Part shown: positions 1 through 64,000 of the stretch, piece by piece
How positions within the stretch are numbered: position 1 is the first letter of the stretch
Layout: each line of letters opens with the position of its first letter
NCBI GenBank assembly: GCA_038521345.1
Contig: JBCBKU010000013.1
Coordinates: 13,484-77,483 of the forward strand
DNA from: Pseudomonadota bacterium
GTDB taxonomy: Bacteria; Pseudomonadota; Alphaproteobacteria; Rhodobacterales; Rhodobacteraceae
Direction of reading: 5' to 3'
Length of the DNA stretch: 64,000 nucleotides
Notes under the pieces: generated by a model
Told to the model about the DNA's origin: nothing
Seen by the model: the letters and a program-made list of their open reading frames with translations, nothing else
The model's database searches: none
Translations under genes and position numbers: made by a program

Positions 1-630
1 ACACCCGCCGCCGCCGTCGGCGTTTTTCTGATCCTGGTCTACGGTCTCGGACTACGCGCCGTGTCGGAAGACGGCCTCACCTGGCCGCGCCTCAGGAACG
101 CGCTGTTGGCCACGGCCAAAACGGCTTCGATGATCTACTTCATTCTCTTTGCCGCAGACATTCTGAAAGGCTTCTTCGCCCGCACCAATCTGCCCGCGGC
201 CCTTAGCGACTGGGCCTCGGCCGCGTCACTCGACCCCTACATGATCCTGATCGCGATGCTCGTGATCCTGATTGTGCTGGGCTGCTTCATGGAAAGCCTT
301 TCGATGATCCTCGTCATCGTGCCGTTCTTCTGGCCGGTTCTGATCCAACTGAACGGCGGCGATTTCGTCAGTCCCGAAGACGCGGCCTTCGGCATGTCGA
401 CAAGTGATCTGAGGATTTGGTTCGGCATCCTCGCGCTGATCGTTGTTGAGTTGGGGCTGATCACACCGCCGGTCGGTCTGAACGTGTTCGTCATCAAATC
501 CTTCTCGCCGATGACCAACATAGCCACAATCTTTCGCGGTGTTGCTCCCTTCTTCGCCATCGAGCTTGTCCGCGTCGGGGTCTTGGTCCTCATGCCCGGT
601 CTCGCGCTCTATCTCACACGAGTCCTCTGA
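1..630 (+). CDS. TRAP transporter large permease (DctM family), 5'-truncated by the window edge
   Basis: Frame 1 is open from nt 1 to the stop at 628-630. Hydrophobic multi-TM sequence carries the DctM-like ITPPVGLNVFV motif. Confidence 0.7.
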   Translation, partial: TPAAAVGVFLILVYGLGLRAVSEDGLTWPRLRNALLATAKTASMIYFILFAADILKGFFARTNLPAALSDWASAASLDPYMILIAMLVILIVLGCFMESLSMILVIVPFFWPVLIQLNGGDFVSPEDAAFGMSTSDLRIWFGILALIVVELGLITPPVGLNVFVIKSFSPMTNIATIFRGVAPFFAIELVRVGVLVLMPGLALYLTRVL

Positions 631-640
631 GGAGCCTGCC

Positions 641-1825
641 ATGACCTCCGTTGTTCAAACACAGGTCTGTATCATCGGCGCCGGGCCAAGCGGCCTGCTC
701 CTTGCCCAATTTCTTGCCAAGGCGGGCATCGACACCGTCGTCATCGACCGGCGCAGTCAGACGTATATCGAGGGGCGCATCAGGGCGGGTGTGCTTGAGC
801 AGGGGAGTGTTGATGCCCTGCAAGAGGCGGGTGTCGCTGAACGACTGCACAACGAGGGTCTGCGCCATGACGGGTTCGATCTTGCCTTTGACGGCGACCG
901 GCATCGCATCGATCTGAAAGCCCTGACCGGCAAATCGGTCACCGTTTACGGCCAGACCGAAGTGACGAAGGACCTGTTTGCCTCTCGCATTGACGACGGA
1001 CAGGTCTTCTTTCTCGACGTCGAAGATGTGGCGCCCACCGATCTCAAAGGTGAGCGATCCCGAGTGGAGTTCCGACACAACGGAGCAGACATCGCCGTCG
1101 AGTGCGACTTCGTCGCCGGTTGCGACGGGTTCCACGGCGTTTCGCGCTCGTGCATTCCGACGGATATCCTGCAAACGTTCGAACGGGTCTATCCCTTCGG
1201 ATGGCTTGGCGTGATGGTCGAGAAACCACCGGTGAGCCACGAACTCATCTACGCAAATCACCAACGCGGCTTCGCTCTTGCCTCAATGCGCTCGGAAAGG
1301 CGCAGCCGATACTATCTTCAGTGCAGCGTGGACGAGGATCTGGCCGAGTGGTCGGACACCCGGTTCTGGGACGAATTGGCGTTGCGTCTTGGCCCCGAGG
1401 CCGCGGCCAACCTCCAGACCGGAGAGGCCTTCGAGAAATCGATCGCGCCATTGCGATCCTTCGTGGCAGAACCGATGCGCTACGGGAACCTGTTCCTTGC
1501 AGGAGATGCGGCGCATATCGTGCCGCCCACGGGCGCAAAGGGCTTGAACCTCGCGATCGCAGACGTCCGCCTTTTGTCGCGCGCGCTCATTGCGCACTTC
1601 ACGCACGGAGACGACCGGCATCTCGATACCTACTCTGAAACGGCGCTGGCACGAATCTGGAAGGTCGAACGATTCTCGTGGCAGCTCTCGATGCTGATGC
1701 ACCAGTTTCCCGAGAACTCGCCCTTTGAGAAACGGATGCAACGGGCCGAGTTTGACTATCTCGCCACGTCAGAGGCTGCGTCGCGATCCATCGCGGAGAA
1801 CTATGTGGGTCTGCCGCTGGCATAG
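641..1825 (+). CDS. pobA: 4-hydroxybenzoate 3-monooxygenase
   Basis: ATG at 641 begins MTSVVQTQVCIIGAGPSGLLLA (FAD GxGxxG fold). PobA-type length of 394 aa with a GDAAHIVPPTGAKGLN motif. The upstream ORF extension is Ser/Pro-rich junk. Confidence 0.9.
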   Translation: MTSVVQTQVCIIGAGPSGLLLAQFLAKAGIDTVVIDRRSQTYIEGRIRAGVLEQGSVDALQEAGVAERLHNEGLRHDGFDLAFDGDRHRIDLKALTGKSVTVYGQTEVTKDLFASRIDDGQVFFLDVEDVAPTDLKGERSRVEFRHNGADIAVECDFVAGCDGFHGVSRSCIPTDILQTFERVYPFGWLGVMVEKPPVSHELIYANHQRGFALASMRSERRSRYYLQCSVDEDLAEWSDTRFWDELALRLGPEAAANLQTGEAFEKSIAPLRSFVAEPMRYGNLFLAGDAAHIVPPTGAKGLNLAIADVRLLSRALIAHFTHGDDRHLDTYSETALARIWKVERFSWQLSMLMHQFPENSPFEKRMQRAEFDYLATSEAASRSIAENYVGLPLA

Positions 1826-1997
1826 ACTGTTCAGGCGCCCAACCCACAGGTCCGCACACCACACGATCCAGTGTGGATCGAAGTTGCCCATGGACTCGCC
1901 CCCACGGTGCTGCAACCGTAAAGGAGCAACTACAATCAGCCCGGCGGAGCGGCGCTTCTGGGTGCCGCCTCATCGGGTCGGAAAGGCATGAAGCGAA

Positions 1998-3608
1998 GTG
2001 ATTAAACATCCCATTGCGATCTTCAGTGAACTCCCGGATCGCACTCCCCGTTATGCGCTGGTGGCAGAGGTCGACCTTGTGGTGGTGCGTTTCGACGACG
2101 AGGTGGCCGTCTACTACGGCCGCTGCCTGCATCGGGGCGCACTCTTGTCGGACGGCCATGTGCGCGGCCGAAACCTGATCTGCAGCCTTCACAACTGGGA
2201 CTACAGGCTCGACACCGGGGTTTCGGAATATGCCAATGAAGAGAAGCTTCCGAAATTCACATCTTGGATTGATGGCGACGACGTCTGCGTCGACGAAGAT
2301 GAAGTCGCGGCATGGGGCCAAGACAACCCCCAGCCTTTCAACCGTGACGCCTATCTGGGGCTCTATGCGGACACCTCGCACGGCACCGCAGAAGAACCCT
2401 ATAACGGCCTGATCCAGCAGTATGCCCGCGACGGCTTGTCGAAGACCGGGCATCACGGTGTTGTGGAATCGATGGGCGTTCCACGCGATGAACTCCCGTC
2501 TTGGGATGATCTGCAAATCCTGACCGCGCAGCTTCAGACCGCCCCCCTTCTTGACGAAGACCCAGTCGGGACGGACGTCGTCATCGGTCCGAATGCACAG
2601 AAGCCGCTGCGGCTCAACATACCCCTCTTTGTGTCCGACATGTCGTTCGGCGCTCTCTCCGAACCCGCGAAAGTGGCGCTGGCGCGCGGCGCCGAACTGG
2701 CCGGAACCGGGATCTGTTCGGGCGAAGGCGGCATGCTGCCCGAGGAGCAGGCGGCGAACAGCCGGTACTTCTACGAATTGGCATCGGCGCGCTTCGGCTT
2801 CTCATGGGAGAAACTCAGCGATGTCCAAGCCTTCCACTTCAAAGGTGGGCAAGGCGCAAAGACTGGGACAGGCGGGCACCTTCCGGGGGTCAAGAACAAG
2901 GGCAAGATCGCCGAGGTGCGCGGCATCGCCGAGGGAGAAGATGCGATTTCGCCGCCCCGGTTCCCGGATTGGACAGAACCTTCCCAGATCAGGGACTTCG
3001 CCGACGAAGTTCGCGACCGAACAGGCGGAATCCCGATTGGTTACAAGTTGTCGGCCCAGCATATCGAAAAGGATATTGACGCCGCGCTCGAGGTGGGCGT
3101 CGACTACATCATCCTGGATGGTCGCGGCGGCGGGACCGGTGCGGCGCCCATTCTCTTTCGCGACAATATCAGCGTTCCCACCATTCCGGCACTGGCGCGG
3201 GCTCGCCGCCATCTTGACGTGCTTGACCGGCGGGACGTGACACTGGTGATCACCGGAGGTCTTCGGAAACCCGCAGATTTCGTCAAGGCCATGGCTCTTG
3301 GTGCTGATGCGATCGCGCTCTCGAATTCAGCCATGCAGGCGATTGGCTGCCTCGCCATGCGCGCCTGCCACACGAACAGTTGTCCGGTTGGGATTGCCAC
3401 GCAGAAACCGCATCTGGTCAACCGCCTTGTGGTCGAGAAGTCGGCCCGCCAGCTTGCAAACTTCTTCGAGGCCTCGGTCGAACTGATGCAGGTGATGGCC
3501 CGTGCCTGTGGCCATGGCCACCTGTCGCATTTCGACGCGAGTGACCTGACCACGTGGAAACGAGAAATGGCCGACCTTTCGGGCGTGGCCTATGGAGGTG
3601 TGTCATGA
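1998..3608 (+). CDS. Rieske [2Fe-2S] domain fused to an FMN-binding glutamate-synthase-family (GltB domain 2-like) domain
   Basis: The N-terminus has CLHRG...CSLHNW (CxH...CxxH). The rest matches the Glu_synthase FMN barrel (SDMSFGALS, GGQGAKTGTGGHLPG, ILDGRGGGTGAAP, ITGGLR). GTG start. Confidence 0.75.
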   Translation: MIKHPIAIFSELPDRTPRYALVAEVDLVVVRFDDEVAVYYGRCLHRGALLSDGHVRGRNLICSLHNWDYRLDTGVSEYANEEKLPKFTSWIDGDDVCVDEDEVAAWGQDNPQPFNRDAYLGLYADTSHGTAEEPYNGLIQQYARDGLSKTGHHGVVESMGVPRDELPSWDDLQILTAQLQTAPLLDEDPVGTDVVIGPNAQKPLRLNIPLFVSDMSFGALSEPAKVALARGAELAGTGICSGEGGMLPEEQAANSRYFYELASARFGFSWEKLSDVQAFHFKGGQGAKTGTGGHLPGVKNKGKIAEVRGIAEGEDAISPPRFPDWTEPSQIRDFADEVRDRTGGIPIGYKLSAQHIEKDIDAALEVGVDYIILDGRGGGTGAAPILFRDNISVPTIPALARARRHLDVLDRRDVTLVITGGLRKPADFVKAMALGADAIALSNSAMQAIGCLAMRACHTNSCPVGIATQKPHLVNRLVVEKSARQLANFFEASVELMQVMARACGHGHLSHFDASDLTTWKREMADLSGVAYGGVS

Positions 3609-5587
3609 CCGATCATCACGACAGCGCAAATCTCGACTGGATTAGCGTCGGGCCGGCGGATTTGCCCGAAGGCCGGGTGAAGACCGTCTCGGCGCGCGAT
3701 CACTACATCTGCCTTTCGCATTTCGACGGCCAATGGGCCGCGATGGACAACCATTGCCCCCATCAAGGTGGCCCTCTGGGCGAAGGCACAATCGAGCGTG
3801 GGATCGATGACAAGTGCTGGATACGATGCCCGTGGCACGGATGGGACTTCGATCCGCTGACCGGAGCACCCCCGGGGGGACACGAAGACACCGGTCAGAA
3901 GACCTACCCCGTCGAGGTCCGAGACGGAGAGATTTTTGTCGGTCTTGAACCGGAACCGCCGCATGAACGGACGGTCACGGATGCGATGGCCGAAACCATG
4001 GTTAATTGGGGCATCGCGCGGGTCTTCGGCATGGTCGGTCACTCTAATCTCGGGCTGGCCGACGCAATCCGCCGACGGACGGTGGACGGTCAGATGTCCT
4101 ATGTGGGGATCCGGCATGAGGGCGCGGCGGCCTTCGCCGCCTCGGCCTATGGCAAGCTTACCGGCATGCCGGCCGCCTGCCTGACCATCGCCGGACCCGG
4201 GGCAACCAATCTTCTGACCGGTCTATGGGATGCCAAAGTTGACCGTGCGCCGGTCCTCGCGCTCACCGGTCAGGTCCAGACGCAGGTGTTCGGCCCGGGT
4301 GCGTTTCAGGACATAGACCTGCATTCAGCCTTCGACGCGGTCAGCCGGTTTTCCCAGACCGTGCTCTCCACGTCGCGACACGCCGAGCTTACCTCGCTCG
4401 CAATCAAGACCGCCTTGGTCGAGCGTGACGTCGCGCATCTGATCTTCCCCGATGATGTGCAGACCCAGCCCAGCGATGCCAAGGCCGCCACGCCGACGGG
4501 CCGCATGGGGGCGCCGATCATCAAACCGTCCGACGGCGACGTGGACGCGGCCGTGGATCTGATCGGATCGGCCAAACGTCCGATGGTGATCATGGGCCAC
4601 GGCGCTTGGGAGGCACGCGACGATATCATTGCACTCGCGGAATCCCTCGGCGCACCGGTCGTCACCACCTTCAAGGGCAAGGGCCTTATCCCCGACAGTC
4701 ACCCGAATGCCGCCGGGGTGCTCGGGCGTTCGGGCACGCCGATCGCGAGCTGGTTCATGAACGAAGCAGACCTGATCATTGCTCTTGGCACCTCGTTTTC
4801 GAACCACACGGGCATCACCCCGTCCAAACCCATCATTCAAGTTGACTTCGAGCGGATGCAGTTGGGCAAGTTCCACCCGGTGACCTTGCCGATCTGGGGC
4901 GAAATCGGTGCCTTCTGCACCGCAGTCGCGCCGCGTATCCGTCGCGGCGCCGGTCCGGATCAGGTCGCCGAACTGGCCGAGCGCTGGGAGATGTGGCGGG
5001 CCGAAAAAGCTGGGCGGTTGGCCGAGGAAGGTTCACGCGGCGTCCATTCCGTTGCGGTTTTCGAAGCGCTTTCGCGCGTCGCGCCTGCGGACGCACTGAT
5101 CGCCGTCGACGTGGGCAACAACACCTATTCCTTCGGACGCTATTTCGAGACCAAGGGCCAACGCGTGATGATGTCGGGATATCTTGGTTCGATCGGTTTC
5201 GCTCTTCCGGCCGCCATGGGGGCATGGGCAGCGACCCAGGATTTTGCCGCGTTTCGGGGGCGCAAGGTGATCTCGGTCTCCGGCGACGGGGGCTTTGGCC
5301 AATACGCGATGGAGATGACGACACTCGTCAAGTACGGCATGGACGTCACGCATGTGCTCTTGCACAATGACGAGCTTGGCAAGATTTCGAAAGAGCAGCG
5401 ATCCGGCGAATGGCCGGTTTGGGAAACGTCGCTCGTGAACCCCTCTTTCGCAGCCTTTGCGCGTCTCTGTGGCGCCCACGGAACCAAAGTCACCGACAGC
5501 GCCGAGGTCGAAACCGCACTTGCGGAAGCTCTGGCGGTCGACGGCCCTGCGCTGGTTGAGATTATGACGGACGCCGAACTGGTCTGA
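3605..5587 (+). CDS. Rieske/NirD-like [2Fe-2S] domain fused to a thiamine-diphosphate enzyme (pyruvate oxidase/acetolactate synthase superfamily)
   Basis: ATG at 3605 overlaps the upstream stop (ATGA). Carries CPHQGG...CPWHGW, then the three ThDP domains (GPGATNLLTGLWDA, GDGGFGQY...LLHNDELG). Confidence 0.75.
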   Translation: MTDHHDSANLDWISVGPADLPEGRVKTVSARDHYICLSHFDGQWAAMDNHCPHQGGPLGEGTIERGIDDKCWIRCPWHGWDFDPLTGAPPGGHEDTGQKTYPVEVRDGEIFVGLEPEPPHERTVTDAMAETMVNWGIARVFGMVGHSNLGLADAIRRRTVDGQMSYVGIRHEGAAAFAASAYGKLTGMPAACLTIAGPGATNLLTGLWDAKVDRAPVLALTGQVQTQVFGPGAFQDIDLHSAFDAVSRFSQTVLSTSRHAELTSLAIKTALVERDVAHLIFPDDVQTQPSDAKAATPTGRMGAPIIKPSDGDVDAAVDLIGSAKRPMVIMGHGAWEARDDIIALAESLGAPVVTTFKGKGLIPDSHPNAAGVLGRSGTPIASWFMNEADLIIALGTSFSNHTGITPSKPIIQVDFERMQLGKFHPVTLPIWGEIGAFCTAVAPRIRRGAGPDQVAELAERWEMWRAEKAGRLAEEGSRGVHSVAVFEALSRVAPADALIAVDVGNNTYSFGRYFETKGQRVMMSGYLGSIGFALPAAMGAWAATQDFAAFRGRKVISVSGDGGFGQYAMEMTTLVKYGMDVTHVLLHNDELGKISKEQRSGEWPVWETSLVNPSFAAFARLCGAHGTKVTDSAEVETALAEALAVDGPALVEIMTDAELV

Positions 5588-5617
5588 CCTCGTCCTCGAC
5601 GGGACAACTGCCGTCTG

Positions 5618-5950
5618 TCAGGCCTCGAATGCGTCGCACTGGGTGACGTGATGATGAATCCGTCCGTCGAAATACTCGGCGACGATCTCGCCTGTCACTT
5701 CTTTGGACTGGAACCGCGGTGCGCTGTCGAGCGCACCCTCCATTGCCGCCAGGTCTGGATAGCTGATGGCGAGAATCAGCGGGAACTCAGGCGCGCCCTC
5801 GTCACGGTCGTCACTGAACATCACACGCACATCCGAATGTCCCGGAAACTGCGTCCAGAGCGGAATAAGCCGCTCGCGAACCGCAGCGCGGAACGCCTCG
5901 GTCTTGCCCGGCTTCACGGACCCCTCGAACAAGGCAAACCGTGTGATCAT
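5618..5950 (-). CDS. EthD/Dabb-like small alpha-beta barrel protein
   Basis: 110 aa. ATGA overlap with the upstream dehydrogenase. The fold-family call is from composition and length only. Confidence 0.45.
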   Translation of the reverse strand: MITRFALFEGSVKPGKTEAFRAAVRERLIPLWTQFPGHSDVRVMFSDDRDEGAPEFPLILAISYPDLAAMEGALDSAPRFQSKEVTGEIVAEYFDGRIHHHVTQCDAFEA

Positions 5951-6834
5951 GCTGGAAACTCCCCTTTTGCGCCCTTGAAAAATTCCATAACGGCCGCCTG
6001 ATCCTCACCGCCCAACCCGGCCGCGGTCAACATCCGGTGGATTTCGGCGCAAAGCGCTGTCATCGGCATCGATGTCCCCGTCTTGCGGGCCAACTCGGCG
6101 ACCATGTTCAGATCCTTGACCATGTTGTCGATCCGACCCGTCCGCCTGTAATCCCGCGTGGCGAACCGGGGCATGTACTCTTGCAAGAGCGCGCTGTCGG
6201 CGCGACCGCCCCGTAGCGCATCCGGGATCTTTGCGGCGTCGACACCTGCATCGATCGCCAGCTGGGTGGCCTCGGCCACAGCCATGAACCCAAGACCGCA
6301 CAATACCTGATTGATCATCTTCGTCGTCTGCCCCGCTCCTGCCGGGCCCATATGGGTCAACGTCGTGGCGAGATCTCCAAGGATAGGTTTGGCCTTGACC
6401 ACATCGTCTTCCCTCCCTCCGAGCATCAGGGTCAACGTTCCGTCGAGCGCCTTTGGCGCGCCGCCGGACAAGGGGCTGTCGACCCAGCCGAGACCAAGAT
6501 CATAAGCCCGCCGCGCGAAGTCCCGCGTGGCGTCGGGCTCGATCGAAGACATGTCGATCAGGGTCGTCCCCGTCGCGGCACCCGAGGCAATGCCGGTCTC
6601 GGCAAAAATCGCAAGGTCGACGATCCGTGCGGCGTTAAGCGACGTGATTACATGGCTGACATTCTGCGCAGCGTCGGCCGCAGATGCTGCGGCGCGCGCA
6701 CCTTTGGACACGAGCGCCTCGACCTTCTCGCGATCAAGATCGAAGACGATCAGATCGTGGCCCTTCTGCAATAGCCGGGTGCCGATGGCACCGCCCATGG
6801 CACCGGCGCCCACAAGACCAATGGAATAGCTCAT
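5947..6834 (-). CDS. NAD(P)-dependent beta-hydroxyacid dehydrogenase (3-hydroxyisobutyrate/tartronate-semialdehyde reductase family)
   Basis: N-terminal IGLVGAGAMGGAIGTRL Rossmann motif at the family-typical 295 aa. ATGA overlap with gntK. Confidence 0.8.
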   Translation of the reverse strand: MSYSIGLVGAGAMGGAIGTRLLQKGHDLIVFDLDREKVEALVSKGARAAASAADAAQNVSHVITSLNAARIVDLAIFAETGIASGAATGTTLIDMSSIEPDATRDFARRAYDLGLGWVDSPLSGGAPKALDGTLTLMLGGREDDVVKAKPILGDLATTLTHMGPAGAGQTTKMINQVLCGLGFMAVAEATQLAIDAGVDAAKIPDALRGGRADSALLQEYMPRFATRDYRRTGRIDNMVKDLNMVAELARKTGTSMPMTALCAEIHRMLTAAGLGGEDQAAVMEFFKGAKGEFPA

Positions 6835-7331
6835 GCGGTAGTCTCCAGAAGGCGCGCCGCCTCTTTGACGATGTCATCCACGGGTTGGTCGATATCGACG
6901 GCGACAGAACACTCATCTTCGGCCGGAGGTTCGAGTGTGTCGAACTGGCTGTCGAGAAGGCTTGGCGGCATGAAGTGGCCCGGGCGTGTCGCCATACGTT
7001 CCGCGATGACGTTTCGAGAACCGGTCAAGTGGAGGAAAGTGATCGGGCGTGCGGCGGCGGCTCGGATCCGGTCGCGATACACACGTTTCAGCGCGGAGCA
7101 TCCGATCAAAAGCGGCCCCGGCTCGATTGCGATCCGCCCGCCGACCCGGTCGAGCCAGGGCGCACGGTCGTTATCGTCAAGGGGGTGGCCCGCAGACATT
7201 TTCGCGATGTTTTCGGGTGGATGCAGGTCATCCCCATCGACATAGGCGACGCAGAGCACTTTGGAGAGACCTGCTCCGATCGTGGACTTTCCGCTTCCGG
7301 CCACCCCCATGATGACGACGCCCCAGCTCAC
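6831..7331 (-). CDS. gntK: gluconokinase (GntK/IdnK type)
   Basis: P-loop VVIMGVAGSGKST followed by DGDDLHP..N..KM..G.PL.D.DR.PWL. The GTG at 7331 overlaps the idnO stop (GTGA). The longer ORF N-terminus is Arg-rich shadow sequence. Confidence 0.8.
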   Translation of the reverse strand: MSWGVVIMGVAGSGKSTIGAGLSKVLCVAYVDGDDLHPPENIAKMSAGHPLDDNDRAPWLDRVGGRIAIEPGPLLIGCSALKRVYRDRIRAAAARPITFLHLTGSRNVIAERMATRPGHFMPPSLLDSQFDTLEPPAEDECSVAVDIDQPVDDIVKEAARLLETTA

Positions 7332-8095
7332 AGCGATGCCGTGATCCCGCCGTCGACGAACAATGTGTGCCCGTTGACAAAGCTCGACGCGTCGGAAGCA
7401 AGGAAGACTGCCGCCCCGACCAATTCGTCGACGCGGCCCCAACGCCCGGCCGGGGTCCGCGTCTCGAGCCAGGCCGAGAAGGTCGGATCGGCCACCAACG
7501 CGGCGTTTAAAGGCGTGTCGAAGTATCCCGGCGCGATCGCGTTGCATTGCAGGCCGTAACGCGCCCAGTCGGTCGCCATGCCCTTGGTCAGGTTCGCGAC
7601 CGCCCCTTTCGTCATCGTGTAGGGTGCGATCCCAGGTCGGGCGAGCGCGGTCTGCACGCTGGCGATGTTGATGATCTTGCCCGCACCGCGGGCGATCATG
7701 TGGCGTGCAGCGGCCTGGCCGACGTGGAAGACACTGGCGATATTGGTTTGCATCAGGCGTTCGAACGCGTCGGCCGGAAAGTCCTCGAGCGGGGTCCGAT
7801 GCTGCATGCCGGCATTGTTGACGAGGATGTCGAGCGGACCGGTCGCTGCCTCAAACCCGTCGACGGCGGCGCGGGCGGCAGCGTGGTCCGTCACGTCGAA
7901 AGCCAATTCCGCCACCTCGGCCCCTTCGTCGCGCAAGGTGGCAGCGGCCGTTGCCAGCTTGGCCTCGTCGCGCCCGTTCAGCACCAAAGACGCACCGGCC
8001 GCGGCAAGCCCCCGTGCCAGTCCGAACCCGATCCCCTGCGAAGACCCTGTGATCAGCGCACGACGACCTCCAAGATCAAACAGCGACGACACCAT
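7328..8095 (-). CDS. idnO: SDR, gluconate 5-dehydrogenase / 5-keto-D-gluconate 5-reductase-like
   Basis: TGSSQGIG cofactor motif, NNAG, and the YxxxK region (YTMTKGAV). Sits next to gntK and idnD. Confidence 0.7.
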   Translation of the reverse strand: MVSSLFDLGGRRALITGSSQGIGFGLARGLAAAGASLVLNGRDEAKLATAAATLRDEGAEVAELAFDVTDHAAARAAVDGFEAATGPLDILVNNAGMQHRTPLEDFPADAFERLMQTNIASVFHVGQAAARHMIARGAGKIINIASVQTALARPGIAPYTMTKGAVANLTKGMATDWARYGLQCNAIAPGYFDTPLNAALVADPTFSAWLETRTPAGRWGRVDELVGAAVFLASDASSFVNGHTLFVDGGITASL

Positions 8096-8148
8096 CAATC
8101 CATTCCCCCCTGAATTCTGTTGACCCAAGGACGCGTGACGACCAAGAG

Positions 8149-8176
8149 TGTTATCGGTAACATGTTACCGGTATCA
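8149..8176. promoter_or_regulatory. Two abutting 14-bp GntR/IdnR-type (LacI-family) operators in the idnO/idnD divergent promoter
   Basis: TGTTATCGGTAACA (8149-8162) and TGTTACCGGTATCA (8163-8176). The same palindromic motif recurs at 15824, 15847 and 16955. Confidence 0.6.
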
Positions 8177-8316
8177 TAGCCTGTCAAGCGGGTTGTTGAC
8201 CGCCGACAGGGGTCCGCAGGAACCAAACAAGACACGCCGCTCGGGCTGGCCATAGCCGGGGATCTGCGCGACAAAAGACATACCGCGGCCCGTGGGGCGA
8301 GGGAAAGGACGACGCG

Positions 8317-9348
8317 ATGAAAACAGTTGTGGCCCATGCGGCGCGGGACCTCAGGATCGAAGACCGCGAAATGCCGACACCCGGTCCGGGCGAGGTTCTA
8401 ATCCGCATCGAGCGCGGCGGGATCTGCGGGTCCGACCTGCACTATTTTGCGCATGGCGGGTTTGGGACCGTCCGGCTGAAGGAACCCATGATCCTTGGCC
8501 ACGAAGTCTCGGGGCGAGTGCATGCGCTGGGCGACGGGGTCGATGGCTTCGAGATCGGTCAGTTGGTCGCGGTGTCCCCGTCCCGCCCGTGCAATGCTTG
8601 CGCTTTTTGCTACGAAGGTCGCCAGAACCATTGCCTCAACATGCGGTTTTACGGGTCCGCCATGCCGTTTCCCCACATTCAGGGGGCCTTTCGTGAGTAT
8701 CTGGTGGCCGATCCCAGCCAATGCGTGCCTGCGGACGGCCTGTCTGCCGAAGCCGCAGCAATGGCCGAGCCCCTGGCGGTGGTCCTGCACGCGGCGCGGC
8801 GCGCGGGTGACCTGATGGGCAAGCGCGTTCTCGTCACCGGATGCGGCCCCATTGGTCAGCTTGCGGTCCTTGTTGCCCGTGCCGCCGGAGCGGTCGAGGT
8901 TGTGGCCACCGACGTTGCCCCCTTCACCCTGACGCAGGCCGAACGGATTGGCGCAGACCGGACCCATAACGTGGCCGCGGATCCGGATGCCCTGTCCGGC
9001 TATTTCGCGGACAAGGGTCATTTCGACGTTCTTTTTGAATGCTCCGGCGTCGCCGCAGCCCTGGCCGGAGCCGTGCCGGCGCTGCGCCCGGGTGCTCTTG
9101 TCATGCAGCTTGGACTTGGTGGGGATATGACCCTTCCCGTGCAGGCAATGACGGCGAAAGAGCTGGAACTGCGCGGGTCCTTCCGGTTTCACGCCGAGTT
9201 TCCCGCGGCAGTCGACATGATGCAGAGCGGGCGTCTGGACGTCATGCCGCTTATCACGCACCGGTTCCCGGTGGACGACGCCGTGCCGGCCTTCGATATG
9301 GCCGCCGATCGCAGTCAGGCGATCAAAGCGCAGATCGCCTTTTTCTAG
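8317..9348 (+). CDS. idnD: Zn-dependent L-idonate 5-dehydrogenase-like alcohol dehydrogenase
   Basis: GGICGSDLHY, GHEVSG and the structural-Zn Cys cluster (CNACAFC) in 343 aa. An RBS GAGGGAAAGG lies upstream. Confidence 0.75.
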   Translation: MKTVVAHAARDLRIEDREMPTPGPGEVLIRIERGGICGSDLHYFAHGGFGTVRLKEPMILGHEVSGRVHALGDGVDGFEIGQLVAVSPSRPCNACAFCYEGRQNHCLNMRFYGSAMPFPHIQGAFREYLVADPSQCVPADGLSAEAAAMAEPLAVVLHAARRAGDLMGKRVLVTGCGPIGQLAVLVARAAGAVEVVATDVAPFTLTQAERIGADRTHNVAADPDALSGYFADKGHFDVLFECSGVAAALAGAVPALRPGALVMQLGLGGDMTLPVQAMTAKELELRGSFRFHAEFPAAVDMMQSGRLDVMPLITHRFPVDDAVPAFDMAADRSQAIKAQIAFF

Positions 9349-9351
9349 GGC

Positions 9352-9768
9352 CTAGGTTTTGGCGCCGATCGCGGCAAGCGCGGCCTCGCCCACTGCAATG
9401 TCCTGCTCGGCGGTTCCCGAGCCGACGCCGATCCCACCGACGAGGTGTCCATTCATCCGGATCGGCAAACCGCCGCCCAGCCCAGTAACCTCGCCTTGTG
9501 TCGCGGCAGCGATGCCGGGGCGGAACCCTTCGGGAACGGTGTGACTGGGTGCACCGATCGAGGCCGCCGTCCGCGCCTTCGAGCGCGCGCTTTTTCGACT
9601 GAGATACTTGGCGCCCGTCATGCGGATCTCGCCCAGAGTCTCGCCGCTGGCGTCCACAATCACAATGCACTGTGGCTGGCCGGTCTCTTCAGCCTTGGCG
9701 ACGGCGGCCGACAGCATCGCGAGGGTGGCGGCATGAGTCAGAGACTCGGTTGGGCGGGTAAAGCTCAT
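9352..9768 (-). CDS. GlcG/HbpS-like (DUF336) heme-binding protein
   Basis: 138 aa with the conserved GGGLPI..NG..VGGIGVSG-type C-terminal motif. ATGA overlap with the lactonase gene. Confidence 0.7.
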   Translation of the reverse strand: MSFTRPTESLTHAATLAMLSAAVAKAEETGQPQCIVIVDASGETLGEIRMTGAKYLSRKSARSKARTAASIGAPSHTVPEGFRPGIAAATQGEVTGLGGGLPIRMNGHLVGGIGVGSGTAEQDIAVGEAALAAIGAKT

Positions 9769-10688
9769 AGCGGCGACACTCCGTTAACATTCAGGTAGAC
9801 CGAATACAGCGACGTCGTGCCACAAATGAAGAGCCGGTTGAGCTTGGCCCCGCCAAAGCAAACGTTGGCCACGAGTTCAGGGATGTGGACCTTGCCGATC
9901 AGTTGGCCGTGGGCAGTGTAGCAATGCACGCCGTCCGCGGCCGACGTCCAGATGCGCCCGGCGGTATCCACGCGGAAACCGTCAAAAAGCCCTGCGCTGC
10001 ATTCGGCAAACACATCGCCCCCTGAGAGAGTTCCGTCGGCAGCAACGGTGTGGCGACGGATGTGTTTGGGACCGTTTTCGGTATGTGTCGCGCCGGTATC
10101 GGCGATATAAAGAAGTTGTTCGTCGGGCGAGAAGGCCAAACCATTGGGTTTCAGATAGTCGTCCGCAACGATCGAGATACCGCCGTCAGGCCCGACCCGA
10201 TAGACGTAACAGGCGCCGATCTCGCTCTCGGCCCGCGCGCCTTCGTAGTCCATCAGGATCCCGTAAGAAGGATCCGTGAACCAGACGCTGCCGTCCGACT
10301 TGACCACGACGTCGTTCGGGGAATTCAGGCGTTTGCCATCGTATTGGTCGGCAACCACCGTGATTTGCCCGTTGAATTCTGTCCGCGTGACGCGGCGACC
10401 CAAATGCTCGCACGTGATCAGTCGGCCCTGCCGGTCCACCGTCTGCCCGTTCGAGTTGTTCGAAGGCTGGCGGAAGACAGACACGCTGCCGTCCGTATCG
10501 TCCCAGCGCAGAATCCGGTTGTTCGGAATGTCGGACCAAAGCAGATACCGTCCCGCGGCAAACCATGCCGGACCTTCCGACCAGCGTGCCCCGGTCCACA
10601 GGCGTTCGACCCGTGCGTGGCCGACAAAGCAGGTCTCGAACTCTTTCTCAATGACCTCGAAGCCGGTGCCCTCCAGCTCTCCGAACAT
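9765..10688 (-). CDS. SMP-30/gluconolactonase/LRE-family lactonase
   Basis: Beta-propeller motifs (EGPAW, NSPNDVVV, KPNGLAFSPD, DGFRVD). ATG at 10688 has an AGGGGA RBS. Confidence 0.8.
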   Translation of the reverse strand: MFGELEGTGFEVIEKEFETCFVGHARVERLWTGARWSEGPAWFAAGRYLLWSDIPNNRILRWDDTDGSVSVFRQPSNNSNGQTVDRQGRLITCEHLGRRVTRTEFNGQITVVADQYDGKRLNSPNDVVVKSDGSVWFTDPSYGILMDYEGARAESEIGACYVYRVGPDGGISIVADDYLKPNGLAFSPDEQLLYIADTGATHTENGPKHIRRHTVAADGTLSGGDVFAECSAGLFDGFRVDTAGRIWTSAADGVHCYTAHGQLIGKVHIPELVANVCFGGAKLNRLFICGTTSLYSVYLNVNGVSPL

Positions 10689-10702
10689 GGTGCGTCCCCT
10701 GT

Positions 10703-11416
10703 CTATTCCCCCGGATGGCGCGTATCCGTCCGGCGACGAATACCCCATCCTATCGGTTTGCGATGATTGCCAGGGTGCTCAAGACCCGGCCCCCAGATTG
10801 CCTGATAGGTATCAATTGCATAACCACGCGATTGCAGGAAGGTGAAGGCGGCCACAAGTCCGGCCCACCAGCCAAGGATCGTGATCCACATCCAGACCGG
10901 CGCGTTCGCCTGCCACATGCCGACGACAATGGTCGTTACAGCAAGCGCCAGAAGCCCGTATCCGATTAGCTTGTGCACCCACTCGAACATGACGCGCCAA
11001 GGCGTCATGTCATAGTGATCCCCCCGCTCAGAGCCGTCCTTGCCTGTTGCAGTCGGACCCCCTTTTGAGCCGCGAAAAAAACCGAAAAGACCCTGCGCGA
11101 GCGCGAGAACAACGACGGTGTACCCAAGCCGTGCGTGCAGGTTCAGAGTATCTGAATCTCGAAGAACCAACGCGAGCCCCAAGAGCGTGAGGCCCAGCAC
11201 GACACATTGCCCAATCCAGTGGCTACGCCACCAGGTCTGACTGTCGAGTTCCCGGGGCCAGTCCTGACCCGGCAGAACCTTGCAGAACCGCGCGACAAGG
11301 ACCGCAAGCGGGGCGATGATCCCCCATGCGAGCACCATGCTCCGCCCGTGCCAAGCGACATCAAAGCCGACCAGATGCGCCCGGGAAGGGTCGATCGGGG
11401 CGAAGAGCCACTCCAT
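10703..11416 (-). CDS. Eukaryote-type cytochrome b561 domain membrane protein (di-heme, CYBDOM-like core without DOMON)
   Basis: Four His-bearing TM motifs: WHGRSMVLAWGIIAPLAVLVARF, SHWIGQ, LHARLGYTVVVLALAQGLF, WVHKLIGYG. The start ATG shares 1 nt with the permease stop (TGATG). Confidence 0.6.
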   Translation of the reverse strand: MEWLFAPIDPSRAHLVGFDVAWHGRSMVLAWGIIAPLAVLVARFCKVLPGQDWPRELDSQTWWRSHWIGQCVVLGLTLLGLALVLRDSDTLNLHARLGYTVVVLALAQGLFGFFRGSKGGPTATGKDGSERGDHYDMTPWRVMFEWVHKLIGYGLLALAVTTIVVGMWQANAPVWMWITILGWWAGLVAAFTFLQSRGYAIDTYQAIWGPGLEHPGNHRKPIGWGIRRRTDTRHPGE

Positions 11417-12351
11417 CAGCCTTTCACGGCTCCGGCCGTCATCCCGGTGATAATCTGGCGGCTGGCAAGCAGAGTGAAGATGATGGGCGGGATCGCCAAA
11501 AGCATCCCCGTCGCCATAATGACCCCCCACTCGACATTGAACTCGCTCATGTTGTTCACGATCAGAATGGGCACCGTTTTGGTGTTCCGGTCAGACAGGG
11601 CCGACGCCAGAAGATACTCGTTCCACGCGATCCGGAAGGTGAAGATCGCAGCCGCGGCGAGACCCGGTTTGATGAGTGGCAGAACAACGAGAAAGAAGAC
11701 CTGGAAGGGGCCTGCCCCGTCAACCCTAGCCGCTTCTTCAAGGCTCGGCGGGACCTGCACGATGAAGCTTTGCAGAATCCAGATAACGAAGGGCAGGTTC
11801 ATCGCGATATAGATCAGGATGATGCCGGAATGGGTACCTGCAAGGCAGACATCCCCCCTGCCCCCGAACGTGTCGCGGATGAGCCCCCCGATCAGGCCGT
11901 CTCGGTCGAGGCAGAATTCATTGTTCCAAAGCCCGAAGACCGGAACAAGCAGCACGGCCGGGGGGACCATACGGACCATCAAGGTCGTCAACGAAACCGT
12001 ATCGCGCCCCATGAACCGGAACCGAACCAGCGCATATGCACCCATGCACCCGATGATCAGAGTGAGCAGCGTCGAAACGAGCGCGATGATCAGCGAGTTG
12101 ATGAAGGCCCCGCCGAACTTGAGCGAGCAGAAATCCAGATGATCGGGCTCGTAGGGCAGGATATCGCACAAAGCGGTTTCGTAGTTCTGGATGGTCGGCA
12201 GGAAGATCAGACCTGTCGTGCCGCCGATGATGTCCACATCCAGTTTGAAACTGTTGACGAACATCAAAAGCACGGGGCCCACGGCCATAAAGATCAGAAC
12301 CGCGAGTAGTGCGTAGAAGGCGGGGTTCGGTCGATCATAGGACGTCGCCAT
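11416..12351 (-). CDS. ABC sugar transporter permease (MalG/UgpE-like)
   Basis: EAA loop (EEAARVDGAGPFQVFFLVVLPL). ATG at 12351 overlaps the upstream stop by 1 nt. The longer ORF N-terminus is shadow sequence. Confidence 0.85.
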   Translation of the reverse strand: MATSYDRPNPAFYALLAVLIFMAVGPVLLMFVNSFKLDVDIIGGTTGLIFLPTIQNYETALCDILPYEPDHLDFCSLKFGGAFINSLIIALVSTLLTLIIGCMGAYALVRFRFMGRDTVSLTTLMVRMVPPAVLLVPVFGLWNNEFCLDRDGLIGGLIRDTFGGRGDVCLAGTHSGIILIYIAMNLPFVIWILQSFIVQVPPSLEEAARVDGAGPFQVFFLVVLPLIKPGLAAAAIFTFRIAWNEYLLASALSDRNTKTVPILIVNNMSEFNVEWGVIMATGMLLAIPPIIFTLLASRQIITGMTAGAVKG

Positions 12352-13313
12352 TAATTGTCCTCCTCGGCGGCGGCACGAACACGAGCCGCACGGGCCTCTT
12401 GCAGTCGCTGAAAGGCGAACATTCCGAGCGTAAGCGCCAGCAGCAGCAAAAGCAGGTAATTCGACATCGCGGCCGCCACACCAAGCTCGCGGAACTCGGT
12501 GGCGGTACGGCTGATCCGAAGCGCAAGGATCTCGGTCGAAAGACCCGGACCGCCTTCGGTCATGACGAGGATCACCTCGAGCACCTTGAAAGCATCTATC
12601 AGACGCAGGAGCCCGGTCACGATCAGCACGGGCATCATGAGCGGCAACTTGATGTACCAGATCTGCTGCCAAGCGGTGGCCCCATCGATGCGAGCAGCCT
12701 CGAGCGCGCTGCGCGGCAGTGATTGGAGTGCCGCGAGGGCAAGAATGAAGATGAAGGGCGTCCACTGCCAGATATCGGCGATGATAACGCTCATCAGCGC
12801 GTGCTGGCCCAGCCAGTCGACCGATGGCAACCCGAGCCATTCCAGCGTCCGGTTATAGGTGCCGACGGTCGGGTGGTACATATATCGCCACATCAGGCCC
12901 ACAACGACCGGGGCGATCATCATTGGCAGGATGAACAGCGTCCGAAGTACCGACATGCCCCGGATGTTGCGATCAAGAAGAAGCGCGAGCCCCACCCCGA
13001 TCACCATCTCGAACGTCACCACGAAGAACGCAAAGCGCAGGGTTACACCAAGGCTTTCCCGGAAATTGGGGTCGTTCCAAAGGGTAATGTAATTCTTCAG
13101 GCCAACGAATTCAGCTTCGCCGATCGTTTGGCTTGGATCCCAGTCCCGGAACGAGCCCCAGACCATGTACCCAAGAGGATAAAGCAGGGCGACGGCCATG
13201 ATGATCGCCGCGGGCGCCATGAACATGTAGGGCGTCAGGCGGTTGGCAATCTGGTTGCGCCGTCGGGCACCGGAACGCGGCGTCGCTCGGGCTGTCAGAG
13301 CGGTGTCGGCCAT
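12351..13313 (-). CDS. ABC sugar transporter permease (MalF/UgpA-like)
   Basis: EAA loop (LEAARIDGATAWQQIWYIKLP). ATG at 13313 (MADTALTA...). Confidence 0.85.
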   Translation of the reverse strand: MADTALTARATPRSGARRRNQIANRLTPYMFMAPAAIIMAVALLYPLGYMVWGSFRDWDPSQTIGEAEFVGLKNYITLWNDPNFRESLGVTLRFAFFVVTFEMVIGVGLALLLDRNIRGMSVLRTLFILPMMIAPVVVGLMWRYMYHPTVGTYNRTLEWLGLPSVDWLGQHALMSVIIADIWQWTPFIFILALAALQSLPRSALEAARIDGATAWQQIWYIKLPLMMPVLIVTGLLRLIDAFKVLEVILVMTEGGPGLSTEILALRISRTATEFRELGVAAAMSNYLLLLLLALTLGMFAFQRLQEARAARVRAAAEEDN

Positions 13314-13368
13314 GGGATCCTCGATGGAAGCGGGAAGTTGGGGCGGACCGAAGCCCGCCCCATTTGGA

Positions 13369-14697
13369 TCAGTTCCAGGTGTAGTACCCGGCTTCTTCCA
13401 TGACGGCGCGCGTGCGCTCGGCCACACCATCAAGGGCTTCCTGGATGTCCAGATCCTCGGTCAGCACCTTGGAAAGCGTGGTGCCCAGATCAGCGTTGAT
13501 CTTGCCCCACACCGGGATGATCGGACGCCAGTCAGGATCGGCATGCTGAAGCGCCTCGCCGAATGTCGCCATGTGCGGGAACTTTGCGTTCACATCCGCA
13601 TCCGCATGGGTCGAGAAACGCGACGGATTGCCACCGGCCAGCGCCACCAGCTTGTCGCCCTCTTTCGAGGTCAGCCACTGCATCAGCAGGAAGGCAGCTT
13701 CTTTGTTCTCGGCGTTTGCCGGGATGCCGATGCCGAACCCACCGGTCTGGCTGCCGCGACGGACGCCCATCGGGTGCAGCGCCCAGTCGACTTTGCCCAC
13801 AACCTGGCTCTTTGACGGATCGTTGATCTGGCCCGCGACAACGGTCGTGTCGAGGAACATCGCCGTGTCGCCGTTCAAGAACGCTCCCAGGGCTTCTCCA
13901 AACCCGAAGTTTGTCGCGCCTTCCGGGCCACAATCCACAAGGGTCTTCAGCGCTTCGGCAGCCTGGACGCCAGCCTCGTTGTTCACGATCGGGTTCCACT
14001 CGTCGTCGAACACGCGACCGCCAAGGGGCGCAAGGTGTAGAAGAAAGGCATGGCTGGCGTGGTGCCCCGAGGCCGCCCGGCTGGCGACGCCGCCCATACC
14101 CGGTTCAAGCTCCGGGATCTGGCAGGCGATCTCGAGCATCTCCTCATAGGTCTCCGGAACCTCGAGGCCATGCTTTTCGAAGACGTCTGTCCGGTAGCCG
14201 AGGATCGAGGTCTCGGATCCATATGGAATGCCGAAGAGCGACCCGGTCTTGCCTTCGAGGTACCCTTTCGAACCACCCGCGAACCCGATGTTGTAGACGT
14301 AACCGTCGATCAGATCGTCGGCGTCATAAGCCGGGTCGGCCAGCTTCGGGTTCATGAAGTACTTGGCAAGGTTCTCAAGCTGATCGGCGAACACGTAGTC
14401 GGCCTTTGAGAACACGACGTAGGCAATCAGGTCGTACTCGCCTTCATCCTGCGCCAGTTCAAGCGTCTGACGCTCCCGCATCTTCAGATATGGAAGCTGG
14501 TCAACCTCGACTTCGATTCCGGTTTCCTTCGTGAACTCGGGAAGGATTTTCATGACCGCGTCGTAGTGCGGGTGCGCGGGGAAGTTCACGATCAGGGTCG
14601 TGCCCGCATATTCCTCGTAGGGGTTGGCGATGGCTGTACCAGCCATCAATGCGGCCGTCGTCAGGCCAACCGCCGAAGCCTTTATGGTTTTCAACAT
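13369..14697 (-). CDS. ABC sugar/sugar-acid substrate-binding protein (family 1)
   Basis: Signal peptide MLKTIKASAVGLTTAALMAGTAIA, 442 aa, position within the operon. Confidence 0.85.
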   Translation of the reverse strand: MLKTIKASAVGLTTAALMAGTAIANPYEEYAGTTLIVNFPAHPHYDAVMKILPEFTKETGIEVEVDQLPYLKMRERQTLELAQDEGEYDLIAYVVFSKADYVFADQLENLAKYFMNPKLADPAYDADDLIDGYVYNIGFAGGSKGYLEGKTGSLFGIPYGSETSILGYRTDVFEKHGLEVPETYEEMLEIACQIPELEPGMGGVASRAASGHHASHAFLLHLAPLGGRVFDDEWNPIVNNEAGVQAAEALKTLVDCGPEGATNFGFGEALGAFLNGDTAMFLDTTVVAGQINDPSKSQVVGKVDWALHPMGVRRGSQTGGFGIGIPANAENKEAAFLLMQWLTSKEGDKLVALAGGNPSRFSTHADADVNAKFPHMATFGEALQHADPDWRPIIPVWGKINADLGTTLSKVLTEDLDIQEALDGVAERTRAVMEEAGYYTWN

Positions 14698-14722
14698 GTG
14701 TTCTTCCTCCCGTTGAAAAAGG

Positions 14723-15811
14723 TCAGAGTGCCGTTTCTTTCTCGCGATCGAAGAGGTGCACCCCGTGTTGATTGACCGCGAATTTCAGTGTCTGTCCCAG
14801 CGCCACCGGCGTGTCGGACGCCAGTTCGACCATGACGTTCTCTGCGCCGCACTTGCAGAGAAGAACAGATTGCGCACCCACGTATTCCGAGACGGTCACG
14901 TCCAGCGACAGCACCTTGTGGGCCGGAGCGTCAGGGTCGTAGCGCAGATCTGACGGCCGGATACCGAGGGTCACCATTTTGTGGTTATGGGCGCGGGCAG
15001 CTGCGGCGGCGGGGCCCTCGATCTGAAGCGCGAAACCTTCACCAAGGACGAACATCTCGCCGTCGCGGTCCTCAATCTCGCCGTTCAGGAAGTTCATCGG
15101 CGGCGACCCAAGGAACCCGGCCACAAACTTGTTCACCGGGCGCTTGAACAACTCTTCCGGCGTGCCCTGCTGCTGGATGTATCCGCCATGCATGACGACG
15201 ATCCGATCAGCGAGCGTCATGGCTTCGATCTGATCATGGGTGACATAGATCATGTTCTTCTCGACGCGCTGGCTCATGAGCGCGAGTTCCGCGCGCATCT
15301 GGCCGCGAAGCTTGGCGTCGAGGTTGGACAGAGGCTCGTCAAAAAGGAAAAGCCCGCTGTCCTTGGCAAGGGCGCGGGCCATTGCCACGCGCTGGCGCTG
15401 ACCGCCGGACAGCGCGCCAGGCTTGCGATCGAGAAAATCTGTCAGACCGACAAGCTCGGCCACATCGCGGACTTTGGCGTCGATCTCGGATTGGGGCCGA
15501 CGCTGCAGGCGAAGTGCAAACGAAATGTTCTTGGCCACGTTCATATGTGGGTAAAGCGCATAATCCTGAAACACCATCGCGAGATCGCGATCTTTGGGCT
15601 CAAGGTGGCTGACCGGCTGACCATCGATATAGATCTCGCCGTCCGAGACGTCCTCGAGCCCCGCGATCATGCGGAGTGTCGTGGACTTGCCGCATCCGGA
15701 CGGGCCCACGAGTACCGTGAACTCATTGTCCTCCATCGCGAGTTCGATGCCGTGCAACACTTCGACATCGCCGTAGCGCTTCACGAGCTTTGCCAATTCT
15801 ATTGCTGGCAC
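14723..15811 (-). CDS. ABC sugar transporter ATP-binding protein (MalK/UgpC family)
   Basis: Walker A GPSGCGKST, LSGGQRQR, Walker B LFLFDEP, and a C-terminal TOBE-like domain. GTG start with a GGAGGA RBS. Confidence 0.9.
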   Translation of the reverse strand: MPAIELAKLVKRYGDVEVLHGIELAMEDNEFTVLVGPSGCGKSTTLRMIAGLEDVSDGEIYIDGQPVSHLEPKDRDLAMVFQDYALYPHMNVAKNISFALRLQRRPQSEIDAKVRDVAELVGLTDFLDRKPGALSGGQRQRVAMARALAKDSGLFLFDEPLSNLDAKLRGQMRAELALMSQRVEKNMIYVTHDQIEAMTLADRIVVMHGGYIQQQGTPEELFKRPVNKFVAGFLGSPPMNFLNGEIEDRDGEMFVLGEGFALQIEGPAAAAARAHNHKMVTLGIRPSDLRYDPDAPAHKVLSLDVTVSEYVGAQSVLLCKCGAENVMVELASDTPVALGQTLKFAVNQHGVHLFDREKETAL

Positions 15812-15823
15812 GTCGTTCCTCCC

Positions 15824-15860
15824 TGTTACCGGTCACAGGAGCGCATTGTGACCGGTAACA
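15824..15860. promoter_or_regulatory. Two GntR/IdnR-type operators upstream of the ABC operon
   Basis: TGTTACCGGTCACA (15824-15837) and TGTGACCGGTAACA (15847-15860), 13-50 bp upstream of the ATPase start. Confidence 0.6.
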
Positions 15861-15913
15861 CAAGCATTTTCTTTGCTCCCGCGCACTTCACGGAAAATGC
15901 CGTTTCCGAGGGA

Positions 15914-16945
15914 TTACAAAGGCTTCGTGCTCAGACGTAGATCGGGTCGCGGATCGATATCTATGTTAACCCGGCCCAGTTTCTCGGCCCCTTCGCCAAG
16001 TAGCCGTCCAATCAACTGCCCAGCCTCGCGGCCGATTCGGAAAGAATCGACCACCACTGTCGATATGGTGGGCGAGGCGAAGCGCGAGAATTCGAAGTTA
16101 CCGAACCCGGCGACTCCGATTTCCTCGGGCACCGCGATGCCTCTGGATTTTAGCGCCGACTGAACCCCGAAAGCTGCCGCGTCCGATACGCAGAATACGC
16201 AATCCGTGTCTGGAAATGTCTCAAGAAGCTGGGGCGTCGCCGCCGCCCCGTTTTCGATGGACAGGGGAGGCCGGCCAACCTGCAGCACGCGGTTTCCATC
16301 AAGTCCCGCCCGCCGCATGGCCTTCTGAAACCCTTTTCGTCGCGCGGCACCTCGGGTCCAATCGTCCCCGGCTTCTCCAAGGAACGTGATGTTGCGATAC
16401 GAAAGCCCCAGTAGTTTCTCGGTCATCACCACGGCGGCGTTCTCGTTCGAAAAACCTATTGTGTGGCCAATCGGCTCATCGGGACGTTCCCAAAGCTCGA
16501 TCACCGGCACTTGCGCGTTCAAAAGCAACTCGACGGTACGGTCCGTATGCCCGTCGTAAGACAGTACGATCGCTTCGGGCCGCCGCCGCAACATGGTCTG
16601 GACCAGCTGCTCCTCTCGCTCTTGCGAGTAGTTGGTGTACCCAAGGAGGATCTGCTGACCCGCTGCTGTCAACTCGTCGGTCAACGCTTGGACGGTCTCT
16701 GCAAAATGGAGGTTGTTCAGGGACGGAACCAGCACTGCGACAAAACCCGATCGCTTGGTGGTCAGGCTGCCGGCCATTTGATCCGGCACATAGTTCATGT
16801 CACGGACGACTTTCAGTATCCGCTCACGGGTCTCCTCCGAGATCGGCCCGTCTTTCCGCAAGGCCCGCGATACGGTCATGCGCGACACGCCCGCCGCCTC
16901 GGCGACGTCCCGCATCGTAATGTTCCTGGCCTTATTGTCTGACAT
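15914..16945 (-). CDS. LacI-family transcriptional regulator (GntR/IdnR-like)
   Basis: N-terminal HTH ITMRDVAEAAGVSRMTVSRAL plus a periplasmic-binding-protein-like core, 343 aa. Confidence 0.85.
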   Translation of the reverse strand: MSDNKARNITMRDVAEAAGVSRMTVSRALRKDGPISEETRERILKVVRDMNYVPDQMAGSLTTKRSGFVAVLVPSLNNLHFAETVQALTDELTAAGQQILLGYTNYSQEREEQLVQTMLRRRPEAIVLSYDGHTDRTVELLLNAQVPVIELWERPDEPIGHTIGFSNENAAVVMTEKLLGLSYRNITFLGEAGDDWTRGAARRKGFQKAMRRAGLDGNRVLQVGRPPLSIENGAAATPQLLETFPDTDCVFCVSDAAAFGVQSALKSRGIAVPEEIGVAGFGNFEFSRFASPTISTVVVDSFRIGREAGQLIGRLLGEGAEKLGRVNIDIDPRPDLRLSTKPL

Positions 16946-16954
16946 GCTCAGTCC

Positions 16955-16968
16955 TGTGACCGGTCACA
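16955..16968. promoter_or_regulatory. Perfect palindromic operator upstream of the LacI-family gene (probable autoregulation)
   Basis: TGTGACCGGTCACA lies within the 18-bp palindrome CCTGTGACCGGTCACAGG, 10 bp upstream of the start codon. Confidence 0.6.
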
Positions 16969-17328
16969 GGATGACGTGTCCCCAGTGGCATTGCAAGGCG
17001 CGGTGATCTGCAGATGACCTCCCCCACTTGCCCGAACGGACAGGATTGGGCCGAATGGACGGGGAGGCTATGGCACAATCTTGCACGCCAGCCGGCCACG
17101 AAAGTGCAGGAATTCGACATGATCGAGGATCATCGTCTCGCGACCATAAAGTCGCGCCCTCGCCCGCGCCATTTTCGTGGACTTGGGGCATGTTCCGCAG
17201 CATTCTTTTTGCGACGTGATTGCCCGGCGAGGACGGTTGGCGTGTCTCTTAATCCACTGACACAGGCATCGCCGGATCCCGGTGCATTGGGCCCGATGGC
17301 AATCCCTTCAAGACAAAGAGGACATACG

Positions 17329-18408
17329 ATGCGAGATGCCTTTAGGCAGCGGATAAGGCTTCGGTTTGCTATTCGAGCGGTGGCGCTCATTTTGTCGGGC
17401 AGTCTGACGCTGGTCATGGCCGAGCCAGTGCGGGCCCAAGAGATCCTTGCGAAGATCGGCAGTGTCCAAACCCGCGAAGCCGAACCGCAGCGGGTCTTCT
17501 TCGGGCGAGTTAAAGCGCGTCAAACCGTGGACTTCGCTTTCCAGGTCGGCGGCCAGATCGTGGATCTTCCCATCGACGAAGGCCAGCCGATTGCAGCCGG
17601 CACGTTGATCGCCCAACTGGATCTTGAGCCTTTCGAACTGGCTCTTGCCCGGGCGGTCACTGAGCGCAACGATGCCCGCGCCGATTTCGAGCGCTTTCAG
17701 CAACTCAGTGGATCTGCCGTCAGCCAGGTCACGATTGATGACGCGGAGACGCAGGCCGAGCTTGCCGAGATTGGAGTTCTCGACGCCGAACGGTCTCTTC
17801 GACTGGCCACTTTGAACGCGCCGTTCGACGGAATCGTGGCGCGCCGCATGGTACCAAACTTCTCGACTATTTCGGCGGGTACCGCTGTCGTGCGCCTTCA
17901 TGACATGTCTGATCTCCGGATTGAGATCGAAGTACCCGAGCTTGTCTTCCAACGCGTGGGTGAAAACCCCGAGGTTTCCCTCAAGGTCGAATTTCCGGCC
18001 TCGCCAAAGCTCTACGATGCAGAATTCCGCGAAGTCGCTGCCGAGACCACCCAAGTCGGACAGTCTTTCCAACTGACCGTGGGGCTGGAGCCACCAGAAG
18101 ATCTCTTCGTGTTGCCGGGCTCGTCCGCAACGGTGTACGCGGAACTCCTGAACCAAGAAGTGTCACTTATCCTGCCGCAAGCGGCTCTGGTGTTTGATCC
18201 CGATGGGGCCCCCTCTGTCATGGTCTTCGAGCCGACGGGTGCCGCCACCGGAACCGTCACCCGGACTCCGGTCGAGATCGAACCGGACCCATCCGGTGCC
18301 GTGCGTGTGATCTCCGGTCTTTCGGCGGGAACCGAGATCGTGACTGCCGGGGCCGCACTTTTGAATGATGGCGACGCCGTCGAACGCTTTACCGGGTTCA
18401 CGAGGTAA
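17329..18408 (+). CDS. RND efflux periplasmic adaptor (membrane fusion protein)
   Basis: ATG at 17329 follows an AGAGGA RBS. Signal/anchor sequence, then HlyD-like lipoyl, coiled-coil and barrel motifs. Confidence 0.8.
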   Translation: MRDAFRQRIRLRFAIRAVALILSGSLTLVMAEPVRAQEILAKIGSVQTREAEPQRVFFGRVKARQTVDFAFQVGGQIVDLPIDEGQPIAAGTLIAQLDLEPFELALARAVTERNDARADFERFQQLSGSAVSQVTIDDAETQAELAEIGVLDAERSLRLATLNAPFDGIVARRMVPNFSTISAGTAVVRLHDMSDLRIEIEVPELVFQRVGENPEVSLKVEFPASPKLYDAEFREVAAETTQVGQSFQLTVGLEPPEDLFVLPGSSATVYAELLNQEVSLILPQAALVFDPDGAPSVMVFEPTGAATGTVTRTPVEIEPDPSGAVRVISGLSAGTEIVTAGAALLNDGDAVERFTGFTR

Positions 18409-18411
18409 ACC

Positions 18412-21400
18412 ATGGACATCGCCCGCGCCTCGATCAACAAGCCGATCTACACTTGGATCATCATTCTCGGCTGTCTCTTCGGAGGCTACTGGGGCTTCAA
18501 CACACTTGGTCGCCTCGAAGACCCGTCCTTCACGATCAAGACCGCGGTGGTGGTAACCGGCTATCCGGGCGCGTCGGCGGAAGAAGTCGCGCTTGAGGTG
18601 TCAGAGCCTCTCGAATCCGAGATTCAGAAGATGGGCGAGGTCGACAGCATTGAGACGCTGAACCAACCCGGAATCTCCGTGATCAACGTGAATATCCAGG
18701 ATACCTTTGGCGGTGACGAGCTGCCGGATCTCTGGACAAAGCTTCGCAATCGCGTCGGACAGGCAGATCTGCCGGAAGGGGCGCGCCAACCTTCGGTCAA
18801 CGATACATTTGGCGATGTCTATGGCCTGTTCTACGCCGTGTCGGCCCCCGGATACTCCGACGCCGAGATCCATACGCTTGCCTCATATCTGAGGCGTGAG
18901 ATCCTTGCTGTGGACGGGGTCAAGGACGTCTCGCTTGCGGGATTGCCGGAGGAAGCCATTTTCGTTGAACCGGATATGGCCTTGTCCACCTCGCTTGGCG
19001 TGTCACCCGCTGCAATTTCGGGGGCATTGGCGTCCGCCGACGAAGTCGTCGAAGGAGGCCTGATCCAGAACGACGAGGGACGCACCCTCATTCTACGCCC
19101 CGATGGAAGTGACACGCTCACTTCAATCGAACGGCTGTCAATCGGCGTTGGTGGTGAGGTCTTGAACCTCACGGACTTTGCAAGTGTGGAACGCAGCCGC
19201 ATTGTCGATCCCGATGTAATCATCCGCCACAATGGGCAAGAGGCATTCACGGTTGGCGTGGCCGGCATCGCCACCGACAATATTGTCGAGATCGGCGAAC
19301 GTGTAGACGTCCGACTGCAGGAACTTCAGGCCGGATTTCCACTCGGAATCTCGGTGGAGCCGATATATCGCCAGCATGTCGTGGTCGCCGACAGTGTGAA
19401 CGACTTCCTCGTCAATCTCGCAACGTCCGTAAGCATCGTGATCGCGGTACTGGCAGTCTTCATGGGCGTTCGTGCGGCCCTCGTCGTCGGGATCACGCTG
19501 CTCTTGACAGTGGTCGGTACGCTTTTCTTCATGGCCCTCGGCTCGATCGAGATGGAACGCATCTCGCTCGGAGCCTTGATCATCGCAATGGGCATGCTCG
19601 TCGACAATGCCATCGTCGTGGCCGAAGGAATGCAAATTGCGATGCAACGCGGGAAAACCTCGCGCGAGGCCGCGGCACAAGCTGCCAACAAGACGCAGAT
19701 CCCCCTTCTGGGCGCAACCGTGATTGGCATTATGGCGTTCGCCGGGATCGGGCTCAGCCCAGACTCCACCGGTGAGTTCATGTTCTCGCTCTTTGCCGTG
19801 ATCGGCATTTCGTTGTTGTTGTCATGGCTTCTCGCCATCACGGTCACTCCGCTTCTCGGGCACTACTTTTTCAAACAAGGCAGTGCCGACGGCGCCGGAA
19901 GCTACGATGGGTTTGTCTTTCGCGCCTATGGCGGCTTCCTCGGCGCGATGATCCGTTTGCGCTGGCTTGTTCTCGCGCTTTTGATCGGGGTCACAGCAGC
20001 GTGCTTTGTGCTTTTCACGCAGGTGCGCCAGCAATTCTTCCCGGACAGCAGCACACCGCTTTACTTCGTCCACTACAACCTGCCCCTGGGCGCATCGATC
20101 CATCAGACCGCCGAGGATCTGACGGTTGTCGAGGCTTGGCTCGCCGAGCGCACGGATGTCACCGCAGTCACGACATTCGCAGGAGACGGCGCGGCACGGT
20201 TCATGCTGACCTACGATTCCGAGGACGCAAGCCCAAGCTACGGGCACATGATCGTGCGGGTTTCCACAATCGACGCGATCGAAGCCGAGATGGCCGCTCT
20301 CGAAGAGTTTGCAGCGGGCTCGATGCCAGATGGACGGTTCCGGGTTCGCCGGCTGGCCTTCGGGCCGGGCGGCGGTGCCCCGATCGAAGCCCGCTTCTAT
20401 GGGCCAGAACCGGCCGTTCTGCGATCGCTTGCCGAAGAGGCGAAAGCCGCCCTCACTGCCGCCAGCGACAACGCTCTTTTTGTGCGGCACGATTGGGAAG
20501 AGCAAGAGTTGATCCTAAAGGCCGAATACGCGGATGCCCGGGCACAAGAAGCCGGAATTTCGCGATCTGAGATCGCCCAGATTCTGGACTTTGCAACATC
20601 CGGGGTCCGGTCCGGCACTTATCGCGAGGGCGATCGCCAGATCCCTCTCGTGCTGCGCGCGCCTCAGGACACCGGTGTCCGATTGACCGACTATCTGGCC
20701 TATTCCGATGCCCAGGGTGATTTCGTGCCATTCGAGCAGGTTGTCGACCGCCTCGTCTTCGAAACGCAGAACACCATCATCCGGCGCAGAGACCGCGAGA
20801 GCGTGATCACCGTCGGGGCCGATATTCCGCGGTCTATGACGGCTGCCGAGGTTCACGCCGAGGTTCGCGAAGCAATCGAGGCGATCGAAACGCCGCCCGG
20901 ATATCGGTTCGAATGGGGCGGTGAGTTTGAGAACTCCGGAGACGCTCAGGCGTCTCTGGGCACACAGCTCCCGATGACAATCCTGATCATGCTGCTGATC
21001 ACCGTTATCCTGTTCAATGGTTTAAGGCAGACGGCAATCATCTGGCTCCTTGTACCCATGTCGGTTAACGGGGCAGCCTTGGGTCTTGTCGGAACAGGAC
21101 TTCCATTCACCTTCACCGCGCTTCTTGGCCTGCTCTCGCTTTCTGGCATGCTGATCAAGAACGGCATCGTGTTGGTGGAGGAGATCGACCTGACACGGGC
21201 AGAGGCACCCAGGCAGGAGCTGCGCGAAGCCATTGTCGAGGCGTCAAAGTCAAGACTTCGGCCGGTCCTTTTGGCCGCGGCCACCACGATCCTCGGGATG
21301 GTGCCGTTGCTGAGCGACGCCTTCTTCGCGTCGATGGCGGTGACAATAATGGGCGGCTTGGCATTCGCGTCGATTCTGACGCTGGTCGCCGCGCCGGTCC

Positions 21401-21474
21401 TGTACCACATCCTCTTCGCCCGAAGCGCGCGTCGGGGCGCGGCAGCAGCGGCGGCAGATCCGGCCCCGGCCTAG
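18412..21474 (+). CDS. RND efflux transporter, inner-membrane permease (AcrB/HAE1 family)
   Basis: 1020 aa, 12-TM AcrB-like organisation, N-terminus MDIARASINKPIYTWIIILG. Confidence 0.9.
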   Translation: MDIARASINKPIYTWIIILGCLFGGYWGFNTLGRLEDPSFTIKTAVVVTGYPGASAEEVALEVSEPLESEIQKMGEVDSIETLNQPGISVINVNIQDTFGGDELPDLWTKLRNRVGQADLPEGARQPSVNDTFGDVYGLFYAVSAPGYSDAEIHTLASYLRREILAVDGVKDVSLAGLPEEAIFVEPDMALSTSLGVSPAAISGALASADEVVEGGLIQNDEGRTLILRPDGSDTLTSIERLSIGVGGEVLNLTDFASVERSRIVDPDVIIRHNGQEAFTVGVAGIATDNIVEIGERVDVRLQELQAGFPLGISVEPIYRQHVVVADSVNDFLVNLATSVSIVIAVLAVFMGVRAALVVGITLLLTVVGTLFFMALGSIEMERISLGALIIAMGMLVDNAIVVAEGMQIAMQRGKTSREAAAQAANKTQIPLLGATVIGIMAFAGIGLSPDSTGEFMFSLFAVIGISLLLSWLLAITVTPLLGHYFFKQGSADGAGSYDGFVFRAYGGFLGAMIRLRWLVLALLIGVTAACFVLFTQVRQQFFPDSSTPLYFVHYNLPLGASIHQTAEDLTVVEAWLAERTDVTAVTTFAGDGAARFMLTYDSEDASPSYGHMIVRVSTIDAIEAEMAALEEFAAGSMPDGRFRVRRLAFGPGGGAPIEARFYGPEPAVLRSLAEEAKAALTAASDNALFVRHDWEEQELILKAEYADARAQEAGISRSEIAQILDFATSGVRSGTYREGDRQIPLVLRAPQDTGVRLTDYLAYSDAQGDFVPFEQVVDRLVFETQNTIIRRRDRESVITVGADIPRSMTAAEVHAEVREAIEAIETPPGYRFEWGGEFENSGDAQASLGTQLPMTILIMLLITVILFNGLRQTAIIWLLVPMSVNGAALGLVGTGLPFTFTALLGLLSLSGMLIKNGIVLVEEIDLTRAEAPRQELREAIVEASKSRLRPVLLAAATTILGMVPLLSDAFFASMAVTIMGGLAFASILTLVAAPVLYHILFARSARRGAAAAAADPAPA

Positions 21475-22394
21475 GACCGCCAGACCGGGTTCGTCCAGGC
21501 CCGCTTGCCGGCGCGATCGACCACCGTAAGGCGCAGCCAAGATGCGTCGCCAAAACGGGTCAGCGGCAGCGTCGCCCGCGACAGGCTCTGACCGTGCTGC
21601 GCCACCGTGGCCGATCCGGGACCCTGCACAATCACCGACGCTGCTGGCGACATGGATACGGTGACTTCTGCCTCCGACCACGCGACGTCATGGATTTCCG
21701 GTCCGGTCGACGCGTACATGTGCCCGGCCTTCAGGGCCTCGAGCAGCGCCTCGGGCGTGCTCGCCTCCGCCTTAACCATGGTCCAGCCGCCAAAATGATC
21801 CGGCTCGGTAAAATGGGCATCGTCCGTTGCACAAAGCGTCAGGCGACGACCTTCCTCGAGGAGACGGTCAAGGTGCCAGAACCCCTCAGCCCGGTCCGCG
21901 CCCACCTGGCAGCCATGGTTGTAGACTTCTACCGCGTGGGCGGCTTCAAGGCTCCGAGCGTCGGCAAGACTGAGCCCGCCCCATTCCGGATGGGCAACGG
22001 CGACAAAGGCCCCGGCATCCCGAGCCCGCTGCGCCAGTTCGGGCCCTGTTTCCTGTCCTTCGATCGGTTGGAAACCAGGCGAATGCGACGGGGCGAAATC
22101 TTCAGGCAACCCGACGGCAAGGATGTGCCAAAGCTCTCCGTTCTCCATCTGGCCGGAATGGATCTCGGCGCCCAGAATCGTGGTGAAGCTGTTGTCGCGG
22201 AACAGTTTCGTATCGGTGATGGGATAGCCATAGGGGCCGATGAAATGATCCGTCAGCGCGATGAAATCGTAGCCCTCGTCCCGATAGCGGCGACACACCT
22301 CCTCCGGATCGAGTGCGCCGTCCGAAACATTCGAATGAGTGTGCAAGTTGCCGCGCCAGAAGCGGCCCGGGGCGGTGAAGGCGGGATCGTGCAT
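21471..22394 (-). CDS. PHP-domain metal-dependent phosphoesterase/hydrolase
   Basis: GNLHTHSNVSDG and IALTDHF PHP motifs, 307 aa. Confidence 0.7.
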   Translation of the reverse strand: MHDPAFTAPGRFWRGNLHTHSNVSDGALDPEEVCRRYRDEGYDFIALTDHFIGPYGYPITDTKLFRDNSFTTILGAEIHSGQMENGELWHILAVGLPEDFAPSHSPGFQPIEGQETGPELAQRARDAGAFVAVAHPEWGGLSLADARSLEAAHAVEVYNHGCQVGADRAEGFWHLDRLLEEGRRLTLCATDDAHFTEPDHFGGWTMVKAEASTPEALLEALKAGHMYASTGPEIHDVAWSEAEVTVSMSPAASVIVQGPGSATVAQHGQSLSRATLPLTRFGDASWLRLTVVDRAGKRAWTNPVWRS

Positions 22395-22402
22395 TTGGAA
22401 CC

Positions 22403-22855
22403 TCAGCGAAGGGGTTTGACGAGGGTGACGCGCAGGCGATCGTCATGACCCTGCGGATGTGCGCCGATTGAGATCACCCTGAACCCCGCCGATGAATAGA
22501 ATGCGACAAGATGGGTAAATTGCTGGCCCGTAAACAGCCGGATCGCCTGAAAGCCCTCGGCCCGAGCATGGTCCTCGATCGCGGCCAGCGCGGCACGCCC
22601 ATTCCCGCCCCGCTGATGGTCGGGGTCGATGGCGAGTTCGTCGAGAACAAGCGTCGATCCATCGCGATCGAGGGCCACCGCACCCACGCGTTCCGGCGCA
22701 TCCAGCCAATAGGCATCGCCGCGATCCAGGGCCGCGCGGAGCCAGTCCTTTGGCCCGGCAACGTTGCCCATGGCTTGGATGTAATCTGCAAAAGCCGCGG
22801 TGAAGAGCGCCGCGAGAGCCTCGAAATCATCTGCACCGGCGCGGACCAGCTTCAT
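22403..22855 (-). CDS. GNAT-family N-acetyltransferase
   Basis: ATG at 22855 overlaps the methyltransferase stop (ATGA). Acetyl-CoA motif HQRGGNGRAAL. Confidence 0.7.
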   Translation of the reverse strand: MKLVRAGADDFEALAALFTAAFADYIQAMGNVAGPKDWLRAALDRGDAYWLDAPERVGAVALDRDGSTLVLDELAIDPDHQRGGNGRAALAAIEDHARAEGFQAIRLFTGQQFTHLVAFYSSAGFRVISIGAHPQGHDDRLRVTLVKPLR

Positions 22856-23469
22856 GCCCGGCGGAACACCATCACAAGTCCACGGTCGGCCGCATGTGGA
22901 TGATCGGCCCCCTCGTAGATCTCGATTTCGACAAAGCGAAGCGGCGTGATCCGGCCAGCCGCCTGAAGCTGAGCCAAGGCAGAACCAAAGCCCATCCCGT
23001 CCAAGACCGCGGGGATGGTCCCGCAGACGAACAGCGCGCCAGGGCGGGTGACCCGCAAGAGTTCGGGAAGACAGGCCGGGCCCACATGCCCGTGGGTGAA
23101 TGTACCGCACGAGATGACCCCGCCATAGGCCGCATCTGCCAGGTTAAGCGGCTTCAGAAGATCCCCCTCAATCAGTTCGCGGTAGATCCCTTTGCCCCGC
23201 GCCACCTCAAGCATTTCGGGCGTGATGTCGAAGGCATCGACGGTCGCCCCGCCTAGATATTCGGCAACAAGCCCCGTCCCCGCTCCGATATCGAGGATCG
23301 GCGTATCGCCTCCTTCCGCCAGATAGATCTCGGCAATCCGACGCGGCGCGACATAGCCCCAGCCAGCGCCGAAACTATCGTCATAGGTTTCGGCCCAGTC
23401 TCCATAAAGCCGGCGCGCGCTGTCGGGGCCGTCGATGTCGTAGGCGTTGTCGAGGTCGTAATTGGGCAT
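22852..23469 (-). CDS. Class I SAM-dependent methyltransferase
   Basis: Motif I ILDIGAGTGLVAEYL. Starts 5 nt after the upstream ABC ATPase stop. Confidence 0.75.
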   Translation of the reverse strand: MPNYDLDNAYDIDGPDSARRLYGDWAETYDDSFGAGWGYVAPRRIAEIYLAEGGDTPILDIGAGTGLVAEYLGGATVDAFDITPEMLEVARGKGIYRELIEGDLLKPLNLADAAYGGVISCGTFTHGHVGPACLPELLRVTRPGALFVCGTIPAVLDGMGFGSALAQLQAAGRITPLRFVEIEIYEGADHPHAADRGLVMVFRRA

Positions 23470-23473
23470 TTGG

Positions 23474-24334
23474 CTATCCGTCGACGCTCACCTGACCGCG
23501 CTCGAACGCGGCGATGCGCGATCGCTTATCAGGATCGAGAGACGGGATCGCCGACAGCAGCGCGCGGGTATAATCATGCCGGGGGTTGGCAAAGATCTCG
23601 CGCGTCTGACCCTCTTCGACGATCTCGCCCAGGTACATGACGGCCACGTAATCGCAGACATGGGCAACGACCGACAGATCGTGACTGATGAACAGGAAGG
23701 TGAGGTCAAGATCCCGCTGAAGCTTTTTCAGGAGGTTCAGAATGTCGGCCTGGATCGAAACGTCGAGCGCCGCGACACATTCATCCGCCACAACGAAGCG
23801 GGGCCCGGACACCAATGTCCGGGCGATTGAAATCCGTTGGCGCTGGCCGCCCGAAAAGGCATGGGGGTAACGGCGAAGATGCTCAAGACTGATCCGGCAC
23901 TTCGCCGCGATCTCGCGCACGCGCGCATCCGTCTCCTCGCGGGACGACGTGAGACCCAGCACCTCGAGCGGCTCGGCGATAATGTCCCGAACCGTCATCC
24001 GGGGCGAAAGGGCGGCGTAGGGATCCTGAAAGATGAGCTGCGCCTTGGCGCGGAACGCCCGCTCGTCCTTTCGCCCCATCGTTGCGATGTCGAAGCGGTC
24101 CACGCCATCGTCATAGGTGATGTGCCCGTCCGTGATCGGCGCCGCCCTCAGGATCGCGCGGCCAAGCGTTGTTTTGCCAGAACCCGACTCGCCCACAAGG
24201 CCCACAAAGCTGCCCTCAGGGATATCGAGCGAAACCTCTTTCACCGCCTTCAACATTGGCGGCGCCCCAAGAAGCCGTCGGCCAAGCGGAAAGGCGACCG
24301 TCAGATTGTCGACGCGGACCAGCGGGCGGCTCAT
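23474..24334 (-). CDS. Peptide/opine-type ABC transporter ATP-binding protein (DppF/OppF-like)
   Basis: GESGSGKTT, FSGGQRQR, FVVADE. ATGA overlap with the preceding ATPase gene. Confidence 0.85.
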   Translation of the reverse strand: MSRPLVRVDNLTVAFPLGRRLLGAPPMLKAVKEVSLDIPEGSFVGLVGESGSGKTTLGRAILRAAPITDGHITYDDGVDRFDIATMGRKDERAFRAKAQLIFQDPYAALSPRMTVRDIIAEPLEVLGLTSSREETDARVREIAAKCRISLEHLRRYPHAFSGGQRQRISIARTLVSGPRFVVADECVAALDVSIQADILNLLKKLQRDLDLTFLFISHDLSVVAHVCDYVAVMYLGEIVEEGQTREIFANPRHDYTRALLSAIPSLDPDKRSRIAAFERGQVSVDG

Positions 24335-25317
24335 CTAACGTCCTCCGGGAACAAGGCGGCATGGTGGCCGGGTGACACCTCGGTCATCGGTGGCACCTCG
24401 GTTTCGTATCTTGATCCGGGCGCAAGTTCGCTGTTCCGGGGGTGGAACACACATCCCCGGGGCCGCTCAAGCGGAGACGGAATATCACCGGGGATCGGTG
24501 TCAGAGGCGCGTCAAGATCGTCGAGCTTCGGCAAGGCATTGAGAAGCCCGCGGGTGTAGGCGTGTGCAGGTCTCCGCAGGACCTCGCGGACCGGCCCCTT
24601 CTCCATGATCCGGCCCAGATACATCACCGCCACCCGGTCCGCCGTTTGCGCGATCACGCCAAGATCGTGCGTGATGAACAGGATCGACATTCCGAACTCG
24701 GCCACGAGCTCCTTCATGAGATCGATCACCTGCCGCTGGATCGTTACGTCGAGCGCGGTAGTGGGCTCATCCGCGATGAGCAGGCGCGGTTGTGTCGACA
24801 GCGCCATGGCGATCATTGCCCGCTGACGCATTCCGCCGGAATACTCGAACACATACTGATCGAAGCGCCGCGTGGGTTCGGTAATACCAACACGGTCCAG
24901 CATATCGATCGAGAGTTCCTTGGCCTCTTTCTTCGACATCCCGGTATGGATCTGCAACTGTTCAACCATCTGCCCGCCGACCGTGATCGCGGGCGCGAAA
25001 CTCGCCATGGGTTCCTGGAAAATCATAGAGATCGCGCCACCCCGGATCGGGAGCATGTCTCGTTCACGCTTCAGGGACAGAACGTCGATATCCGGGTCCC
25101 CATGCAGCGTGATCCGTGACGACGGATCATAAACTGTGTTCCGCCCGTTCAGCTGCATGGCTGATTTGGCCGTTACCGACTTACCCGAGCCGGACTCGCC
25201 CACCAGACCCAGGACCTCGCCCTCCCGGATATCAAAGGACACGTTTTCAACAGCCGTGATTAGGCCCTCATCCGTCTTGAAGCGGATCGTCAGGTTTTCG
25301 ACCGACAGGACCGTCAC
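24331..25317 (-). CDS. Peptide/opine-type ABC transporter ATP-binding protein (DppD/OppD-like)
   Basis: The GTG at 25317 overlaps the permease stop (GTGA). GESGSGKSV, YSGGMRQR, LLIADEP. Confidence 0.85.
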   Translation of the reverse strand: MTVLSVENLTIRFKTDEGLITAVENVSFDIREGEVLGLVGESGSGKSVTAKSAMQLNGRNTVYDPSSRITLHGDPDIDVLSLKRERDMLPIRGGAISMIFQEPMASFAPAITVGGQMVEQLQIHTGMSKKEAKELSIDMLDRVGITEPTRRFDQYVFEYSGGMRQRAMIAMALSTQPRLLIADEPTTALDVTIQRQVIDLMKELVAEFGMSILFITHDLGVIAQTADRVAVMYLGRIMEKGPVREVLRRPAHAYTRGLLNALPKLDDLDAPLTPIPGDIPSPLERPRGCVFHPRNSELAPGSRYETEVPPMTEVSPGHHAALFPEDVR

Positions 25318-26468
25318 TTGCGCGCCTCGGCATAAGGGTCGGCTGCGTCCCGCAAACCGTCTCCGACAAAGACAAAAGCCATCACGAGCGTGACAAAGAA
25401 GATCACCGGAATGAAATACCATTGGTAGTTCAGGAGAACGTCGGCCTGAGTGGTGTTCTGCAAGAGCACCCCAAGCGAAGTCACCGGATCCTTCAGACCC
25501 AGCCCGATGAACGACAGGGCGGTTTCGGACAGAACCATGTAGGGAAACGAGATCACAAGATCGACGATGATATAGCTCGTGAAGGACGGCAGCAGGTGCC
25601 GCCGGATCACGTGGCCCGACGACGCGCCCGAAAGTCGTGCGGCCAGTACATAATCCTGGTTCCGCTCGACCAGCAGATGCGTCCGCACCCGTCTGGCCAG
25701 CGTCGGCCAGCCGATAAGGCCAAGGATGATGGATATGAAGAAGAACCGCATCTCGGCCGACCACGTGTCCGGCACAAAGGCCGCCAAAGCCATGAACAAG
25801 GGGATCGCCGGTACCGTTCGGATCGCATCGGTGATCATCTGCAAGATCCCGTCGATGACGCCGCCATAGTATCCCGCAACCCCGCCAATCACGAGCGCCA
25901 TCACGAACGAGATCAAGACCCCGAGTGTTCCCACGGCCAGTGAGGTTTTGATCGCGTGCAGCGTCCGGCTAAAGATATCCTTGCCGGTGTCATCGGTTCC
26001 GAAAAGGTGGACATAGCCGTCCTCGACCCCAAAAAGATGGCGGTTCAGAGTGACGCCGAACCACTTATACTCATCCCCTTCCACGAAGAACTGGATATAC
26101 CGCCGGTCCTCGGTATCGATCGTCGTCACCCAGCGGAAATTGGTCGCGAGCGAGCGCTCGCGTTTCACGCCATAGATAAAGGGCCGCATGGAACACCCCG
26201 CCTCGTCACAGAAACGCGGGATTTGCGGCGCGCCGTTCGTGTACTCCTTGTTGGCTCCTGCAATCGTCGGGTTGTAGGGCGCCAGAAAGTCGGACAAGAG
26301 CCCCATTACGATCATCGTGATCAGCACGACTGCGGCGACCATGGCCGCCCGCTGTTTCTTGAAGCGCGCCCAGATCAGCTGGCTCTGGGACGCAGTGAAA
26401 TACGCCTCTTTCGCGCTTTGGCTGACTTCGGGTGCGGCGGCTGCCCCGCCCGGCAAAACGTCCGTCAT
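25314..26468 (-). CDS. Peptide ABC transporter permease (DppC/OppC-like)
   Basis: Multi-TM BPD_transp_1 core. ATGA overlap upstream. Confidence 0.85.
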   Translation of the reverse strand: MTDVLPGGAAAAPEVSQSAKEAYFTASQSQLIWARFKKQRAAMVAAVVLITMIVMGLLSDFLAPYNPTIAGANKEYTNGAPQIPRFCDEAGCSMRPFIYGVKRERSLATNFRWVTTIDTEDRRYIQFFVEGDEYKWFGVTLNRHLFGVEDGYVHLFGTDDTGKDIFSRTLHAIKTSLAVGTLGVLISFVMALVIGGVAGYYGGVIDGILQMITDAIRTVPAIPLFMALAAFVPDTWSAEMRFFFISIILGLIGWPTLARRVRTHLLVERNQDYVLAARLSGASSGHVIRRHLLPSFTSYIIVDLVISFPYMVLSETALSFIGLGLKDPVTSLGVLLQNTTQADVLLNYQWYFIPVIFFVTLVMAFVFVGDGLRDAADPYAEARK

Positions 26469-27481
26469 GCGTGCGCGCCCCCCATCACCGAGTTCCGCAT
26501 CCGCGGGTCAAGTGCCGCGAGCGCGACATCCGTGATAAAGTTCAATCCCACGATCGTCGCGGTCAGCAGAAAGATGATGGCGCCGGCCAATTGCTGGTCG
26601 TTCGAACGCGCCAAGGCCTCAAGAAGCAGCGCCCCCGCCTCGGTCAGCGTCAGGATGATCGCAACGATTGGCAACTCGTTGAAGATCCGGTTCAGGTCGA
26701 AGCCAAGCGAATTGACAATCGGTCCAAGCGCATGCCGCGCCGGGTACCGCCAGAGAAGCCGGCGCCCATAGAGGCCCCGCGCCCGCGCCGCCGTGACATA
26801 AAGCTTTGATTGCTCGTCCAGCATCAAGGCCCGGACAGTCTGAAGCGCAAACGCCGTCGCCGACCACCCTAGGATAAAGACCGGAAGCCATGCTCGGCTG
26901 AGAAAGTCCCAGAACTTTGCCATGGACCATGGGGCGTCCCGAAACTCCTTGCTGAAAAGGCCGCTCAGGGAATCCCCGAAATAAATCGTGGCAATCAGCA
27001 TAATGATCAATGCGAGGAGGAAGTTCGGCAGGGCAAGCCCCAGATACGAGACAAAGCGCAGAACGTTGTTCACGACCGGATTGCGCGACGCGGCGGCGTA
27101 GATGCCCACAGGGATGGCGATCAGATAGGCCACGAACAGCGCGGCGAAGCAGATGCCGGCCGAGATCAGGAACTTTGACCCAAGAAGTTGAGAGATCTCG
27201 ACGCGAAGAATGCAGCTTTCGCCGAAATCCCCGCGAAACGCCCCGGCCACCCAAGTGACCCAGCGGTATAGGAAGGGCTGATCCAGACCCAGCCGGGCCC
27301 GTTCCGCATCGATATCCGCGCGCGTGAGGTTCTGACCTTGTGTGTTCTTGTAGGCCAGATACCGCTCGGCGCAATCACCCGGCACCATCTCCATCAGCGA
27401 AAAAACGAGGAACGACACAAGCAACAACGTGACGACCGCCAAAAGCGCGCGGATACCGACGAAGCGGAGAAAAAGCGTCAT
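26465..27481 (-). CDS. Peptide ABC transporter permease (DppB/OppB-like)
   Basis: 338 aa with the typical N-terminus MTLFLRFVGIRALLAVVTLL. Confidence 0.85.
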   Translation of the reverse strand: MTLFLRFVGIRALLAVVTLLLVSFLVFSLMEMVPGDCAERYLAYKNTQGQNLTRADIDAERARLGLDQPFLYRWVTWVAGAFRGDFGESCILRVEISQLLGSKFLISAGICFAALFVAYLIAIPVGIYAAASRNPVVNNVLRFVSYLGLALPNFLLALIIMLIATIYFGDSLSGLFSKEFRDAPWSMAKFWDFLSRAWLPVFILGWSATAFALQTVRALMLDEQSKLYVTAARARGLYGRRLLWRYPARHALGPIVNSLGFDLNRIFNELPIVAIILTLTEAGALLLEALARSNDQQLAGAIIFLLTATIVGLNFITDVALAALDPRMRNSVMGGAHA

Positions 27482-27585
27482 GGCCGTCCCTGTCGTTTTT
27501 CAGAAGTGTCACGCCGGGCGCCGGATAAGGCAAGGACCGAGCGTGTTTTGCGCCCGGTCCCGGCCAGTTTTTCAGCTGCGATGCC

Positions 27586-29628
27586 TTAGTTGTCCTCGGC
27601 GAGGAACCACTGCGTCGCACGGTAGGGATAGGTCCGATAGTACTCGTAGCTCCATGTCTGGAACTCTGGCACGTTCTTCAGGCCGTTCCGGATGACGATC
27701 GGCGCCGGCGCATTAACAGTCCCAATAAAGAGCATGTTGTCGGTGAAGTTCTTGGCGATCCGGGCCCCGACCTCGGCAGCCTCCGCCGATCCGGGCACGG
27801 CCTGCTGAAGCGCATCGATATCAGCGATCATGTCCTTGGCAAACTGCGGCGGCTCGATCCCGGCCGAGCCGTCGCTGTCCAGCCACTCGGCCCACTTCAT
27901 GCCGGTGCGGTGACCGAAATAGGAGGAGTATGGCGGCACGAACTCTTCGTTTGAACCAAGCGCGATGGCGACGGGTTGGCCGCGCGACCACATCATAACG
28001 TCAAGTTCGTTGGCCGATTGCGCGGCACGGTATTCGTCCGGAGTGACTTCCTTGACCGTGGTCTGGATGCCGACATCTGCCCAGTTCTGCGCCACCAGTT
28101 CGACAACCTCGCCGGCGATGCCCTGCGTGGCGAACTGCATGTTCAGCGCAAAGGCGTCACCGTTCGGCAGCTCGCGGAAGCCGTCACCATCGGAGTCGGT
28201 CATGCCCAGCGCGTCAAGAGCGGCCATGGCCCCCTCGGCATCGAATTCGATCCCGACGCTTGCATATTCCGCGGCCCAGTCCGGCACGGGCGAGAACCCG
28301 AGATACGCCTGAGGCACACCTTGTCCAAAGTAGGCAATCTCGTTGATCTCGTCGCGGTTGATCGCCGACGACATCGCCTTGCGGAAGTCGACATTGTTGA
28401 ACACCGCACGCTTCGCTTCATCGTCAGAGGTGACGTTGAACGAGAACGTTGGCATCGCGATGGTTGGTTTGAGCTGTACCGTGTACCCGCCGCTTTCCTG
28501 GTTCTCCAGAAGTAGCGGAGCGGATGGCAGCTGCACCGATTGCGCCTTATAGTCGACTTCGCCGTTAACCAGCGCGAGGATCCGAACCTCGTTGTCGTTC
28601 TTATAAAGCTCGTCCTGGCGGCTGATGTAGGGAAGCTGCTGGCCCGTCGTGTCCACCTGGTGAAAATACGGGTTGGCGACAAGCTTGCGGCCCTCGGTGG
28701 TGTCGGCCGTATAGATGTGGCTCTCCAGAGTGGGCTGGGTGCCGTAGGGCAGCGCCTCGGCCTTGGCCGGGTCGCGCAGCATGGGCGACGGCGTGTCGGT
28801 CCAGTCAGAGCCACCGAAGTAGAAGTTGATCAGCTCATACCCACTCTCAAAGCCATACTCGGCCGCTTTGGCGTCAGCATCGGCGTTCAGCGCAGGATGG
28901 AACTGGCCCAGGAAATGCGCGGGCTGGAAGCCTTGCGCATAGCTCGTGGCGAAATGCACCAGCAGGCCCGGCTTGGGCGCGGCAAGCACGAACTTGAAGG
29001 TCGTGTCGTCGATCACTTCGATGGCGATGGGCTCACCACCGGCCAGAACGTAATCGGCGGGCTTTTCACGGATGTTGGAATCAAGGCTCAGATTCTCGAG
29101 CCAGAAGCGCACGTCTTCTGACGTGAACGGCGCACCGTCCGACCACTTGTGGCCCGCGCGCAGCGTCATAGTCAGCTCGGTGAAATCGTCGTTCCATTCC
29201 CAGGACTTGGCAACGTTCGGGACGATTGTCTCGAGATCGTCCGAGTAGCGCACCAGGTTTACGTGGCGAACCGAGAGGAAGTCCGACGTGCCGGCTTCCG
29301 TGGCATTCGAGAGAGCGTCAAATGTGCCGCCATAAGTGCCCACCATGTCGTAGGGCACCATCACAAGCGGCTCGGCCGGAAGGCGATCGGCCAGTGGCGG
29401 AAGGTCAGGGTTGCCCTGGATCTCGGCGTTGAGCGCCTCGATCTCGGGGTTGGTGCTGAATTCCATTGTGCAGCCCGCGGCAGCTTCGAACTCGGCGAGT
29501 TCATATTGCTGCGGAAATGCCCCGGGTTCGATCCCCATCTGGTCAGCCATCGTGACCGCCGGGCAGTTCGCAGCGGCTGCCGATGCCATAAGCACCCACA
29601 CTCCGCACGTGGAAAGCAATTGACGCAT
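27586..29628 (-). CDS. ABC substrate-binding protein, family 5 (peptide/nickel/opine type), unusually long
   Basis: ATG at 29628 (MRQLLSTCGVWVLMASAAAA signal peptide) has a GGGGGA RBS. About 680 aa. Confidence 0.85.
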   Translation of the reverse strand: MRQLLSTCGVWVLMASAAAANCPAVTMADQMGIEPGAFPQQYELAEFEAAAGCTMEFSTNPEIEALNAEIQGNPDLPPLADRLPAEPLVMVPYDMVGTYGGTFDALSNATEAGTSDFLSVRHVNLVRYSDDLETIVPNVAKSWEWNDDFTELTMTLRAGHKWSDGAPFTSEDVRFWLENLSLDSNIREKPADYVLAGGEPIAIEVIDDTTFKFVLAAPKPGLLVHFATSYAQGFQPAHFLGQFHPALNADADAKAAEYGFESGYELINFYFGGSDWTDTPSPMLRDPAKAEALPYGTQPTLESHIYTADTTEGRKLVANPYFHQVDTTGQQLPYISRQDELYKNDNEVRILALVNGEVDYKAQSVQLPSAPLLLENQESGGYTVQLKPTIAMPTFSFNVTSDDEAKRAVFNNVDFRKAMSSAINRDEINEIAYFGQGVPQAYLGFSPVPDWAAEYASVGIEFDAEGAMAALDALGMTDSDGDGFRELPNGDAFALNMQFATQGIAGEVVELVAQNWADVGIQTTVKEVTPDEYRAAQSANELDVMMWSRGQPVAIALGSNEEFVPPYSSYFGHRTGMKWAEWLDSDGSAGIEPPQFAKDMIADIDALQQAVPGSAEAAEVGARIAKNFTDNMLFIGTVNAPAPIVIRNGLKNVPEFQTWSYEYYRTYPYRATQWFLAEDN

Positions 29629-29788
29629 TGTGTCCCCCAATTTTTACAGGATTCTTCCAGGCGCGCAGAGAAGCCGCGGATTGAAACGGTTTTGTGACAC
29701 CCAGTTCACCGTTTTTGTTAGCGTCAACGAAGGTTGACACTTCCCGCCCAACACGTTTGCATCTGCTGGTGCGAACAGGAGCTTCTCA

Positions 29789-30505
29789 ATGAGGCTGGAA
29801 TCCAGCGATCTCAAGATTGATTGCACCTTTTGCCCGATCCGCCACAGCGCCATCTGCTCCCGGTGCGAGGAAGACGAACTGGTCGAGCTGAATGCAATCA
29901 AGTTTTATAAGCCAATCCCGGCTGGTCAGACCATTGCCATTCGAGGCGACCGCCTCGATATCATAGCGTCGATCGTGTCCGGGGTGGCGACGCTGACGCG
30001 GGCGATCGACGATGGGCGCACTCAGGTCACCGGGCTCTTGTTGCCGTCCGACTACATCGGCCGTCCGGGACGTGACACGGCACCGCACGACATCACCGCA
30101 GTCACCGACCTGACGCTTTGCTGCTTCCACAAGAGGCCGTTCGAAGAACTCTTGGCGCGCACGCCGCATCTTCACGAACGCATGCTGGAGATGGCGCTGG
30201 ACGAACTCGATGCAGCGCACGAGTGGATGCTTCTGCTTGGCCGAAAATCGGCACGAGAGAAGATTGCCTCGTTGCTACTTCTCATCTTGCGCCGGTCGCA
30301 CATCGCGGGTGACGGCTCGGCATCGATCGAGTTGCCGCTGTCGAGGGAATCCATCGCGAACTATCTCGGCCTGACGATCGAAACCGTCAGCCGCCAAATC
30401 ACGGCCTTGCGCAAAGAGGGTCTGATTGCGCTCGAAGGGACACGGAAGGTGGTGATCCCAGATCCGGACGCATTGGCGGCCGAGGCGGGCGAAACCGACG
30501 CATAA
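29789..30505 (+). CDS. fnrL: Crp/Fnr-family oxygen-responsive regulator
   Basis: N-terminal Cys cluster CTFCPIRHSAICSRC, cNMP-like barrel, C-terminal HTH (SRESIANYLGLTIETVSRQI). Sits next to ccoNOQP. Confidence 0.85.
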   Translation: MRLESSDLKIDCTFCPIRHSAICSRCEEDELVELNAIKFYKPIPAGQTIAIRGDRLDIIASIVSGVATLTRAIDDGRTQVTGLLLPSDYIGRPGRDTAPHDITAVTDLTLCCFHKRPFEELLARTPHLHERMLEMALDELDAAHEWMLLLGRKSAREKIASLLLLILRRSHIAGDGSASIELPLSRESIANYLGLTIETVSRQITALRKEGLIALEGTRKVVIPDPDALAAEAGETDA

Positions 30506-30588
30506 TCCCCGAATTTGACCTGCCGCAAAGCGCCGGCAAGCGAAACATGGCAGTTTCTTTCTCCATCCAATGAGGGGGAGGACAAGCC

Positions 30589-30996
30589 ATGTACAAGACC
30601 ATTCTCGTTCCCGTATCTTTCGATGAAGAGCGGGATCTGGACACCGCCATTGCAGTGGCGCAGACGCTTGCGGCGCCTGATGCACAGATCACCTTTCTTC
30701 ATGTGATCGAACTGATGCCGGCCTATGTCGCCGAAGTGATCCCGCCCGAAATGTACCCTGATCGTCGCAAGTCCGCGGAGACCCGCACACGTGAGATCGC
30801 AAGTGCAGTCGAGGGCGCCCACGCAGCCGTCGTTGACGGGCCCGCCGGCCGGACAATCACAACATGGGCACGCGACAATGACGCCGACCTGATCGTTGTG
30901 GCTTCCCATCGGCCCGAGATGGCCGACATCTTTCTGGGTTCGACGGCGGCTTGGGTGGTGCGCCACGCCCCCTGTTCGGTTCACGTCGTGCGGTGA
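30589..30996 (+). CDS. Universal stress protein (UspA family)
   Basis: 135 aa, MYKTILVPV...GSTAAWVVRHAPCSVHVV. Strong GAGGGGGAGGA RBS. Confidence 0.8.
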   Translation: MYKTILVPVSFDEERDLDTAIAVAQTLAAPDAQITFLHVIELMPAYVAEVIPPEMYPDRRKSAETRTREIASAVEGAHAAVVDGPAGRTITTWARDNDADLIVVASHRPEMADIFLGSTAAWVVRHAPCSVHVVR

Positions 30997-31018
30997 ACGG
31001 GCGCGTCCAAACGGCCCG

Positions 31019-31032
31019 TTGATCCAGATCAA
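31019..31032. promoter_or_regulatory. FNR/FnrL box upstream of ccoN
   Basis: Perfect TTGAT-CCAG-ATCAA, 97 bp upstream of the ccoN ATG. Confidence 0.75.
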
Positions 31033-31128
31033 GGCAGCCGGCCGAGGCGCATCCTAGTCACAATCTGCGAACAGGTCCGCGCGCGCCCCGGGGCGAGTGC
31101 GGCAGCGGAAGGCAAGGGGACGACACCC

Positions 31129-32727
31129 ATGTGGGACACATTCAAACTCATCATTCTGGGCCTGATAGCCCTCTCGGCCGCCATCGCGGCCGATTGGGGC
31201 CATGATCTGGCCTACCAGGTCCACGCATTCATCATCATGCTGGTGGCAGCGGGACTTTTCGTCTGGCAGATGCGGCAGATCGGCAAACCGGCGGCCGTGC
31301 TTGATACCACGGGCTATATGGACGGCCCCGTCCGGGCCGGCGTTATTGCGACGGCCTTCTGGGGCGTCGTGGGTTTTTTGGCCGGCGTCTTCATCGCCTT
31401 CCAATTGGCCTTTCCGGGTCTCAACTTTGAATGGGGCCAGCCCTATACCAATTTCGGTCGACTGCGCCCCCTGCACACCAGCGCGGTGATCTTCGCGTTC
31501 GGCGGCAACGCGTTGATCATGTCGTCCTTCTACATTGTCCAGCGTACATCCGGCGCAAGGCTCTGGGGCGGCAACCTCGCGTGGTTCGTCTTCTGGGGCT
31601 ACAACCTGTTCATCGTGCTGGCCGCGACCGGTTATCTCCTCGGTGCCACACAATCCAAGGAATATGCCGAGCCGGAGTGGTACGTCGACATCTGGCTGAC
31701 CGTCGTCTGGGTGGCGTTTCTCGCTGTCTACCTGGGCACGATCGCGATCCGCAAAGAGCGACACATTTACGTCGCGAACTGGTTCCTTTTGTCGTTCATC
31801 ATCACCGTGGCGATGCTTCACATCGTCAACAACCTGTCGATCCCGGTCTCGCTTCTCGGTTCAAAGTCGGTGCAGGTCTTCTCGGGTGTGCAGGACGCGA
31901 TGGTGCAATGGTGGTACGGCCACAACGCCGTTGGCTTCTTCCTGACCGCCGGCTTTCTCGGGATGATGTACTATTTCGTGCCGAAGCAGGCAGGGCGCCC
32001 GGTCTTTTCGTACAAGCTTTCAATCATCCACTTCTGGGCCCTGATCTTTCTTTATATCTGGGCGGGTCCGCACCACCTGCACTACACGGCTCTCCCGGAT
32101 TGGGCGTCCACGCTTGGCATGGTCTTCTCAGTTATTCTCTGGATGCCAAGCTGGGGTGGCATGATCAACGGCCTGATGACGCTGAACGGCGCTTGGGACA
32201 AGATCCGGACCGATCCGATCATTCGGATGATGGTGGTCAGCCTCGCCTTCTACGGCATGTCGACCTTTGAAGGGCCGATGATGTCGATCCGGGCGGTCAA
32301 CAGCCTCAGCCACTACACCGACTGGACCATCGGGCACGTTCATTCCGGCGCTCTTGGCTGGAACGGCATGATCACCTTCGCGGCGCTCTACTTCCTTGCG
32401 CCGCGGCTCTGGGGCCGGATGTCGATGTATTCGGTGCCGGCGATCAACTGGCACTTCTGGCTCGCCACAATCGGGATCGTTCTCTACGCGGCCTCGATGT
32501 GGGTGACCGGCATCATGGAAGGCCTGATGTGGCGCGAAGTCGACGCCCAGGGCTTCCTCGTGAACAGCTTCGCCGACACGGTTGAAGCCAAGTTCCCGAT
32601 GTACATCGTGCGGGCTTTGGGCGGGGTCCTTTACCTCTCCGGCGCGCTGATCATGGCCTGGAACCTGTGGATGACGATCCGGGGCGGCGCGCGCGCGTCC
32701 GCACCGGTCGGCGTCCCGGCCGAGTAA
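31129..32727 (+). CDS. ccoN: cbb3-type cytochrome c oxidase subunit I
   Basis: 532 aa, multi-TM with the heme-copper His ligands. Followed by ccoO, ccoQ and ccoP. Confidence 0.95.
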
Positions 32728-32737
32728 GGACATCCCG

Positions 32738-33493
32738 ATGACCGATACTTCCGAAACCCCGCCGAAGAAAACGATCCTGTCCCGTCACGGGATCCTGGAA
32801 CGCAGTCCGACGCTTTTGTTCGTCTTCTCTCTTCTGGTTGTCACGATTGGCGGCATCGTCGAGATCGCGCCACTCTTCTACCTCGAGAACACGATCGAAG
32901 AGGTCGACGGCGTGCGCCCCTACTCGCCCTTGGAACTGGCTGGGCGCGACATCTACGTCCGCGAAGGCTGTTATGTCTGCCACAGCCAGATGATCCGGCC
33001 CATGCGGGACGAGGTTGAACGCTACGGTCACTATTCACTGGCGGCGGAATCCAAATACGACCACCCGTTCCAATGGGGTTCCAAGCGAACCGGCCCAGAT
33101 CTGGCCCGGGTCGGTGGCCGCTACTCGGACGCCTGGCATGTGGACCACTTCACCGATCCGCAATCGGTAGTCCCGGAAAGCGTCATGCCCAAATACGCCT
33201 TCCTCGCTGAAACACGGCTGGACATCCCGGATGTCGAGGCTCTTTTGCGAACGCACCGCTTCGTGGGCGTCCCCTATACCGACGAGATGATCGACGCCGC
33301 AGAAACGGATCTGCGCGTGCAGGTCGATCCGGATGGCGACTGGGATGCGCTGGTCGAGCGCTACCCGGGCGCGGTCGTCTCGAACTTCGACGGGCGGCCA
33401 CAGCTGACCGAGATGGATGCGATCATCGCCTACATGCAGATGCTCGGCACCAGCGTCGATTTCACGACCTTCACCCCAGACGTCAGCCGATAG
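32738..33493 (+). CDS. ccoO: cbb3-type cytochrome c oxidase subunit II (monoheme)
   Basis: CYVCH heme-c motif and an N-terminal TM anchor. Confidence 0.95.
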
Positions 33494-33503
33494 GACGAGG
33501 CCA

Positions 33504-33740
33504 ATGGAAACCTATACCTTTCTCCGCGAACTTGCCGACAGCTGGGTCCTGCTGGCCATGGTGATCTTCTACATCGGCGCGATACTTTGGGCACTTCGCC
33601 CGGGCGCTCGCCGGATGTACGACGAAATCTCAGAAATCCCGCTTCGCAACGACGACAGCCCCAAGACTTCCTGCTCCGGCACCTGTGAAGACTGCCGCGC
33701 AGCTGCTCAGATTTCCTTTCTTCAGCCGGAGGATGCGTGA
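33504..33740 (+). CDS. ccoQ: cbb3-type cytochrome c oxidase subunit CcoQ
   Basis: METYTFLRELADSWVLLAMVIFYIGAILWALRPG is the typical CcoQ TM segment. Located between ccoO and ccoP. Confidence 0.75.
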   Translation: METYTFLRELADSWVLLAMVIFYIGAILWALRPGARRMYDEISEIPLRNDDSPKTSCSGTCEDCRAAAQISFLQPEDA

Positions 33741-34612
33741 TGTCCGACCAAACCGACCACGATCCGGTCACGGGTATCGATACCACCGGCCACAGCTGGG
33801 ACGGGATCAAGGAGTTGAACAGCCCCCTGCCGCGCTGGTGGCTCTGGACCTTCTATATCACGATCGTCTGGGGCATCGCCTATACGGTGGCCTACCCCGC
33901 GTGGCCTTTGATTGAACGGGCAACCGGCGGCGTCATCGGCTTTTCGACCCGCGCGCAGGTGGCAGAGGATATCGCCCGCGTCGATGCGATGAACGCCGAA
34001 GTGGCCGAACGTCTGGCCTCTGCGGATCTGACGACGCTGGCGGCCACAGATCCCGCATTCCAGTACGGCGTGGCCGGCGGGGCCGCTGTGTTCCGCGCAA
34101 ATTGTTCCCAATGCCACGGCGCGGGTGCCGCGGGTGTTCAGGCCGCCGGCTATCCAAACCTTCTTGACGATGCCTGGCTTTGGGGAGGTACGCTCGACGC
34201 GATCGAGTATACCGTCCGCCACGGCATTCGGAACGAGATCGACTACGACTCGCGCTGGTCCCAGATGCCCGCCTACGGCGAGATGCTCGAGGACGCTGAG
34301 ATAGCCGGCGTTGTTGAATACGTCCTGTCGCTTTCAGGGTCGGATCATGACGCGGCTCTGGCCGAAGGCGGCGCAGTCACCTTCTCGGAACAATGCGCAG
34401 CCTGCCATGGTGACATGGGCCTTGGCATGCAGGACCAGGGTGCACCCAACTTGGCAGATGCGATCTGGCTCTATGGCGGGTCGCGCGAAACGATCACGGA
34501 AACGGTGACCTATGCGCGCTTCGGCGTCATGCCTCCCTGGGGCCAACGGCTGAGCGACGATGAGATCAAGGCGGTCACGCTTTACGTGCACCAATTGGGC
34601 GGCGGCGAATAA
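33740..34612 (+). CDS. ccoP: cbb3-type cytochrome c oxidase subunit III (diheme)
   Basis: Two CxxCH motifs (CSQCH, CAACH). The ATG at 33740 shares 1 nt with the ccoQ stop; the alternative is GTG at 33737. Confidence 0.9.
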   Translation: MSDQTDHDPVTGIDTTGHSWDGIKELNSPLPRWWLWTFYITIVWGIAYTVAYPAWPLIERATGGVIGFSTRAQVAEDIARVDAMNAEVAERLASADLTTLAATDPAFQYGVAGGAAVFRANCSQCHGAGAAGVQAAGYPNLLDDAWLWGGTLDAIEYTVRHGIRNEIDYDSRWSQMPAYGEMLEDAEIAGVVEYVLSLSGSDHDAALAEGGAVTFSEQCAACHGDMGLGMQDQGAPNLADAIWLYGGSRETITETVTYARFGVMPPWGQRLSDDEIKAVTLYVHQLGGGE

Positions 34613-34721
34613 CACGCTTGACCCGAGACGGCCGGTGGCATCCCCGCCCGGCCAAGCCCCGGCCCCGGACCCTGTTCGCACACTCGCGTCGGTGGGCCGG
34701 GGCACACCCTTTCCTTCCTCG

Positions 34722-34735
34722 TTGACCGAGATCAA
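34722..34735. promoter_or_regulatory. FNR/FnrL box upstream of ccoG
   Basis: TTGAC-CGAG-ATCAA (9/10 match to consensus), 56 bp upstream of the ccoG ATG. Confidence 0.65.
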
Positions 34736-34790
34736 AGCAGCCCGAGGCACGGGTTTCTATGCTGGTCCGGCGAACAGATAGGTCCCGACG

Positions 34791-36323
34791 ATGACGAGCT
34801 CCGAGCCTCAGAGCCTCTACGCCGCGCGCGAGCCGATTTTCCCCCGCCGTGTCTCCGGCCCTTTCCGGAGGCTGAAATGGTGGATCATGATCGTGACGCT
34901 GGGCATCTACTACATCACACCCTGGATCCGATGGGACCGGGGGCCGAACCTGCCCGACCAGGCTGTCCTCGTGGATCTTGCCGGCCGGCGCTTCTACTTT
35001 TTCTGGATCGAAATCTGGCCGCACGAATTCTATTTCGTGGCCGGGCTGCTTATCATGGCGGGCCTTGGGCTTTTCCTTTTCACCTCGGCCCTAGGCCGGG
35101 TCTGGTGCGGCTATACCTGCCCCCAGACCGTCTGGACCGACCTTTTCCTACTGGTCGAGCGTTGGGTCGAAGGTGACCGGAACGCGCGCCTTCGCCTCCA
35201 CCGCGCACCGCTCTCATTCACCAAGGCACGGCTTCGAGTCTCGAAATGGGTGCTCTGGCTCCTCATCTCGGTCGCGACCGGCGGCGCATGGGTCTTCTAC
35301 TTCGCCGATGCGCCCTCTCTTTTCCGCGATCTTTTCACCCTGAACGCGCCCGCCGTCGCCTATTCCACGGTCGCCATTCTGACCGCGACGACATTCATAT
35401 TCGGCGGCTTCATGCGCGAACAGGTCTGCATCTACATGTGCCCTTGGCCCCGGATCCAGGCCGCCATGATGGACGACCATACACTTACGGTCGCCTATCG
35501 CGACTGGCGCGGCGAACCGCGTGGCAAACACACCAAACGACGCGCCGCCGAAGCCGCGCAGGCCGCCGGTCCGCAGATTGGCGGTCGGTCCCCAGCAATC
35601 CCGCTTCCCGGTGCGGATCGCAGAGGCGATGCCGCGTCTGGTCCCATCGATCCGTCCGCGCCGGGCGACTGCATCGATTGCAATGCCTGCGTCAACGTCT
35701 GCCCGATGGGGATCGATATTCGCGACGGCCAGCAACTGGCCTGCATCACCTGCGCGCTCTGTATCGACGCCTGTGACGACGTCATGCACAAGATCGGCAA
35801 GCCACGGGGTCTGATCGACTATGTCGCCTTGTCGGACGAGGCCAGCGAACGCGCCGGCAACTCGCCGATCCCGCCCTGGCGCCACGCGCTGCGCCCACGC
35901 ACGATCCTTTACACCGCGCTTTGGTCACTTGTGGGTGTCGGACTTCTTTGGGCCCTGTTCATTAGGGCCGAAATTGACGCGACAGTGGCTCCGATCCGGA
36001 ACCCTCAATTCGTCGTGCTCTCGGACGGTTCGATCCGAAACGCATATGACATCCGGCTTCGAAACAAGCACGGCGAGGAACGCCCCTTCCGCATTGGAGT
36101 GACCGGCGACCCGACACTGCGCGTGGCGCTTGAAGGCACGATCTACGAACAGATCACCGTGCCACCCGATTCCACGACGCTGCAGCGGGTCTACGTTATC
36201 ACGCCCGGCGGGTCCGAACCTGCGACTGCAGAGCGTACCGCCATCCGTTTCTGGATCGAGGATCTCGTCTCGGGTGAGCGTGTCTCGAAGGACAGCCTTT
36301 TCAACGGGAGGATGACCCAGTGA
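34791..36323 (+). CDS. ccoG: cbb3 oxidase accessory protein CcoG/FixG/RdxA (4Fe-4S ferredoxin-type membrane protein)
   Basis: CIDCNACVNVCP and CITCALCIDAC ferredoxin motifs, N-terminal TM helices. Confidence 0.9.
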   Translation: MTSSEPQSLYAAREPIFPRRVSGPFRRLKWWIMIVTLGIYYITPWIRWDRGPNLPDQAVLVDLAGRRFYFFWIEIWPHEFYFVAGLLIMAGLGLFLFTSALGRVWCGYTCPQTVWTDLFLLVERWVEGDRNARLRLHRAPLSFTKARLRVSKWVLWLLISVATGGAWVFYFADAPSLFRDLFTLNAPAVAYSTVAILTATTFIFGGFMREQVCIYMCPWPRIQAAMMDDHTLTVAYRDWRGEPRGKHTKRRAAEAAQAAGPQIGGRSPAIPLPGADRRGDAASGPIDPSAPGDCIDCNACVNVCPMGIDIRDGQQLACITCALCIDACDDVMHKIGKPRGLIDYVALSDEASERAGNSPIPPWRHALRPRTILYTALWSLVGVGLLWALFIRAEIDATVAPIRNPQFVVLSDGSIRNAYDIRLRNKHGEERPFRIGVTGDPTLRVALEGTIYEQITVPPDSTTLQRVYVITPGGSEPATAERTAIRFWIEDLVSGERVSKDSLFNGRMTQ

Positions 36324-36781
36324 ACAAACCTCGTGAACTTACCGGCCGCCATGTCGCAATGATCTTCGGCGGTGCGTTCAGCGTCATCATCGCGGTCAAC
36401 CTCACACTCGCCACGCAGGCCGTGCGCACATTCCCGGGGCTTGAGGTCAAAAACTCCTACGTCGCCAGCCAGCATTTCGAGGCCGAGCGCGCCGCGCAGA
36501 ATGCGCTTGGCTGGACCGTAGGAACCCGAATGGAAGACGGAATCCTGACCCTTGCGATCACTGATGCAGATGGCCCAGTAGCACCCGAAATTGTCCAGGC
36601 CACACTTGGCCGTGCCACCCATGTCGGGGAAGATCGCACCCTCACCTTCACCTTCGACGGCACCGCGCTTCGCGCCCCCGCACCGGGCCTGGGAACCGGG
36701 AACTGGAACCTTCGACTGGTTGCCAAAGCGGATGACGGTACGGTCTTCAAGCGGCGCCTCGTCCTGAGGGTCGGGGGATGA
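36320..36781 (+). CDS. ccoH: FixH/CcoH family cbb3 assembly protein
   Basis: GTGA overlap with ccoG. TM anchor plus a periplasmic domain; operon position. Confidence 0.8.
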   Translation: MNKPRELTGRHVAMIFGGAFSVIIAVNLTLATQAVRTFPGLEVKNSYVASQHFEAERAAQNALGWTVGTRMEDGILTLAITDADGPVAPEIVQATLGRATHVGEDRTLTFTFDGTALRAPAPGLGTGNWNLRLVAKADDGTVFKRRLVLRVGG

Positions 36782-38898
36782 GCGCGGTCTGCCCCGGCTG
36801 CGCGGCGGGTGCTGAGGCGCTTCCCGCTCCCCGGGCTGAGGCGACACCGACCCATACGCTGATCTTACCTCATATCCACTGCGCGGGCTGCATCCGGACC
36901 GTGGAAACCACACTCGTCGACCAACCGGGAATACGCAGCGCAAGGGTCAACCTAACCCGTAAACGCGTGGCGATCGGCGCAGAGCCCGACGCCGATCCAA
37001 CAGTTTGGATTGGCGCTTTGGCCCGGGCCGGGATCGAAGCCCATGAGGCGCATGACGCAGAGACAGCCGCGTCCGAGGACCGCGACCTGCTCGTCTATCT
37101 CGGAGTTGCCGGCTTTGCGATGATGAACGTCATGCTCCTGTCGGTCGCCGTTTGGTCCGGGGCGGTCGACACGACGCGCGAATTCCTCCACTGGGTCAGT
37201 GCGGCCATCGCACTTCCGGCGACGTTCTTTGCCGCCCAGCCCTTCTTCCGCACGGCCTGGTCCGCACTGCGCGTGGGCCGCGTCAACATGGACGTGCCGA
37301 TCTCGGTCGCGATCCTTCTGGCTTCGCTCATGTCGCTCTACGAAGTCTCGGCCGGTGGCCGCCACGCTTGGTTCGACGCCGCGCTCTCTCTGACCTTCTT
37401 CCTTTTGGCGGGACGCGTTCTGGACCAACGGATGCGCCGCGCCGCAAGATCCGCCGCCGACACGCTTGCCGCGCTGGAACCCGTTCGCGTCACGCGAATC
37501 GAAGGCGACGCCCGTGTCAGCCGGAAACTCACCGACATCGCGGTGGACGACACCCTCTGGCTCGCCGCCGGGGCACGGGTGCCCGTCGATGCGGAGCTAC
37601 TGGATGCAGAGGTTCGTGTGGACCGAAGCGCCATCACAGGCGAAAGCGATCCCGTCACCCGTGTGCGTGGGGCCGCGCTCACCGCAGGCGACGTGGTTCT
37701 GACCGGACCCGTGTCGCTTCGTGCCACGGCGGTCGGAGAAGACACGACGCTCCGTCGTCTTGCCCAGCTTGTCGCCACCGCCGAAGGGGCACGCGGCCAC
37801 TACCGCAGCCTCGCCGACCGGGCAGCGGCGCTTTACACGCCCGTGGTCCACATCGTGGCTGCAGCCGCCTTCCTTGGTTGGATCCTCTCGACGGGCGATG
37901 TCCGTCTCTCGATCAATGTGGCCATCGCCACGCTGATCATCACCTGTCCCTGCGCGCTCGGCCTCGCGGTGCCCGCCGTGGCCGTGGCCGCAACATCGCG
38001 GCTTTACGCGCGGGGGCTTCTCGTGAAATCCGACACCGCACTCGAACGGCTGGCCGAAATCGACACGGTGATCCTCGACAAGACCGGGACGCTGACGACT
38101 CGTGTTTCGACTCCGCCTTCCCGCCTGCCCCCGCAGGGGGCGCAGATCCTTACAGCGCTTGCTGAAACCTCGGATCATCCGCAGGCGCGCTCGGTCGCCC
38201 GTGCCTTGGGCGACGTAGCCCCCGCCTTGCTTGACGATATCATCGAAACCCCTGGAGAGGGCATTGAGGCCACGTGGCAGGGAACCGAAGTCCGGTTCGG
38301 CAAAGGGGCATGGCTCGGCGGCACCACGGACGTCGCCTTCCGCATGGGTGATACCGTCTATCCGATCGAGACCCATGAAGCGCTTTTGCCAGACGCCGAC
38401 CGGCTTGTGGCCGATCTTGGGTCCCGTGGCCTCGCCGTGCTTCTGGTCACCGGCGACACAGCCGAAAACGCCGCGCGTACCGGCAATGAACTTGGCATCG
38501 CCGAAATCCGCGCGAGCGTTCGTCCCGAGGACAAGGCCGCCATCGTGGCCGAGTTGCAGGCCGCCGGCGCCAAGGTTCTGATGGTGGGGGACGGGATCAA
38601 CGACACCGCCGCACTTGCCGCCGCTGACGCCTCCATCGCGCCGGGAACCGCGCTTGAAGCCAGCCGGAACGCGGCCGACGTCGTGCTTGTCTCGGGCCGC
38701 CTCGCCCATATCGGTGCGGCGCTCGACACAGCGAAGATGGCCAAACGCCGGATCGTCGAGAATTTCTGGCTCTCGCTTCTCTACAACGCGATTGCCGTGC
38801 CCGTGGCCGTCGCTGGCCTTGCGACGCCGCTTCTGGCCGCGCTTGCCATGTCGGCGAGCTCGATCACGGTTATCCTCAACTCTGCAAGGGTGAGGTAG
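36778..38898 (+). CDS. ccoI: Copper-translocating P1B-type ATPase CcoI/FixI
   Basis: CPC motif (ITCPCALG), DKTGT phosphorylation site, GDGINDT hinge. ATGA overlap with ccoH. Confidence 0.9.
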   Translation: MSAVCPGCAAGAEALPAPRAEATPTHTLILPHIHCAGCIRTVETTLVDQPGIRSARVNLTRKRVAIGAEPDADPTVWIGALARAGIEAHEAHDAETAASEDRDLLVYLGVAGFAMMNVMLLSVAVWSGAVDTTREFLHWVSAAIALPATFFAAQPFFRTAWSALRVGRVNMDVPISVAILLASLMSLYEVSAGGRHAWFDAALSLTFFLLAGRVLDQRMRRAARSAADTLAALEPVRVTRIEGDARVSRKLTDIAVDDTLWLAAGARVPVDAELLDAEVRVDRSAITGESDPVTRVRGAALTAGDVVLTGPVSLRATAVGEDTTLRRLAQLVATAEGARGHYRSLADRAAALYTPVVHIVAAAAFLGWILSTGDVRLSINVAIATLIITCPCALGLAVPAVAVAATSRLYARGLLVKSDTALERLAEIDTVILDKTGTLTTRVSTPPSRLPPQGAQILTALAETSDHPQARSVARALGDVAPALLDDIIETPGEGIEATWQGTEVRFGKGAWLGGTTDVAFRMGDTVYPIETHEALLPDADRLVADLGSRGLAVLLVTGDTAENAARTGNELGIAEIRASVRPEDKAAIVAELQAAGAKVLMVGDGINDTAALAAADASIAPGTALEASRNAADVVLVSGRLAHIGAALDTAKMAKRRIVENFWLSLLYNAIAVPVAVAGLATPLLAALAMSASSITVILNSARVR

Positions 38899-38901
38899 AA
38901 G

Positions 38902-39051
38902 TTGAACATCCTCGTCATCCTCGTTCCATGCTCGCTGGTCCTTGGCCTCGGCGCACTTGTGGCCTTCCTCTGGACGCTCAAGGCCGACCAATACGACGAC
39001 CCCGACGGCGCAGCCGAGCGGATCCTTTTGGACGATGACCCCGTCGAATAA
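38902..39051 (+). CDS. ccoS: cbb3 oxidase maturation protein CcoS/FixS
   Basis: My own translation from a TTG start: MNILVILVPCSLVLGLGALVAFLWTLKADQYDDPDGAAERILLDDDPVE (49 aa). Classic CcoS pattern, 3 nt after the ccoI stop. Absent from the supplied ORF track. Confidence 0.75.
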   Translation: MNILVILVPCSLVLGLGALVAFLWTLKADQYDDPDGAAERILLDDDPVE

Positions 39052-39068
39052 ATGCGCGAAGCGGTGCC

Positions 39069-40226
39069 CTACCGCGCAGCCTCGAGGATCGAGCAGTAAT
39101 TGGCCACAGCCGAGCCACCCATGTTGAAGACAGCCCCGAGCGCAGCGCCCTCTTTCTGCATTTCGCCTGCATTGCCTGTGACCTGACGCGCCGCCATGAC
39201 ATGCATGGAGACACCCGTAGCCCCCACCGGATGCCCCTTGGCCTTTAGCCCGCCCGAAAGGTTCACGGGCAGCCGCCCGTCGGGCCCTGCCGCACCGTCT
39301 GCCACGACCCGCGCGCCTTGACCGGGCTCGGCAAGGCCCAGCGCCTCGTAGATCATCAACTCTGCGATGGTGAAACAGTCATGCACCTCGGCAAAGTCCA
39401 GATCGTCGAGCCCAATCCCAGCCGCCTCGTATGCCCCGCAGATTGCCCGCCCGGCACCTTCCAGCGCGGTCTTGGATTTGCGCGACATGGGCAGATAATC
39501 GTTCACATGGACCGCCGCCCGGAATGCGACAGACCTGTCGAATTCGCCCTCCATATCGTCGGCGACCATCACCATCGCGGCCGCCCCATCGGTGATCAGC
39601 GAGCAGTCGGTCAGCCGAAGCGGCGCAGCAACCAGGGGGTTCTTCTCGGAGACTGTGTTGCAGAACGTGAAACCAACGTCCTTCTGCATCTGCGCCAGCG
39701 GGTTCTTCAGCGCGTTCCGGTGGTTCTTGGCCGCGATCTGCGCAAGCGCTTCGGATTGATCACCGTGGGCCTGAAAATAGGCCGCCGCGTATTGCCCAAA
39801 GATCTGCGGAAAGTTTAGGCCGCCTTCCTCTGCCTGATAGGACGCGCCGCCAAGGGCCGCGGCGACCCCCTTGGTGTCAAGTTCGGTCATCTTCTCGGCG
39901 CCCAGAACCAGCGCGACCCGGACCCGGCCCGATCGAATGGCATCCCGCGCGGCATAGACCGCCGCCGAGCCACTGGCGCATGCGTTCTCGACACGCGTCG
40001 CCGGCGTCCAGCGCAGCGCATCATCCATGTTCAGAATCAAGGAGGAAGCGAATGCGTCGGGCACCATGCCGTTGTTAAAATGCCCAAGCCAGATCGCATC
40101 GACATCCGAGGCGCTCAGCCCGGCGTGGGCAAGCGCCTCGCGCGCAGCCTCCGCGATCAGCGCTTCGATCCCCTCTTCGCGGCGACCGAACGCCGTGTGA
40201 CCCCAGCCGACTATCCGCGCGTCCAT
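39069..40226 (-). CDS. Thiolase-family protein (SCP-x/non-canonical acetyl-CoA acyltransferase type)
   Basis: ATG at 40226 has a GGAGGTGAT RBS. Active-site region VENACASGSAA and C-terminal GGLKAKGHPVGATG. Confidence 0.8.
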   Translation of the reverse strand: MDARIVGWGHTAFGRREEGIEALIAEAAREALAHAGLSASDVDAIWLGHFNNGMVPDAFASSLILNMDDALRWTPATRVENACASGSAAVYAARDAIRSGRVRVALVLGAEKMTELDTKGVAAALGGASYQAEEGGLNFPQIFGQYAAAYFQAHGDQSEALAQIAAKNHRNALKNPLAQMQKDVGFTFCNTVSEKNPLVAAPLRLTDCSLITDGAAAMVMVADDMEGEFDRSVAFRAAVHVNDYLPMSRKSKTALEGAGRAICGAYEAAGIGLDDLDFAEVHDCFTIAELMIYEALGLAEPGQGARVVADGAAGPDGRLPVNLSGGLKAKGHPVGATGVSMHVMAARQVTGNAGEMQKEGAALGAVFNMGGSAVANYCSILEAAR

Positions 40227-40236
40227 TATCACCTCC

Positions 40237-41640
40237 CTAGGTTTCATGTGCCGCCGCGAGCGCGGCAATGCGCCTCGCGACGATGTCCCGCGGCGGGCAC
40301 GAGCGGCGAGTCTCAAGGCTCACATGCACCAGCAACTGGTCACAGGTGGCCAGAACCGTTCCGTCCGATATCCGTCGCATTTCATGCGCAAGACCGAGTT
40401 TCTTTCCATCGCCCGTCGCCACGCGGGTCAGAACCTCAATCCGATCACCGGCATGGGTTTCGGCGCGAAAGGCCGTCTTGGTCTCTACCGTAAAGTAACT
40501 GAACGATTGTTCAATATAACTCTGCCCCGCGCCCACGTGCTCGAGGACCGCATCGGCGGCATCGGAAAAGACTTGGCCGTACCTGCTCTCGTTCATGTGG
40601 CCGTTCTGATCTGTCCAGTCGATGGGCACGACGCGTCGTGCGGTGCAGAGCGGTGTTTCGTCCCGAAGCGGTTCGCGCATAGTCGCCTCGTGTTCGGCAA
40701 GGCCATGACCAGCCGCCGCCTTGCGAGCCTTCAGAGCCCGCAACAGAGCGACAAGGTTGTCGTCCCGCAGTTGTTCCAGTTCGGGAATCGACCGGTCGCC
40801 GGATTGGGCATCCGATTGCGACGCGATGCGTGCAATCAGCTCTGCATCCAAATCGGGCACATCCATGAGCTTGGTCCAAGGCCAGGCCAGGGCCGGTCCG
40901 AACTGCGCAAGAAAGTGCGCCATCCCGCCCTCACCGCCCGCGATGCGATAGGTTTCGAACAAGCCCATCTGCGCCCAGCGCAAGCCAAACCCAAGCCGGA
41001 TCGCGTCATCGATCTCGGCGGTCGTGGCGATGCCATCCTTCACCAGCCAAAGCGACTCGCGCCAAACAGCTTCGAGCAACCGGTCCGCAATATGTGCATC
41101 TATCTCGGCCCGAACGTGCAACGGCGCCATTCCGACCCCTGCAAGGACCTCCTCGGCGCGCTCCACCATCTCTGGCGGGTTCGCGGGCGATGCCACAACC
41201 TCAACCAGGGGAAGCAGATATACCGGATTGAATGGATGGGCGACGAGGATTTGTGCTGGCCGCGTGGCGCAGGATTGCAGAGCACTTGGCGTGAAACCCG
41301 AAGTGGACGAGGCAAGGATCGCATCCGGATCGCAATGCGCCTGCACCGTCTGGTAGACCTTCATTTTCAACTCGATCCGTTCGGGAACGCTTTCCTGCAC
41401 CCAATCTGCCCCCGCCACAGCCTCGGACAGCGTTTGGGCAAAGGTCAGGCGCCCTTCGTCGGGCAGCCCCGTATCATAGATCATCGGCAGCGCGCGCCGC
41501 GCGGCGTCAATCACACGCATCAAACGCTGATCTGCCCCGTCCTGAGGATCAAAGACCACGACATCCCAGCCCATGAGGAGGAAGCGCGCGGCCCATCCAG
41601 CTCCGATTACTCCACATCCAAGGATTGCCGCCTTCATCAT
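40237..41640 (-). CDS. lcdH: L-carnitine dehydrogenase fused to a hotdog thioesterase domain (3-hydroxyacyl-CoA dehydrogenase family)
   Basis: MMKAAILGCGVIGAGWAARF Rossmann N-terminus and the HPFNPVYLLPLVE motif. A C-terminal domain of about 150 aa resembles 4HBT-type thioesterases. GGGAGG RBS. Confidence 0.7.
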   Translation of the reverse strand: MMKAAILGCGVIGAGWAARFLLMGWDVVVFDPQDGADQRLMRVIDAARRALPMIYDTGLPDEGRLTFAQTLSEAVAGADWVQESVPERIELKMKVYQTVQAHCDPDAILASSTSGFTPSALQSCATRPAQILVAHPFNPVYLLPLVEVVASPANPPEMVERAEEVLAGVGMAPLHVRAEIDAHIADRLLEAVWRESLWLVKDGIATTAEIDDAIRLGFGLRWAQMGLFETYRIAGGEGGMAHFLAQFGPALAWPWTKLMDVPDLDAELIARIASQSDAQSGDRSIPELEQLRDDNLVALLRALKARKAAAGHGLAEHEATMREPLRDETPLCTARRVVPIDWTDQNGHMNESRYGQVFSDAADAVLEHVGAGQSYIEQSFSYFTVETKTAFRAETHAGDRIEVLTRVATGDGKKLGLAHEMRRISDGTVLATCDQLLVHVSLETRRSCPPRDIVARRIAALAAAHET

Positions 41641-42187
41641 GTTCTGCCTCCCGTTACGACGAGGCAGGGGATCACCGTCCGGCACTCGAGACAAGCGCGT
41701 TAACGACAATAGGGGCCGTGGGACGACAACGGTTCCGCGCGGATCAACAATGTCGGAGCGGCTCGGTTCACGGATTCGGGATAGAGCGTTTCGCGTTGTG
41801 CGCTCATCACCTTAAGCGTCATTAATTCCACGTAAGAACAACTTATGATTGAGTATTGCATGTTGCGGCTTGGGGGACAGTATAGGTGATTGCGAACCTT
41901 CGTTTCCGAATCGGGATCATTCGATACTTTTTTTCGCCATAATCCTTAATCGGGCGTGACAGGGTTCAATGCGCCATGGGAAATTTTCTGATGATCACGG
42001 CGACCCTACTAGGGTAAATGCTCTCTGCGGCCGGTGATGGTCGGGCCATTAGCTCGACGGGTGGGCAGACGGCGTAACGAGTAATGCGGGTGTGGAGTAC
42101 GCTCCGCCGCATCGCCTGAGAACGACGGAGGCGTTTGCTTCGCACGTTCTAGGGAGGTGCAGCCCAAAAAGTAAAAGGTCGAAGGTA

Positions 42188-42715
42188 GTGGACATAGTTC
42201 AGTCAGTACAAGCTGCGCTTGCACGAGCCGAGGCAGCCGAAGACCGTACGCAGGCAGATGCACATCCCGAAGCTTCGCATGATGCAGACCCGGCCGTGCG
42301 GATCGTGGGAATTCACGCCAATGTCCGGGTCTCGACATCGTTCGGTGACGTCCCGGCACAATTGCTCCGGCCACGCGACATGCTGCGCACTCGCGACGGG
42401 AACTTTGCGACCATCCGCCGGATCGAGAAAGTGGGACTCGACGAGGACTACCTGAATTACCATCCCGAGGCTCAGCCGGTATTGGTCCGTGCCGGGGCCT
42501 TTGGTCAGGATTGTCCGCGGCAGGACGCCCTGTTCGCGCCCGGCCAGTTGCTGCAGACCGAAGCGCGCCGTTTCGGAACGGAATTTCGCTGCGCCGCCGA
42601 ACTCTCGGGACATCCCAAGGTCATGCGCAGCCCAACCGCGCCAATCATCTACTACGTGATCGATTGCGGTCGCCCTGCAACCATTTTGGCGGAGCGGGTC
42701 TGGACCCAGATCTGA
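42188..42715 (+). CDS. Hint (Hedgehog/intein-like) domain protein; start uncertain (alternative GTG at 42092)
   Basis: The segment VSTSFGDVPAQLLRPRDMLRTRDGNFATIRRIEKV...QPVLVRAGAFG...DALFAPGQLL follows the Hint_2 pattern common in Rhodobacteraceae. Confidence 0.5.
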   Translation: MDIVQSVQAALARAEAAEDRTQADAHPEASHDADPAVRIVGIHANVRVSTSFGDVPAQLLRPRDMLRTRDGNFATIRRIEKVGLDEDYLNYHPEAQPVLVRAGAFGQDCPRQDALFAPGQLLQTEARRFGTEFRCAAELSGHPKVMRSPTAPIIYYVIDCGRPATILAERVWTQI

Positions 42716-42728
42716 GCCGCTAAGCTGA

Positions 42729-42765
42729 CCGCGCGGCCAGGTGGGAACCGATGGTGGCCGCGCGG
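42729..42765. terminator. Strong hairpin between convergent genes (possible bidirectional terminator)
   Basis: Perfect 11-bp stem CCGCGCGGCCA / TGGCCGCGCGG with a 15-nt loop. No clear U-tract. Confidence 0.4.
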
Positions 42766-42813
42766 ATCCTCAGCTGGCAGCCAAAGCGGAGCTGGCAATC
42801 ATTCTGCTGGAGG

Positions 42814-43845
42814 TCACCGTGCATCCAAGTCAGGACGTGGAACGATCTCGTACCCTCCGTCCGCATGGGCAAGAGTAACACGCCCGCGTCCGCCGTTCTT
42901 TGACGCATAAAGCGCACGATCGGCGGCCTCCAGTACCGCGTCCGGCTCATCGTTGGCGTAGTCCGAGCTGATCGCCACACCAATGCTGCCGGAAATCCGG
43001 CAGACTTGATCCTGAAACGGGATCGGTTCTTCCAGCCGGGCAATGACCCGGTTCCCGACCGCCGCCAGTCTTTCACGATCCGATATCCGGTCCAGGACGA
43101 CAACAAACTCATCGCCACCAAGGCGCCCGACCCCGTCGGTGTCCCGGGTCTCCTCGATCAGAATTCTCGCGACCCTCTGAAGAACGTGGTCGCCTGCCGC
43201 ATGGCCCATCGTGTCGTTCACTGCCTTGAAGTAGTCGAGATCGACGATCATCAGTGCGTATGCTTTCGACCGGGCCCGGGCGCCCAGGATGGCATTTTCG
43301 ATCCCGCGCCGGTTCATCACCCCAGTGAGCGTGTCGGAAAAAGCCTGAGTTTCAGCGGCATTCTTGGCCGTGTCCAATCGCTCGCTGAGATCACGCCACG
43401 CGTCCATGGCGCCGCGATTGGCCTCGACGAGGTAAAGCATTTCGATCGTGAGATCCGTTGCCGAAAAGTCCGCGGCCGTTAACGGATAGACCCGCAGCGC
43501 TTCAACGATGCTGATCCCGAAAGAGACGTTGATCAGATGCCCATTGCAACCGTCGGACACAACGAGGCCTTTCAGGTGGATCTGCGGATTGTCCTCAAGC
43601 TCGAGCCGCAAATGCCGTTCGCCCCGACTGACCAGATCGGCGAGCGACGTATAGGCCATCGGGCGACGGACACGGAACGCTGCCTCAAGCTTGCGCCCGA
43701 CATAGCTGCGCGGCGCCGACATCTTGGCGATGGTCGGACCCACATGCCGGATTACGCCATCCGCTCCGACGCTGAGATGCATGGGCATCAACGTATCAAG
43801 AGCCGCCTCGGGCAGCGAACAGATCGGAAGACTGGGGGCGTTCAC
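42814..43845 (-). CDS. Diguanylate cyclase with an N-terminal HNOBA/PAS-like domain and coiled coil (HNOBA-CC-GGDEF)
   Basis: The N-terminus MPMHLSVGADGVIRHVGPTIAKM...FRVRRPMAYTSLADLV mirrors the sGC PAS/HNOBA pattern. RDTD I-site and GGDEF are intact. The GTG start overlaps the H-NOX stop (GTGA). Confidence 0.8.
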   Translation of the reverse strand: MNAPSLPICSLPEAALDTLMPMHLSVGADGVIRHVGPTIAKMSAPRSYVGRKLEAAFRVRRPMAYTSLADLVSRGERHLRLELEDNPQIHLKGLVVSDGCNGHLINVSFGISIVEALRVYPLTAADFSATDLTIEMLYLVEANRGAMDAWRDLSERLDTAKNAAETQAFSDTLTGVMNRRGIENAILGARARSKAYALMIVDLDYFKAVNDTMGHAAGDHVLQRVARILIEETRDTDGVGRLGGDEFVVVLDRISDRERLAAVGNRVIARLEEPIPFQDQVCRISGSIGVAISSDYANDEPDAVLEAADRALYASKNGGRGRVTLAHADGGYEIVPRPDLDAR

Positions 43846-44441
43846 GAGACCACTACTCCGCCAAGGTCAAAATCGCGCCCTTCCGCAAAGCGTTCTTCCG
43901 CGACGGTAATCTCGATATGCACGTCCCCGACCTCTCCCTGAGAATCTTCGACGAGTTCGATCAGCGCCAACGCGCCGTATTCATCCGCCATCGCACGCAA
44001 GAGGCCCATGATGACACGGTCGAACCCCGCAGGGGCAGTCTGGCAAACCAATCGGAACGGATCGCCGTCGCCTCCCGAAAGTTCCATGACCGGCAAGACG
44101 AGGTCCGGAACGGCAAGGCGCATCCGATCCCGAAGATCATTCAGCGAATGCAGAAAATCGATGAAGTCGATCCCGCCAAAACGTAGCAACCGGCGCACGG
44201 CAGAGATGTTCGGCGACGATACCAGATGAGTTCCGAGGTCTTCCAAAAGGACCTCGGTCGGTTTGTCCAACAGCGTCGAGGCTGCATCAATGACGCGGTA
44301 GGCAACGTCGTCGTCATAGACGAACATCGGCTCGAACCGCGGTTGGGGAAGCTGTGCTTCCCGCGCGACGGCGCCCCAGAGCTCTTCACCGTACCTTCGG
44401 CGCAAGAACGCCTCGATCGAACTGTTCACGAGACCGTGCAC
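43842..44441 (-). CDS. H-NOX (HNOB) domain protein, divergent, lacking the canonical heme ligands
   Basis: GTG at 44441 has a GGAGGGGAG RBS and gives MHGLVNSSIEAFLRRRYGEELWGAVAREAQL, which is collinear with the sGC beta1 N-terminus. 199 aa. Confidence 0.75.
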   Translation of the reverse strand: MHGLVNSSIEAFLRRRYGEELWGAVAREAQLPQPRFEPMFVYDDDVAYRVIDAASTLLDKPTEVLLEDLGTHLVSSPNISAVRRLLRFGGIDFIDFLHSLNDLRDRMRLAVPDLVLPVMELSGGDGDPFRLVCQTAPAGFDRVIMGLLRAMADEYGALALIELVEDSQGEVGDVHIEITVAEERFAEGRDFDLGGVVVS

Positions 44442-44518
44442 GAACTCCCCTCCGTCGTCCCGCGGTGACCTTAGGGCGCAGCGTTTAACAAATGCCAAAC
44501 CGTCAGGTGCAACGGGGA

Positions 44519-46075
44519 TCAGAAATCGGTGGGAGCGCCGCCTTCTGCCTTTCTGCGAGCCACGAAAGCGGCCAGTTCTTCGCGAATACCAGAGTCCATC
44601 GGGGGTTCCTCGAAATCCGCGAGGATTCCTTTGAAGACGTGATGCGCGCGTTCGGCGGTCCAAGTCTCGCCAGCCAGGGCCCAGCCTTCATAGTTCCGCC
44701 AGTCCGAAACGAAGGGTTGATGGAAGGCGGTCGTGTACCGGTCCTGCGTGTGTTGCAGGCCGAAGAAGTGCCCCGTTTCGCCGACTTCCCGGATGGCTTC
44801 CACCGCCAGATCGTCCTCGGCGGTCGATACGAGGGCAGGTTCGAAATAGCGCTGGATCATCTGCAGTACTTCGCAATCCATGACGAACTTCTCTGGGCTC
44901 GCAATCAGCCCGCCTTCAAGCCAGCCAGCCGCGTGATACACCATGTTGGTCCTTGACTGGACCGCGGCCCAAAGCGAATTCGACGTCTCCCACATCGCCT
45001 GACCGTCCGGCACGTTGGCCGCGCAGACGCCCGACGAGCGAAGCGGCAGGCCATAAAACCGCGCCATTTGGCCGGTCATCTGAGTTGCGCGCATGTATTC
45101 CGGCGTGCCGAACGCAGGCGCGCCCGACTTCATGTCGACGTTCGACGTAAAGGTCCCGATCACGCATGGCGCACCCGGCGTCACCCATTGGAAAAGCGCG
45201 ATGGCCGACAGCGCCTCTGCCAGCGACTGCGCCACAGCGCCGGCCATGGTCACAGGCGCCATCGCACCGGCCAGAGTAAAGGGTGTCACGACCACGGCTT
45301 GTCCCCGGCGGACACAGCGCAAGCATCCGTCGATCATGGGATGGTCGTGCTTGAGCGGCGAGGTCGAGTTGATGTTCGTATACATGTGCGGGCGGCTCTG
45401 GAACATCGCTTCGTCCAAGCCCCCGGCTATGCGCACCATCTCCATCACGTCTTCGATCCGCTCTTTGCCGAGCGAATAGGCATGCATAACCTTGTCCGTA
45501 AGCGTCAGCTTGTCGAACAAAACATCCAGATGCCTGACACTGGCGTGCAGGTCCACCGGTTCGACAGGATAACCCCCAGCGAAGTGAATACAGTTGAAGT
45601 ACTGGGTCAGCTTCAGAAGGTTTCGGCACTGTTGCCGCGTACCGGCAACCTTGCCGGTTTCCAGATCCCAGTAATTCGGCGGCGACGACACGTTCCCGAA
45701 CACTAGCGATCCACCTCCGATGGTGAGTTCGCGTGCCGGGTTGCGCGGCGAGATCGTGAATGAGGCCGGCGCGCGGGCAAGCATCTCCATCACCCAATCC
45801 CGCCCCATCCGAACGTTCTGACCTTCGACCGTCACACCGATCTGGCGGAAAAGCTCCAACGCCTCGTCGTTCAGAAACTCGATTCCGATCTCTTCGAGGA
45901 TGCGCATCGCCGCATCATGGATCGCATGCACACCCTCTTCGGTCAGCGGTTCGATGGGGCGATCGGTGTTGAACGGTACCCGCCACTCGCTTTGGTGGAT
46001 GGCGGCGCTGCCTCTGCGCGAAACGCCCCCGGCCCGCCCCCCGGATCGCTTCCGTCTCACTTCCCGTTCGGCCAT
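44519..46075 (-). CDS. MttB-superfamily (trimethylamine methyltransferase-like) protein, non-pyrrolysine type
   Basis: 518 aa, uninterrupted ORF with no in-frame TAG. TIM-barrel MttB-like motifs. GGAGGA RBS. Confidence 0.8.
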   Translation of the reverse strand: MAEREVRRKRSGGRAGGVSRRGSAAIHQSEWRVPFNTDRPIEPLTEEGVHAIHDAAMRILEEIGIEFLNDEALELFRQIGVTVEGQNVRMGRDWVMEMLARAPASFTISPRNPARELTIGGGSLVFGNVSSPPNYWDLETGKVAGTRQQCRNLLKLTQYFNCIHFAGGYPVEPVDLHASVRHLDVLFDKLTLTDKVMHAYSLGKERIEDVMEMVRIAGGLDEAMFQSRPHMYTNINSTSPLKHDHPMIDGCLRCVRRGQAVVVTPFTLAGAMAPVTMAGAVAQSLAEALSAIALFQWVTPGAPCVIGTFTSNVDMKSGAPAFGTPEYMRATQMTGQMARFYGLPLRSSGVCAANVPDGQAMWETSNSLWAAVQSRTNMVYHAAGWLEGGLIASPEKFVMDCEVLQMIQRYFEPALVSTAEDDLAVEAIREVGETGHFFGLQHTQDRYTTAFHQPFVSDWRNYEGWALAGETWTAERAHHVFKGILADFEEPPMDSGIREELAAFVARRKAEGGAPTDF

Positions 46076-46138
46076 GGCGTCCTCCGTCCTCTGACGGGCA
46101 GCATGGCCTGTCCGATCCTATCCGTCCCGGTCCGGAAC

Positions 46139-46160
46139 CGACGCTTGGGCGTCGTTTTTT
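46139..46160 (+). terminator. Canonical intrinsic terminator oriented for the + strand
   Basis: CGACGC-ttgg-GCGTCG followed by TTTTTT. On the minus strand the same hairpin is preceded by A6 and has no U-tract. Confidence 0.45.
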
Positions 46161-46161
46161 C

Positions 46162-46881
46162 TCAGCGGCCGGCGGCTTCACCTTGCAGCCATCCCGGCAG
46201 GTCCGCGATGCTTGGCAACACGGCATCTGCCAAAGGCGCGAGATCGGCGCGCACGGCAAGACCAGTGAGGACACCGATTGTACGAAACCGCGCGCCCCGG
46301 CCGGCCAAGAGGTCGTGTCGGCTGTCTCCGACCATCACGCAGTCATCCGGCGCCATTTTGGTGGCGCGGGCAAACGCGGCGCATTGGCCGGGTTGCGGCT
46401 TGGCACCGAAGCCGCTGTCATGGCCGGCGATGAATGCAAAGCGGTCAAGGATGCCGGCTGCAGCAAGGTGCGCACGGGCGGGCTCTTCCGCGTCATTCGT
46501 GGCGACACCCAGAACCAAACCCATGTCAGCCAGGCGGTCGAGCAGAGGGGCAAGTGGGGCCGCCGGGGCCATCGGCGCGTCGATTGTGCTTTCGACCAGG
46601 CGCGCGATCAAGGACGACCGCAGGAACCGCCCGTCCAGATAAGGCATGAGCAAGTCAGCGACTTCATCTGGCGTGCCAGCAATGGCCGGACTGCTCGGAC
46701 GGAACCCTCTTTCGGCCGTATCGAACCCAATGGCATCGGCCATTGCATCGCCGAGGTCAACATCGCCCGCCGCGAGTTCCTCGAGCATGTCCTCGGCCCA
46801 GCCCGCCCAGCTTTCCTGAAAGTTGAATAGCGTCCCATCCTTGTCGAACAGAATTCCCCGGATTGCCGTCACGCGCGCCAC
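46162..46881 (-). CDS. HAD-superfamily hydrolase (phosphoglycolate phosphatase-like)
   Basis: Motif I ILFDKDGTLF, GVATND, and motif IV MVGDSRHD. GTG start at 46881 or 46872. Confidence 0.75.
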   Translation of the reverse strand: MARVTAIRGILFDKDGTLFNFQESWAGWAEDMLEELAAGDVDLGDAMADAIGFDTAERGFRPSSPAIAGTPDEVADLLMPYLDGRFLRSSLIARLVESTIDAPMAPAAPLAPLLDRLADMGLVLGVATNDAEEPARAHLAAAGILDRFAFIAGHDSGFGAKPQPGQCAAFARATKMAPDDCVMVGDSRHDLLAGRGARFRTIGVLTGLAVRADLAPLADAVLPSIADLPGWLQGEAAGR

Positions 46882-46882
46882 C

Positions 46883-47161
46883 TTAGGTCCAATGTACGTT
46901 CTCGCCGCCAGGCAAGGCGGCACGCGCGCGCAGCGGCTGCTCGAGCCCGCGCCCGGACGCCTCGCAAAATCCGGTGACCCAGGCATCATCCATCAGAATG
47001 AAATCGAGCACAGATCCAAGAAACTCCGCGTCGCCCGCCCGTGTACGCAGATCATCAGGCGAAACACCCGTGGCGCCCATGAACGTGCCCAGTATTTCTT
47101 GATCCGCCGCGATCCACGCCAAGGCCTCAGCCGCCAGCGTCTCGGCTGTTCTCCGCTCCAT
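46883..47161 (-). CDS. DUF3572-family small protein
   Basis: ATG at 47161 gives a 92-aa product MERRTAETLAAEALAWIAADQEILGTFMGATGVSPDDLR. The longer ORF N-terminus is Ser/Arg-rich shadow sequence. Confidence 0.6.
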   Translation of the reverse strand: MERRTAETLAAEALAWIAADQEILGTFMGATGVSPDDLRTRAGDAEFLGSVLDFILMDDAWVTGFCEASGRGLEQPLRARAALPGGENVHWT

Positions 47162-47255
47162 CTCCCGGCGCTCCTTCGGTCGGCAAGGCTTTCTTAAGCA
47201 TTCTCCGAAATAGCTCGGGGCGCCAGTTACAATTCGAATAAAAGGGAGAACGTTC

Positions 47256-48647
47256 TTGGGAGGTCGCGTCCTCGTCGCAGCCGAGTCGGCGACACACCGG
47301 ATCCTGATCCGCGTCAAGCTCGCGGCCGGGCGGTATGTCATCGACACGGCAAAGTCGGGCCAAGAGGTGCTGGCACATGCGCGGGCCGAGACGCCGCCCG
47401 ACATCGTCATCGTCGACAACGGCATGTCCGATCTCAACGGTAGTGAAATCTGTCGGCAACTGAAAGCTGACGTGCGAACACGGTCCTTGCCCGTTATTGT
47501 TGTGACAGGGTCGGAGCACGATGCGGCCGCGACACTGTCCGCGCTAAAGTCCGGCGCTGACGAAGTTCTGGTCCCTCCCTTAGATGACCTGAGCCTGATC
47601 GCGCGGATAAGAAGCCTGATGCGCGCGCGTAAAACGACCGAGGCGCTTGGCCAGCGTGAGCGGACCGTGGCCGAGCTTGGGTTCGCCGAACCCGCGCCGG
47701 CCTTCGCGCCTGCAGGGCGTGTGGCCCTGATCGCCCGCGAGCGCAACCGCAGCAAGATGTGGCACCGATGCCTTGCCCCGCTTGTGCGCGCCCAACTCGA
47801 AGTCGTTGATGCAGATACCGCCTGGTCCGCGGATCCCGACCAACATGGCTCAGATGTCTACGTGATCGATGCCGAGCTCGAGACGCCCGGCGAAGGTCTT
47901 CGCCTTTTGGCGGAATTGAGAAGCCGCCCAGCCACGCGCCACGCGGCAATTCTGATCGTGCACGCGCGTTCGGACACAATGGGCGCGGTCATGGCGCTCG
48001 ACCTTGGTGCCAACGATCTTCTGACCGAGGGCTTCCCGGCTGAAGAACTCGCCATTCGGATCCGTACGCAACTTGGCCGAAAACAAGCGGATGACCGGCT
48101 GCGCGCCTCGGTCGAAGAAGGCCTGCGTCTTGCCGTCCTTGATCCGTTGACCGGGCTTTACAACCGCCGCTACGCCGAGGCGCATGGACGGCGCATCGCA
48201 GCATCTGCGCGCGACTCCCGTCGTCCCTTTGCCGTGTTCGTCGCCGATATCGATCACTTCAAGACGATCAACGATCGGTTTGGACACAGGACCGGAGATC
48301 AGGTGCTGAAATGCGTTGCCGATCGTCTGCGAGACCGACTGAGAGCCGGCGATCTTCTTGCACGAATCGGCGGTGAAGAATTCCTCGTCCTTCTACCGGA
48401 CACCGACCACGCCACCGCGCTTTCAGCAGCCGAGCGTCTGTGTCTCGCGATCGGCGGCGCGCCAATCCCGGTACCGGACCAATCCAAAGCAATTCCGGTC
48501 ACGATCTCGCTCGGAGTTTCGACTTGGGACCCGTCCGCCTGCGCCAAGCCAGGTCTTGGCAGGCTGATCGACGCTGCGGACCGGGCGTTGTTTCAGGCGA
48601 AGACTTGCGGTCGCAATCAGGTGACCGTCAGCCGCACCGCAGCCTGA
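47256..48647 (+). CDS. PleD-like response regulator diguanylate cyclase (REC-REC-GGDEF)
   Basis: TTG start with an AGGGAG RBS. Two receiver-like domains, RAGD I-site, GGEEF motif. Collinear with Caulobacter PleD. Confidence 0.85.
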   Translation: MGGRVLVAAESATHRILIRVKLAAGRYVIDTAKSGQEVLAHARAETPPDIVIVDNGMSDLNGSEICRQLKADVRTRSLPVIVVTGSEHDAAATLSALKSGADEVLVPPLDDLSLIARIRSLMRARKTTEALGQRERTVAELGFAEPAPAFAPAGRVALIARERNRSKMWHRCLAPLVRAQLEVVDADTAWSADPDQHGSDVYVIDAELETPGEGLRLLAELRSRPATRHAAILIVHARSDTMGAVMALDLGANDLLTEGFPAEELAIRIRTQLGRKQADDRLRASVEEGLRLAVLDPLTGLYNRRYAEAHGRRIAASARDSRRPFAVFVADIDHFKTINDRFGHRTGDQVLKCVADRLRDRLRAGDLLARIGGEEFLVLLPDTDHATALSAAERLCLAIGGAPIPVPDQSKAIPVTISLGVSTWDPSACAKPGLGRLIDAADRALFQAKTCGRNQVTVSRTAA

Positions 48648-48659
48648 ACGCACGCGGCG

Positions 48660-49187
48660 TCACTTGCCAGAACGCAGCATTCGCGACAGCCGATCAGCGT
48701 AGGCCAGCCGGTCCTCATACGGCAGTTGCGCGAGGTGGTTCACGAAAATCTCTGTCCCGATGTCCTGGCGGTCCGATGTTCGCCGGCGTTCCCGCTCAAG
48801 CATCACCGCAAAGGCGTCGGGATCGAACGGATTAGCCCGAAGATGCCCCTGCAATTCATCGAAGAGGGCACGCAATTCCTCGCGGTTGCGTTCGCGCCCG
48901 CCCGCGCGTTCTCGATAGGCTCTGGCAAGCGAGCGTTGGTCCGGCGCATCGAAGGCCCGGAGCAAGGGCAACGGCGCCACGTCGCGCGGCAAACCCACGG
49001 CGCTCGATGCCGGACCCCGCTTGGGCGCATCCCGGTTCAGTACGGCGCCGACCACGAGCCCGGCCACCATCAGGTTCAAACCAAGCGAGACCGCGAGCAG
49101 GACCTTGACCCATGCCGGCGTCCGGCGTGTGGCCCCGTTCATGTCGCCGCCGGACCCTCCGGGGCGCGGATCCTCTGTCCCGTTCAT
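48660..49187 (-). CDS. Periplasmic Spy/CpxP-like 'heavy metal sensor' family protein
   Basis: TM/signal segment WVKVLLAVSLGLNLMVAGLVVGAV followed by a helical Arg/Glu-rich domain. TGATG overlap with the anti-sigma gene. Confidence 0.55.
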   Translation of the reverse strand: MNGTEDPRPGGSGGDMNGATRRTPAWVKVLLAVSLGLNLMVAGLVVGAVLNRDAPKRGPASSAVGLPRDVAPLPLLRAFDAPDQRSLARAYRERAGGRERNREELRALFDELQGHLRANPFDPDAFAVMLERERRRTSDRQDIGTEIFVNHLAQLPYEDRLAYADRLSRMLRSGK

Positions 49188-49537
49188 CAGCCGCCAAACC
49201 CTGTCTGGACGCCAGGGACCAGATCCACCAGATCAAACTCCGTCGCCGACAACCCGAATGGCGATACAAGTTCCGGGGACGACAGGCCCAACCAGACACC
49301 CGCCGCGGTGGCGGTGACAAGACCGGCCGCCGATGGCCAGCCGCCGATCGCCTCAAGCCAGTCCGACAACCATTCACGGGGCCCCGACCTGCGGGGCGCG
49401 GGGGCTGGCGCAGTCTCGGCGGCCGCATCTGCGAGTATCCGCGCCACCAGCGCGTCCGACGGCTGCGGCGCCACATCTCGGGCGGCGGCAAACAACGCAC
49501 CAAGGGCCCGTTCGTCCAGTTCGTTTCGCTCACTCAT
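49187..49537 (-). CDS. Putative anti-sigma factor (single-pass membrane protein)
   Basis: Lies immediately downstream of the ECF sigma gene and overlaps it by 8 nt. C-terminal TM segment WPSAAGLVTATAAGVWLGL. Confidence 0.5.
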   Translation of the reverse strand: MSERNELDERALGALFAAARDVAPQPSDALVARILADAAAETAPAPAPRRSGPREWLSDWLEAIGGWPSAAGLVTATAAGVWLGLSSPELVSPFGLSATEFDLVDLVPGVQTGFGG

Positions 49538-50123
49538 CGCCAAATCCCAGTTCGTCCCTCTGCTGTCCAAGGATTCCGGCCAGCTTTCTCTTTCCCCTTG
49601 CGGTCAGACTCTCGACCGCTTCCACCCCGATGTCCATCGCCGCAGCGATCTCAGGGTTCGACAACCCTTCGATATGGCGCAGGACAACGGCCTGTCGCTG
49701 CCGCTCGGGCAGTTCCAGTAACGCGGCTTCCAACGCCGCGGCCCGCCGCGACTTCATCAACTGCGCATCGCCGCTCGGCGCCGGATCTGGCGGCTCGGGC
49801 ACGTCGTCCAGCGCTGGCCCGTTTCGGCGCGATCGGCGCAGACGGTCGGTGCAGAGATTCACCGTGACTCGGAAGAGCCACGTTGTCACTTGCGCCTCGC
49901 CATGCCGCCACTTGGGCGCGATCCGCCAAAGACGTAGCATCGCCTCCTGTGCCACGTCTTCCGCCTCGGCCCGATCGCCCAGAACACGCGACGCATGGGC
50001 AAAAACGCGGGGCGTCAGGCGATGTGTCAGCGTCTCGGCCGCCCGGGCATCTCCCTGCGCCGCGCGCGCCAAAAGCACGTCGTCCGGTTCATCCACCAGC
50101 GCGTCTAGGGGCATGGCCATCAT
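49530..50123 (-). CDS. ECF-type RNA polymerase sigma-70 family factor
   Basis: Region 2 (DVAQEAMLRLW...WLFRVTVNLCTDRLRR) and region 4 (LPERQRQAVVLRHIEGLSNPEIAAAM). Confidence 0.85.
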   Translation of the reverse strand: MMAMPLDALVDEPDDVLLARAAQGDARAAETLTHRLTPRVFAHASRVLGDRAEAEDVAQEAMLRLWRIAPKWRHGEAQVTTWLFRVTVNLCTDRLRRSRRNGPALDDVPEPPDPAPSGDAQLMKSRRAAALEAALLELPERQRQAVVLRHIEGLSNPEIAAAMDIGVEAVESLTARGKRKLAGILGQQRDELGFGDE

Positions 50124-50195
50124 TCCCGGTCAATATCCACCCGCGTCCGTCTGGTCCACCGGCCGCCGCCCTCTGCGGCGGCCGGCAATATCGCC

Positions 50196-50690
50196 TTATT
50201 CGCCGCGGCGACCGCCGCCGTGGCGGCGTCCCATGCGCATATCCTCGAGCGCAGCGAACTCTTCCGACGAAACAGCACCATCGCCGTCTGCGTCGAGCCG
50301 CTGAAGCATCCGCTCGAAACCACCGGAACGCATGCCACGTTGCGCTTGCAGGGCGTCCCGCGAAAGCACGCCGTCGCCATCGGCATCCAGCCGGTCGAAC
50401 ATTTCGGTGGCCTGTTCTGCTGCACGCGCTTCCGCTGCCGCGATGAACTCGGCCTCGCTGACCTGCCCGTTTCCATCCGTATCGACCGATGCGAACCGCT
50501 CTTCGGCCATTGCCGCCAGATCGCTCTCGGTAATCGCGCCGTCACCGTTTGCATCGAGCTCCGTGAAATCAAGCATCGGGCGCGGGCCGCCCGCACGGTC
50601 ACCACCAGCCCGGTCGCCCGGCCCCGCCGTGACCGAAGCCGCGCCAAGCCCCATCGCGACCAAACCCGCGAGAACAAAAATCCGTGTCAT
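50196..50690 (-). CDS. Secreted EF-hand calcium-binding protein (four EF loops)
   Basis: Signal peptide MTRIFVLAGLVAMGLGAASVTA. Loops DANGDGAITESD, DTDGNGQVSEAE, DADGDGVLSRDA, DADGDGAVSSEE. Confidence 0.75.
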   Translation of the reverse strand: MTRIFVLAGLVAMGLGAASVTAGPGDRAGGDRAGGPRPMLDFTELDANGDGAITESDLAAMAEERFASVDTDGNGQVSEAEFIAAAEARAAEQATEMFDRLDADGDGVLSRDALQAQRGMRSGGFERMLQRLDADGDGAVSSEEFAALEDMRMGRRHGGGRRGE

Positions 50691-50908
50691 GTTGTCGGTC
50701 CTTCTTCCTATGGCATCCTGCCTGTTTGTTGTTTGTGATGCTTCGGCACCGCCGCTGCTCACGTGTCCTCTAACGGTGCATCCCGAGAGTTCCGTCGCCG
50801 GTGCGTGCCGATTTCGCGACATCTCGACACAAGGGCGTTTCGAGACATGGGCGCGGCCCTGCGAAACCGGTAGACGTGCCTTTGCGCCCCGCGCCAAGGA
50901 CCCTAGCG

Positions 50909-51298
50909 ATGATCACCGATGCCAATGCCCCTGCCGAACGACCACTCTGGCCGGCCCTACGGGCGGGGTTCTCGCGGCGCTGCCCAAAATGCGGGTCCGG
51001 GCCGCTGATGCAGGGTTATTTGAAAGTACGCCACGATTGCCCGGTCTGCGGACAGCCCTTTCATCATCACAGGGCGGATGACGGGCCGGCCTATCTGACG
51101 ATCCTGATCGTGGGTCATCTGATGGCCCCACTGCTGATCTGGGCCTATTCCACCTTCCGCCCGGATCCGGCGATCCTCGCAACGGTGTTCACACTGGGAT
51201 GCACCACCCTTTCGCTCTGGCTCCTGCCGCGTCTCAAGGGGGCAATCGTTGCCTTTCAGTGGTCGCGGCGCATGCACGGGTTCGGCTCCGAGGCGTGA
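50909..51298 (+). CDS. DUF983-family membrane protein with a zinc ribbon
   Basis: CPKCGSG...CPVCG followed by two TM helices. ATG at 50909. Confidence 0.7.
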   Translation: MITDANAPAERPLWPALRAGFSRRCPKCGSGPLMQGYLKVRHDCPVCGQPFHHHRADDGPAYLTILIVGHLMAPLLIWAYSTFRPDPAILATVFTLGCTTLSLWLLPRLKGAIVAFQWSRRMHGFGSEA

Positions 51299-51984
51299 CG
51301 GACGTTCCCGTTCGCCCGGCCGCGACGGTCATCCTTGTGCGGAACGCCGAAACGCGCCCGGCGGTCCTTATGGGTCAGCGGGGCGCGGGCGCGGCCTTCA
51401 TGGCATCGAAGACGGTGTTTCCCGGCGGTGCGGTGGATCCTGGGGATCGACATGTGACGCTCGCCCGGCCACTTGCGGGTGCGACTGCCGAGGCGCTCTC
51501 GGCTGAAAGCGATGTGCCGGCAACGGCCCTCGCGACTGCCGCCATTCGCGAACTTTGGGAAGAGACCGGACAAGTGCTGGGCCGACCGGGTACCTGGGCG
51601 GATGCACCTTCGGATTGGGACGGCTTCGCCGCAACCGGACATCAACCCGACGCGTCTGCTCTCGCCTTCGTCTTCCGCGCGATCACGCCGCCCGGTCGCC
51701 CGCGACGGTTCGACGCCCGGTTCTTTATTGCCTCCGCCGAAGCACTGGGCGGGGATCCGGACGACTTTTCGGCGGCCTCGGACGAGCTGTCACATCTTCG
51801 TTGGATCACGCTCACCGACACACGACAGGCCGATCTTCCTTTTATAACGACCGTCGTTCTGGCCGAGATAGCAGCCCGTCTTCCCCTTTTGGGGCAGCCG
51901 GACACGGTGCCTTTCTTTCAGACCACCGAGGAAGCCGCCCTGTTCCGACGGCTCGGGGCCTCAACCCCAGATCACCACACCTAA
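51295..51984 (+). CDS. NUDIX-family hydrolase
   Basis: The GTG overlaps the DUF983 stop (GTGA). The Nudix box core AAIRELWEETG is present. Confidence 0.65.
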   Translation: MTDVPVRPAATVILVRNAETRPAVLMGQRGAGAAFMASKTVFPGGAVDPGDRHVTLARPLAGATAEALSAESDVPATALATAAIRELWEETGQVLGRPGTWADAPSDWDGFAATGHQPDASALAFVFRAITPPGRPRRFDARFFIASAEALGGDPDDFSAASDELSHLRWITLTDTRQADLPFITTVVLAEIAARLPLLGQPDTVPFFQTTEEAALFRRLGASTPDHHT

Positions 51985-52854
51985 AATCGACAGGGTCAGG
52001 CCTGCGATGCCAAGTAATTCACGGGGCATTACCCGTTCCCGGAAGAACAGCGTGGCCGCCGCCAGCGAAAGGACCAGTTCGATCTGGCCGACCGCGAAGA
52101 CATATGCGGCGCGTTCCAGTGTGAAGGCCCAGAACCAGAAGAAGCTGGCCACGACGGACAGGGCACCGGCGAAGGCTGCAATACGCCACGCGGCGAAAAC
52201 GCGGACCAGATCGGCTGGTGTCCGCACGGCCATCCAAAGCGAGAGGCCGAGTGTCTGCCCCACCGAAACCACGGCAAGGGTCAGGCCGGCCCGCAGCACC
52301 GGATCATCCGACAGAACCTCTAGGGTTGCTCCGCGGTACGCCACGGCCGAAACAGCAAAGAACACGCCGGACAGGATCCCGAGTCCCGCCGCACGGTTCA
52401 GGATGCGTGCCCAAAAGCGTCCTTGTCCTTCGGGCGGATCCGAAAGCAGCAGGACTGCCAGAAACCCGATGGCCAACGCAGCGGCCCCGGGTCCGGAAAT
52501 CCGGTCACCAAGGACCAGAAACCCGGCCAAGGCCGTCAGAATGACCTCGGTCTTCTTCAACGTGATGCCAACGGCAAAGTTCCGATGGGCAAAAACCGCA
52601 ACCACACAGATCGTGGCAAGGATCTGGGCGGCGCCTCCGGCGAAGGCATTTATCCAGAACGCCGGCTGAAGCGACGGCAGCACGCCCCCTGAATAGAGCG
52701 CCAGACCCAGGACCGCGAGCGGAGCCGCGTAAAGGAAGCGCGCCAGAGTTGCACCGACGGCCCCGAGGCCGACTGAGGCAAGGTGCTTTTGCACCATGAA
52801 GCGCAATGTCTGAACGAATGCAGCCGCGACAGCGAGCCAGACCCAGAGTTCCAT
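51961..52854 (-). CDS. DMT-superfamily (EamA-like) transporter
   Basis: 297 aa, 10 predicted TM helices, duplicated EamA-like halves. Confidence 0.8.
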   Translation of the reverse strand: MELWVWLAVAAAFVQTLRFMVQKHLASVGLGAVGATLARFLYAAPLAVLGLALYSGGVLPSLQPAFWINAFAGGAAQILATICVVAVFAHRNFAVGITLKKTEVILTALAGFLVLGDRISGPGAAALAIGFLAVLLLSDPPEGQGRFWARILNRAAGLGILSGVFFAVSAVAYRGATLEVLSDDPVLRAGLTLAVVSVGQTLGLSLWMAVRTPADLVRVFAAWRIAAFAGALSVVASFFWFWAFTLERAAYVFAVGQIELVLSLAAATLFFRERVMPRELLGIAGLTLSILGVVIWG

Positions 52855-52886
52855 CCGCGTCCCATGCCACGGGACGGGTCACACCG

Positions 52887-53789
52887 CTAGCGCGGCTTGC
52901 CGGGATAAAGCGGATGCGCGACGGGGTCCTTCGCCGCGAACAGGTGTTTCCGGAACACGTCGGCATAGGAGGCATAGCGATACCCGCCGTTGACGTTCAG
53001 ATAGCGGGCTCGGTCCGCCAGATATCGTCCCGGGAGCCGATACCACGGCTCTGCCGGATGCATGTGATGGACGACGTGGAAGTTGTTGTTCAGAAACAAG
53101 AGCGCCAACCAGCCCCGGTCTTCGATAATCACCGTTCTGCCTGGCACACGCTCGTGGGCCTGATGTTCAAGGAACGTGCGGATCTTGAGAAGCGCAATAC
53201 CCCCATAGATGGCAAGCCCATAGGCCCACCAGGGCATGCTACCGAAAACCACCAAAAACGTAACGACTGATCCAGCCTGTGGAATATGCCAAAGCCAGGC
53301 ATTCAGAACCTCGGGCGCACCTTCGCGGATGCGGCGCCAATCCTGTGCAAGAAATGCGACCTGGCTGACAGCGGGGCCGATGACCATGCGTCCCGCCAGC
53401 GTATTGTTCACCTGCAGGACTAGGCGCACCGGGGCCGGCAGTGTCGCCCAGACCACGGGATCAAGGTAGTTCGATTCCGGATCATCGTAGGGATCTGTCA
53501 GGTCGGAATCCCGATGATGCGCCATGTGCAGATCACGGAACCGTCCGAGCGGGATGACAAGCGTCAGAGTGGGAAAGACCAGCGCGGCGTTGGCGCGTGC
53601 ATCTCGGAAAGGATGGCCGTGGACAATTTCATGCGTCAATGAAGAGTGAAACGCGATAGCGAGGGCGGCAAGGCAGGTCGCCGGCAGGATCGCTGTTTCG
53701 GCAAGTCCGACAACCGCGCCGACCCACAATGTGTAACATGCTGCCAAGAGCCCGATCGTGGGCCACTCGGCATGGCGAAGCATCCCCAT
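52887..53789 (-). CDS. Membrane fatty-acid desaturase family protein
   Basis: Three His boxes: HEIVHGH, HMAHHRD, HVVHHMH. Confidence 0.8.
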   Translation of the reverse strand: MGMLRHAEWPTIGLLAACYTLWVGAVVGLAETAILPATCLAALAIAFHSSLTHEIVHGHPFRDARANAALVFPTLTLVIPLGRFRDLHMAHHRDSDLTDPYDDPESNYLDPVVWATLPAPVRLVLQVNNTLAGRMVIGPAVSQVAFLAQDWRRIREGAPEVLNAWLWHIPQAGSVVTFLVVFGSMPWWAYGLAIYGGIALLKIRTFLEHQAHERVPGRTVIIEDRGWLALLFLNNNFHVVHHMHPAEPWYRLPGRYLADRARYLNVNGGYRYASYADVFRKHLFAAKDPVAHPLYPGKPR

Positions 53790-53936
53790 GAATTCCCGCA
53801 GTTTTCTTGAGTGTAATCCGGAGATGATCCTGCCACTTGCGGTGTTGCGGCTCCATTTGGTATGTACGCAACATTTCCACCACAAGCTTGAATTTTCTCA
53901 ACACTCGTGACGAAAACCGACAAGAGAAGCCGAGCG

Positions 53937-54764
53937 ATGCTGTTTCGCGAGCGGCTGAGTGCCGCGATGGCGCTGCGAACTGCCAACCAAAGCGCCTTGG
54001 CCAGAGCTATCGGCGTTGATCGGTCGACCATCTCCCAATTGTTGGCCGGAGGAGCGACACGCCTACCGAATGCTCAGATCGTGGCCGAATGCGCAGCGGA
54101 ACTCGGCGTATCCGCCGACTGGCTTCTTGGCCTCTCGAACCGGCCCGAACAGGCCGATGCCCTTCTGGCCGCGTCCATCGAGATGTCGCCTGCCGAACGG
54201 GCCCACGTGGATGAACAGATCTATCATTGGCACCAAGAAGCGCAGGGCTATAAAATCCGCCATGTCCCCTCGAACCTGCCGGATCTATTGAAGACCGAGG
54301 ACTTCCTCCGCTGGGAGTACCGGATCCATCTCGGCCGAACATCGGACGAGGCAGTCGCCGCTGCCCATGACCGGCTCGACGTCTTACGGAGGTCCGGCAC
54401 GGACTACGAGGTGGCCATGCCGTTGTTCGAGCTGGCAAGTTTCATCGGACGGACCGGCTATTACGAAGGACTGCCGGAAGACGTACGCAATGAGCAAGTG
54501 GCGCGCATCAAGGACCTGCACGACCAGCTTTATCCTTCGTTGCGGGTCTTCGTTTTTGACGCACGAGAACTCTATTCGGCGCCCATCACCGTGTTCGGAC
54601 CACTGCTCGCCGTGATCTACCTCGGACAAAACTACATGTGCTTCCGCGACACCGAGCGCGTGACCGCATTGTCCCGGCATTTCGACCGGCTGGTCCGAGA
54701 GGCACGAATCTCAGCCCGCGACTTACCTGTCCATTTGGACGAGCTACTGGAAACCCTCGGCTAG
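53937..54764 (+). CDS. XRE-family HTH transcriptional regulator with an uncharacterised C-terminal domain
   Basis: MLFRERLSAAMALRTANQSALARAIGVDRSTISQLLAG HTH. An alternative GTG start lies at 53907. Confidence 0.7.
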   Translation: MLFRERLSAAMALRTANQSALARAIGVDRSTISQLLAGGATRLPNAQIVAECAAELGVSADWLLGLSNRPEQADALLAASIEMSPAERAHVDEQIYHWHQEAQGYKIRHVPSNLPDLLKTEDFLRWEYRIHLGRTSDEAVAAAHDRLDVLRRSGTDYEVAMPLFELASFIGRTGYYEGLPEDVRNEQVARIKDLHDQLYPSLRVFVFDARELYSAPITVFGPLLAVIYLGQNYMCFRDTERVTALSRHFDRLVREARISARDLPVHLDELLETLG

Positions 54765-55294
54765 AATTGCGGGACGATTTCCAGTCGCGATACGTCATAG
54801 CCGTTGAATGCAAGTATCTCGACCGCAGCTGCCCAGCGATCCTGCGGTATCACCGGATCGCGGTTCAGGATCCAACCCGCCCGGCCCGACGGCACCCCAA
54901 CAACGGCGGTACGGTACCCTTCGTCCACCCAAAGCACCCAATAAGGCGCGCGTACGAAAGGAACCGACGAAAAGCGCACCGAAAGCCGTCCGGGCCCGGT
55001 GACCTCGGCCGAGCCTTCGACGCGCCGCTCGGGGCCGTCGAGAGAACCTTCGCGACAGGTGTTCACTACACCGATCGACCCGTCGTCCTGCAGTGTGTAT
55101 TCCGCAACGGTTCCGACACAGCCCTCCTCGAAAGGGACCGGGAACCGCGCTATTTCGTACCACTGCCCGGCATAGCGTTCCGGATCAAACAACGCGATCG
55201 AGGAAATGGGGGCGTCGGTGTCGCGATAGACCTCGGTCGGGATCGCGGCGCAGCCAACAAGTGTCAGAAAAGCCGCAAAGATCAGTCGATGCAT
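54761..55294 (-). CDS. blc: Bacterial lipocalin (Blc-like outer-membrane lipoprotein)
   Basis: Lipobox LTLVGC and the signature RYAGQWYEIARFP. Confidence 0.8.
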   Translation of the reverse strand: MHRLIFAAFLTLVGCAAIPTEVYRDTDAPISSIALFDPERYAGQWYEIARFPVPFEEGCVGTVAEYTLQDDGSIGVVNTCREGSLDGPERRVEGSAEVTGPGRLSVRFSSVPFVRAPYWVLWVDEGYRTAVVGVPSGRAGWILNRDPVIPQDRWAAAVEILAFNGYDVSRLEIVPQF

Positions 55295-55632
55295 AGGCGC
55301 GCCGTGCCTCCGAGGGATGTAAGGATGTCGTGGCAGCCGAAAATCGGCGTGATGGGCGAGCAGGTGCGAGACCGTGCAAAGCATAGCCCGGTGCAATCGT
55401 TCTGACTGGAACAGGGCTGGTTTGCGTCAGGTGTCTCTCGGTAGCAGACGTTCGCCCCTGCGAGACTGCCGGTTCCCCAGCGCCCGCCCTCGGCCTCGCA
55501 CGCGGCCTGCGACCGTGTGGCCAAATCGGGGTCGAATGTCCCCGCCTTCAGATCAGTGGACGTCGTGTCCGTGCCTTCCACCGGAAGACAGGCCGCAAGC
55601 ACGAGGGTCAACAAGAGCAAGGCAATCCGCAT
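55282..55632 (-). CDS. Small Cys-rich lipoprotein (unknown function)
   Basis: MRIALLLLTLVLAAC lipobox, then eight further Cys in about 100 aa. Overlaps the blc start by 13 nt. Confidence 0.45.
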   Translation of the reverse strand: MRIALLLLTLVLAACLPVEGTDTTSTDLKAGTFDPDLATRSQAACEAEGGRWGTGSLAGANVCYRETPDANQPCSSQNDCTGLCFARSRTCSPITPIFGCHDILTSLGGTARLCID

Positions 55633-55664
55633 AGGCAGACCAAGACCTGCTTCATTTCCCTGGG

Positions 55665-56711
55665 TCAATAGGGCATCGGATGCGCCCGATGGGTCGCGCT
55701 GATCTCCGCCAAGACTTCGTCGGACAAGGTGACGTCTACGCCGCTCAGGATCTTCTCAAGTTGGTCCATGTTGGTCGCCCCGAAAATCGGGATGATCGGA
55801 AATGGCCGCGTGAGCGTCCAGGCCAAAGCCATGTGCACCGGATCGATTCCGTGGCGCGCGGCAATGTCGAGATAGGCGTCAATCGCCACAAAGGCCCGCT
55901 CGGTGGCACGTCCGCCCAGATCGCCGCCGCCAACGCCCATCCGAGAGTCCGACGGGATTGCGCCGCCCTGATACTTGCCGCTTAGCATTCCGCAAGCCAG
56001 GGGCGACCATGCCAGAAGCGTCACGTCTTCATTTGCCGACATCTCGGCCATGTCAGTGTCGTAGATCCGGAACATGAGCGAATACTCGTTCTGAACCGTC
56101 GCGACCCTTGGACCGCCGGTCTGCTCGGCCGCCCGAAGCCACTCCATCGTGCCCCAGGTGCTTTCGTTCGACAGACCCCACGCGCGTATCTTGCCTTCCG
56201 CCACGCAGTCTTTCAGAGTGGTGCTTATCTCGGCCAGATTGTCTCGGACCGCAGTCGGATCCTGTTTCGATGGGTCGAAATTCCAGTTCTGGCGGAACTG
56301 GAATGAGCCTCGGTCCGGCCAATGAAGCTGATAGAGGTCGATGTAATCCGTTTGTAGCCGCCGCAACGACCCCTCCAGCGCCTCGCGAACTGTGGCCCCC
56401 GTGACCGGTTGGCCCTGCCGAACGAAGCGTTCGTTGTAGCCCGAACACTTGGTGGCGATGACCCAATCCTTGCGGCGACCGGTTTTGGCGTTCCAGTTGC
56501 CGATGATTTCTTCCGTGCGGCCAACGGTTTCGGCACGAACCGGGTTCACTGGATACATCTCTGCGGTATCCATGAAGTCGATGCCAGCATCGAGCGCGCG
56601 GTCGATCTGCGCGTGGCCGTCGGCCTCGGCGGTCTGCACGCCCCAGGTCATTGTGCCAAGGCAGTATTCGGAAACGTCTATGCCGGTCCGGCCGAGCGGT
56701 CGCTTTTTCAT
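55665..56711 (-). CDS. Aldo/keto reductase (Tas/YajO-like NADP-dependent oxidoreductase)
   Basis: MKKRPLGRTGIDVSEYCLGTMTWG N-terminus, DTAEMY, 348 aa. Confidence 0.85.
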   Translation of the reverse strand: MKKRPLGRTGIDVSEYCLGTMTWGVQTAEADGHAQIDRALDAGIDFMDTAEMYPVNPVRAETVGRTEEIIGNWNAKTGRRKDWVIATKCSGYNERFVRQGQPVTGATVREALEGSLRRLQTDYIDLYQLHWPDRGSFQFRQNWNFDPSKQDPTAVRDNLAEISTTLKDCVAEGKIRAWGLSNESTWGTMEWLRAAEQTGGPRVATVQNEYSLMFRIYDTDMAEMSANEDVTLLAWSPLACGMLSGKYQGGAIPSDSRMGVGGGDLGGRATERAFVAIDAYLDIAARHGIDPVHMALAWTLTRPFPIIPIFGATNMDQLEKILSGVDVTLSDEVLAEISATHRAHPMPY

Positions 56712-56858
56712 GACGGGATGTCCTTCGGATGGAGTTGTCCCTTCCTAACCGCCTCGTGGCCGTCCGCAACCCCGAGCGTCCCGGCCCCAAGAACCCTAGC
56801 CGCAGCCACGGGCTGTCTGACGAAAAATGAGGCACAACCGACATCGCAGAAGACTTGA

Positions 56859-56873
56859 GAACATATCAAGAAC
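56859..56873. promoter_or_regulatory. Alphaproteobacterial LexA (SOS) box
   Basis: GAAC-ATATCAA-GAAC direct repeat (GAAC-N7-GAAC), 16 bp upstream of the imuA-like ATG. Confidence 0.65.
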
Positions 56874-56888
56874 ATTTATACTCGATCC

Positions 56889-57563
56889 ATGCATGCCGCA
56901 CCGAACACACCCGCCCATCTCTTGACCCGCGGATTGTCCCGCCGCCCGGATCCCGCGGGGCAGCGGTTTCTGGGGGAGCTGACGTTGGCGCGCGCGCGAG
57001 TACACGAAATCTGCGGCGGCGCACGTCGGACGTTGGCGCTTGCTCTGGCTGCCGAGATGGACGGGCCGGTCTTCTGGATTGCTCCGGCATGGGCACCGGA
57101 ACGCCTGAACCCCACCACCGCGCTCCACTTCATTGATCCTGGAAGACTGATCTTCCTGCGCCCGAAACGGGCCGAGGATCTGCTCTGGACGATGGAGGAA
57201 TGCCTGCGGTCAGGTACCGTCCCCCTTGTGATTGCGGATATTCCCGGACTGCCGCGCCTGACCCCCGTCCGCCGCCTGCACCTGGCGGCCGAAACAGGGG
57301 CTACCGAGGGCAGCGTTCATCCGCTCGGGGTGCTTCTGACGCCCGGAGATGGTGGGGCCGAAGGTGTGGAAAGCCGCTGGCACCTTGCCTTCGCCCATGA
57401 GGGCGACCGCGCCATGGGCTGGCGGCTTGAACGCCGCCGGGCACGGGCCGCACCGCCGGCGGCCTGGTCCGTACGGCCGGGCGCTCGGACACCGCTTGCG
57501 CTTGGCGGGCGGCTTGGCGCCGCCAGCACAGCGGATAACCCAAGCGTAACCTCTGCGGGGTAG
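56889..57563 (+). CDS. imuA: ImuA-like SOS mutagenesis cassette protein (RecA-fold, inactive)
   Basis: Pattern VHEICGG...LALALAAEMDGPVFWIAP...DPGRLIFLRP..AEDLLWTMEECLRSG..PLVIADI....VRRLHLAAETG matches ImuA. Preceded by a LexA box. Confidence 0.6.
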   Translation: MHAAPNTPAHLLTRGLSRRPDPAGQRFLGELTLARARVHEICGGARRTLALALAAEMDGPVFWIAPAWAPERLNPTTALHFIDPGRLIFLRPKRAEDLLWTMEECLRSGTVPLVIADIPGLPRLTPVRRLHLAAETGATEGSVHPLGVLLTPGDGGAEGVESRWHLAFAHEGDRAMGWRLERRRARAAPPAAWSVRPGARTPLALGGRLGAASTADNPSVTSAG

Positions 57564-57616
57564 TGACCGGCCCACACATCTGCCGCAAAGCGGTCGTCGC
57601 CAAAAGGTGACACTCA

Positions 57617-57635
57617 ACGGGGGAAAATCCCCCGT
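57617..57635 (+). terminator. Hairpin downstream of imuA (weak terminator candidate)
   Basis: ACGGGGG-aaaat-CCCCCGT, a 7-bp GC stem with no U-tract. Confidence 0.3.
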
Positions 57636-57733
57636 CCCTGAAAAGGTCTAGATCAGACGCTACTGCGACCTGACACTGTCCTTTAACGGGTAACGTGTGT
57701 TTCCGAGTTCGAAGAGTCCAAGGGGGGACTTCG

Positions 57734-58795
57734 ATGACCACGATCCGGCGGATACTCTCCGCCATGGCGCTTTCGGCGTCAGTATTTTCTGTTGCGCTGC
57801 CTCTGCCGGCACACGCAACCGGGCCACACCACGGCGCCAATCAGGCGCCCTCCACACCGCTGCCAGGACGGGCGATTGCACAAATCGACCAGGCATGGTC
57901 CAGCTGGACACGCAATCACAACGTGCGCGCCAGCGCTATCGCAGTGGGTTATGACGGGGAACTGGTCTATTCTGCGGGCCGCCGCCGCGACCCGGCCACA
58001 CCCTACCCCGTCGCATCACTCTCCAAGGCCATTACAGCGGTCTGCACCGAGGCCGTCCTGGCCGAAATCGGTCATACCTTCGACGTCACGCTAGGGGACC
58101 TCGCCGAGTATCTTGCCCCACATCTCGCGATCCCGTCCCATGTCCGCAACTTGCGGGTCAGCGACCTGATCGCCCAGCGATCGGGGCTTGCCACCGACCC
58201 GACACAGGTCGCATTCGACCGGCACTTGTATGATCGCGCGCCGCAACACCGGATCCACGCGGCGCAAGCCATCGCCCCGACGCGCGCCAAAGGGACACGC
58301 GGCGCCTACGCATACAACAACGCCAACTACGCCGTGCTGGGCACACTGATCGAAGCCGTTTCCGGCCAGACCTATGCCGATGCTTGCCAGGCTCGTGTAC
58401 TTGATCCCTCCGGCGTCCGTTCGGGCCATCTGAGCCGCGATTGGCAAGCGCTGTCCGGCGCGGCGGGCTGGGCGCTCTCGGCCGAGGATTACCTGCGCTT
58501 CGCGATGGCCGCTTTCTCTCCGCGCACCACCCGGGGTGCTCGCCCCTTCGCCCTGCCAAACGCGTCGATCGGCGACGGCGCGTATTACGGCATGGGCTTG
58601 GTGTTTCGCAAAGAAGCGCAGGGCACAACGTTCTGGCACAACGGCAAGCTCTGCGTGAACCGTGCCGGACACGATGCCGGTGCATACCTGATCAAACGTG
58701 GCCCTTGGACGATCGTTGTGAACTATGCCTTCTGCCCACGCCGGGGCGAGGATTGGGCCCTTGACCGGGCACTTTGGCCCATCATTGCACGTTGA
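57734..58795 (+). CDS. Secreted serine hydrolase, beta-lactamase/PBP (class C-like) family
   Basis: ATG at 57734 has an AGGGGGGA RBS. Signal peptide, an SxxK motif (SLSKAIT) and a YxN motif (YAYNN). Confidence 0.75.
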   Translation: MTTIRRILSAMALSASVFSVALPLPAHATGPHHGANQAPSTPLPGRAIAQIDQAWSSWTRNHNVRASAIAVGYDGELVYSAGRRRDPATPYPVASLSKAITAVCTEAVLAEIGHTFDVTLGDLAEYLAPHLAIPSHVRNLRVSDLIAQRSGLATDPTQVAFDRHLYDRAPQHRIHAAQAIAPTRAKGTRGAYAYNNANYAVLGTLIEAVSGQTYADACQARVLDPSGVRSGHLSRDWQALSGAAGWALSAEDYLRFAMAAFSPRTTRGARPFALPNASIGDGAYYGMGLVFRKEAQGTTFWHNGKLCVNRAGHDAGAYLIKRGPWTIVVNYAFCPRRGEDWALDRALWPIIAR

Positions 58796-59702
58796 TCTCG
58801 CCGCGCTGCAAAGTCAGCGGAATCGTTCGTGCAAGACGAAGAAGATGGGCCATGAACGGCTTCGACGTGTCGGCCGACCGGGTGGCTGCAAAAAGTCGTC
58901 GGGTGATGCCGGTCTCGGTCAACGGGCGGGTGATGTAATCCGAACTTAACCGGACTTCGCGAACCACCCAATCGGGCAGCACGGCCACCCCGCGGCCAGA
59001 GGCCACCAGCAACAGGATCACCGCCGTCAGTTCCGCCTGCCGGACGGCCGCAGGCTCGATCTTCGCCGGGATCAAAAGCTGGCTGAACACGTCTAGTCGC
59101 CCACGCTCAACCGGATATGTGATCAGGGTCTCTCCGCGAAAATCCTCGGCCGTAACCCAGGGTTTGGCCGCCAAAGGATGGTCAGCCGCAGCTACAAAGA
59201 CGGGTTCGTAGTCGAACAGTGCGGTGAAATCGACGCCCGTGAGCGTCTCAGGGTCGGAAGAAACAACAAGATCAACCTCTTCTCGTTCCAGTGCGGGAAG
59301 CGCGTCAAAGGCGAGCCCTGGTCGAATGTCGATATCCACATCCGGCCATGCCGAGCGGAACGCATCAAGGACTGGAAACAGCCATTCGAAGCAGGCATGG
59401 CACTCGATGGCGATGTGAAGGCGCCCCGTCTTGCCACGCCGCAATCCGTCGAACTCGTCCTCAAGCGCTGCAATCTCTGGCAGGATGCGCTCGGCCGCGC
59501 GCAGGAGCCGCATTCCCGCCGCCGACAGTTTCAAGGGCTTCGAACGCCGCACGAACAACTCGACGCCCGCCTGCGCCTCGATCCCCTTGATCTGATGGCT
59601 AAGCGCTGACTGGGTGATGTTCAGCTGGTCAGCCGCGCGGGCAAGTCCGCCCGAGGCATGGATCGCCTGAATCGTCCGCAAATGGCGCAGCTCAATATGC
59701 AT
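58782..59702 (-). CDS. metR: LysR-family regulator, MetR-like
   Basis: HTH LARAADQLNITQSALSHQIK and the MetR-typical LHIAIECHACFEWL. Divergent from metF. Confidence 0.75.
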   Translation of the reverse strand: MHIELRHLRTIQAIHASGGLARAADQLNITQSALSHQIKGIEAQAGVELFVRRSKPLKLSAAGMRLLRAAERILPEIAALEDEFDGLRRGKTGRLHIAIECHACFEWLFPVLDAFRSAWPDVDIDIRPGLAFDALPALEREEVDLVVSSDPETLTGVDFTALFDYEPVFVAAADHPLAAKPWVTAEDFRGETLITYPVERGRLDVFSQLLIPAKIEPAAVRQAELTAVILLLVASGRGVAVLPDWVVREVRLSSDYITRPLTETGITRRLFAATRSADTSKPFMAHLLRLARTIPLTLQRGEINVQ

Positions 59703-59728
59703 CTGACTTCATTATAATCCTGAGGAAG

Positions 59729-59743
59729 ATGAGTTTGTCTCAT
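59729..59743. promoter_or_regulatory. Candidate MetR/LysR operator in the metR-metF intergenic region
   Basis: Palindrome ATGAG-TTTGT-CTCAT (TGAx-N5-xTCA resembles the MetR box TGAA-N5-TTCA). Confidence 0.4.
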
Positions 59744-59794
59744 AACCCAGACCATGGGACAAGCCCAGCATCCCAACTGCCGCCCGAGGTCCCG

Positions 59795-60661
59795 ATGTCC
59801 CGTCCCACCCTGTCATTCGAGTTCTTCCCTCCGAAGTCGCTCGAGGCATCGTTCCGCCTCTGGGACACGCTACACACACTGGCCCCCCTTGCGCCGTCGT
59901 TCGTATCGGTCACTTACGGCGCCGGCGGCACGACCCGGGACATCACCCATGAAGCCGTGACGACGATCACCTCGCACACCGGCCTTCGCGTCGCTGCGCA
60001 TCTTACCTGCGTCGACGCAACGAAGGCCGAGACGCTCGAGATCGCGCACCGTTATGCCGAAGCGGGGATCACCGATATTGTTGCTCTCCGCGGTGACCCT
60101 CCGGGCGGGACGGGCCCGTTCGCACCCCATCCGGACGGTTTCGCCGACAGCGTTGAATTGATCGCCGCCCTGGCCGAGACCGGCCGTTTCCGCATCCATG
60201 TGGGCGCCTATCCCGACCCGCATCCCGAAGCCACAAATGCGGCACAAGGCGTCGATTGGCTGAAACGCAAGATTGACGCGGGCGCGACGGGCGCCATCAC
60301 GCAGTTTTTTTTCGAAGCCGACACCTTTTTTCGGTTCCGCGATGCGGCCGCGGCGGCGGGAATCGATGCGCCGATCCTGCCGGGCATCCTGCCGATAGAA
60401 TCGTGGGCCGGGACCCGCCGCTTCGCGATCCGGACCGGCGTGCCAATCCCGTCATGGCTCGACCGCGCGTTCGAGGCGGCGACCCGCGACGGCCGCGAGG
60501 ACCTGCTGGCCACGGCCATTGCAACCGAGTTGTGCTCGACCCTTCTCGACGGCGGTGTCCCTCATCTTCACTTTTACACGCTGAACCGCCCCGACCTGAC
60601 GCGTGACGTGGCCCATGCCCTGGGTCTTGCACCGGACCCGGCCCTGCAAGACGTCGCCTGA
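59795..60661 (+). CDS. metF: 5,10-methylenetetrahydrofolate reductase
   Basis: MSRPTLSFEFFPPKS...VTYGAGG...HLTC...ALRGDPP MetF motifs. The ATG at 59795 has a GAGG RBS. The ORF-track start at 59729 falls inside the operator palindrome. Confidence 0.85.
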   Translation: MSRPTLSFEFFPPKSLEASFRLWDTLHTLAPLAPSFVSVTYGAGGTTRDITHEAVTTITSHTGLRVAAHLTCVDATKAETLEIAHRYAEAGITDIVALRGDPPGGTGPFAPHPDGFADSVELIAALAETGRFRIHVGAYPDPHPEATNAAQGVDWLKRKIDAGATGAITQFFFEADTFFRFRDAAAAAGIDAPILPGILPIESWAGTRRFAIRTGVPIPSWLDRAFEAATRDGREDLLATAIATELCSTLLDGGVPHLHFYTLNRPDLTRDVAHALGLAPDPALQDVA

Positions 60662-60671
60662 GCCATTGCGG

Positions 60672-61763
60672 TCACCCGGGCCGTCGCGCCCCGGGCATTG
60701 CAGCCATCAAGGTGGCAACACGCGCGCGTATTCCCTGCCGGACAATACGCTCTGCGGTTGGATGCAAGCGCTCGGTCGGGTCGCGCCCCACAACACGCCG
60801 GCTGCGCAGCAGAAAAAGCTTTCCCCAACGCTTGTAAGTGGACACCGATGGCGCCGTCACATCGGTTGGAAACCGGGCCCGCCACCCATTGGGCAGAGTA
60901 AGACCGCAGGCCTCGGCCCTGCCCAGCATCCAGACAAGCGGAATGTTCGACAGAGGACGTGAGTCCAGATCGCCGTTCAGCTGACCCCCGATATCGCCGT
61001 GGTTGCCGCGAAACCAGACCTGCTCTACATGACCGGCCCAGCCGGGATCGCATTGCCAAAGCACGGGTTTGAACGCATCCCGCGTTTCATCAAGGGCGAG
61101 GGCATGGAACCCGTGCTTGACCGAAGCTCCGAGTGCTGGCGAGTGGAACCGCGTTCGACGCTCGCGCAGATGCCAGACCAATGGCAAACGCAAGCTCAGT
61201 GCCTTTACGGTATCCCAGACACCCACCATCTCGATCGGTGCAGCCGCATGACAAAAAAGCGTGCGAAACCGTGCCGCGGCCGGGCTGTCTCCGCCCCGTT
61301 CATAGTGCCGCCACGCTACACGCACCGCGCGTTCGGTGGCATGTTCGCGGCGCAGCAGACCCACCTGATCAATCACGCCGGCCAACGAACGCACCGCGAA
61401 GGCACCTCTTGAATACCCAAAAAGGAAGATCCGGTCGCCCTGGCGGTAGCGGGATGCAAGCACACCGTACATCCGGCGGATTTGCCTGTTGATGCCCCGC
61501 CCCTCGATCACGTCCATCGTCGTGCGCCAGCTTTGCCATTGAACGCCTGCCTCGTAACGGACCGAGACCCGCGCCGACGGCGCGGTTTCTGAGACAAGCT
61601 TGTAGAGAAGTCCGGCGTTGGTCTCGCGCCCTTCGCGGAGGGACGACATCGTGCCGTCCAGAATGACCACATGGGTTACCGGCCCACGCGTTGGGGCAGG
61701 CAAGGTCTGTTCGGACCTGCCGAACCGGGACAGGAATCCGCGAAGCACCGCCCCCAGCCGCAT
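60672..61763 (-). CDS. DUF2235-family alpha/beta hydrolase (Tle1-like phospholipase fold)
   Basis: VVILDGT N-terminal strand and the nucleophile elbow LFGYSRGAFAVR (GxSxG), 363 aa. Confidence 0.7.
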   Translation of the reverse strand: MRLGAVLRGFLSRFGRSEQTLPAPTRGPVTHVVILDGTMSSLREGRETNAGLLYKLVSETAPSARVSVRYEAGVQWQSWRTTMDVIEGRGINRQIRRMYGVLASRYRQGDRIFLFGYSRGAFAVRSLAGVIDQVGLLRREHATERAVRVAWRHYERGGDSPAAARFRTLFCHAAAPIEMVGVWDTVKALSLRLPLVWHLRERRTRFHSPALGASVKHGFHALALDETRDAFKPVLWQCDPGWAGHVEQVWFRGNHGDIGGQLNGDLDSRPLSNIPLVWMLGRAEACGLTLPNGWRARFPTDVTAPSVSTYKRWGKLFLLRSRRVVGRDPTERLHPTAERIVRQGIRARVATLMAAMPGARRPG

Positions 61764-62133
61764 CAGGCCTTCCCCCCGAAGCGATCGGGAACCCGCGGGA
61801 TATGTCGCGACATGACCATACTCATTACCTTGGGACGAAGCCCATCACACGCAAACCAAAGGACCGTGAAAGGTCTGACACAAAGGCTTGCGGCAAGAAG
61901 GCCCCCAGTCCAGTGAATTCGGGGGATTGCCCCCGCGGCGGCCTCATTGCCGACGCTTTCCCGGTCTTCATCGGAAACAATGCGCGCCGCGTCAGTGAAC
62001 CGTTCGCGGAGCGCCAGTTGCGCGCAACGGTTTGCTGCGCCCGGGCCTAGCTGCTGAACCCGCACAATTGGACCCTGTTCACCCGGGCCGATCCGCGCGA
62101 GACTGACGCCCGAGCAAAGTTCGGAGAGCGCCC

Positions 62134-62751
62134 ATGGACCACGTCAAATTCACCGCCATGAAAGACGGCGACGCCGAGGATTACGCTTTTCTCACACACC
62201 ACGAGACGGCCTATGCCAGCGAGACAGCGAACCGATTGATGACTGCAATGGTGGCGCTCGATGACAGCTTGTCGGGTTATCAGGTCACGCGCCTTGGGCA
62301 TTCCCTGCAATCCGCGACCCGGGCGTGGCGCGATGGGGCTGACACGGATTGGGTCGTCGGAACCCTTCTGCACGATATCGGCGACATCTACGCGCCCTAC
62401 AATCACGACGAATACGCCGCGGCGATCCTGCGCCCATTCGTGCGAGAGCAAGTGACCTGGGTCGTCGAACAACATGGAGACTTTCAGCTGCTCTACTACG
62501 GCGCTCACGTGGGCGCCGATCCCGAGAAGCGCCAAGCCTACGCAGGCCATCCTTATTTTGTTGATTGTGCCGCGTTCTGCGAACGTTGGGACCAGTCGAG
62601 CTTTGACCCGTCCTACGACATGCTGCCGCTGGCACATTTTTCCCCGTTGGTGCACGAGGTGTTTTCGCGCGCGCCCTACGATCCGGACGTGATCCGCTCG
62701 GGTGTGCGCGTTGGACTGGTGGATCCTGTGGTGGCGCAGATGCGGCTTTAG
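62134..62751 (+). CDS. HD-domain protein (PhnZ/MIOX-like metal-dependent hydrolase/oxygenase superfamily)
   Basis: His/Asp ligand series GHSLQ...LLHDIGD...NHDEY...EQHGDF, 205 aa. Confidence 0.6.
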   Translation: MDHVKFTAMKDGDAEDYAFLTHHETAYASETANRLMTAMVALDDSLSGYQVTRLGHSLQSATRAWRDGADTDWVVGTLLHDIGDIYAPYNHDEYAAAILRPFVREQVTWVVEQHGDFQLLYYGAHVGADPEKRQAYAGHPYFVDCAAFCERWDQSSFDPSYDMLPLAHFSPLVHEVFSRAPYDPDVIRSGVRVGLVDPVVAQMRL

Positions 62752-63506
62752 AGATCCCGCGCCCAGGACCGCCTCGGCCCCACGTCACCTTCCCACCAAA
62801 CAGACTTGCCGCGGCGATAGACCGTGATCCGGTCGCCCGGTTTCCAAGCGACGAACTCCTGCACGTCGTCGCTGAGGCTTTCGCCCTCCACCCCGTCCGG
62901 GCCGGTCCAGACCAACCGTGCTTGTTTCGTATCGTTAACCTCAAGCCAAAGCTCGCGCACCCGCACCACCGTTGCCACCTGCCGCACACCGTCCCTGCGC
63001 GCGAGCACAGCCCGGTTTGCCCGGCCGCCCGCAATGGCGAGGGCGGCAAGTCCGATTGCTCCGGCCACGCCTCCGAGCCAGAGACCACGCATTGCGCGAT
63101 CACTTCCCTCGCCAACATAAGCCTCGATGCGTTCGGGACGGGTGGACAAGTATCGGATTTCGTGGCGCGCGCCGATGGGAAGATCGTGATAATGCGACTG
63201 GCGTACTCGCTTTTCCACTTCGTAGGCCGTGCCGTCGCGGGTCGAGTAGGCGAAGGTCACGAAGTAGGTCCGCCTTTCGTTGCCATCGCCATCGCGCGAG
63301 ACCCGCACCCGGTGGTCCATGACCTCGGCAAAGGTTGTGCGACCTTCCGCGGCAAAGCGTGCCGCCGATTGCTCGCTAGAGAAGGTATAACCAAAGCTCC
63401 ACACCACAGCGAATGCTGCCAGAACGGCAATCCATCCACCTAGGTGCCAGAACAGGCTGAACCAGCTCCTCGGCTGGTCCCGATCATGCTTTGCCGTGGG
63501 TGTCAT
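62748..63506 (-). CDS. DUF3592-family membrane protein
   Basis: Two TM helices flank a beta-rich domain. The pattern TFAEVMDHRVRVSRDGDG....YFVTFAY is typical of DUF3592. Confidence 0.55.
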   Translation of the reverse strand: MTPTAKHDRDQPRSWFSLFWHLGGWIAVLAAFAVVWSFGYTFSSEQSAARFAAEGRTTFAEVMDHRVRVSRDGDGNERRTYFVTFAYSTRDGTAYEVEKRVRQSHYHDLPIGARHEIRYLSTRPERIEAYVGEGSDRAMRGLWLGGVAGAIGLAALAIAGGRANRAVLARRDGVRQVATVVRVRELWLEVNDTKQARLVWTGPDGVEGESLSDDVQEFVAWKPGDRITVYRRGKSVWWEGDVGPRRSWARDL

Positions 63507-63698
63507 GCTCTCGCACTAGCAAGGGATCGCGGTATCGGGATAGCGAGTGCTAAAAAAATCAATATCAATAACAGTAAGTTATGAGAATTCTCGAAGAAAA
63601 TCGAACTGGACCGGGATGAAAACCATGGGTCGACCTGTTGCTTCGAACAATGGCCCGCTGGGGCCAGGCCAACACCAGATCCAAGGGAAGTTTTCATT

Positions 63699-64000
63699 AT
63701 GCGCCATCTCGTTCTCTCCGCCGCCATCACTGCCGGTCTCGCCCTCTCCGCATGCGAGGCCTATTCGGCCGGGCACGCCCAACCCGCAATGCAGGCCCAG
63801 ACCTCGGCCGGTCTGATCGTCGTCACCGGCGACGGCATGAGCCTTTACACCTTCGACGAGGATTCGGCCGGTCAGTCGAACTGCAACGGCGGCTGCGCCC
63901 AAGCCTGGCCTCCGCTCGCCGCCCCGGCCAATGCAACGGCCGAAGGCAACTTTACGCCGATCACCCGCGCCGACGGCACCAAGCAATGGGCCTATAAAGG
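63699..64000 (+). CDS. COG4315 lipoprotein with a Yx(FWY)xxD repeat motif, 3'-truncated by the window edge
   Basis: My own translation: MRHLVLSAAITAGLALSACEAYS...LIVVTGDGMSLYTFDEDSAGQSNCNGGCAQAWPPL...TKQWAYK. Lipobox LSAC and an AAGGGAAG RBS. Not in the ORF track because there is no stop inside the window. Confidence 0.7.
   Translation, partial: MRHLVLSAAITAGLALSACEAYSAGHAQPAMQAQTSAGLIVVTGDGMSLYTFDEDSAGQSNCNGGCAQAWPPLAAPANATAEGNFTPITRADGTKQWAYK

Follow-up and report, generated by a model that had tools for sequence, protein, structure and literature searches.

What do two adjacent genes do that each join a Rieske [2Fe-2S] domain to an otherwise unrelated redox enzyme, and do their products work together? 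The two genes, here called A and B, follow pobA in the 64,000-nucleotide stretch of DNA from a Pseudomonadota bacterium that was analyzed as a whole (the window). A preliminary description had read them as two Rieske fusions, one to an FMN-dependent GltB-like domain and the other to a ThDP enzyme of the pyruvate oxidase type, that form a dedicated coupled pair. A Pfam domain scan confirmed the Rieske, Glu_synthase and TPP_enzyme_N/M/C domains (Table 1), with E-values far beyond chance in both proteins, and the motifs CLHRG...CSLHNW of A and CPHQGG...CPWHGW of B, which had been recognized earlier, both have the Cys/His ligand spacing of the Rieske fold. As that description had also supposed, no characterized member of either fusion was found in the literature searched, the PDB or NCBIfam; database names go no further than "glutamate synthase-related" for A and "thiamine pyrophosphate-binding" for B.

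Table 1. Features of the A/B locus, with positions counted from the first nucleotide of the window.
Feature	Residues	Position	Strand	Basis
DctM fragment (TRAP permease)		61-630	+	Pfam
pobA (4-hydroxybenzoate 3-monooxygenase)		641-1825	+	TIGR02360, 606.6 bits (cut-off 538.7)
Gene A		1998-3608	+	ORF call and Pfam; GTG start, 536 aa
Rieske domain of A	9-85	2022-2252	+	PF00355, E=4e-12
Glu_synthase (GltS synthase-site) domain of A	198-505	2589-3512	+	PF01645, E ~1e-87
Cys triad C451-x5-C457-x4-C462 of A (GCLAMRACHTNSCPVG)		3348-3383	+	Alignment to GltS
A/B coupling junction		3594-3608	+	GGAGG 3594-3598, ATGA 3605-3608
Gene B		3605-5587	+	ORF call and Pfam; ATG start, 660 aa
Rieske domain of B, ferredoxin/NirD type	17-91	3653-3877	+	PF00355, E=1e-14
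ThDP core of B		3971-5563	+	TPP_enzyme_N/M/C, E=4e-32, 2e-36, 3e-31

By Pfam assignment, gene A joins a Rieske [2Fe-2S] domain to a stand-alone GltS-type FMN/[3Fe-4S] domain, and its length agrees with that of its homologues, which have 535-537 residues and are 83-100% identical to it, the identical protein (P0121) coming from a Pseudomonadota MAG. The Rieske domain scores 46.2 bits with PF00355 (gathering cut-off 20.3) and holds the ligands C43, H45, C62 and H65 (C-x-H ... C-x-x-H). It lacks the disulfide cysteines of the bc1 type, as low-potential Rieske proteins do, and in the PDB it matches NdmA, T4moC and ring-hydroxylating oxygenases in their Rieske parts. Alignment of the catalytic domain to the GltS alpha subunits of Synechocystis (1LLW), Azospirillum (1EA0) and B. 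subtilis (7MFM), with which it shares PF01645, the Cys triad and the ISPP motif, places E243, Q285, K288 and R308 opposite E903, Q969, K972 and R992 of Synechocystis Fd-GltS, which together with Q978 we take to be functional synthase-site residues. H294 stands in the position of Q978, so that four of the five are kept; these four and the histidine are invariant among the homologues (alignment A1). The Cys triad, also invariant in A1, aligns with GCIMARVCHTNNCPVG of 1LLW and the equivalent stretches of 1EA0 and 7MFM and, judged from this alignment, matches the [3Fe-4S] ligands of GltS. Protein A is not a GltB, however, because Pfam finds neither a glutamine amidotransferase nor a central or GXGXG domain in it and its score with the GltB model NF008730 of NCBIfam (125.8 bits) is far under the cut-off of 1047. 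Unlike GltS it also has no beta subunit, and its Rieske domain sits where ferredoxin or the beta subunit delivers electrons in GltS. The AF2 model of A is poor (pLDDT 51).

Gene B is, on sequence grounds, a fusion of a Rieske [2Fe-2S] domain with a PoxB/PQO-like ThDP 2-oxo-acid dehydrogenase core. Its Rieske domain reaches 54.3 bits with PF00355 (cut-off 20.3), also matches Rieske_2 and Rieske_4, and has the ligands C51, H53, C75 and H78. In the core, TPP_enzyme_N (residues 123-239) contains the catalytic E172, TPP_enzyme_M (313-440) contains G331-x-G333 and TPP_enzyme_C (502-653) contains G560-D-G562...N588, all invariant among homologues (alignment A2). The top PDB sequence match is E. coli PoxB (3EYA/3EY9, E=2e-67, chain residues 3-528 of 572), followed by C. 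glutamicum PQO (9EV3-9EV6, E=1e-61), and the top folds for the AF2 model (pLDDT 73) are PoxB, AHAS and PQO. With these quinone-linked enzymes (EC 1.2.5.1) B shares the three-domain ThDP fold, the catalytic Glu, the GDG...N diphosphate/Mg motif, the FQ active-site pair and the middle-domain G-x-G, whereas its identity to them is about 26-33% and the N-terminal Rieske domain is its own. The best NCBIfam match, pyruvate oxidase PRK08611, gives 379.5 bits against a cut-off of 742, PRK09124 gives 317 against 792, and B lies under every NCBIfam equivalog cut-off. PoxB reaches the membrane quinone by means of a C-terminal amphipathic lipid-binding peptide (about residues 533-572); since the alignment ends at residue 528 of 572, with B stopping 4 residues farther on, this tail is missing from B. 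The core of B probably carries FAD. The invariant G331-x-G333 and the closeness of B to FAD-dependent members are hints of that cofactor.

In both proteins the Rieske domain is conserved as strongly as the catalytic core, and the cluster ligands are constant across 35-36 homologues (A1, A2). The low-potential ligand pattern is shared with the Rieske oxygenase systems (T4moC, BphF, NdmA), which also supply the best PDB matches of the A domain, but in A and B it is joined to flavin and ThDP enzymes, and Pfam detects no mononuclear-iron oxygenase domain in either. Rieske-to-Rieske electron transfer between separate proteins is established chemistry. Relatives of B (40-56% identity) carry other N-terminal domains, either a rubredoxin or Fer4_19 with two CDGSH domains and a Rieske domain (P0247, P0251, P0253, P0260, P0242), and fusions of two CDGSH domains to Glu_synthase have been described (PMC5859297). 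These variants make the N-terminal domains look like interchangeable electron ports, which fits the electron-transfer role first suggested for the Rieske modules: the carrier-fused relatives have the same catalytic cores as A and B together with a one-electron carrier, iron or iron-sulfur, at the N-terminus, and differ in the type of carrier and in standing alone in their loci, likewise uncharacterized.

The ATGA overlap reported earlier, in which the stop codon of A overlaps the start codon of B, is present, with a GGAGG Shine-Dalgarno sequence 6 bases ahead of the B start. Such junctions are common in the A-B pairs of related loci, and short gaps separate the remaining pairs. To score linkage, 80 loci were seeded with B, 56 of them well flanked, and A was sought within 10 kb; it was found in 49 of the 56 (88%), usually directly upstream. 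From the side of A, B was present in 7 of the 17 well-flanked loci (~40%) and absent from the other 10, a small sample with short metagenome contigs. One genome (L001) has A elsewhere on the chromosome, beside a LysR-type regulator, and B of the present clade nearly always adjoins A, whereas distant B relatives stand alone. The two genes are strongly linked as seen from B, but A and B do not form a dedicated, closed couple. A one-sided dependence, of B on A, is as expected if A makes the substrate of B or is its redox partner.

Among marine alphaproteobacteria the pair is found widely, is highly conserved and evolves very slowly. Both proteins are 72-90% identical across Rhodobacterales, Stappiaceae, Rhizobiaceae and other groups and keep this identity in quite different neighborhoods; the pair also occurs in MAGs labelled Betaproteobacteria and Rubricoccaceae, and at least 592 matching stretches were confirmed in a genome scan. 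The pairwise distances among A proteins are correlated with those among B proteins (Mantel r=0.45, reached by 0 of 999 permutations).

Several other genes recur beside A and B: a membrane cytochrome b of the ferric-reductase type that has a Rieske domain at its C-terminus (c9), a single-pass membrane protein (c10), a cation/proton antiporter, of the K+(NH4+)/H+ type where it adjoins A, as it often does, and occasionally an ECF sigma factor. The c9-c10 module lies beside the pair in 25 of the 56 loci, in two gene orders, and is also found elsewhere independently. In two loci (L112 and L113) it is directly beside A, with no adjacent B. The linkage of A to B outlasts rearrangement, as in A-B-c9-c10 versus A-c21-c9-c10-c56-B. 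In c9 the Ferric_reduct transmembrane domain has paired histidines in two helices, and MsrQ and MamZ models match it weakly; its Rieske domain is 31% identical to that of B. The FRD-Rieske architecture corresponds to model M4 in PMC3591440. With MsrQ/YedZ and the NOX/FRE cytochromes b, c9 shares the Ferric_reduct domain, but its C-terminal domain is of the Rieske kind and not an FNR-like or FMN module, and its partner is the unknown protein c10 rather than MsrP. None of these genes (cytochrome b-Rieske, its membrane partner, antiporter, ECF sigma factor) was found in the 64-kb window, which is why the preliminary description missed the cytochrome b-Rieske partner.

The domain architecture, the intact motifs for ligands and catalysis, the linkage of the genes and the exchange of carrier domains are observed; which cofactors and substrates the proteins bind, which way electrons move and whether A and B touch are inferred. 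Tentatively, we favor a Rieske-wired redox module with A as its hub. A and B would be two soluble redox enzymes, each with its own low-potential Rieske domain as a one-electron port. Protein A would be an isolated GltS synthase module (FMN and [3Fe-4S]), wired Rieske to [3Fe-4S] to FMN in either direction and converting a glutamate-type 2-amino acid to a 2-imino/2-oxo acid and back, and would act alone, with B, with the cation/proton antiporter or with the c9-c10 membrane module, in which the Rieske domain of c9 is cytoplasmic. Protein B would be a PoxB/PQO-like dehydrogenase that decarboxylates 2-oxo acids, with ThDP and probably FAD, in which the C-terminus that targets membrane and quinone has been lost and electrons pass to the N-terminal Rieske domain instead. 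A may then oxidatively deaminate a glutamate-like amino acid and B oxidatively decarboxylate the resulting 2-oxo acid, the four electrons passing by way of the Rieske domains to an acceptor common to both enzymes, which in many genomes could be the FRD-Rieske cytochrome b, moving them outward across the membrane.

In the NOX, FRE and MsrQ families electrons are known to pass outward through a two-heme FRD, a direction that the membrane potential favors; A would accordingly donate electrons in loci that have just A and c9-c10. Physiologically GltS runs reductively, which counts against deamination by A, and no substrate-product link between A and B is needed if B takes pyruvate and A glutamate, both central metabolites. 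Further, the window and roughly half of the related loci lack c8, c9 and c10, an observation that also counts against the hub reading. A bolder form of it, in which A, B and c9 (with c10 and small membrane subunits) constitute a previously unrecognized three-Rieske electron-export chain that oxidizes an amino acid and its 2-oxo acid in the cytoplasm, independently of NAD(P)H and quinone, and feeds, by transfer from Rieske to Rieske cluster, a NOX/MsrQ-like transmembrane cytochrome reducing an extracytoplasmic acceptor (O2 to superoxide, Fe(III) or an oxidized periplasmic substrate, for example), we consider improbable.

Somewhat less likely than the hub reading is a relay from B to A, the central element of the preliminary description, in which B oxidizes pyruvate or another 2-oxo acid, its Rieske domain reduces that of A, and A reductively aminates 2-oxoglutarate or an analogue with free ammonia, so that glutamate synthesis would be driven by a 2-oxo acid and require no NAD(P)H or ATP. 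The retained synthase-site residues and [3Fe-4S] triad of A, in a family whose physiological direction is reductive, are consistent with this scheme, as is the nearly constant placement of B next to A within the present clade; the ATGA coupling suggests 1:1 synthesis of the two proteins, and the pairing of a ferredoxin/NirD-type Rieske domain in B with an oxygenase alpha-subunit-like one in A echoes ferredoxin-to-oxygenase transfer. The K+(NH4+)/H+-type antiporter near A would fit ammonium handling or the accumulation of potassium glutamate. Yet A is often found where B is missing, in a few cases beside the FRD-Rieske module only, so a different donor would be needed, and inward flow through the FRD opposes the membrane potential. 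Distant relatives of B occur without A, and the absent amidotransferase and GXGXG domains and the replacement of Q978 by His likewise weigh against glutamate synthesis.

It is unlikely that A and B are simply independent dehydrogenases, each offering its Rieske port to a common generic partner, with adjacency reflecting shared regulation or co-transfer and neither pathway nor contact shared. Both genes do occur alone (A in 10 of 17 loci and in L001 beside the LysR-type regulator, and B among its distant relatives), the Mantel correlation is only moderate, and 72-90% identity across orders, together with the MAGs labelled Betaproteobacteria and Rubricoccaceae, suggests a mobile cassette. The 88% adjacency seen from B, the tight or overlapping junctions and a linkage that survives rearrangement nevertheless exceed usual co-regulation.

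The pobA and TRAP permease genes lie upstream on the same strand, as previously described, pobA beginning 10 bases past the DctM fragment and ending 172 bases before A, but the route built on this context, in which A oxidizes 4-hydroxyphenylglycine, 4-hydroxymandelate or 4-hydroxyphenylglyoxylate and B oxidatively decarboxylates the product to 4-hydroxybenzoate for hydroxylation by PobA, is highly improbable despite its plausible order of chemical steps, because synteny with pobA or aromatic-acid transport is not conserved (a PobA-like gene of 55% identity lies near the pair, 3 kb downstream, in 1 of the 80 B-seeded loci, and TRAP DctM in 2) while A and B stay 72-90% identical among unrelated neighbors, probably with the same substrate everywhere, and, further, A keeps glutamate/2-oxoglutarate-type synthase residues and the nearest characterized relatives of B use pyruvate rather than benzoylformate. 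The adjacency of pobA here looks accidental, a local context outside the conserved A/B unit.

A and B thus present textbook catalytic cores with a built-in Rieske electron port, and would show the re-plumbing of a PoxB-type enzyme from quinone to an iron-sulfur carrier. Knowing their role would put a function to a metabolic component that is common and conserved in marine alphaproteobacteria. If electrons run one way, it could be a means of assimilating ammonium independently of NAD(P)H; if the other, a new way of exporting electrons across the membrane. The export chain, if true, would be a candidate for the unexplained production of extracellular reductant or superoxide by marine bacteria of the Roseobacter group.

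Open reading frames and Pfam searches bore out in all details the ATGA overlap and the two Rieske fusions reported in the preliminary description. Of these, A joins a Rieske domain to a glutamate synthase FMN/[3Fe-4S] domain, and B joins one to a PoxB-like thiamine diphosphate (ThDP) enzyme. The stop codon of A overlaps the start codon of B in the ATGA at 3605-3608, and a GGAGG lies six bases 5' of the B start. The domain scan recovered Rieske and Glu_synthase in A and Rieske with TPP_enzyme_N, M and C in B, and the Cys/His ligand motifs quoted earlier for both Rieske domains are present and invariant in 35-36 homologues.

Features of the A-B pair, its surroundings and the c9-c10 module of related loci
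Feature	Position	Strand	Description
A	1998-3608	+	ORF, GTG start, 536 aa
A, Rieske	residues 9-85		Pfam, E=4e-12
A, Glu_synthase	residues 198-505		Pfam, E=1e-87
B	3605-5587	+	ORF, ATG start at 3605, 660 aa
B, Rieske	residues 17-91		Pfam, E=1e-14
B, TPP_enzyme_N, M and C			Pfam
110-aa ORF	5618-5950	-	convergent with B; weak ABM-domain match, E=0.001, below cut-off
HIBADH/tartronate-semialdehyde-reductase-like gene	5947-6834	-	
Small kinase	6831-7400	-	
SDR	7328-8128	-	
Zn-dependent alcohol dehydrogenase	8317-9348	+	
HbpS/GlcG-like gene	9352-9768	-	
SMP-30 gluconolactonase	9765-10748	-	
Cytochrome b561-like gene	10703-11530	-	275-aa membrane protein; eukaryotic cytochrome b561 family (PF03188, E=9e-07)
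c9-c10 module, locus L063	6654-8479		
c9-c10 module, locus L086	7518-10066		
c9-c10 module, locus L087	7592-9956		
c9-c10 module, locus L089	7904-9989		

In alignments with solved glutamate synthase (GltS) structures, protein A matches the FMN/synthase domain and retains the Cys-x5-Cys-x4-Cys triad for the [3Fe-4S] cluster (C451, C457, C462) as well as counterparts of E903, Q969, K972 and R992 of Synechocystis Fd-GltS, while Q978 is replaced by a histidine (H294) that is invariant among homologues; we take the roles of these five positions to be those familiar from the GltS literature. No other GltB domain is found in A, which scores far below the GltB equivalog cut-off. With the cluster triad and four of these five synthase-site residues kept and the other GltB domains absent, A is, as judged from its sequence, the synthase module of GltS on its own, joined to a Rieske domain that takes the place at which GltS usually receives electrons from ferredoxin or the beta subunit. 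The AF2 model of A, built from a 35-sequence alignment at 83-90% identity, was unusable (pLDDT 51), and that of B was moderate (pLDDT 73). Among characterised proteins, B is closest to the two pyruvate:quinone oxidoreductases of solved structure, PoxB of E. coli (E=2e-67) and PQO of C. glutamicum (E=1e-61). Its catalytic Glu, GDG...N motif and middle-domain G-x-G are invariant in homologues, and B reaches none of the NCBIfam equivalog cut-offs. Its alignment to PoxB runs to residue 528 of 572, just before the C-terminus of B, which therefore lacks the lipid-binding tail of PoxB.

High-potential Rieske proteins of the bc1 type are marked by extra cysteines, and these are absent from the Rieske domains of A and B. 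A Rieske oxygenase role was rejected because the catalytic iron domain is absent. Within the A/B family the Rieske domains are conserved to the same degree as the catalytic cores (mean column identity 0.83-0.88 in the Rieske parts and 0.83-0.90 in the remainder). When 1.84 billion cluster representatives were searched exhaustively, the Rieske-ThDP architecture turned up in only some four clusters at 50% identity; the next relatives of B (40-47% identity) carry an N-terminal rubredoxin, and in one relative, 56% identical, the ThDP core is preceded by Fer4_19, two CDGSH domains and a Rieske domain. CDGSHx2-Glu_synthase proteins have likewise been catalogued in a published survey (PMC5859297). 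Judging from this variety of carriers, both enzyme families have repeatedly gained different N-terminal one-electron carriers, and the N-terminal domains seem to behave as swappable electron ports. The rubredoxin-ThDP proteins (P0247, P0251, P0253 and P0260, in loci L081-L083, L170 and L171) and the Fer4_19-CDGSH-Rieske enzyme (P0242, L084 8001-10622) are each solitary in their loci and appear uncharacterised.

A B-seeded scan of species-representative genomes returned at least 592 relatives, the best 80 of which (72-87% identical) were analysed; they come from Rhodobacterales/Paracoccaceae, Stappiaceae, Rhizobiaceae, Hoeflea, Nitratireductor and others. The co-occurrence that the preliminary description named as a check was confirmed from the side of B: of the 56 well-flanked loci, with 8 kb or more to either side, 49 have A within 10 kb and usually directly upstream, and ATGA junctions are common among adjacent pairs. 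In one of the genomes lacking an adjacent A (L001), A is encoded elsewhere on the same chromosome. In the reverse test, 80 metagenome loci were seeded with A, and among the 17 with at least 3 kb on both sides B was found in seven, namely in 5/7 where A is at least 77% identical to the A of the window and in 2/10 otherwise. More distant relatives of B (40-56% identity) are solitary. Linkage is therefore real but asymmetric: A accompanies the B proteins of this clade, but is itself often found without B. Pairwise distances of A and B are moderately correlated (Mantel r=0.45, reached by 0/999 permutations).

De novo clustering of neighbouring ORFs, followed by profile scans, revealed several recurrent partners. 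A CPA1-type cation/proton antiporter (cluster c8) is present in 28/56 well-flanked B-seeded loci and, with 17 loci, is also the commonest neighbour of A in the A-seeded set. Cluster c9 is a membrane cytochrome b of ~355 aa combining a Ferric_reduct transmembrane domain, weakly MsrQ- and MamZ-like, with a C-terminal Rieske domain, an architecture catalogued in 2013 with no function given (PMC3591440). Cluster c10, a 253-aa protein with a single N-terminal helix and a Cys-rich C-terminal part, has no match in Pfam, NCBIfam or PDB, and its homologues are all named "hypothetical protein". Clusters c9 and c10, which small membrane ORFs (c21, c56) accompany, are both present in 25/56 well-flanked loci, either after B or between A and B; in L112 and L113 they immediately adjoin A while B is not adjacent, and the five-gene unit stands alone in Kiloniella, Geminicoccus and Ensifer soli. 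This module consists of one or two small ORFs, the ferric reductase-Rieske protein, the 253-aa protein, which is translationally coupled to it by a 4-base overlap, and a further small ORF; it adjoins A/B in many marine alphaproteobacteria, with every member labelled hypothetical.

DUF5996 and DUF1194 proteins are also recurrent neighbours, as is, in loci of Hoeflea, Nitratireductor and Rhizobiaceae, a divergent ECF sigma factor with a ~100-aa anti-sigma factor. The position of this sigma/anti-sigma pair beside the c8-A-B-DUF5996 cluster hints at stress-responsive control in ECF-bearing lineages. The sigma/anti-sigma pair lies upstream of c8-A-B in L040, L043, L051, L065, L066 and L074 and is also found in L105, L107, L109, L123, L127 and L137, and the anti-sigma factor has a zinc-finger-like Cys/His motif. 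A reading as N-methylglutamate synthase was rejected, as no MgsA/MgsB-type partner genes are among the recurrent neighbours. A search of the 64-kb window found none of the recurrent clusters c8, c9, c10, c14, c21, c22 and c56 encoded there.

Several loci show unusual arrangements. Locus L038 (Actibacterium sp. 188UL27-1 contig7) and L093 both derive from a 217,427-base contig which, if it is the same one, as the matching length suggests, bears two A paralogues, one in an A-c9-c10-B context (82% identical to the window's A) and one solitary, ~165 kb off (86% identical). On a 3.6-Mb MAG chromosome labelled Hyphomicrobiales (L002 11986-12969, minus strand), an A homologue convergent with and immediately downstream of B is detectable only as its C-terminal 328 residues (89% identical), which points to an A that is truncated or lacks the Rieske domain, or else to a rearrangement. 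An A homologue in a Rubricoccaceae MAG (P0196, 84% identical) and homologues of both proteins in a Betaproteobacteria MAG (L054, 75-76% identical) stem either from horizontal transfer of the pair or from contamination during binning.

The analysis shows that both redox enzymes and the Rieske domain on each are intact, that their genes are strongly linked, that carrier domains are swapped in relatives, and that a membrane cytochrome b with a Rieske domain of its own recurs in related loci. From these findings we infer that A is the hub, with B and the ferric reductase-Rieske protein as its partners. Proteins of the ferric reductase family carry electrons outward, the direction favoured by the membrane potential. 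This outward flow, together with the occurrence of A with c9-c10 alone, leads us to prefer, tentatively and at somewhat less than even chances, an oxidative role in which A would deaminate a glutamate-like amino acid, B would decarboxylate the 2-oxo acid arising from A, and the electrons would exit through the Rieske domains. The main rival, which we regard as somewhat less likely still, is the general form of the relay first proposed for the pair, in which B would reduce A from Rieske to Rieske and A would perform reductive amination; it matches the normal direction of GltS, the Rieske domain of B, which is of ferredoxin type, and the presence of an antiporter next door that could handle K+ or NH4+, but it leaves the loci holding A and c9-c10 without B unexplained. 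That two genes so strongly linked encode independent enzymes sharing merely one type of electron port is unlikely.

The strand that encodes A also carries, upstream of it, a fragment of DctM and a genuine pobA that scores above the TIGR02360 cut-off. The start of pobA is 10 bases from the end of the DctM fragment, so that pobA looks like part of a unit of its own, and 172 bases lie between pobA and A. Scans for promoters and terminators, as well as RNA folding of the gap between pobA and A and of the stretch following B, yielded no signal exceeding that of shuffled controls. Across differing neighbourhoods A and B keep 72-90% identity, which makes it very probable that their substrate does not differ between loci; with a PobA-like gene near the pair in 1/80 loci (55% identity, 3 kb downstream) and TRAP DctM in 2/80, the proposed aryl-acid route to 4-hydroxybenzoate for PobA is most improbable. 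On the other side of the pair, the 110-aa ORF shares 4 bases with the end of the HIBADH-like gene and has no homologue near A/B in 80 loci, and 5947-10748 looks like a gluconate/idonate-type sugar-acid cluster. The cytochrome b561-like protein, a transmembrane di-haem electron carrier encoded ~5 kb from the pair, is not a conserved A/B neighbour in other loci.

The preliminary description knew of no characterised member of either fusion, and searches of PDB, Pfam/NCBIfam and the literature likewise found no solved structure, curated family model or paper on either fusion or on the pair; public names of the homologues are generic. Both catalytic cores are well known, as is the carrier domain, and the pair is not a categorically new system. 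Its interest lies in being common, very conserved and uncharacterised, in the unusual re-wiring of a PoxB-type enzyme, and in what may be a link, through three Rieske domains, to a membrane cytochrome of NOX-like type.

What the first reader, a model, noticed from the sequence alone, without database searches (positions are those of the whole stretch)
9352..15811. Eukaryote-type cytochrome b561 translationally coupled inside a sugar-acid ABC importer operon, followed by SMP-30 lactonase and GlcG
The operon runs ATPase, SBP, permease, permease, then a 237-aa membrane protein (10703-11416). That protein's ATG shares a nucleotide with the permease stop. Its four His-bearing helices match the ascorbate-reducible cytochrome b561/CYBDOM core of plants and animals rather than bacterial CybB: HG..M.LAWG...P...L.ARF, SHW.GQ, H.RLGY......AQ..F, W.H...GYG. 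An SMP-30/gluconolactonase (regucalcin family) and a GlcG/HbpS heme-binding-like protein follow, with further ATGA coupling between them.

The same predicted regulator also controls the idnD/idnO/gntK L-idonate pathway next door. Three of these families (b561, SMP-30, L-idonate) are linked in eukaryotes through ascorbate/aldonolactone chemistry. That raises the hypothesis of a bacterial ascorbate, dehydroascorbate or aldonolactone uptake and catabolism route that includes a transmembrane electron-transfer step. A di-heme transmembrane cytochrome has no obvious role in a standard ABC sugar importer.
Basis: partly seen in the sequence, partly recalled or inferred. Interest (0 to 1): 0.65.

Follow-up and report, generated by a model that had tools for sequence, protein, structure and literature searches.

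The report
Bacterial vitamin C uptake-and-oxidation operon
A marine alphaproteobacterium carries an operon that most likely imports vitamin C, oxidises it with a eukaryote-type membrane cytochrome b561 and opens the ring with a lactonase; these first steps are already known from soil bacteria, but here they appear to feed a different downstream route via L-idonate and gluconate.

Summary
The minus-strand operon runs LacI, ATPase, binding protein, permease, permease, a 237-aa protein, an SMP-30 lactonase and a GlcG-like protein. The 237-aa gene starts on the last base of the permease stop codon (TGATG).

The protein scores above Pfam's threshold for eukaryotic cytochrome b561 (PF03188) and does not match bacterial PF01292. 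It has four invariant histidines on four consecutive helices, and its best structural matches are plant b561 and human Dcytb.

The gene is not a random insertion. It follows the permease in 76 of 77 species genomes, and the lactonase follows it in 71 of 76. Homologues at 41-47% identity in Acidovorax, Variovorax, Paraburkholderia and Sphingomonas sit with a gluconolactonase, a YncE-like propeller, PdxA and an L-lyxonate-type dehydratase. As I recall its abstract, that is the gene set of the published L-ascorbate pathway (Stack et al. 2020), where a b561 oxidises ascorbate and a gluconolactonase opens dehydroascorbate.

What looks new is downstream. A conserved operator links the operon to idnD, a 5-ketogluconate-reductase-like SDR, gluconokinase and a threonate-dehydrogenase-like reductase. 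This suggests ascorbate is routed to 6-phosphogluconate via L-idonate.

The parts
15914..16945 (-). LacI-family regulator of GntR/IdnR type
   Evidence: Pfam LacI plus Peripla_BP_3. NCBIfam best hits are GntR at 253 bits and IdnR at 220 bits, both below their cut-offs. Its own promoter carries the operator.
16955..16968 (.). Operator palindrome TGTGACCGGTCACA upstream of the regulator gene
   Evidence: Conserved at this position in most related loci.
15824..15860 (.). Two operator palindromes (15824-15837 and 15847-15860) upstream of the ATPase gene
   Evidence: The same two-site arrangement, 22-23 bp apart, is present in nearly all 80 genome loci.
14723..15811 (-). ABC transporter ATPase, MalK/UgpC type with a TOBE domain
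   Evidence: Pfam ABC_tran, OB_MalK and TOBE_2. NCBIfam NF008653 scores 440 bits against a cut-off of 432.
13369..14697 (-). Periplasmic solute-binding protein (SBP_bac_1) with a signal peptide; predicted to bind ascorbate
   Evidence: Pfam. It is 52% identical to the binding protein in the Acidovorax ascorbate-type cluster. Nearest solved structures are 5iai and the sorbitol-binding protein 4rya, E about 1e-34. The ligand is inferred, not tested.
12351..13313 (-). ABC permease 1 (the start is approximate)
   Evidence: Pfam BPD_transp_1. Its TAA stop overlaps the ATG of permease 2.
11416..12351 (-). ABC permease 2 (311 aa)
   Evidence: Pfam BPD_transp_1. Start read. Its TGA stop shares base 11416 with the b561 ATG.
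10703..11416 (-). Eukaryote-type cytochrome b561, 237 aa, five transmembrane helices, N-terminus outside and C-terminus inside. Predicted heme ligands are H23 and H94 (periplasmic side) and H66 and H148 (cytoplasmic side). Predicted ascorbate-oxidising electron conduit.
   Evidence: PF03188 at 30.3 bits against 23. The four His are invariant in 13 diverse homologues, including DOMON fusions. The AlphaFold2 model has mean pLDDT 75.8. The top five Foldseek hits are 4o7g, 4o6y and 5zle. K+R count is 12 in cytoplasmic loops and 1 in periplasmic loops.
9765..10688 (-). Cytoplasmic SMP-30/gluconolactonase-family lactonase (307 aa, no signal peptide); predicted dehydroascorbate lactonase
   Evidence: Pfam SGL 170.6 bits. 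PDB 3dr2 and 3e5z at E about 1e-62. It lies directly after b561 in 71 of 76 genome loci. It is 45% identical to the lactonase of the Acidovorax cluster.
9352..9768 (-). GlcG/HbpS-like (PF03928) protein, role unknown; its ATG overlaps the lactonase stop (ATGA)
   Evidence: Pfam 101 bits. Junction read. Present within 3.4 kb downstream in 52 of 66 loci. PDB relatives are the PduO C-terminal domain, NahX, EfgA and HbpS.
8317..9348 (+). L-idonate 5-dehydrogenase-like Zn alcohol dehydrogenase, convergent with the operon
   Evidence: NCBIfam NF007375 scores 357 bits, the best hit but below the cut-off of 469. PGAP names the gene at this position in Thalassococcus sp. S3 and in Ensifer L-idonate 5-dehydrogenase. 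The window protein is 78% identical to the Thalassococcus lentus homologue.
8149..8176 (.). Two adjacent operator palindromes between idnD and the divergent SDR operon
   Evidence: A site occurs in or next to the idnD/SDR region in nearly every related locus that carries these genes.
7328..8095 (-). SDR, gluconate 5-dehydrogenase / 5-ketogluconate reductase-like (IdnO-like)
   Evidence: NCBIfam NF005711 scores 483 bits against 413. The gluconate 5-dehydrogenase model scores 301 bits, below its cut-off of 408.
6831..7331 (-). GntK/IdnK-type gluconokinase; its GTG start overlaps the SDR stop (GTGA)
   Evidence: TIGR01313 scores 185 bits against 113.75. Start read.
5947..6834 (-). HIBADH-family reductase (tartronate-semialdehyde reductase / L-threonate dehydrogenase-like); candidate 2-keto-L-gulonate or 2,3-diketogulonate reductase
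   Evidence: Pfam NAD_binding_2 and NAD_binding_11. NCBIfam hits are all below their cut-offs. A paper read reports that an L-threonate 2-dehydrogenase homologue also oxidises L-idonate to 2-oxo-L-idonate. Its role here is inferred.
5618..5950 (-). 110-aa protein with a weak ABM-like match, last gene of the SDR-gntK-reductase operon; role unknown
   Evidence: PF03992 scores 19.6 bits, below threshold. A homologue is co-conserved in 9 loci. Ensifer has a 110-aa hypothetical gene at the same position.

Best explanation
The operon is an L-ascorbate (vitamin C) utilisation system.

Proposed mechanism:
1. The CUT1-type ABC transporter brings ascorbate into the cytoplasm.
2. The 237-aa protein is a di-heme, eukaryote-type cytochrome b561 with its N-terminus in the periplasm.
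3. Its strongly conserved, basic cytoplasmic loops bind ascorbate. One-electron oxidation at the cytoplasmic heme (H66/H148) passes electrons across the membrane to the periplasmic heme (H23/H94), and from there to the respiratory chain. The acceptor is unknown; a periplasmic c-type cytochrome is a guess.
4. The ascorbyl radical disproportionates to dehydroascorbate.
5. The cytoplasmic SMP-30 lactonase hydrolyses dehydroascorbate to 2,3-diketo-L-gulonate.

These two enzyme steps are the same as the front end of the published Cupriavidus necator pathway.

The downstream route differs. No YncE-like rearrangement enzyme, PdxA decarboxylase or L-lyxonate genes are present. Instead a GntR/IdnR-type repressor co-regulates the operon with idnD, an IdnO-like SDR, gluconokinase and an HIBADH-family reductase. 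I infer this route: 2,3-diketo-L-gulonate, 2-keto-L-gulonate, L-idonate, 5-keto-D-gluconate, D-gluconate, 6-phosphogluconate.

What is shown: family membership, conserved His, topology signals, synteny, and the shared operator. What is inferred: the substrate, the direction of electron flow, the acceptor, every downstream step, and the role of the GlcG-like and 110-aa proteins.
For: b561 identity:
- PF03188 scores above the gathering threshold and PF01292 gives no hit.
- Four His are invariant across marine, betaproteobacterial and DOMON-fused homologues.
- The model has five helices, each His near a helix start and on alternating membrane faces.
- The only convincing Foldseek hits are Arabidopsis b561, including an ascorbate-bound crystal, and human Dcytb.

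Topology:
- Relatives at 34-36% identity in alignment A2 carry an N-terminal DOMON domain, and the Variovorax homologue has a signal-like N-terminus.
- K+R is 12 in the predicted cytoplasmic loops and 1 in the periplasmic loops.

Functional link:
- b561 follows the permease in 76 of 77 species genomes, and the lactonase follows b561 in 71 of 76.
- The b561-lactonase pair persists where the transporter is a CUT2 ABC system or a GntP symporter.
- In Acidovorax, Variovorax, Paraburkholderia and Sphingomonas the pair sits with a YncE-like propeller, PdxA and an enolase-superfamily dehydratase. A DHDPS-like gene is present in Acidovorax and Variovorax, and an aldehyde dehydrogenase in Acidovorax. 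These are the families named in the abstract of Stack et al. 2020 (my recollection; the paper's existence and topic are confirmed by citations).
- The Acidovorax transporter, b561 and lactonase are 45-52% identical to the window's.

Downstream route:
- Operator sites occur only at the three promoter regions and are conserved across loci. In Tateyamaria a site lies between a 6-phosphogluconate dehydrogenase gene and the GlcG-like gene.
- An Ensifer plasmid has all the genes in one cluster of about 12 kb, including a 2-hydroxyacid dehydrogenase next to idnD.
- Gluconokinase passes its curated cut-off.
- L-idonate and D-gluconate are C5 epimers, which is the conversion IdnD plus IdnO perform (established E. 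coli GntII pathway knowledge).
Against: - No experiment was possible. Heme binding, ascorbate reducibility and the transporter's ligand are all untested.
- I could not read Stack et al. or retrieve the C. necator protein. That the characterised enzyme is a PF03188 protein rests on memory plus matching gene clusters.
- Sequence identity to those clusters is only 41-52%.
- The Foldseek E-values are weak (0.03-0.08, TM about 0.5). Sequence searches against the PDB found nothing.
- idnD, SDR and HIBADH homologues lie within 10 kb in only 10-13 of 51 loci.
- The window has no 2-hydroxyacid dehydrogenase, and no enzyme can be assigned to reduction of 2,3-diketogulonate at C3.
- Nearly identical transporters (binding protein 75-92% identical) occur without b561. 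Some of those sit next to an SDR plus a PF10282 lactonase plus idnD, which could also fit a neutral sugar or aldonolactone substrate.
- The closest solved binding proteins bind polyols or sugars.
Confidence: 0.68

Rival explanations
1. The b561 works the other way round functionally. It uses a cytoplasmic reductant to reduce ascorbyl radical, dehydroascorbate or Fe(III) in the periplasm, as animal and plant b561 proteins do. This would keep extracellular ascorbate reduced so that the binding protein can capture it.
For: This is the classical role of eukaryotic b561 (established knowledge), and the fold matches. Ascorbate is unstable in oxic seawater (general chemistry). The predicted direction of electron flow, from cytoplasm to periplasm, is the same as in the main explanation.
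Against: The invariant partner is a cytoplasmic lactonase, and its logical substrate is the oxidised lactone, dehydroascorbate. In betaproteobacteria and Sphingomonas the pair sits in clusters that match a pathway starting from oxidised, ring-opened ascorbate. No gene for a cytoplasmic donor system is associated with it.
Confidence: 0.08
2. Oxidation takes place at the periplasmic face, or non-enzymatically in seawater, and the transporter imports dehydroascorbate or 2,3-diketogulonate rather than ascorbate. In that case b561 and the lactonase only broaden the range of usable forms.
For: Transporters with 75-92% identical binding proteins occur without b561 or SGL and directly beside idnD, SDR and gntK. 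That fits a substrate which needs no oxidation.
Against: Inward electron flow from a periplasmic oxidation has no obvious cytoplasmic acceptor. The extensive conserved surface of b561 is on the cytoplasmic side. The lactonase is cytoplasmic. The b561-less loci carry other lactonases (MBL-fold or PF10282), so a lactone still seems to be what enters the cell.
Confidence: 0.1
3. The substrate is a different enediol lactone or sugar derivative, for example D-erythorbate, erythroascorbate, or an aldonolactone or sugar acid such as L-idonate or L-gulonolactone. The resemblance to the ascorbate pathway would then reflect a shared enzyme pair rather than a shared substrate.
For: Identity to the ascorbate-type clusters is only 41-52%. 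The nearest solved binding proteins bind sorbitol or sugars. The regulator and operator are of the gluconate/idonate type.
Against: A heme-only cytochrome can take electrons only from a good one-electron donor such as an enediol, so plain aldoses or aldonates are excluded as b561 substrates (chemistry). D-erythorbate would give 2,3-diketo-D-gluconate and need no C5 epimerisation, yet idnD and the IdnO-like SDR are in the regulon. L-ascorbate is by far the most abundant natural enediol lactone.
Confidence: 0.1
4. The 237-aa protein is a non-redox accessory membrane subunit of the ABC transporter, or a passenger gene with an unrelated respiratory role.
For: Its start is coupled to the permease stop and it always lies at the end of a transporter operon.
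Against: The four heme-ligand His are invariant. The gene keeps the lactonase as its neighbour when the transporter family changes. Most near-identical transporters work without it.
Confidence: 0.03

Closest known systems
L-ascorbate catabolic pathway of Cupriavidus necator (Ralstonia eutropha) H16, Stack et al. 2020, J Am Chem Soc 142:1657 (PMC7059403; not readable here, abstract recalled from memory)
   Same: A cytochrome b561-family enzyme and a gluconolactonase-family enzyme act in sequence, taking ascorbate to dehydroascorbate and then to 2,3-diketo-L-gulonate. Homologues of the window's b561 (41-47% identical), lactonase (45%) and transporter proteins (46-52%) lie in clusters with that pathway's other families in Acidovorax, Variovorax, Paraburkholderia and Sphingomonas.
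   Different: The window, and all 80 marine-type genome loci, lack the YncE/WD40-like rearrangement enzyme, the PdxA-family decarboxylase and the L-lyxonate-to-2-oxoglutarate genes. Instead they carry a GlcG-like gene and are co-regulated with idnD, an IdnO-like SDR, gluconokinase and an HIBADH-like reductase.
Eukaryotic cytochromes b561 (Arabidopsis CYB561B, PDB 4O6Y/4O7G; human Dcytb, PDB 5ZLE) and CYBDOM (DOMON-b561) proteins
   Same: The Pfam family is PF03188. The core is a four-helix, two-heme bundle with His pairs on alternating helices, a basic cytoplasmic face, and ascorbate as the likely cytoplasmic donor. These structures are the best structural matches. Close bacterial relatives carry the DOMON-b561 architecture.
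   Different: There are five helices instead of six; the first eukaryotic helix is missing, so the N-terminus is outside. Identity is 16-19%. The protein has long, conserved cytoplasmic insertions (RGSKGGP...GDHYDMTPWR and a DTYQAIWG...HPGN tail). The predicted role is catabolic, to destroy ascorbate, rather than to regenerate ascorbate or reduce iron.
E. coli GntII / L-idonate pathway (IdnD, IdnO, IdnK, IdnR)
   Same: The set includes an IdnD-like Zn dehydrogenase, an IdnO-like SDR, an IdnK/GntK-type gluconokinase and a LacI-family GntR/IdnR-like repressor. The operator TGTTACCGGTAACA resembles the E. coli GntR site as I recall it.
   Different: The IdnD, IdnO and regulator models all score below their curated equivalog cut-offs. 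Uptake is by an ABC system rather than the IdnT permease. The regulon also contains b561, a lactonase, a GlcG-like protein and an HIBADH-like reductase.
E. coli Ula and Yia/Sgb systems for ascorbate and 2,3-diketo-L-gulonate
   Same: Both systems use vitamin C carbon and include a lactone-opening step.
   Different: E. coli uses a PTS transporter with a phosphorylated route (UlaG lactonase, UlaD decarboxylase), or a TRAP transporter plus YiaK reductase. It has no cytochrome, and none of those genes is in the window. The b561-less relatives of this transporter, which carry an MBL-fold lactonase, an FGGY kinase and class II aldolase-family genes, look more Ula/Sgb-like.
Bacterial cytochrome b561 CybB / Ni-hydrogenase b-type cytochrome (PF01292)
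   Same: Both are small di-heme membrane cytochromes that carry the same trivial name.
   Different: There is no PF01292 match and no such structure appears among the Foldseek hits. It is a different family.

Membership tests
Eukaryote-type cytochrome b561 (Pfam PF03188) | Profile score above the curated gathering threshold | tested here: met
   30.3 bits against 23, residues 22-114. Most of the homologues listed carry a precomputed PF03188 hit.
Eukaryote-type cytochrome b561 (Pfam PF03188) | Four conserved His on four consecutive transmembrane helices, paired 1-3 and 2-4 on opposite membrane faces | tested here: met
   H23, H66, H94 and H148 are invariant in 14 close and 13 diverse sequences. 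Each lies near the start of helices 18-44, 60-87, 93-117 and 139-169.
Eukaryote-type cytochrome b561 (Pfam PF03188) | Structural similarity to solved b561 proteins | tested here: inconclusive
   The top five Foldseek hits are 4o7g, 4o6y and 5zle with probability 1.00. However, E is 0.03-0.08 and TM is 0.43-0.52, and the model's mean pLDDT is 75.8.
Eukaryote-type cytochrome b561 (Pfam PF03188) | Binds two b hemes that are reducible by ascorbate | not testable with these tools
   Needs expression and difference spectroscopy.
Bacterial cytochrome b561 / CybB (Pfam PF01292) | Profile match | tested here: not met
   No PF01292 hit even at E <= 1.
Stack-type L-ascorbate catabolic cluster | A b561-family gene next to a gluconolactonase-family (SGL) gene | tested here: met
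   SGL starts 14 nt after b561. This adjacency holds in 71 of 76 genomes.
Stack-type L-ascorbate catabolic cluster | WD40/YncE-like propeller for the benzilic-acid-type rearrangement | tested here: not met
   tblastn with the Acidovorax protein finds nothing in the window. Among the other loci held it matches only the two Acidovorax ones.
Stack-type L-ascorbate catabolic cluster | PdxA-family decarboxylase and L-lyxonate degradation genes (enolase-superfamily dehydratase, DHDPS-like protein, aldehyde dehydrogenase) | tested here: not met
   No homologues in the 64-kb window. They could still lie elsewhere in the genome.
L-idonate (GntII-type) pathway | GntK/IdnK-type gluconokinase | tested here: met
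   TIGR01313 scores 185 bits against a cut-off of 113.75.
L-idonate (GntII-type) pathway | L-idonate 5-dehydrogenase and 5-ketogluconate reductase at equivalog level | tested here: inconclusive
   These are the best-matching families but score below their cut-offs: IdnD 357 against 469, and gluconate 5-dehydrogenase 301 against 408. PGAP names the gene at the same position in Thalassococcus sp. S3 and in Ensifer L-idonate 5-dehydrogenase.
L-idonate (GntII-type) pathway | A common LacI-family repressor with operators at the pathway promoters | tested here: met
   There are five operator sites, all at the three promoter regions, against 0.13 expected, and they are conserved across loci. Binding by this regulator is inferred.
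CUT1-type ABC sugar importer | MalK/UgpC-type ATPase, two BPD_transp_1 permeases and an SBP_bac_1 binding protein | tested here: met

The most novel reading that the evidence does not exclude
Marine Rhodobacterales, some rhizobia and at least one gammaproteobacterium possess a so far undescribed route for vitamin C. Ascorbate is imported by a dedicated ABC transporter, oxidised by b561, ring-opened, then reduced to L-idonate and epimerised to D-gluconate and 6-phosphogluconate. The GlcG-like, HIBADH-like and 110-aa proteins would carry out new reactions on 2,3-diketogulonate. The same transporter is combined in other marine bacteria with at least two further, also undescribed, ascorbate back-ends. 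One has an MBL-fold lactonase, an FGGY kinase, class II aldolase-family genes and UPF0261. The other has an SDR, a PF10282 lactonase and a TIM-barrel isomerase.
Probability: 0.4. Interest if true: 0.65.

Novelty: new variant of a known kind. Interest (0 to 1): 0.5.

Why it matters
Ascorbate is made in large amounts by algae and plants, yet its fate as a bacterial carbon source in the sea is almost unstudied. A b561 relative carrying this family's two signature motifs was found in 410 species-level genomes; the 80 examined are mostly marine Rhodobacterales. A conserved and easily recognised uptake-and-oxidation module there would mark vitamin C as a regular currency between phytoplankton and Roseobacter-group bacteria.

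The predicted downstream route mirrors the plant pathway from ascorbate to L-idonate and 5-ketogluconate, whose first enzymes are still unknown. The bacterial genes could therefore point to the missing chemistry.

The case also gives a clear physiological role to a eukaryote-type b561 in bacteria. It yields several testable genes of unknown function: the GlcG-like protein, the 110-aa protein and UPF0261.

Tried and rejected
Searches that led nowhere:
- PDB sequence searches with the protein and with a profile of 14 homologues found nothing, even at E <= 10. Only the fold comparison gave a link.
- Stack et al. 2020 could not be opened by DOI or PMC id.
- Papers citing it gave only general statements.
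- A second homology search, seeded with the Paraburkholderia b561, listed no named Cupriavidus necator protein among the best 120. Direct comparison with the characterised enzyme was therefore not possible.
- Literature searches for a b561 in ABC operons, or for a bacterial ascorbate-to-idonate route, found nothing relevant. One exception is a 2026 JBC paper on sugar-acid clusters containing a 2-keto-L-gulonate reductase, IdnD and IdnO. It does not mention b561.

Ideas considered and rejected:
- b561 as a transporter subunit. The transporter family is swapped in L066, Paraburkholderia and Sphingomonas while b561 and SGL stay together, and most near-identical transporters lack b561.
- A bacterial CybB-type cytochrome. 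There is no PF01292 hit.
- Random insertion. The gene travels as a conserved module.
- The long ORF start of the lactonase at 10748. Homologues begin at the position of the ATG at 10688.

Full report
**1. What is in the sequence**

The region 9352-16945 holds eight genes on the minus strand:
- a LacI-family regulator (15914-16945);
- a MalK/UgpC-type ABC ATPase (14723-15811);
- an SBP_bac_1 binding protein with a signal peptide (13369-14697);
- two BPD_transp_1 permeases (about 13313-12351 and 12351-11416);
- a 237-aa membrane protein (11416-10703);
- an SMP-30/gluconolactonase-family protein (10688-9765);
- a GlcG/HbpS-like protein (9768-9352).

The junctions are tight.
- Permease 1 / permease 2: TAATG.
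- Permease 2 / 237-aa gene: TGATG, sharing base 11416.
- Lactonase / GlcG: ATGA.
- The lactonase ORF can be extended to 10748. Its homologues are 307 aa and begin at the position of the ATG at 10688, 14 nt after the b561 stop.

**2. The 237-aa protein is a eukaryote-type b561**

- Family. Pfam gives PF03188 at 30.3 bits against a gathering score of 23. PF01292 does not match. NCBIfam has no model for the protein.
- Abundance. More than 2000 database homologues exist, mostly from marine Rhodobacterales and named "cytochrome b561 domain-containing protein". At 50% clustering the family is compact, with 296 representatives.
- DOMON fusions. Some relatives are 380-400 aa and carry an N-terminal DOMON domain, the CYBDOM architecture.
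- Conserved His. H23, H66, H94 and H148 are invariant in 14 close homologues. They are also invariant in a set of 13 that adds betaproteobacterial, rhizobial and DOMON-fused members.
- Model. AlphaFold2 (mean pLDDT 75.8) gives five helices: 18-44, 60-87, 93-117, 139-169 and 174-196. Each His lies near the start of helices 1-4. H23 and H94 therefore face one side of the membrane, and H66 and H148 the other.
- Fold. Foldseek against the PDB returns Arabidopsis b561 (4O7G, 4O6Y) and human Dcytb (5ZLE) as the top five hits, with probability 1.0. The E-values are weak (0.03-0.08) and TM is about 0.5.
- Sequence against the PDB. These searches found nothing.
- Topology. The DOMON fusions, a signal-like N-terminus in the Variovorax homologue, and 12 K+R in one set of loops against 1 in the other all put the N-terminus outside and the C-terminus inside.
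- Cytoplasmic face. That side carries long, nearly invariant stretches: KVLPGQDWP, FRGSKGGP, GDHYDMTPWR..FE..HK and DTYQAIWG..HPGN.

**3. It is a conserved part of a module, not a random insertion**

A scan of one genome per species found 410 genomes encoding a relative. I analysed the best 80 loci by tblastn with the window proteins.

| Feature relative to b561 | Loci |
|---|---|
| Permease 2 ends directly before b561 | 76 of 77 |
| ATPase, binding protein and permease 1 upstream | 65 of 66 to 75 of 76 |
| LacI regulator upstream | 62 of 64 |
| Lactonase directly after b561 | 71 of 76 |
| GlcG-like gene within 3.4 kb downstream | 52 of 66 |

The carriers are Rhodobacterales, Hoeflea, Roseibium/Labrenzia and one Granulosicoccaceae gammaproteobacterium. 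The single exception, L066, has a CUT2-type ABC transporter in front of b561 and SGL instead.

**4. The link to ascorbate**

A 48%-identical homologue from Acidovorax lies in this cluster: PdxA, an enolase-superfamily dehydratase, a DHDPS-like protein, an aldehyde dehydrogenase, SGL, a YncE-like propeller, b561, then the ATPase, binding protein and two permeases.

Three plasmids show the same set of enzymes (PdxA, an enolase-superfamily dehydratase annotated as L-rhamnonate dehydratase, SGL and a YncE-family protein) with b561:
- Variovorax;
- Paraburkholderia, with a CUT2 ABC system;
- Sphingomonas, with a GntP symporter.

These are the families I recall from the abstract of Stack et al. 2020 (JACS 142:1657). 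There, ascorbate is [quoted passage not shown] to 2,3-diketo-L-gulonate. A WD40-like rearrangement enzyme, an amidohydrolase, a PdxA-family decarboxylase and the L-lyxonate pathway follow.

I could not open the paper. Its existence and subject are confirmed by citing papers.

The Acidovorax proteins compare with the window's as follows: binding protein 52%, ATPase 51%, permeases 46-47%, lactonase 45%, b561 45% identical.

The b561-lactonase pair is thus a portable front end. It combines with different transporters and, as the next section shows, with different back ends.

**5. The back end differs here**

The window has no homologue of PdxA, the dehydratase, the DHDPS-like protein, the aldehyde dehydrogenase or the YncE-like protein. 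None of the 80 genome loci has PdxA, the DHDPS-like protein or the YncE-like protein either.

Instead, the palindrome TGTKAYCGGTRMCA occurs at five places in 64 kb, against 0.13 expected:
- two sites upstream of the ATPase;
- one site upstream of LacI;
- two sites between idnD (8317-9348, plus strand) and a divergent operon.

That divergent operon encodes four tightly coupled genes (GTGA, ATGA and ATGA overlaps; the first is read, the other two follow from the ORF coordinates):
- an IdnO-like SDR;
- a GntK/IdnK gluconokinase;
- an HIBADH-family reductase;
- a 110-aa protein.

Across the related loci the operator recurs in three places. It is upstream of the ATPase and LacI. It is in or next to the idnD/SDR region in nearly every locus where those genes are within reach. 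In Tateyamaria it lies between a 6-phosphogluconate dehydrogenase gene and the GlcG-like gene.

Other clusters extend the picture.
- Thalassococcus lentus adds a 2-hydroxyacid dehydrogenase next to idnD.
- An Ensifer adhaerens plasmid packs everything into about 12 kb. This includes the transporter, b561, SGL, the GlcG-like gene with a second HIBADH-like gene, a 2-hydroxyacid dehydrogenase, idnD, the SDR, gluconokinase, an HIBADH-like gene and the 110-aa gene.

From this I infer the route: 2,3-diketo-L-gulonate, 2-keto-L-gulonate, L-idonate, 5-keto-D-gluconate, D-gluconate, 6-phosphogluconate.
- IdnD plus IdnO perform the C5 epimerisation needed to turn an L-ascorbate-derived skeleton into D-gluconate.
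- A 2026 paper reports that 2-keto-L-gulonate reductase, IdnD and IdnO co-occur in sugar-acid gene clusters; its study organism is Paracoccus litorisediminis.
- The same paper reports that an L-threonate 2-dehydrogenase (HIBADH family) homologue oxidises L-idonate to 2-oxo-L-idonate. It does not mention b561.
- The step reducing C3 of diketogulonate has no assigned enzyme.
- The roles of the GlcG-like protein and the 110-aa protein are unknown. The PDB relatives of the GlcG-like protein include the formaldehyde sensor EfgA and heme-binding HbpS.

**6. A caution from the transporter side**

I searched metagenomes with the binding protein. Of 62 loci with a 75-92% identical protein and enough downstream sequence, the gene after permease 2 is as follows.

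| Gene after permease 2 | Loci |
|---|---|
| UPF0261 protein | 30 |
| b561 | 12 |
| 245-aa SDR or PF10282 lactonase | 11 |
| Other | 9 |

- The UPF0261 loci usually also carry a class II aldolase-family gene. Upstream they have a GntR/FCD regulator, an MBL-fold lactonase, a HAD hydrolase, a second class II aldolase-like gene and an FGGY kinase.
- The SDR/PF10282 loci examined (L105, L110) have idnD close by. L105 also carries a xylose-isomerase-like TIM barrel.
- At least three of the nine "other" loci have convergent gntK and SDR genes and idnD.

The transporter therefore does not need b561. But every alternative arrangement I annotated also contains a lactonase, and each can be read as another way of handling ascorbate or a related lactone. 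This is modular exchange, not random insertion.

The result still leaves room for a substrate other than reduced ascorbate, and it lowers my confidence accordingly.

**7. Mechanism and verdict**

Most likely (about 0.68), the steps are:
1. ascorbate is imported;
2. it is oxidised at the cytoplasmic face of b561;
3. electrons cross the membrane through the two hemes to a periplasmic acceptor;
4. dehydroascorbate is hydrolysed by the cytoplasmic lactonase (it has no signal peptide and is related to 3dr2 and 3e5z);
5. the product enters an L-idonate/gluconate branch.

The first two enzyme steps are a known kind. The downstream branch, the GlcG-like component and the ABC coupling make this a new variant. 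Nothing here was tested experimentally.

Noticed in passing
L094-L173 (metagenome loci); examples L125:1-13326 and L104: Transporters with a 78-92% identical binding protein are followed by a UPF0261 protein instead of b561, usually with a class II aldolase-family gene after it. Upstream they carry a GntR/FCD regulator, an MBL-fold lactonase, a HAD hydrolase, a second class II aldolase-like gene and an FGGY kinase. This holds for 30 of 62 loci. It may be a phosphorylative, Ula/Sgb-like route for the same substrate.
   Followed up: partly
L105:9276-13000; L110:9268-12963: Another arrangement of the same transporter. In L105, permease 2 is followed by a 245-aa SDR, a PF10282 seven-bladed lactonase, a xylose-isomerase-like TIM barrel and a LacI gene, with idnD and an IdnO-like SDR alongside. 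In L110, convergent gntK and SDR genes follow permease 2, then idnD and a PF10282 lactonase. This could take ascorbate to 2-keto-L-gulonate and then idonate without any oxidation.
   Followed up: partly
L070 (genome locus): A hybrid locus: the GntR/FCD regulator, MBL lactonase, HAD and aldolase-like genes of the UPF0261-type operon lie upstream, but b561 follows permease 2.
   Followed up: no
L087:8038-9948 and other Tateyamaria loci: A 6-phosphogluconate dehydrogenase gene sits between the lactonase and the GlcG-like gene. It is transcribed divergently from the GlcG-like gene, and the shared operator lies in the 66-bp gap between them.
   Followed up: partly
P0137, P0138, P0149 (for example Arenicella sp.): Bacterial proteins of 380-400 aa fuse an N-terminal DOMON domain to a b561 domain that is 34-36% identical to the window protein. 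This is a CYBDOM architecture in bacteria. Their genomic context was not examined.
   Followed up: no
L084:15150-18201 (Acidovorax): The ascorbate-type cluster ends with a dCache-domain methyl-accepting chemotaxis protein and a second binding protein that is 45% identical to the window's. This hints at chemotaxis towards the transported compound.
   Followed up: no
L093:6416-10684 (Alisedimentitalea plasmid); also a Leisingera plasmid: A distant b561 paralogue (26-27% identical) lies next to a YbhB/PEBP-like protein and a large FAD- and Fe-S-binding oxidoreductase. This is a different and unexplored context for bacterial b561 proteins.
   Followed up: no
window 539-5587: Three unusual redox ORFs lie in a row on the plus strand. 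The first is an FAD-binding monooxygenase-like protein (539-1825). The second is a Rieske domain fused to a glutamate-synthase/FMN-dehydrogenase-like domain (1998-3608). The third is a Rieske domain fused to a thiamine-diphosphate enzyme (3554-5587).
   Followed up: no
window 9348-9352: The stop codons of the convergent idnD and GlcG-like genes are only three bases apart. That leaves no room for separate terminators.
   Followed up: no
window 29789-38898: A Crp/Fnr-type regulator is followed by cbb3-type cytochrome oxidase genes (ccoN, ccoO), a FixG-like ferredoxin and a FixI-like P-type ATPase. This is a possible sink for electrons from periplasmic cytochromes, but it is probably unrelated to the operon.
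   Followed up: no
window 17014-21474 and 23474-29640: An RND efflux pair (HlyD-like adaptor plus AcrB-like pump) lies divergent from the LacI gene. Further along is an Opp/Dpp-type peptide ABC transporter. Both are ordinary neighbours.
   Followed up: no

Follow-up and report, generated by a model that had tools for sequence, protein, structure and literature searches.

The locus examined here raises the question of what an H-NOX-like protein may do beside a diguanylate cyclase (DGC) when it lacks the residues that hold haem. The first-pass annotation of the window (the whole 64-kb stretch of DNA analysed) had described the pair as a split module in the order of animal soluble guanylate cyclase (sGC), with an H-NOX homolog devoid of canonical haem ligands and a cyclase of c-di-GMP output. 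We found that the pair is a member of an already published type of system, the Group 5 family of histidine-less H-NOX proteins of Rhodobacterales. The H-NOX-like protein most likely works without haem as a regulatory partner of the cyclase.

Locus organization

The coordinates given earlier for the 199-aa H-NOX homolog and for the cyclase were confirmed by ORF calls (Table 1). The TGA stop of the H-NOX-like gene and the GTG start of the cyclase gene share four nucleotides (GTGA), an overlap that was already annotated and is present in the sequence. The gap of 77 nt between the stop of a methyltransferase gene of the MTTB family and the H-NOX-like start contains the Shine-Dalgarno-like GGAGGGGAG. 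No terminator-like site was found on the coding strand between these two genes, and a scan for sigma-70 promoters and terminators gave nothing informative. No CtrA box (TTAA-N7-TTAA) was detected upstream of the operon; the 64 kb contain one match, located elsewhere, which is below chance expectation. We regard the MTTB-family gene as genomic context of the H-NOX/cyclase module, of which it is only a putative member. The same MTTB/H-NOX/cyclase gene order is annotated on the Phaeobacter plasmid CP104104. The window also has a HAD neighbour near the pair, and a second, PleD-like DGC is encoded a few genes away.

Table 1 Features of the H-NOX/cyclase locus, in window positions.
Feature	Positions	Strand	Basis
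Diguanylate cyclase gene, 343 aa (HNOBA/PAS-like, signalling helix, GGDEF), GTG start	42814-43845	-	ORF, Pfam
GGDEF catalytic domain, residues 168-321	42883-43344	-	Pfam PF00990, 135 bits
GGDEF motif, residues 243-247	43105-43119	-	Motif search
I-site RDTD (R234-D-T-D237)	43135-43146	-	Motif search
Conserved helix joining HNOBA to GGDEF, residues ~131-167, DxLT linker end	43345-43455	-	Orthologue alignment
HNOBA (PAS-like) region, residues ~11-130	43456-43815	-	Pfam, family profile
H-NOX-like gene, 199 aa (199 codons), GTG start at 44441	43842-44441	-	ORF, translation
C133-Q-T135-A-P137 codons, replacing the Y-x-S-x-R haem-propionate motif	44031-44045	-	HMMER alignment
Arg104 codon CGG, proximal-His column (His105 of Nostoc H-NOX and sGC beta1)	44130-44132	-	HMMER alignment
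His98 codon CAT, six residues before the proximal column	44148-44150	-	Conserved family-specific His
His2 codon	44436-44438	-	Conserved family-specific His
Shine-Dalgarno-like GGAGGGGAG 5' of the H-NOX-like GTG	44445-44453	-	Direct sequence reading
MTTB-family methyltransferase gene, 77 nt upstream of the H-NOX-like gene	44519-46075	-	Pfam MTTB, 740 bits

H-NOX fold and missing haem ligands

The 199-aa protein matched the Pfam HNOB model (PF07700) with 82.9 bits against a threshold of 25.5 (E = 3e-23), and the match covered protein residues 2-156 and positions 1-156 of the 163 in the model. Its best solved relative in HMMER searches was Nostoc H-NOX (E = 1e-19), and sGC beta1 was also among the closest (E = 4e-12; 2e-18 with the family profile). 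The AF2 model of the protein (pLDDT 85.4, pTM 0.81) was compared with known structures by Foldseek; the top matches were all H-NOX, and 2O09 gave TM values of 0.81/0.88 at an rmsd of 2.4 Å. In this model the H-NOX fold, with its N-terminal helical subdomain and alpha/beta proximal subdomain, is kept.

The HMMER alignment to Nostoc H-NOX reproduced exactly the register that had been proposed by eye. In a gap-free block containing the ligand columns, Arg104 falls on His105, and C133-Q-T135-A-P137 falls on Y134-Q-S136-T-R138 of the Nostoc protein. The family-profile alignment holds the same one-residue offset. The CGG codon of Arg104, the TGC codon of C133 (44043-44045, reverse strand) and the CAT codon of His98 were checked directly. 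The protein has neither the proximal His nor the Y-x-S-x-R motif. Chance does not account for any of the matches found for the pair. A shift of register that would bring His98 to the haem was ruled out by both the single-sequence and the family-profile HMMER alignments, and helical periodicity suggests that His98 lies off the haem-facing side of its helix. The haem-distorting Pro (P117) and the hydrophobic pocket positions are retained. In the mapping of the pocket that we assume here, W74 of Nostoc H-NOX is replaced by Leu, and the positions stay hydrophobic with no bulkier replacement. The H-NOX domain of sGC alpha subunits is haem-free and shows a parallel loss of haem ligands.

The partner cyclase

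The first-pass annotation had matched the N-terminus of the cyclase to the PAS/HNOBA segment of sGC. The HNOBA model (PF07701) scored 24.2 bits with the full protein and 27.4 bits with the isolated N-terminus, which is above but marginal to the cut-off of 23.4, and the match spans only residues 11-75 of the cyclase and positions 3-67 of the 216 in the model. HNOBA was also matched by 40 of 44 cyclase orthologues (best E = 2e-11). A family profile of the N-terminus gave eight PDB matches, of which six were PAS domains of sGC beta1/alpha1 or N. punctiforme H-NOXA. They included 6PAS_B 211-352 (E = 4e-6, the best), 2P08/2P04 (E = 6e-6), and chains A and B of 6JT0; the remaining two had E values of 0.14 and 0.93, one being another histidine kinase. 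These matches point to homology of the cyclase N-terminus with the PAS-like domain of sGC and with the corresponding domain of the N. punctiforme kinase, in line with the earlier claim. A word-indexed homolog search with this N-terminus found no match, and a full HMMER scan retrieved 455 representatives.

Residues D126, F127, T130, D131, L137, Y138 and E141 are invariant in the 44 orthologues. The alignment to sGC beta1 reaches position 136 of the cyclase profile, and residues 127-323 align to the coiled-coil linker and GGDEF domain of the phytochrome cyclase 5LLW. We infer that the linking helix forms a coiled coil. The AF2 model of the cyclase, calculated from the single sequence, had a pLDDT of 47, with residues 1-147 below 50, which is too low for use. 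The RxxD and GGDEF motifs are intact, as first described, and RxxD precedes GGDEF by five residues in all but one of 79 orthologues; the gene of that one is truncated at the end of its contig. Its sequence marks the 343-aa protein as an active-type DGC that is predicted to synthesize c-di-GMP. It shows 36% identity to DgcA of P. denitrificans (E = 2.5e-48).

Relatives of the pair

The H-NOX-like protein belongs to a family that forms at least 6599 clusters when grouped at 90% identity and that occurs in at least 564 species genomes. Among the matches listed, no relative exceeds 57% identity to the window protein; the C. sphaeroides protein P0068 is 54% identical, and P. denitrificans H-NOX 38% identical (E = 8e-38). 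The ligand columns were surveyed in 193 relatives. The proximal column holds Pro in 138 (72%), Gln in 13 (7%), Arg in 11 (6%), His in 11 (6%) and other residues in 20, so that His is absent at the ligating position in 182 (94%). YxSxR occurs in none of the 193. His2 is kept in 192 (99%), His98 in 185 (96%), and the Cys of column 133 in 176 (91%). Columns conserved at 90% or more numbered 64, a few being gap columns, and the window protein departs from the consensus at only four positions that are conserved as a residue at this level. The motifs RRLLRFGG and LRAMAD(D/E)YGAL are invariant in the family. The His and Pro proportions (11/193 and 138/193) match the figures published for Group 5 (PMC8738867). 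Judged by sequence, the window pair is a diverged yet conservative member of this published family of His-less H-NOX proteins.

In all of the 80 genome loci compared, the H-NOX gene is followed directly by an HNOBA-GGDEF gene, with the four-nucleotide overlap in 59 of them. In 64 of the 80, an MTTB-family gene (71-81% identity) precedes the pair on the same strand. One protein of 607 aa joins a His-less H-NOX, an HNOBA-like region and GGDEF, which is consistent with physical cooperation of the separate partners. Dshi_2815 of D. shibae was not among the 120 relatives listed in either homolog search, nor in the 80 genome loci.

Comparison with characterized systems

The missing His of the Rhodobacter sphaeroides H-NOX was reportedly remarked upon in 2003. 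Group 5 has since been described as a very large H-NOX cluster, in which less than 10% of the members keep the proximal His and most have Pro (Biosci Rep 2022, PMC8738867). P. denitrificans and R. sphaeroides had been noted to carry a His-less H-NOX gene beside a DGC gene (PMC5588039). The statement in the first-pass annotation that described bacterial H-NOX/DGC pairs use haem-binding H-NOX proteins is contradicted by this group (PMC5588039, PMC8738867).

The studied Group 5 pair is H-NOX (Pden_3719) and DgcA (Pden_3720) of P. denitrificans (Kumar & Spiro 2017; Lee-Lopez & Yukl 2022; Islam et al. 2024). Like the window pair, it consists of two genes with a four-nucleotide overlap, and its H-NOX has no proximal His and no YxSxR. 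Both H-NOX proteins have the motifs MHGLVN, RRLLRFGG and LR(A/G)MAD(D/E)YG, and both cyclases an HNOBA-like N-terminus, RxxD and GGDEF. However, the P. denitrificans protein has Pro in the proximal column, where the window protein has Arg, and its residues at columns 98 and 133 are Glu and Ala in place of the His98 and Cys133 of the window protein; it also lacks the MTTB and HAD neighbours. The purification and hemin experiment proposed by the first-pass annotation has already been published for this member (J Proteome Res 2024, PMC11536421). The recombinant protein was folded and colourless, contained no Fe or Zn, bound hemin only non-specifically, and stayed haem-free even with aminolevulinate or hemin. 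Deletion of hnoX decreased biofilm formation and deletions of dgc increased it, suggesting that H-NOX inhibits DgcA (PMC5588039). The Yukl laboratory was unable to quantify c-di-GMP in P. denitrificans.

The H-NOX of D. shibae (Bedrunka et al. 2018), the one Roseobacter-group H-NOX with a biochemical test, is reported to be a NO-responsive haem protein and to inhibit the adjacent Dgc1. The window resembles this locus in having a Rhodobacterales H-NOX gene adjoining a DGC gene, with a second, PleD-like DGC a few genes off.

The window pair is similar to animal sGC in the order of its modules (H-NOX, PAS/HNOBA, predicted coiled coil, cyclase). In contrast to sGC, it is divided into two polypeptides, its output domain is GGDEF (c-di-GMP) and not a class III cyclase, and a homodimer presumably takes the place of the alpha/beta heterodimer. 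It is therefore sGC-like in layout only and is not an sGC member. Nostoc sp. PCC 7120 H-NOX (Alr2278) and the H-NOXA-containing histidine kinase of N. punctiforme (2P04) are likewise a stand-alone H-NOX and an effector with HNOBA, and they rank among the best matches of known structure for the two proteins of the window. Nostoc H-NOX, however, has His105 and YxSxR and binds haem, and a histidine kinase serves as the effector there in place of a DGC. In Legionella (Hnox1-Lpg1057) and Shewanella woodyi (H-NOX-DGC/PDE), a neighbouring c-di-GMP enzyme is under the direct control of a stand-alone H-NOX. In both cases the H-NOX senses NO through haem in the canonical way, and no HNOBA is reported for the enzymes in the literature consulted. 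The S. woodyi H-NOX matched by fold only (Foldseek), with no sequence match at E 0.001, and Legionella H-NOX had no entry among the matches listed.

Possible function of the H-NOX-like protein

We consider that the locus is probably a coupled Group 5 operon of the H-NOX/DgcA-Dgc1 type, in which a haem-free H-NOX-like protein regulates the cyclase and the input is not canonical haem-NO chemistry. Having neither the proximal His nor the Y-x-S-x-R clamp, the protein most likely carries no haem, like its P. denitrificans relative, and its function is most likely that of a haem-free regulatory partner. It would dock on the HNOBA domain and linking helix of the dimeric cyclase in the manner of the sGC H-NOX domain. 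Docking would set the pairing of the two GGDEF domains and most likely restrain c-di-GMP synthesis, and product inhibition at the RxxD site would be added on top. The input might be how much partner protein is present, or else a non-haem signal. We counted in favour of this explanation the fold and family, the ligand loss, the pairing in 80/80 loci, the HNOBA homology, the intact GGDEF and RxxD, the P. denitrificans data, and the inhibition of the adjacent Dgc1 by D. shibae H-NOX. Counted against it were the listing of the latter as a haem protein responding to NO, and the absence from the P. denitrificans protein of His98 and Cys133, residues kept by 96% and 91%, respectively, of the other relatives.

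These points also bear on the idea that the protein is still a haem-based NO sensor, binding haem non-canonically through, for example, His98, His2 or Cys133, so that NO switches the cyclase off. The D. shibae protein reportedly inhibits Dgc1 as a haem-based NO sensor. The locus tags of D. shibae (Dshi_2815 for H-NOX; presumably Dshi_2814 for dgc1 and Dshi_2820 for dgc2) fit the synteny found here. The conservation of His2, His98 and Cys133 and the retention of P117 and of the hydrophobic pocket also fit haem binding. However, the complete absence of the propionate clamp among the relatives, the missing ligating His in 94%, the probable orientation of His98 away from the haem, and the failure of the P. 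denitrificans member to take up haem with aminolevulinate or hemin (PMC11536421) make this idea unlikely. Since that member lacks His98 and Cys133, its negative haem and zinc results may not transfer to other members.

The strong conservation of residues in the pocket region argues for some ligand over a pure scaffold. The pocket may have been re-used for a metal or thiol-redox site formed by His2, His98 and Cys133, or for a hydrophobic or tetrapyrrole-like non-haem ligand, with a signal that is perhaps linked to the methylamine metabolism of the neighbouring genes. This we hold to be possible but doubtful. These residues are near-invariant and specific to the family, and the new motifs RRLLRFGG and LRAMAD(D/E)YGAL are invariant; the pocket positions, in the mapping that we assume, are no bulkier; and the MTTB-family gene accompanies most loci. 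Cys-based redox sensing independent of haem has a precedent in the V. cholerae H-NOX (PMC7108781). On the other hand, neither Fe nor Zn was present in the P. denitrificans protein, which functions in vivo although it has no His98, no Cys133 and no MTTB neighbour, and synteny shared across a single bacterial order may reflect common descent instead of function. A decaying, non-functional H-NOX remnant that merely lies upstream of a cyclase is highly improbable, even though every canonical ligand residue is lost and the nearest relative among the matches listed is only 57% identical. The ORF has its full length and a good ribosome-binding site, the family consensus is matched at all but four positions of those conserved as a residue at 90% or more, the family is large and strictly paired with its cyclase, mostly by the four-nucleotide overlap, and deletion in P. 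denitrificans has a strong phenotype (PMC5588039, PMC11536421). We rejected the pseudogene reading on the conservation across the 193 relatives.

Implications for Group 5

The window locus is one further member of Group 5, diverged but intact. The survey may guide the choice of a better experimental model than P. denitrificans, as His2, His98 and Cys133 are conserved in most members and the last two are absent from the P. denitrificans protein, the profile searches support an sGC-type HNOBA identity for the "unknown" N-terminal domain of the partner, and the H-NOX and cyclase genes are strictly paired. Most of Group 5 keeps His98 and Cys133, but the purified P. denitrificans member does not, and most members may therefore bind something. 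We suggest, tentatively and with doubt, that members with His2, His98 and Cys133 may bind haem non-canonically, or may hold a metal, a redox centre or a different ligand. If this is true, a ligand signal, possibly tied to the pathway of the upstream MTTB-family methyltransferase, could be coupled to c-di-GMP synthesis. The significance lies in the class as a whole: Group 5 is a very large, order-wide H-NOX family that probably governs c-di-GMP, biofilm formation and quorum-linked behaviour of marine Rhodobacterales while lacking the chemistry by which H-NOX is defined.

Domain architecture of the gene pair

The H-NOX-like gene and the cyclase gene are joined by a 4-nt overlap, GTGA, in which the cyclase GTG and the H-NOX-like TGA share two bases, and 77 nt separate the H-NOX-like start from the stop of the upstream MTTB-family gene. 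In the comparison with Pfam that the first-pass annotation had proposed, the H-NOX-like protein matched HNOB (82.9 bits). The cyclase matched GGDEF (135 bits) and, at its N-terminus, HNOBA, with 24.2 bits for the whole protein and 27.4 bits for the isolated N-terminus against a cut-off of 23.4. RDTD (residues 234-237) lies five residues ahead of GGDEF (243-247). From residue 127 onward, the cyclase aligns to the coiled-coil linker and GGDEF domain of the phytochrome cyclase 5LLW, whose linker probably sets activity. Both reading frames, their overlap and the intact RxxD and GGDEF were thus as first annotated.

Coordinates of genes, sites and alignment columns (window positions unless a locus is named; columns numbered by the window H-NOX-like protein)
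Feature	Position	Strand	Remarks
H-NOX-like gene	GTG 44441 to TGA 43842-43844	-	199 codons, ORF read
Ribosome-binding site GGAGGGGAG	5' of H-NOX-like GTG start	-	read from sequence
Cyclase gene	GTG start 43845	-	343 codons, ORF read
Column 2			His in 192/193 relatives
Column 98	44148-44150	-	His in 185/193 relatives (96%)
Column 104 (proximal His)	44130-44132	-	Pro 138, Gln 13, Arg 11, His 11, other 20 (n = 193)
Column 133	44043-44045	-	Cys in 176/193 relatives (91%)
Column 137	44031-44033	-	part of YxSxR position
Columns 133/135/137 (YxSxR)			motif in 0/193 relatives
MTTB-family methyltransferase gene	44519-46075	-	upstream of H-NOX-like gene
HAD hydrolase and DUF3572 genes	within 44519-48647	-	upstream, same strand as H-NOX-like gene
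PleD-like REC-REC-GGDEF gene	within 44519-48647		divergent from MTTB/HAD/DUF3572 genes
Hint_2-domain gene	39069-41709 and 42092-42715 region	+	downstream of cyclase
3-hydroxyacyl-CoA dehydrogenase fused to 4HBT thioesterase domain	39069-41709 and 42092-42715 region		downstream of cyclase; L-carnitine-dehydrogenase-like architecture
Thiolase-like gene	39069-41709 and 42092-42715 region		downstream of cyclase
P. denitrificans hnoX/dgcA	L083 (P. denitrificans locus), 3001-4529		chromosome 2, filed as a plasmid

Haem-ligand positions and fold

The window protein has an H-NOX fold without the canonical haem ligands. Its best solved relative was the H-NOX of Nostoc sp. PCC 7120 (HMMER, E = 1e-19), and the alignment was free of gaps at the ligand columns. 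Arg104 sits on the proximal His105 of Nostoc, and C133-Q-T135-A-P137 sits on Y134-Q-S136-T-R138. A profile of 43 family members left the register unchanged against Nostoc H-NOX (E = 1e-26) and sGC beta1 (E = 2e-18). Therefore, the original by-eye alignment, with Arg at the proximal His and C-Q-T-A-P at YxSxR, was correct. A register shift bringing His98 to the haem-ligand column was ruled out, as the single-sequence alignment and the family profile both keep the register. The AlphaFold2 model, built with the family alignment as input (pLDDT 85.4, pTM 0.81), superposed on Nostoc H-NOX with TM 0.81/0.88 and an rmsd of 2.4 Å, and its leading Foldseek matches were all H-NOX domains. In the alignment, P117 (Pro118 of Nostoc H-NOX) and the hydrophobic positions that we take to line the pocket are kept, with no bulkier residues in their place, which hints that a cavity may persist.

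Distribution of the H-NOX-like protein

The exact window protein was found only in the metagenome-assembled 'Pseudomonadota bacterium' and two sequencing runs. Its other relatives run into the thousands, share at most 57% identity with it and, among the matches listed, all belong to Rhodobacterales; at E <= 1e-20 they form at least 6599 clusters at 90% identity, and a relative is present in at least 564 species genomes. Ligand columns were tabulated over 193 non-redundant relatives. Among the positions conserved at 90% or more, only four are off consensus in the window protein, which also has a short loop insertion; it is an intact, constrained member from a diverged lineage. All 11 relatives with a proximal His carry His or Tyr at column 137 and none has YxSxR; His occurs at column 137 in 13 of the 182 relatives without a proximal His. 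A profile of the proximal-His subgroup pulled in more members, 60 of its 104 extra matches having His or Tyr at the proximal column.

Conservation of the partner cyclase

The pairing of the H-NOX-like protein with an HNOBA-helix-GGDEF cyclase is strict and mostly translationally coupled. A cyclase homologue, full length and with the N-terminal domain included, lies directly downstream of the H-NOX gene in 80 of 80 loci, with a 4-nt overlap in 59. Of 79 cyclases, 78 retain both RxxD and GGDEF, and the remaining one is truncated by a contig end.

When a profile of 44 cyclase N-termini was searched against all PDB sequences, it matched sGC beta1 (Manduca 211-352, E = 4e-6) as well as human sGC alpha1 and beta1; it also matched the Nostoc punctiforme H-NOXA domain (2P04/2P08, E = 6e-6). 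Beyond these it gave only two matches, with E = 0.14 and E = 0.93, and a further histidine kinase was one of the two. Pfam HNOBA was passed individually by 40 of the 44 N-termini, and an exhaustive HMMER scan over 1.8 billion representatives gave 455 relatives of the domain, nearly all 320-350 aa long with the domain at the N-terminus. Therefore, the HNOBA assignment is sound even with a marginal score for the window protein itself. For both halves, the nearest relatives of solved structure are of the sGC and Nostoc type. Iyer et al. reportedly stated in 2003 that bacterial HNOBA genes always adjoin an HNOB gene.

A word-indexed homolog search with the cyclase N-terminus (window 43351-43845) gave no match despite the 455 relatives; the indexed search has a sensitivity gap for this diverged domain. 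A representative search with the same segment yielded P0259, a 607-aa protein with a His-less H-NOX (2-164), a Pro/Ala-rich linker of about 60 aa, an HNOBA-like region (258-418) and GGDEF (422-574) in one chain. P0259 may be a genuine fusion of the two window genes; otherwise it is an artefact of read-through, frameshift or gene calling in G+C-rich DNA. Its single chain is consistent with physical cooperation of the H-NOX-like protein and the cyclase.

Gene neighbourhood

Neighbours were counted in the 80 loci, within flanks of 4 kb. Of these loci, 64 have the MTTB gene upstream and in the same orientation as hnox, at 71-81% identity, which far exceeds the roughly 50% of the H-NOX gene. The HAD gene occurs in 55. 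In about 40, the opposite strand carries an upstream PleD-like gene whose score is well beyond that of a GGDEF match alone. These neighbours may reflect either functional linkage or inherited synteny. The order DUF3572, HAD, MTTB, hnox, dgc with a divergent PleD-like gene is kept across many Rhodobacterales genera (L003-L082, the surveyed loci, and L084). A Phaeobacter plasmid is annotated with the same order. The P. denitrificans locus is without these neighbours. For Group 5, the histidine-less H-NOX family of Rhodobacterales, the abbreviations in a neighbourhood figure legend include GGDEF, HAD and MTTB (PMC8738867). A scan for terminator-like sites between the MTTB and H-NOX-like genes found none. 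Together with MTTB, the genes downstream of the cyclase suggest a quaternary-amine catabolic neighbourhood.

Characterised relatives and possible regulation

In P. denitrificans, hnoX (Pden_3719) overlaps dgcA (Pden_3720) (Kumar and Spiro, PMC5588039), and the H-NOX is without the axial His, as in Rhodobacter sphaeroides (PMC5588039, citing Iyer et al. 2003). This H-NOX (189 aa) shares 38% identity with the window protein (E = 8e-38); for the cyclase (320 aa) and the window cyclase the figure is 36% (E = 2.5e-48), and these two have N-terminal motifs in common. The C. sphaeroides H-NOX shares 54% identity with the window protein, and its proximal-column residue is Pro. Group 5 has been described as a very large cluster in which under 10% of members have the proximal His and most have Pro (PMC8738867). 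Purified P. denitrificans H-NOX was folded and colourless, was free of Fe and Zn by ICP-OES and bound hemin only non-specifically (Islam et al., PMC11536421), so that the haem-content experiment proposed in the first-pass annotation has already been carried out on a relative. The deletion mutant was biofilm-deficient, and NO appeared to play no part in this; with c-di-GMP below detection, no regulation of DgcA could be demonstrated (PMC11536421). However, the P. denitrificans protein has Glu at column 98 and Ala at column 133, whereas the window protein and most relatives have His98 and Cys133. Therefore, the result may not simply transfer to the window protein, and the sole purified Group 5 H-NOX may represent the family poorly as a model. 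A published review's remark that Group 5 is without a conserved Cys fails for the main clade (Cys133 in 91%).

We consider it fairly probable that the H-NOX-like protein is a haem-free regulatory partner of the cyclase, a reading that covers control by partner amount and part of the non-haem-signal option. The protein would bind the HNOBA/helix module of the cyclase dimer, by analogy with H-NOX contacts to the PAS domain and coiled coil in sGC, and such binding may control productive pairing of the GGDEF domains, given the likeness to the 5LLW linker. The effect may be inhibition of the cyclase, the direction indicated by P. denitrificans genetics (PMC5588039) and by reported D. shibae biochemistry.

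As to the input, there may be no ligand, control being exerted through the amount of partner protein; quorum sensing induces D. shibae hnox and dgc1, and the HNOX protein is reportedly regulated by the CtrA phosphorelay. The input may also be a non-haem ligand, a metal or a thiol-redox signal. A third option, non-canonical haem/NO sensing, is improbable; the proximal-His subgroup is a candidate for residual haem binding.

The anatomy first annotated for the locus stood, and its novelty did not: the remark that the H-NOX proteins of described H-NOX/DGC pairs bind haem is outdated because the His-less family had already been published (PMC5588039, PMC11536421). The window locus alone makes the family's signal no more tractable than the published members do. 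The pair adds a new and diverged member to a known, partly characterised family.
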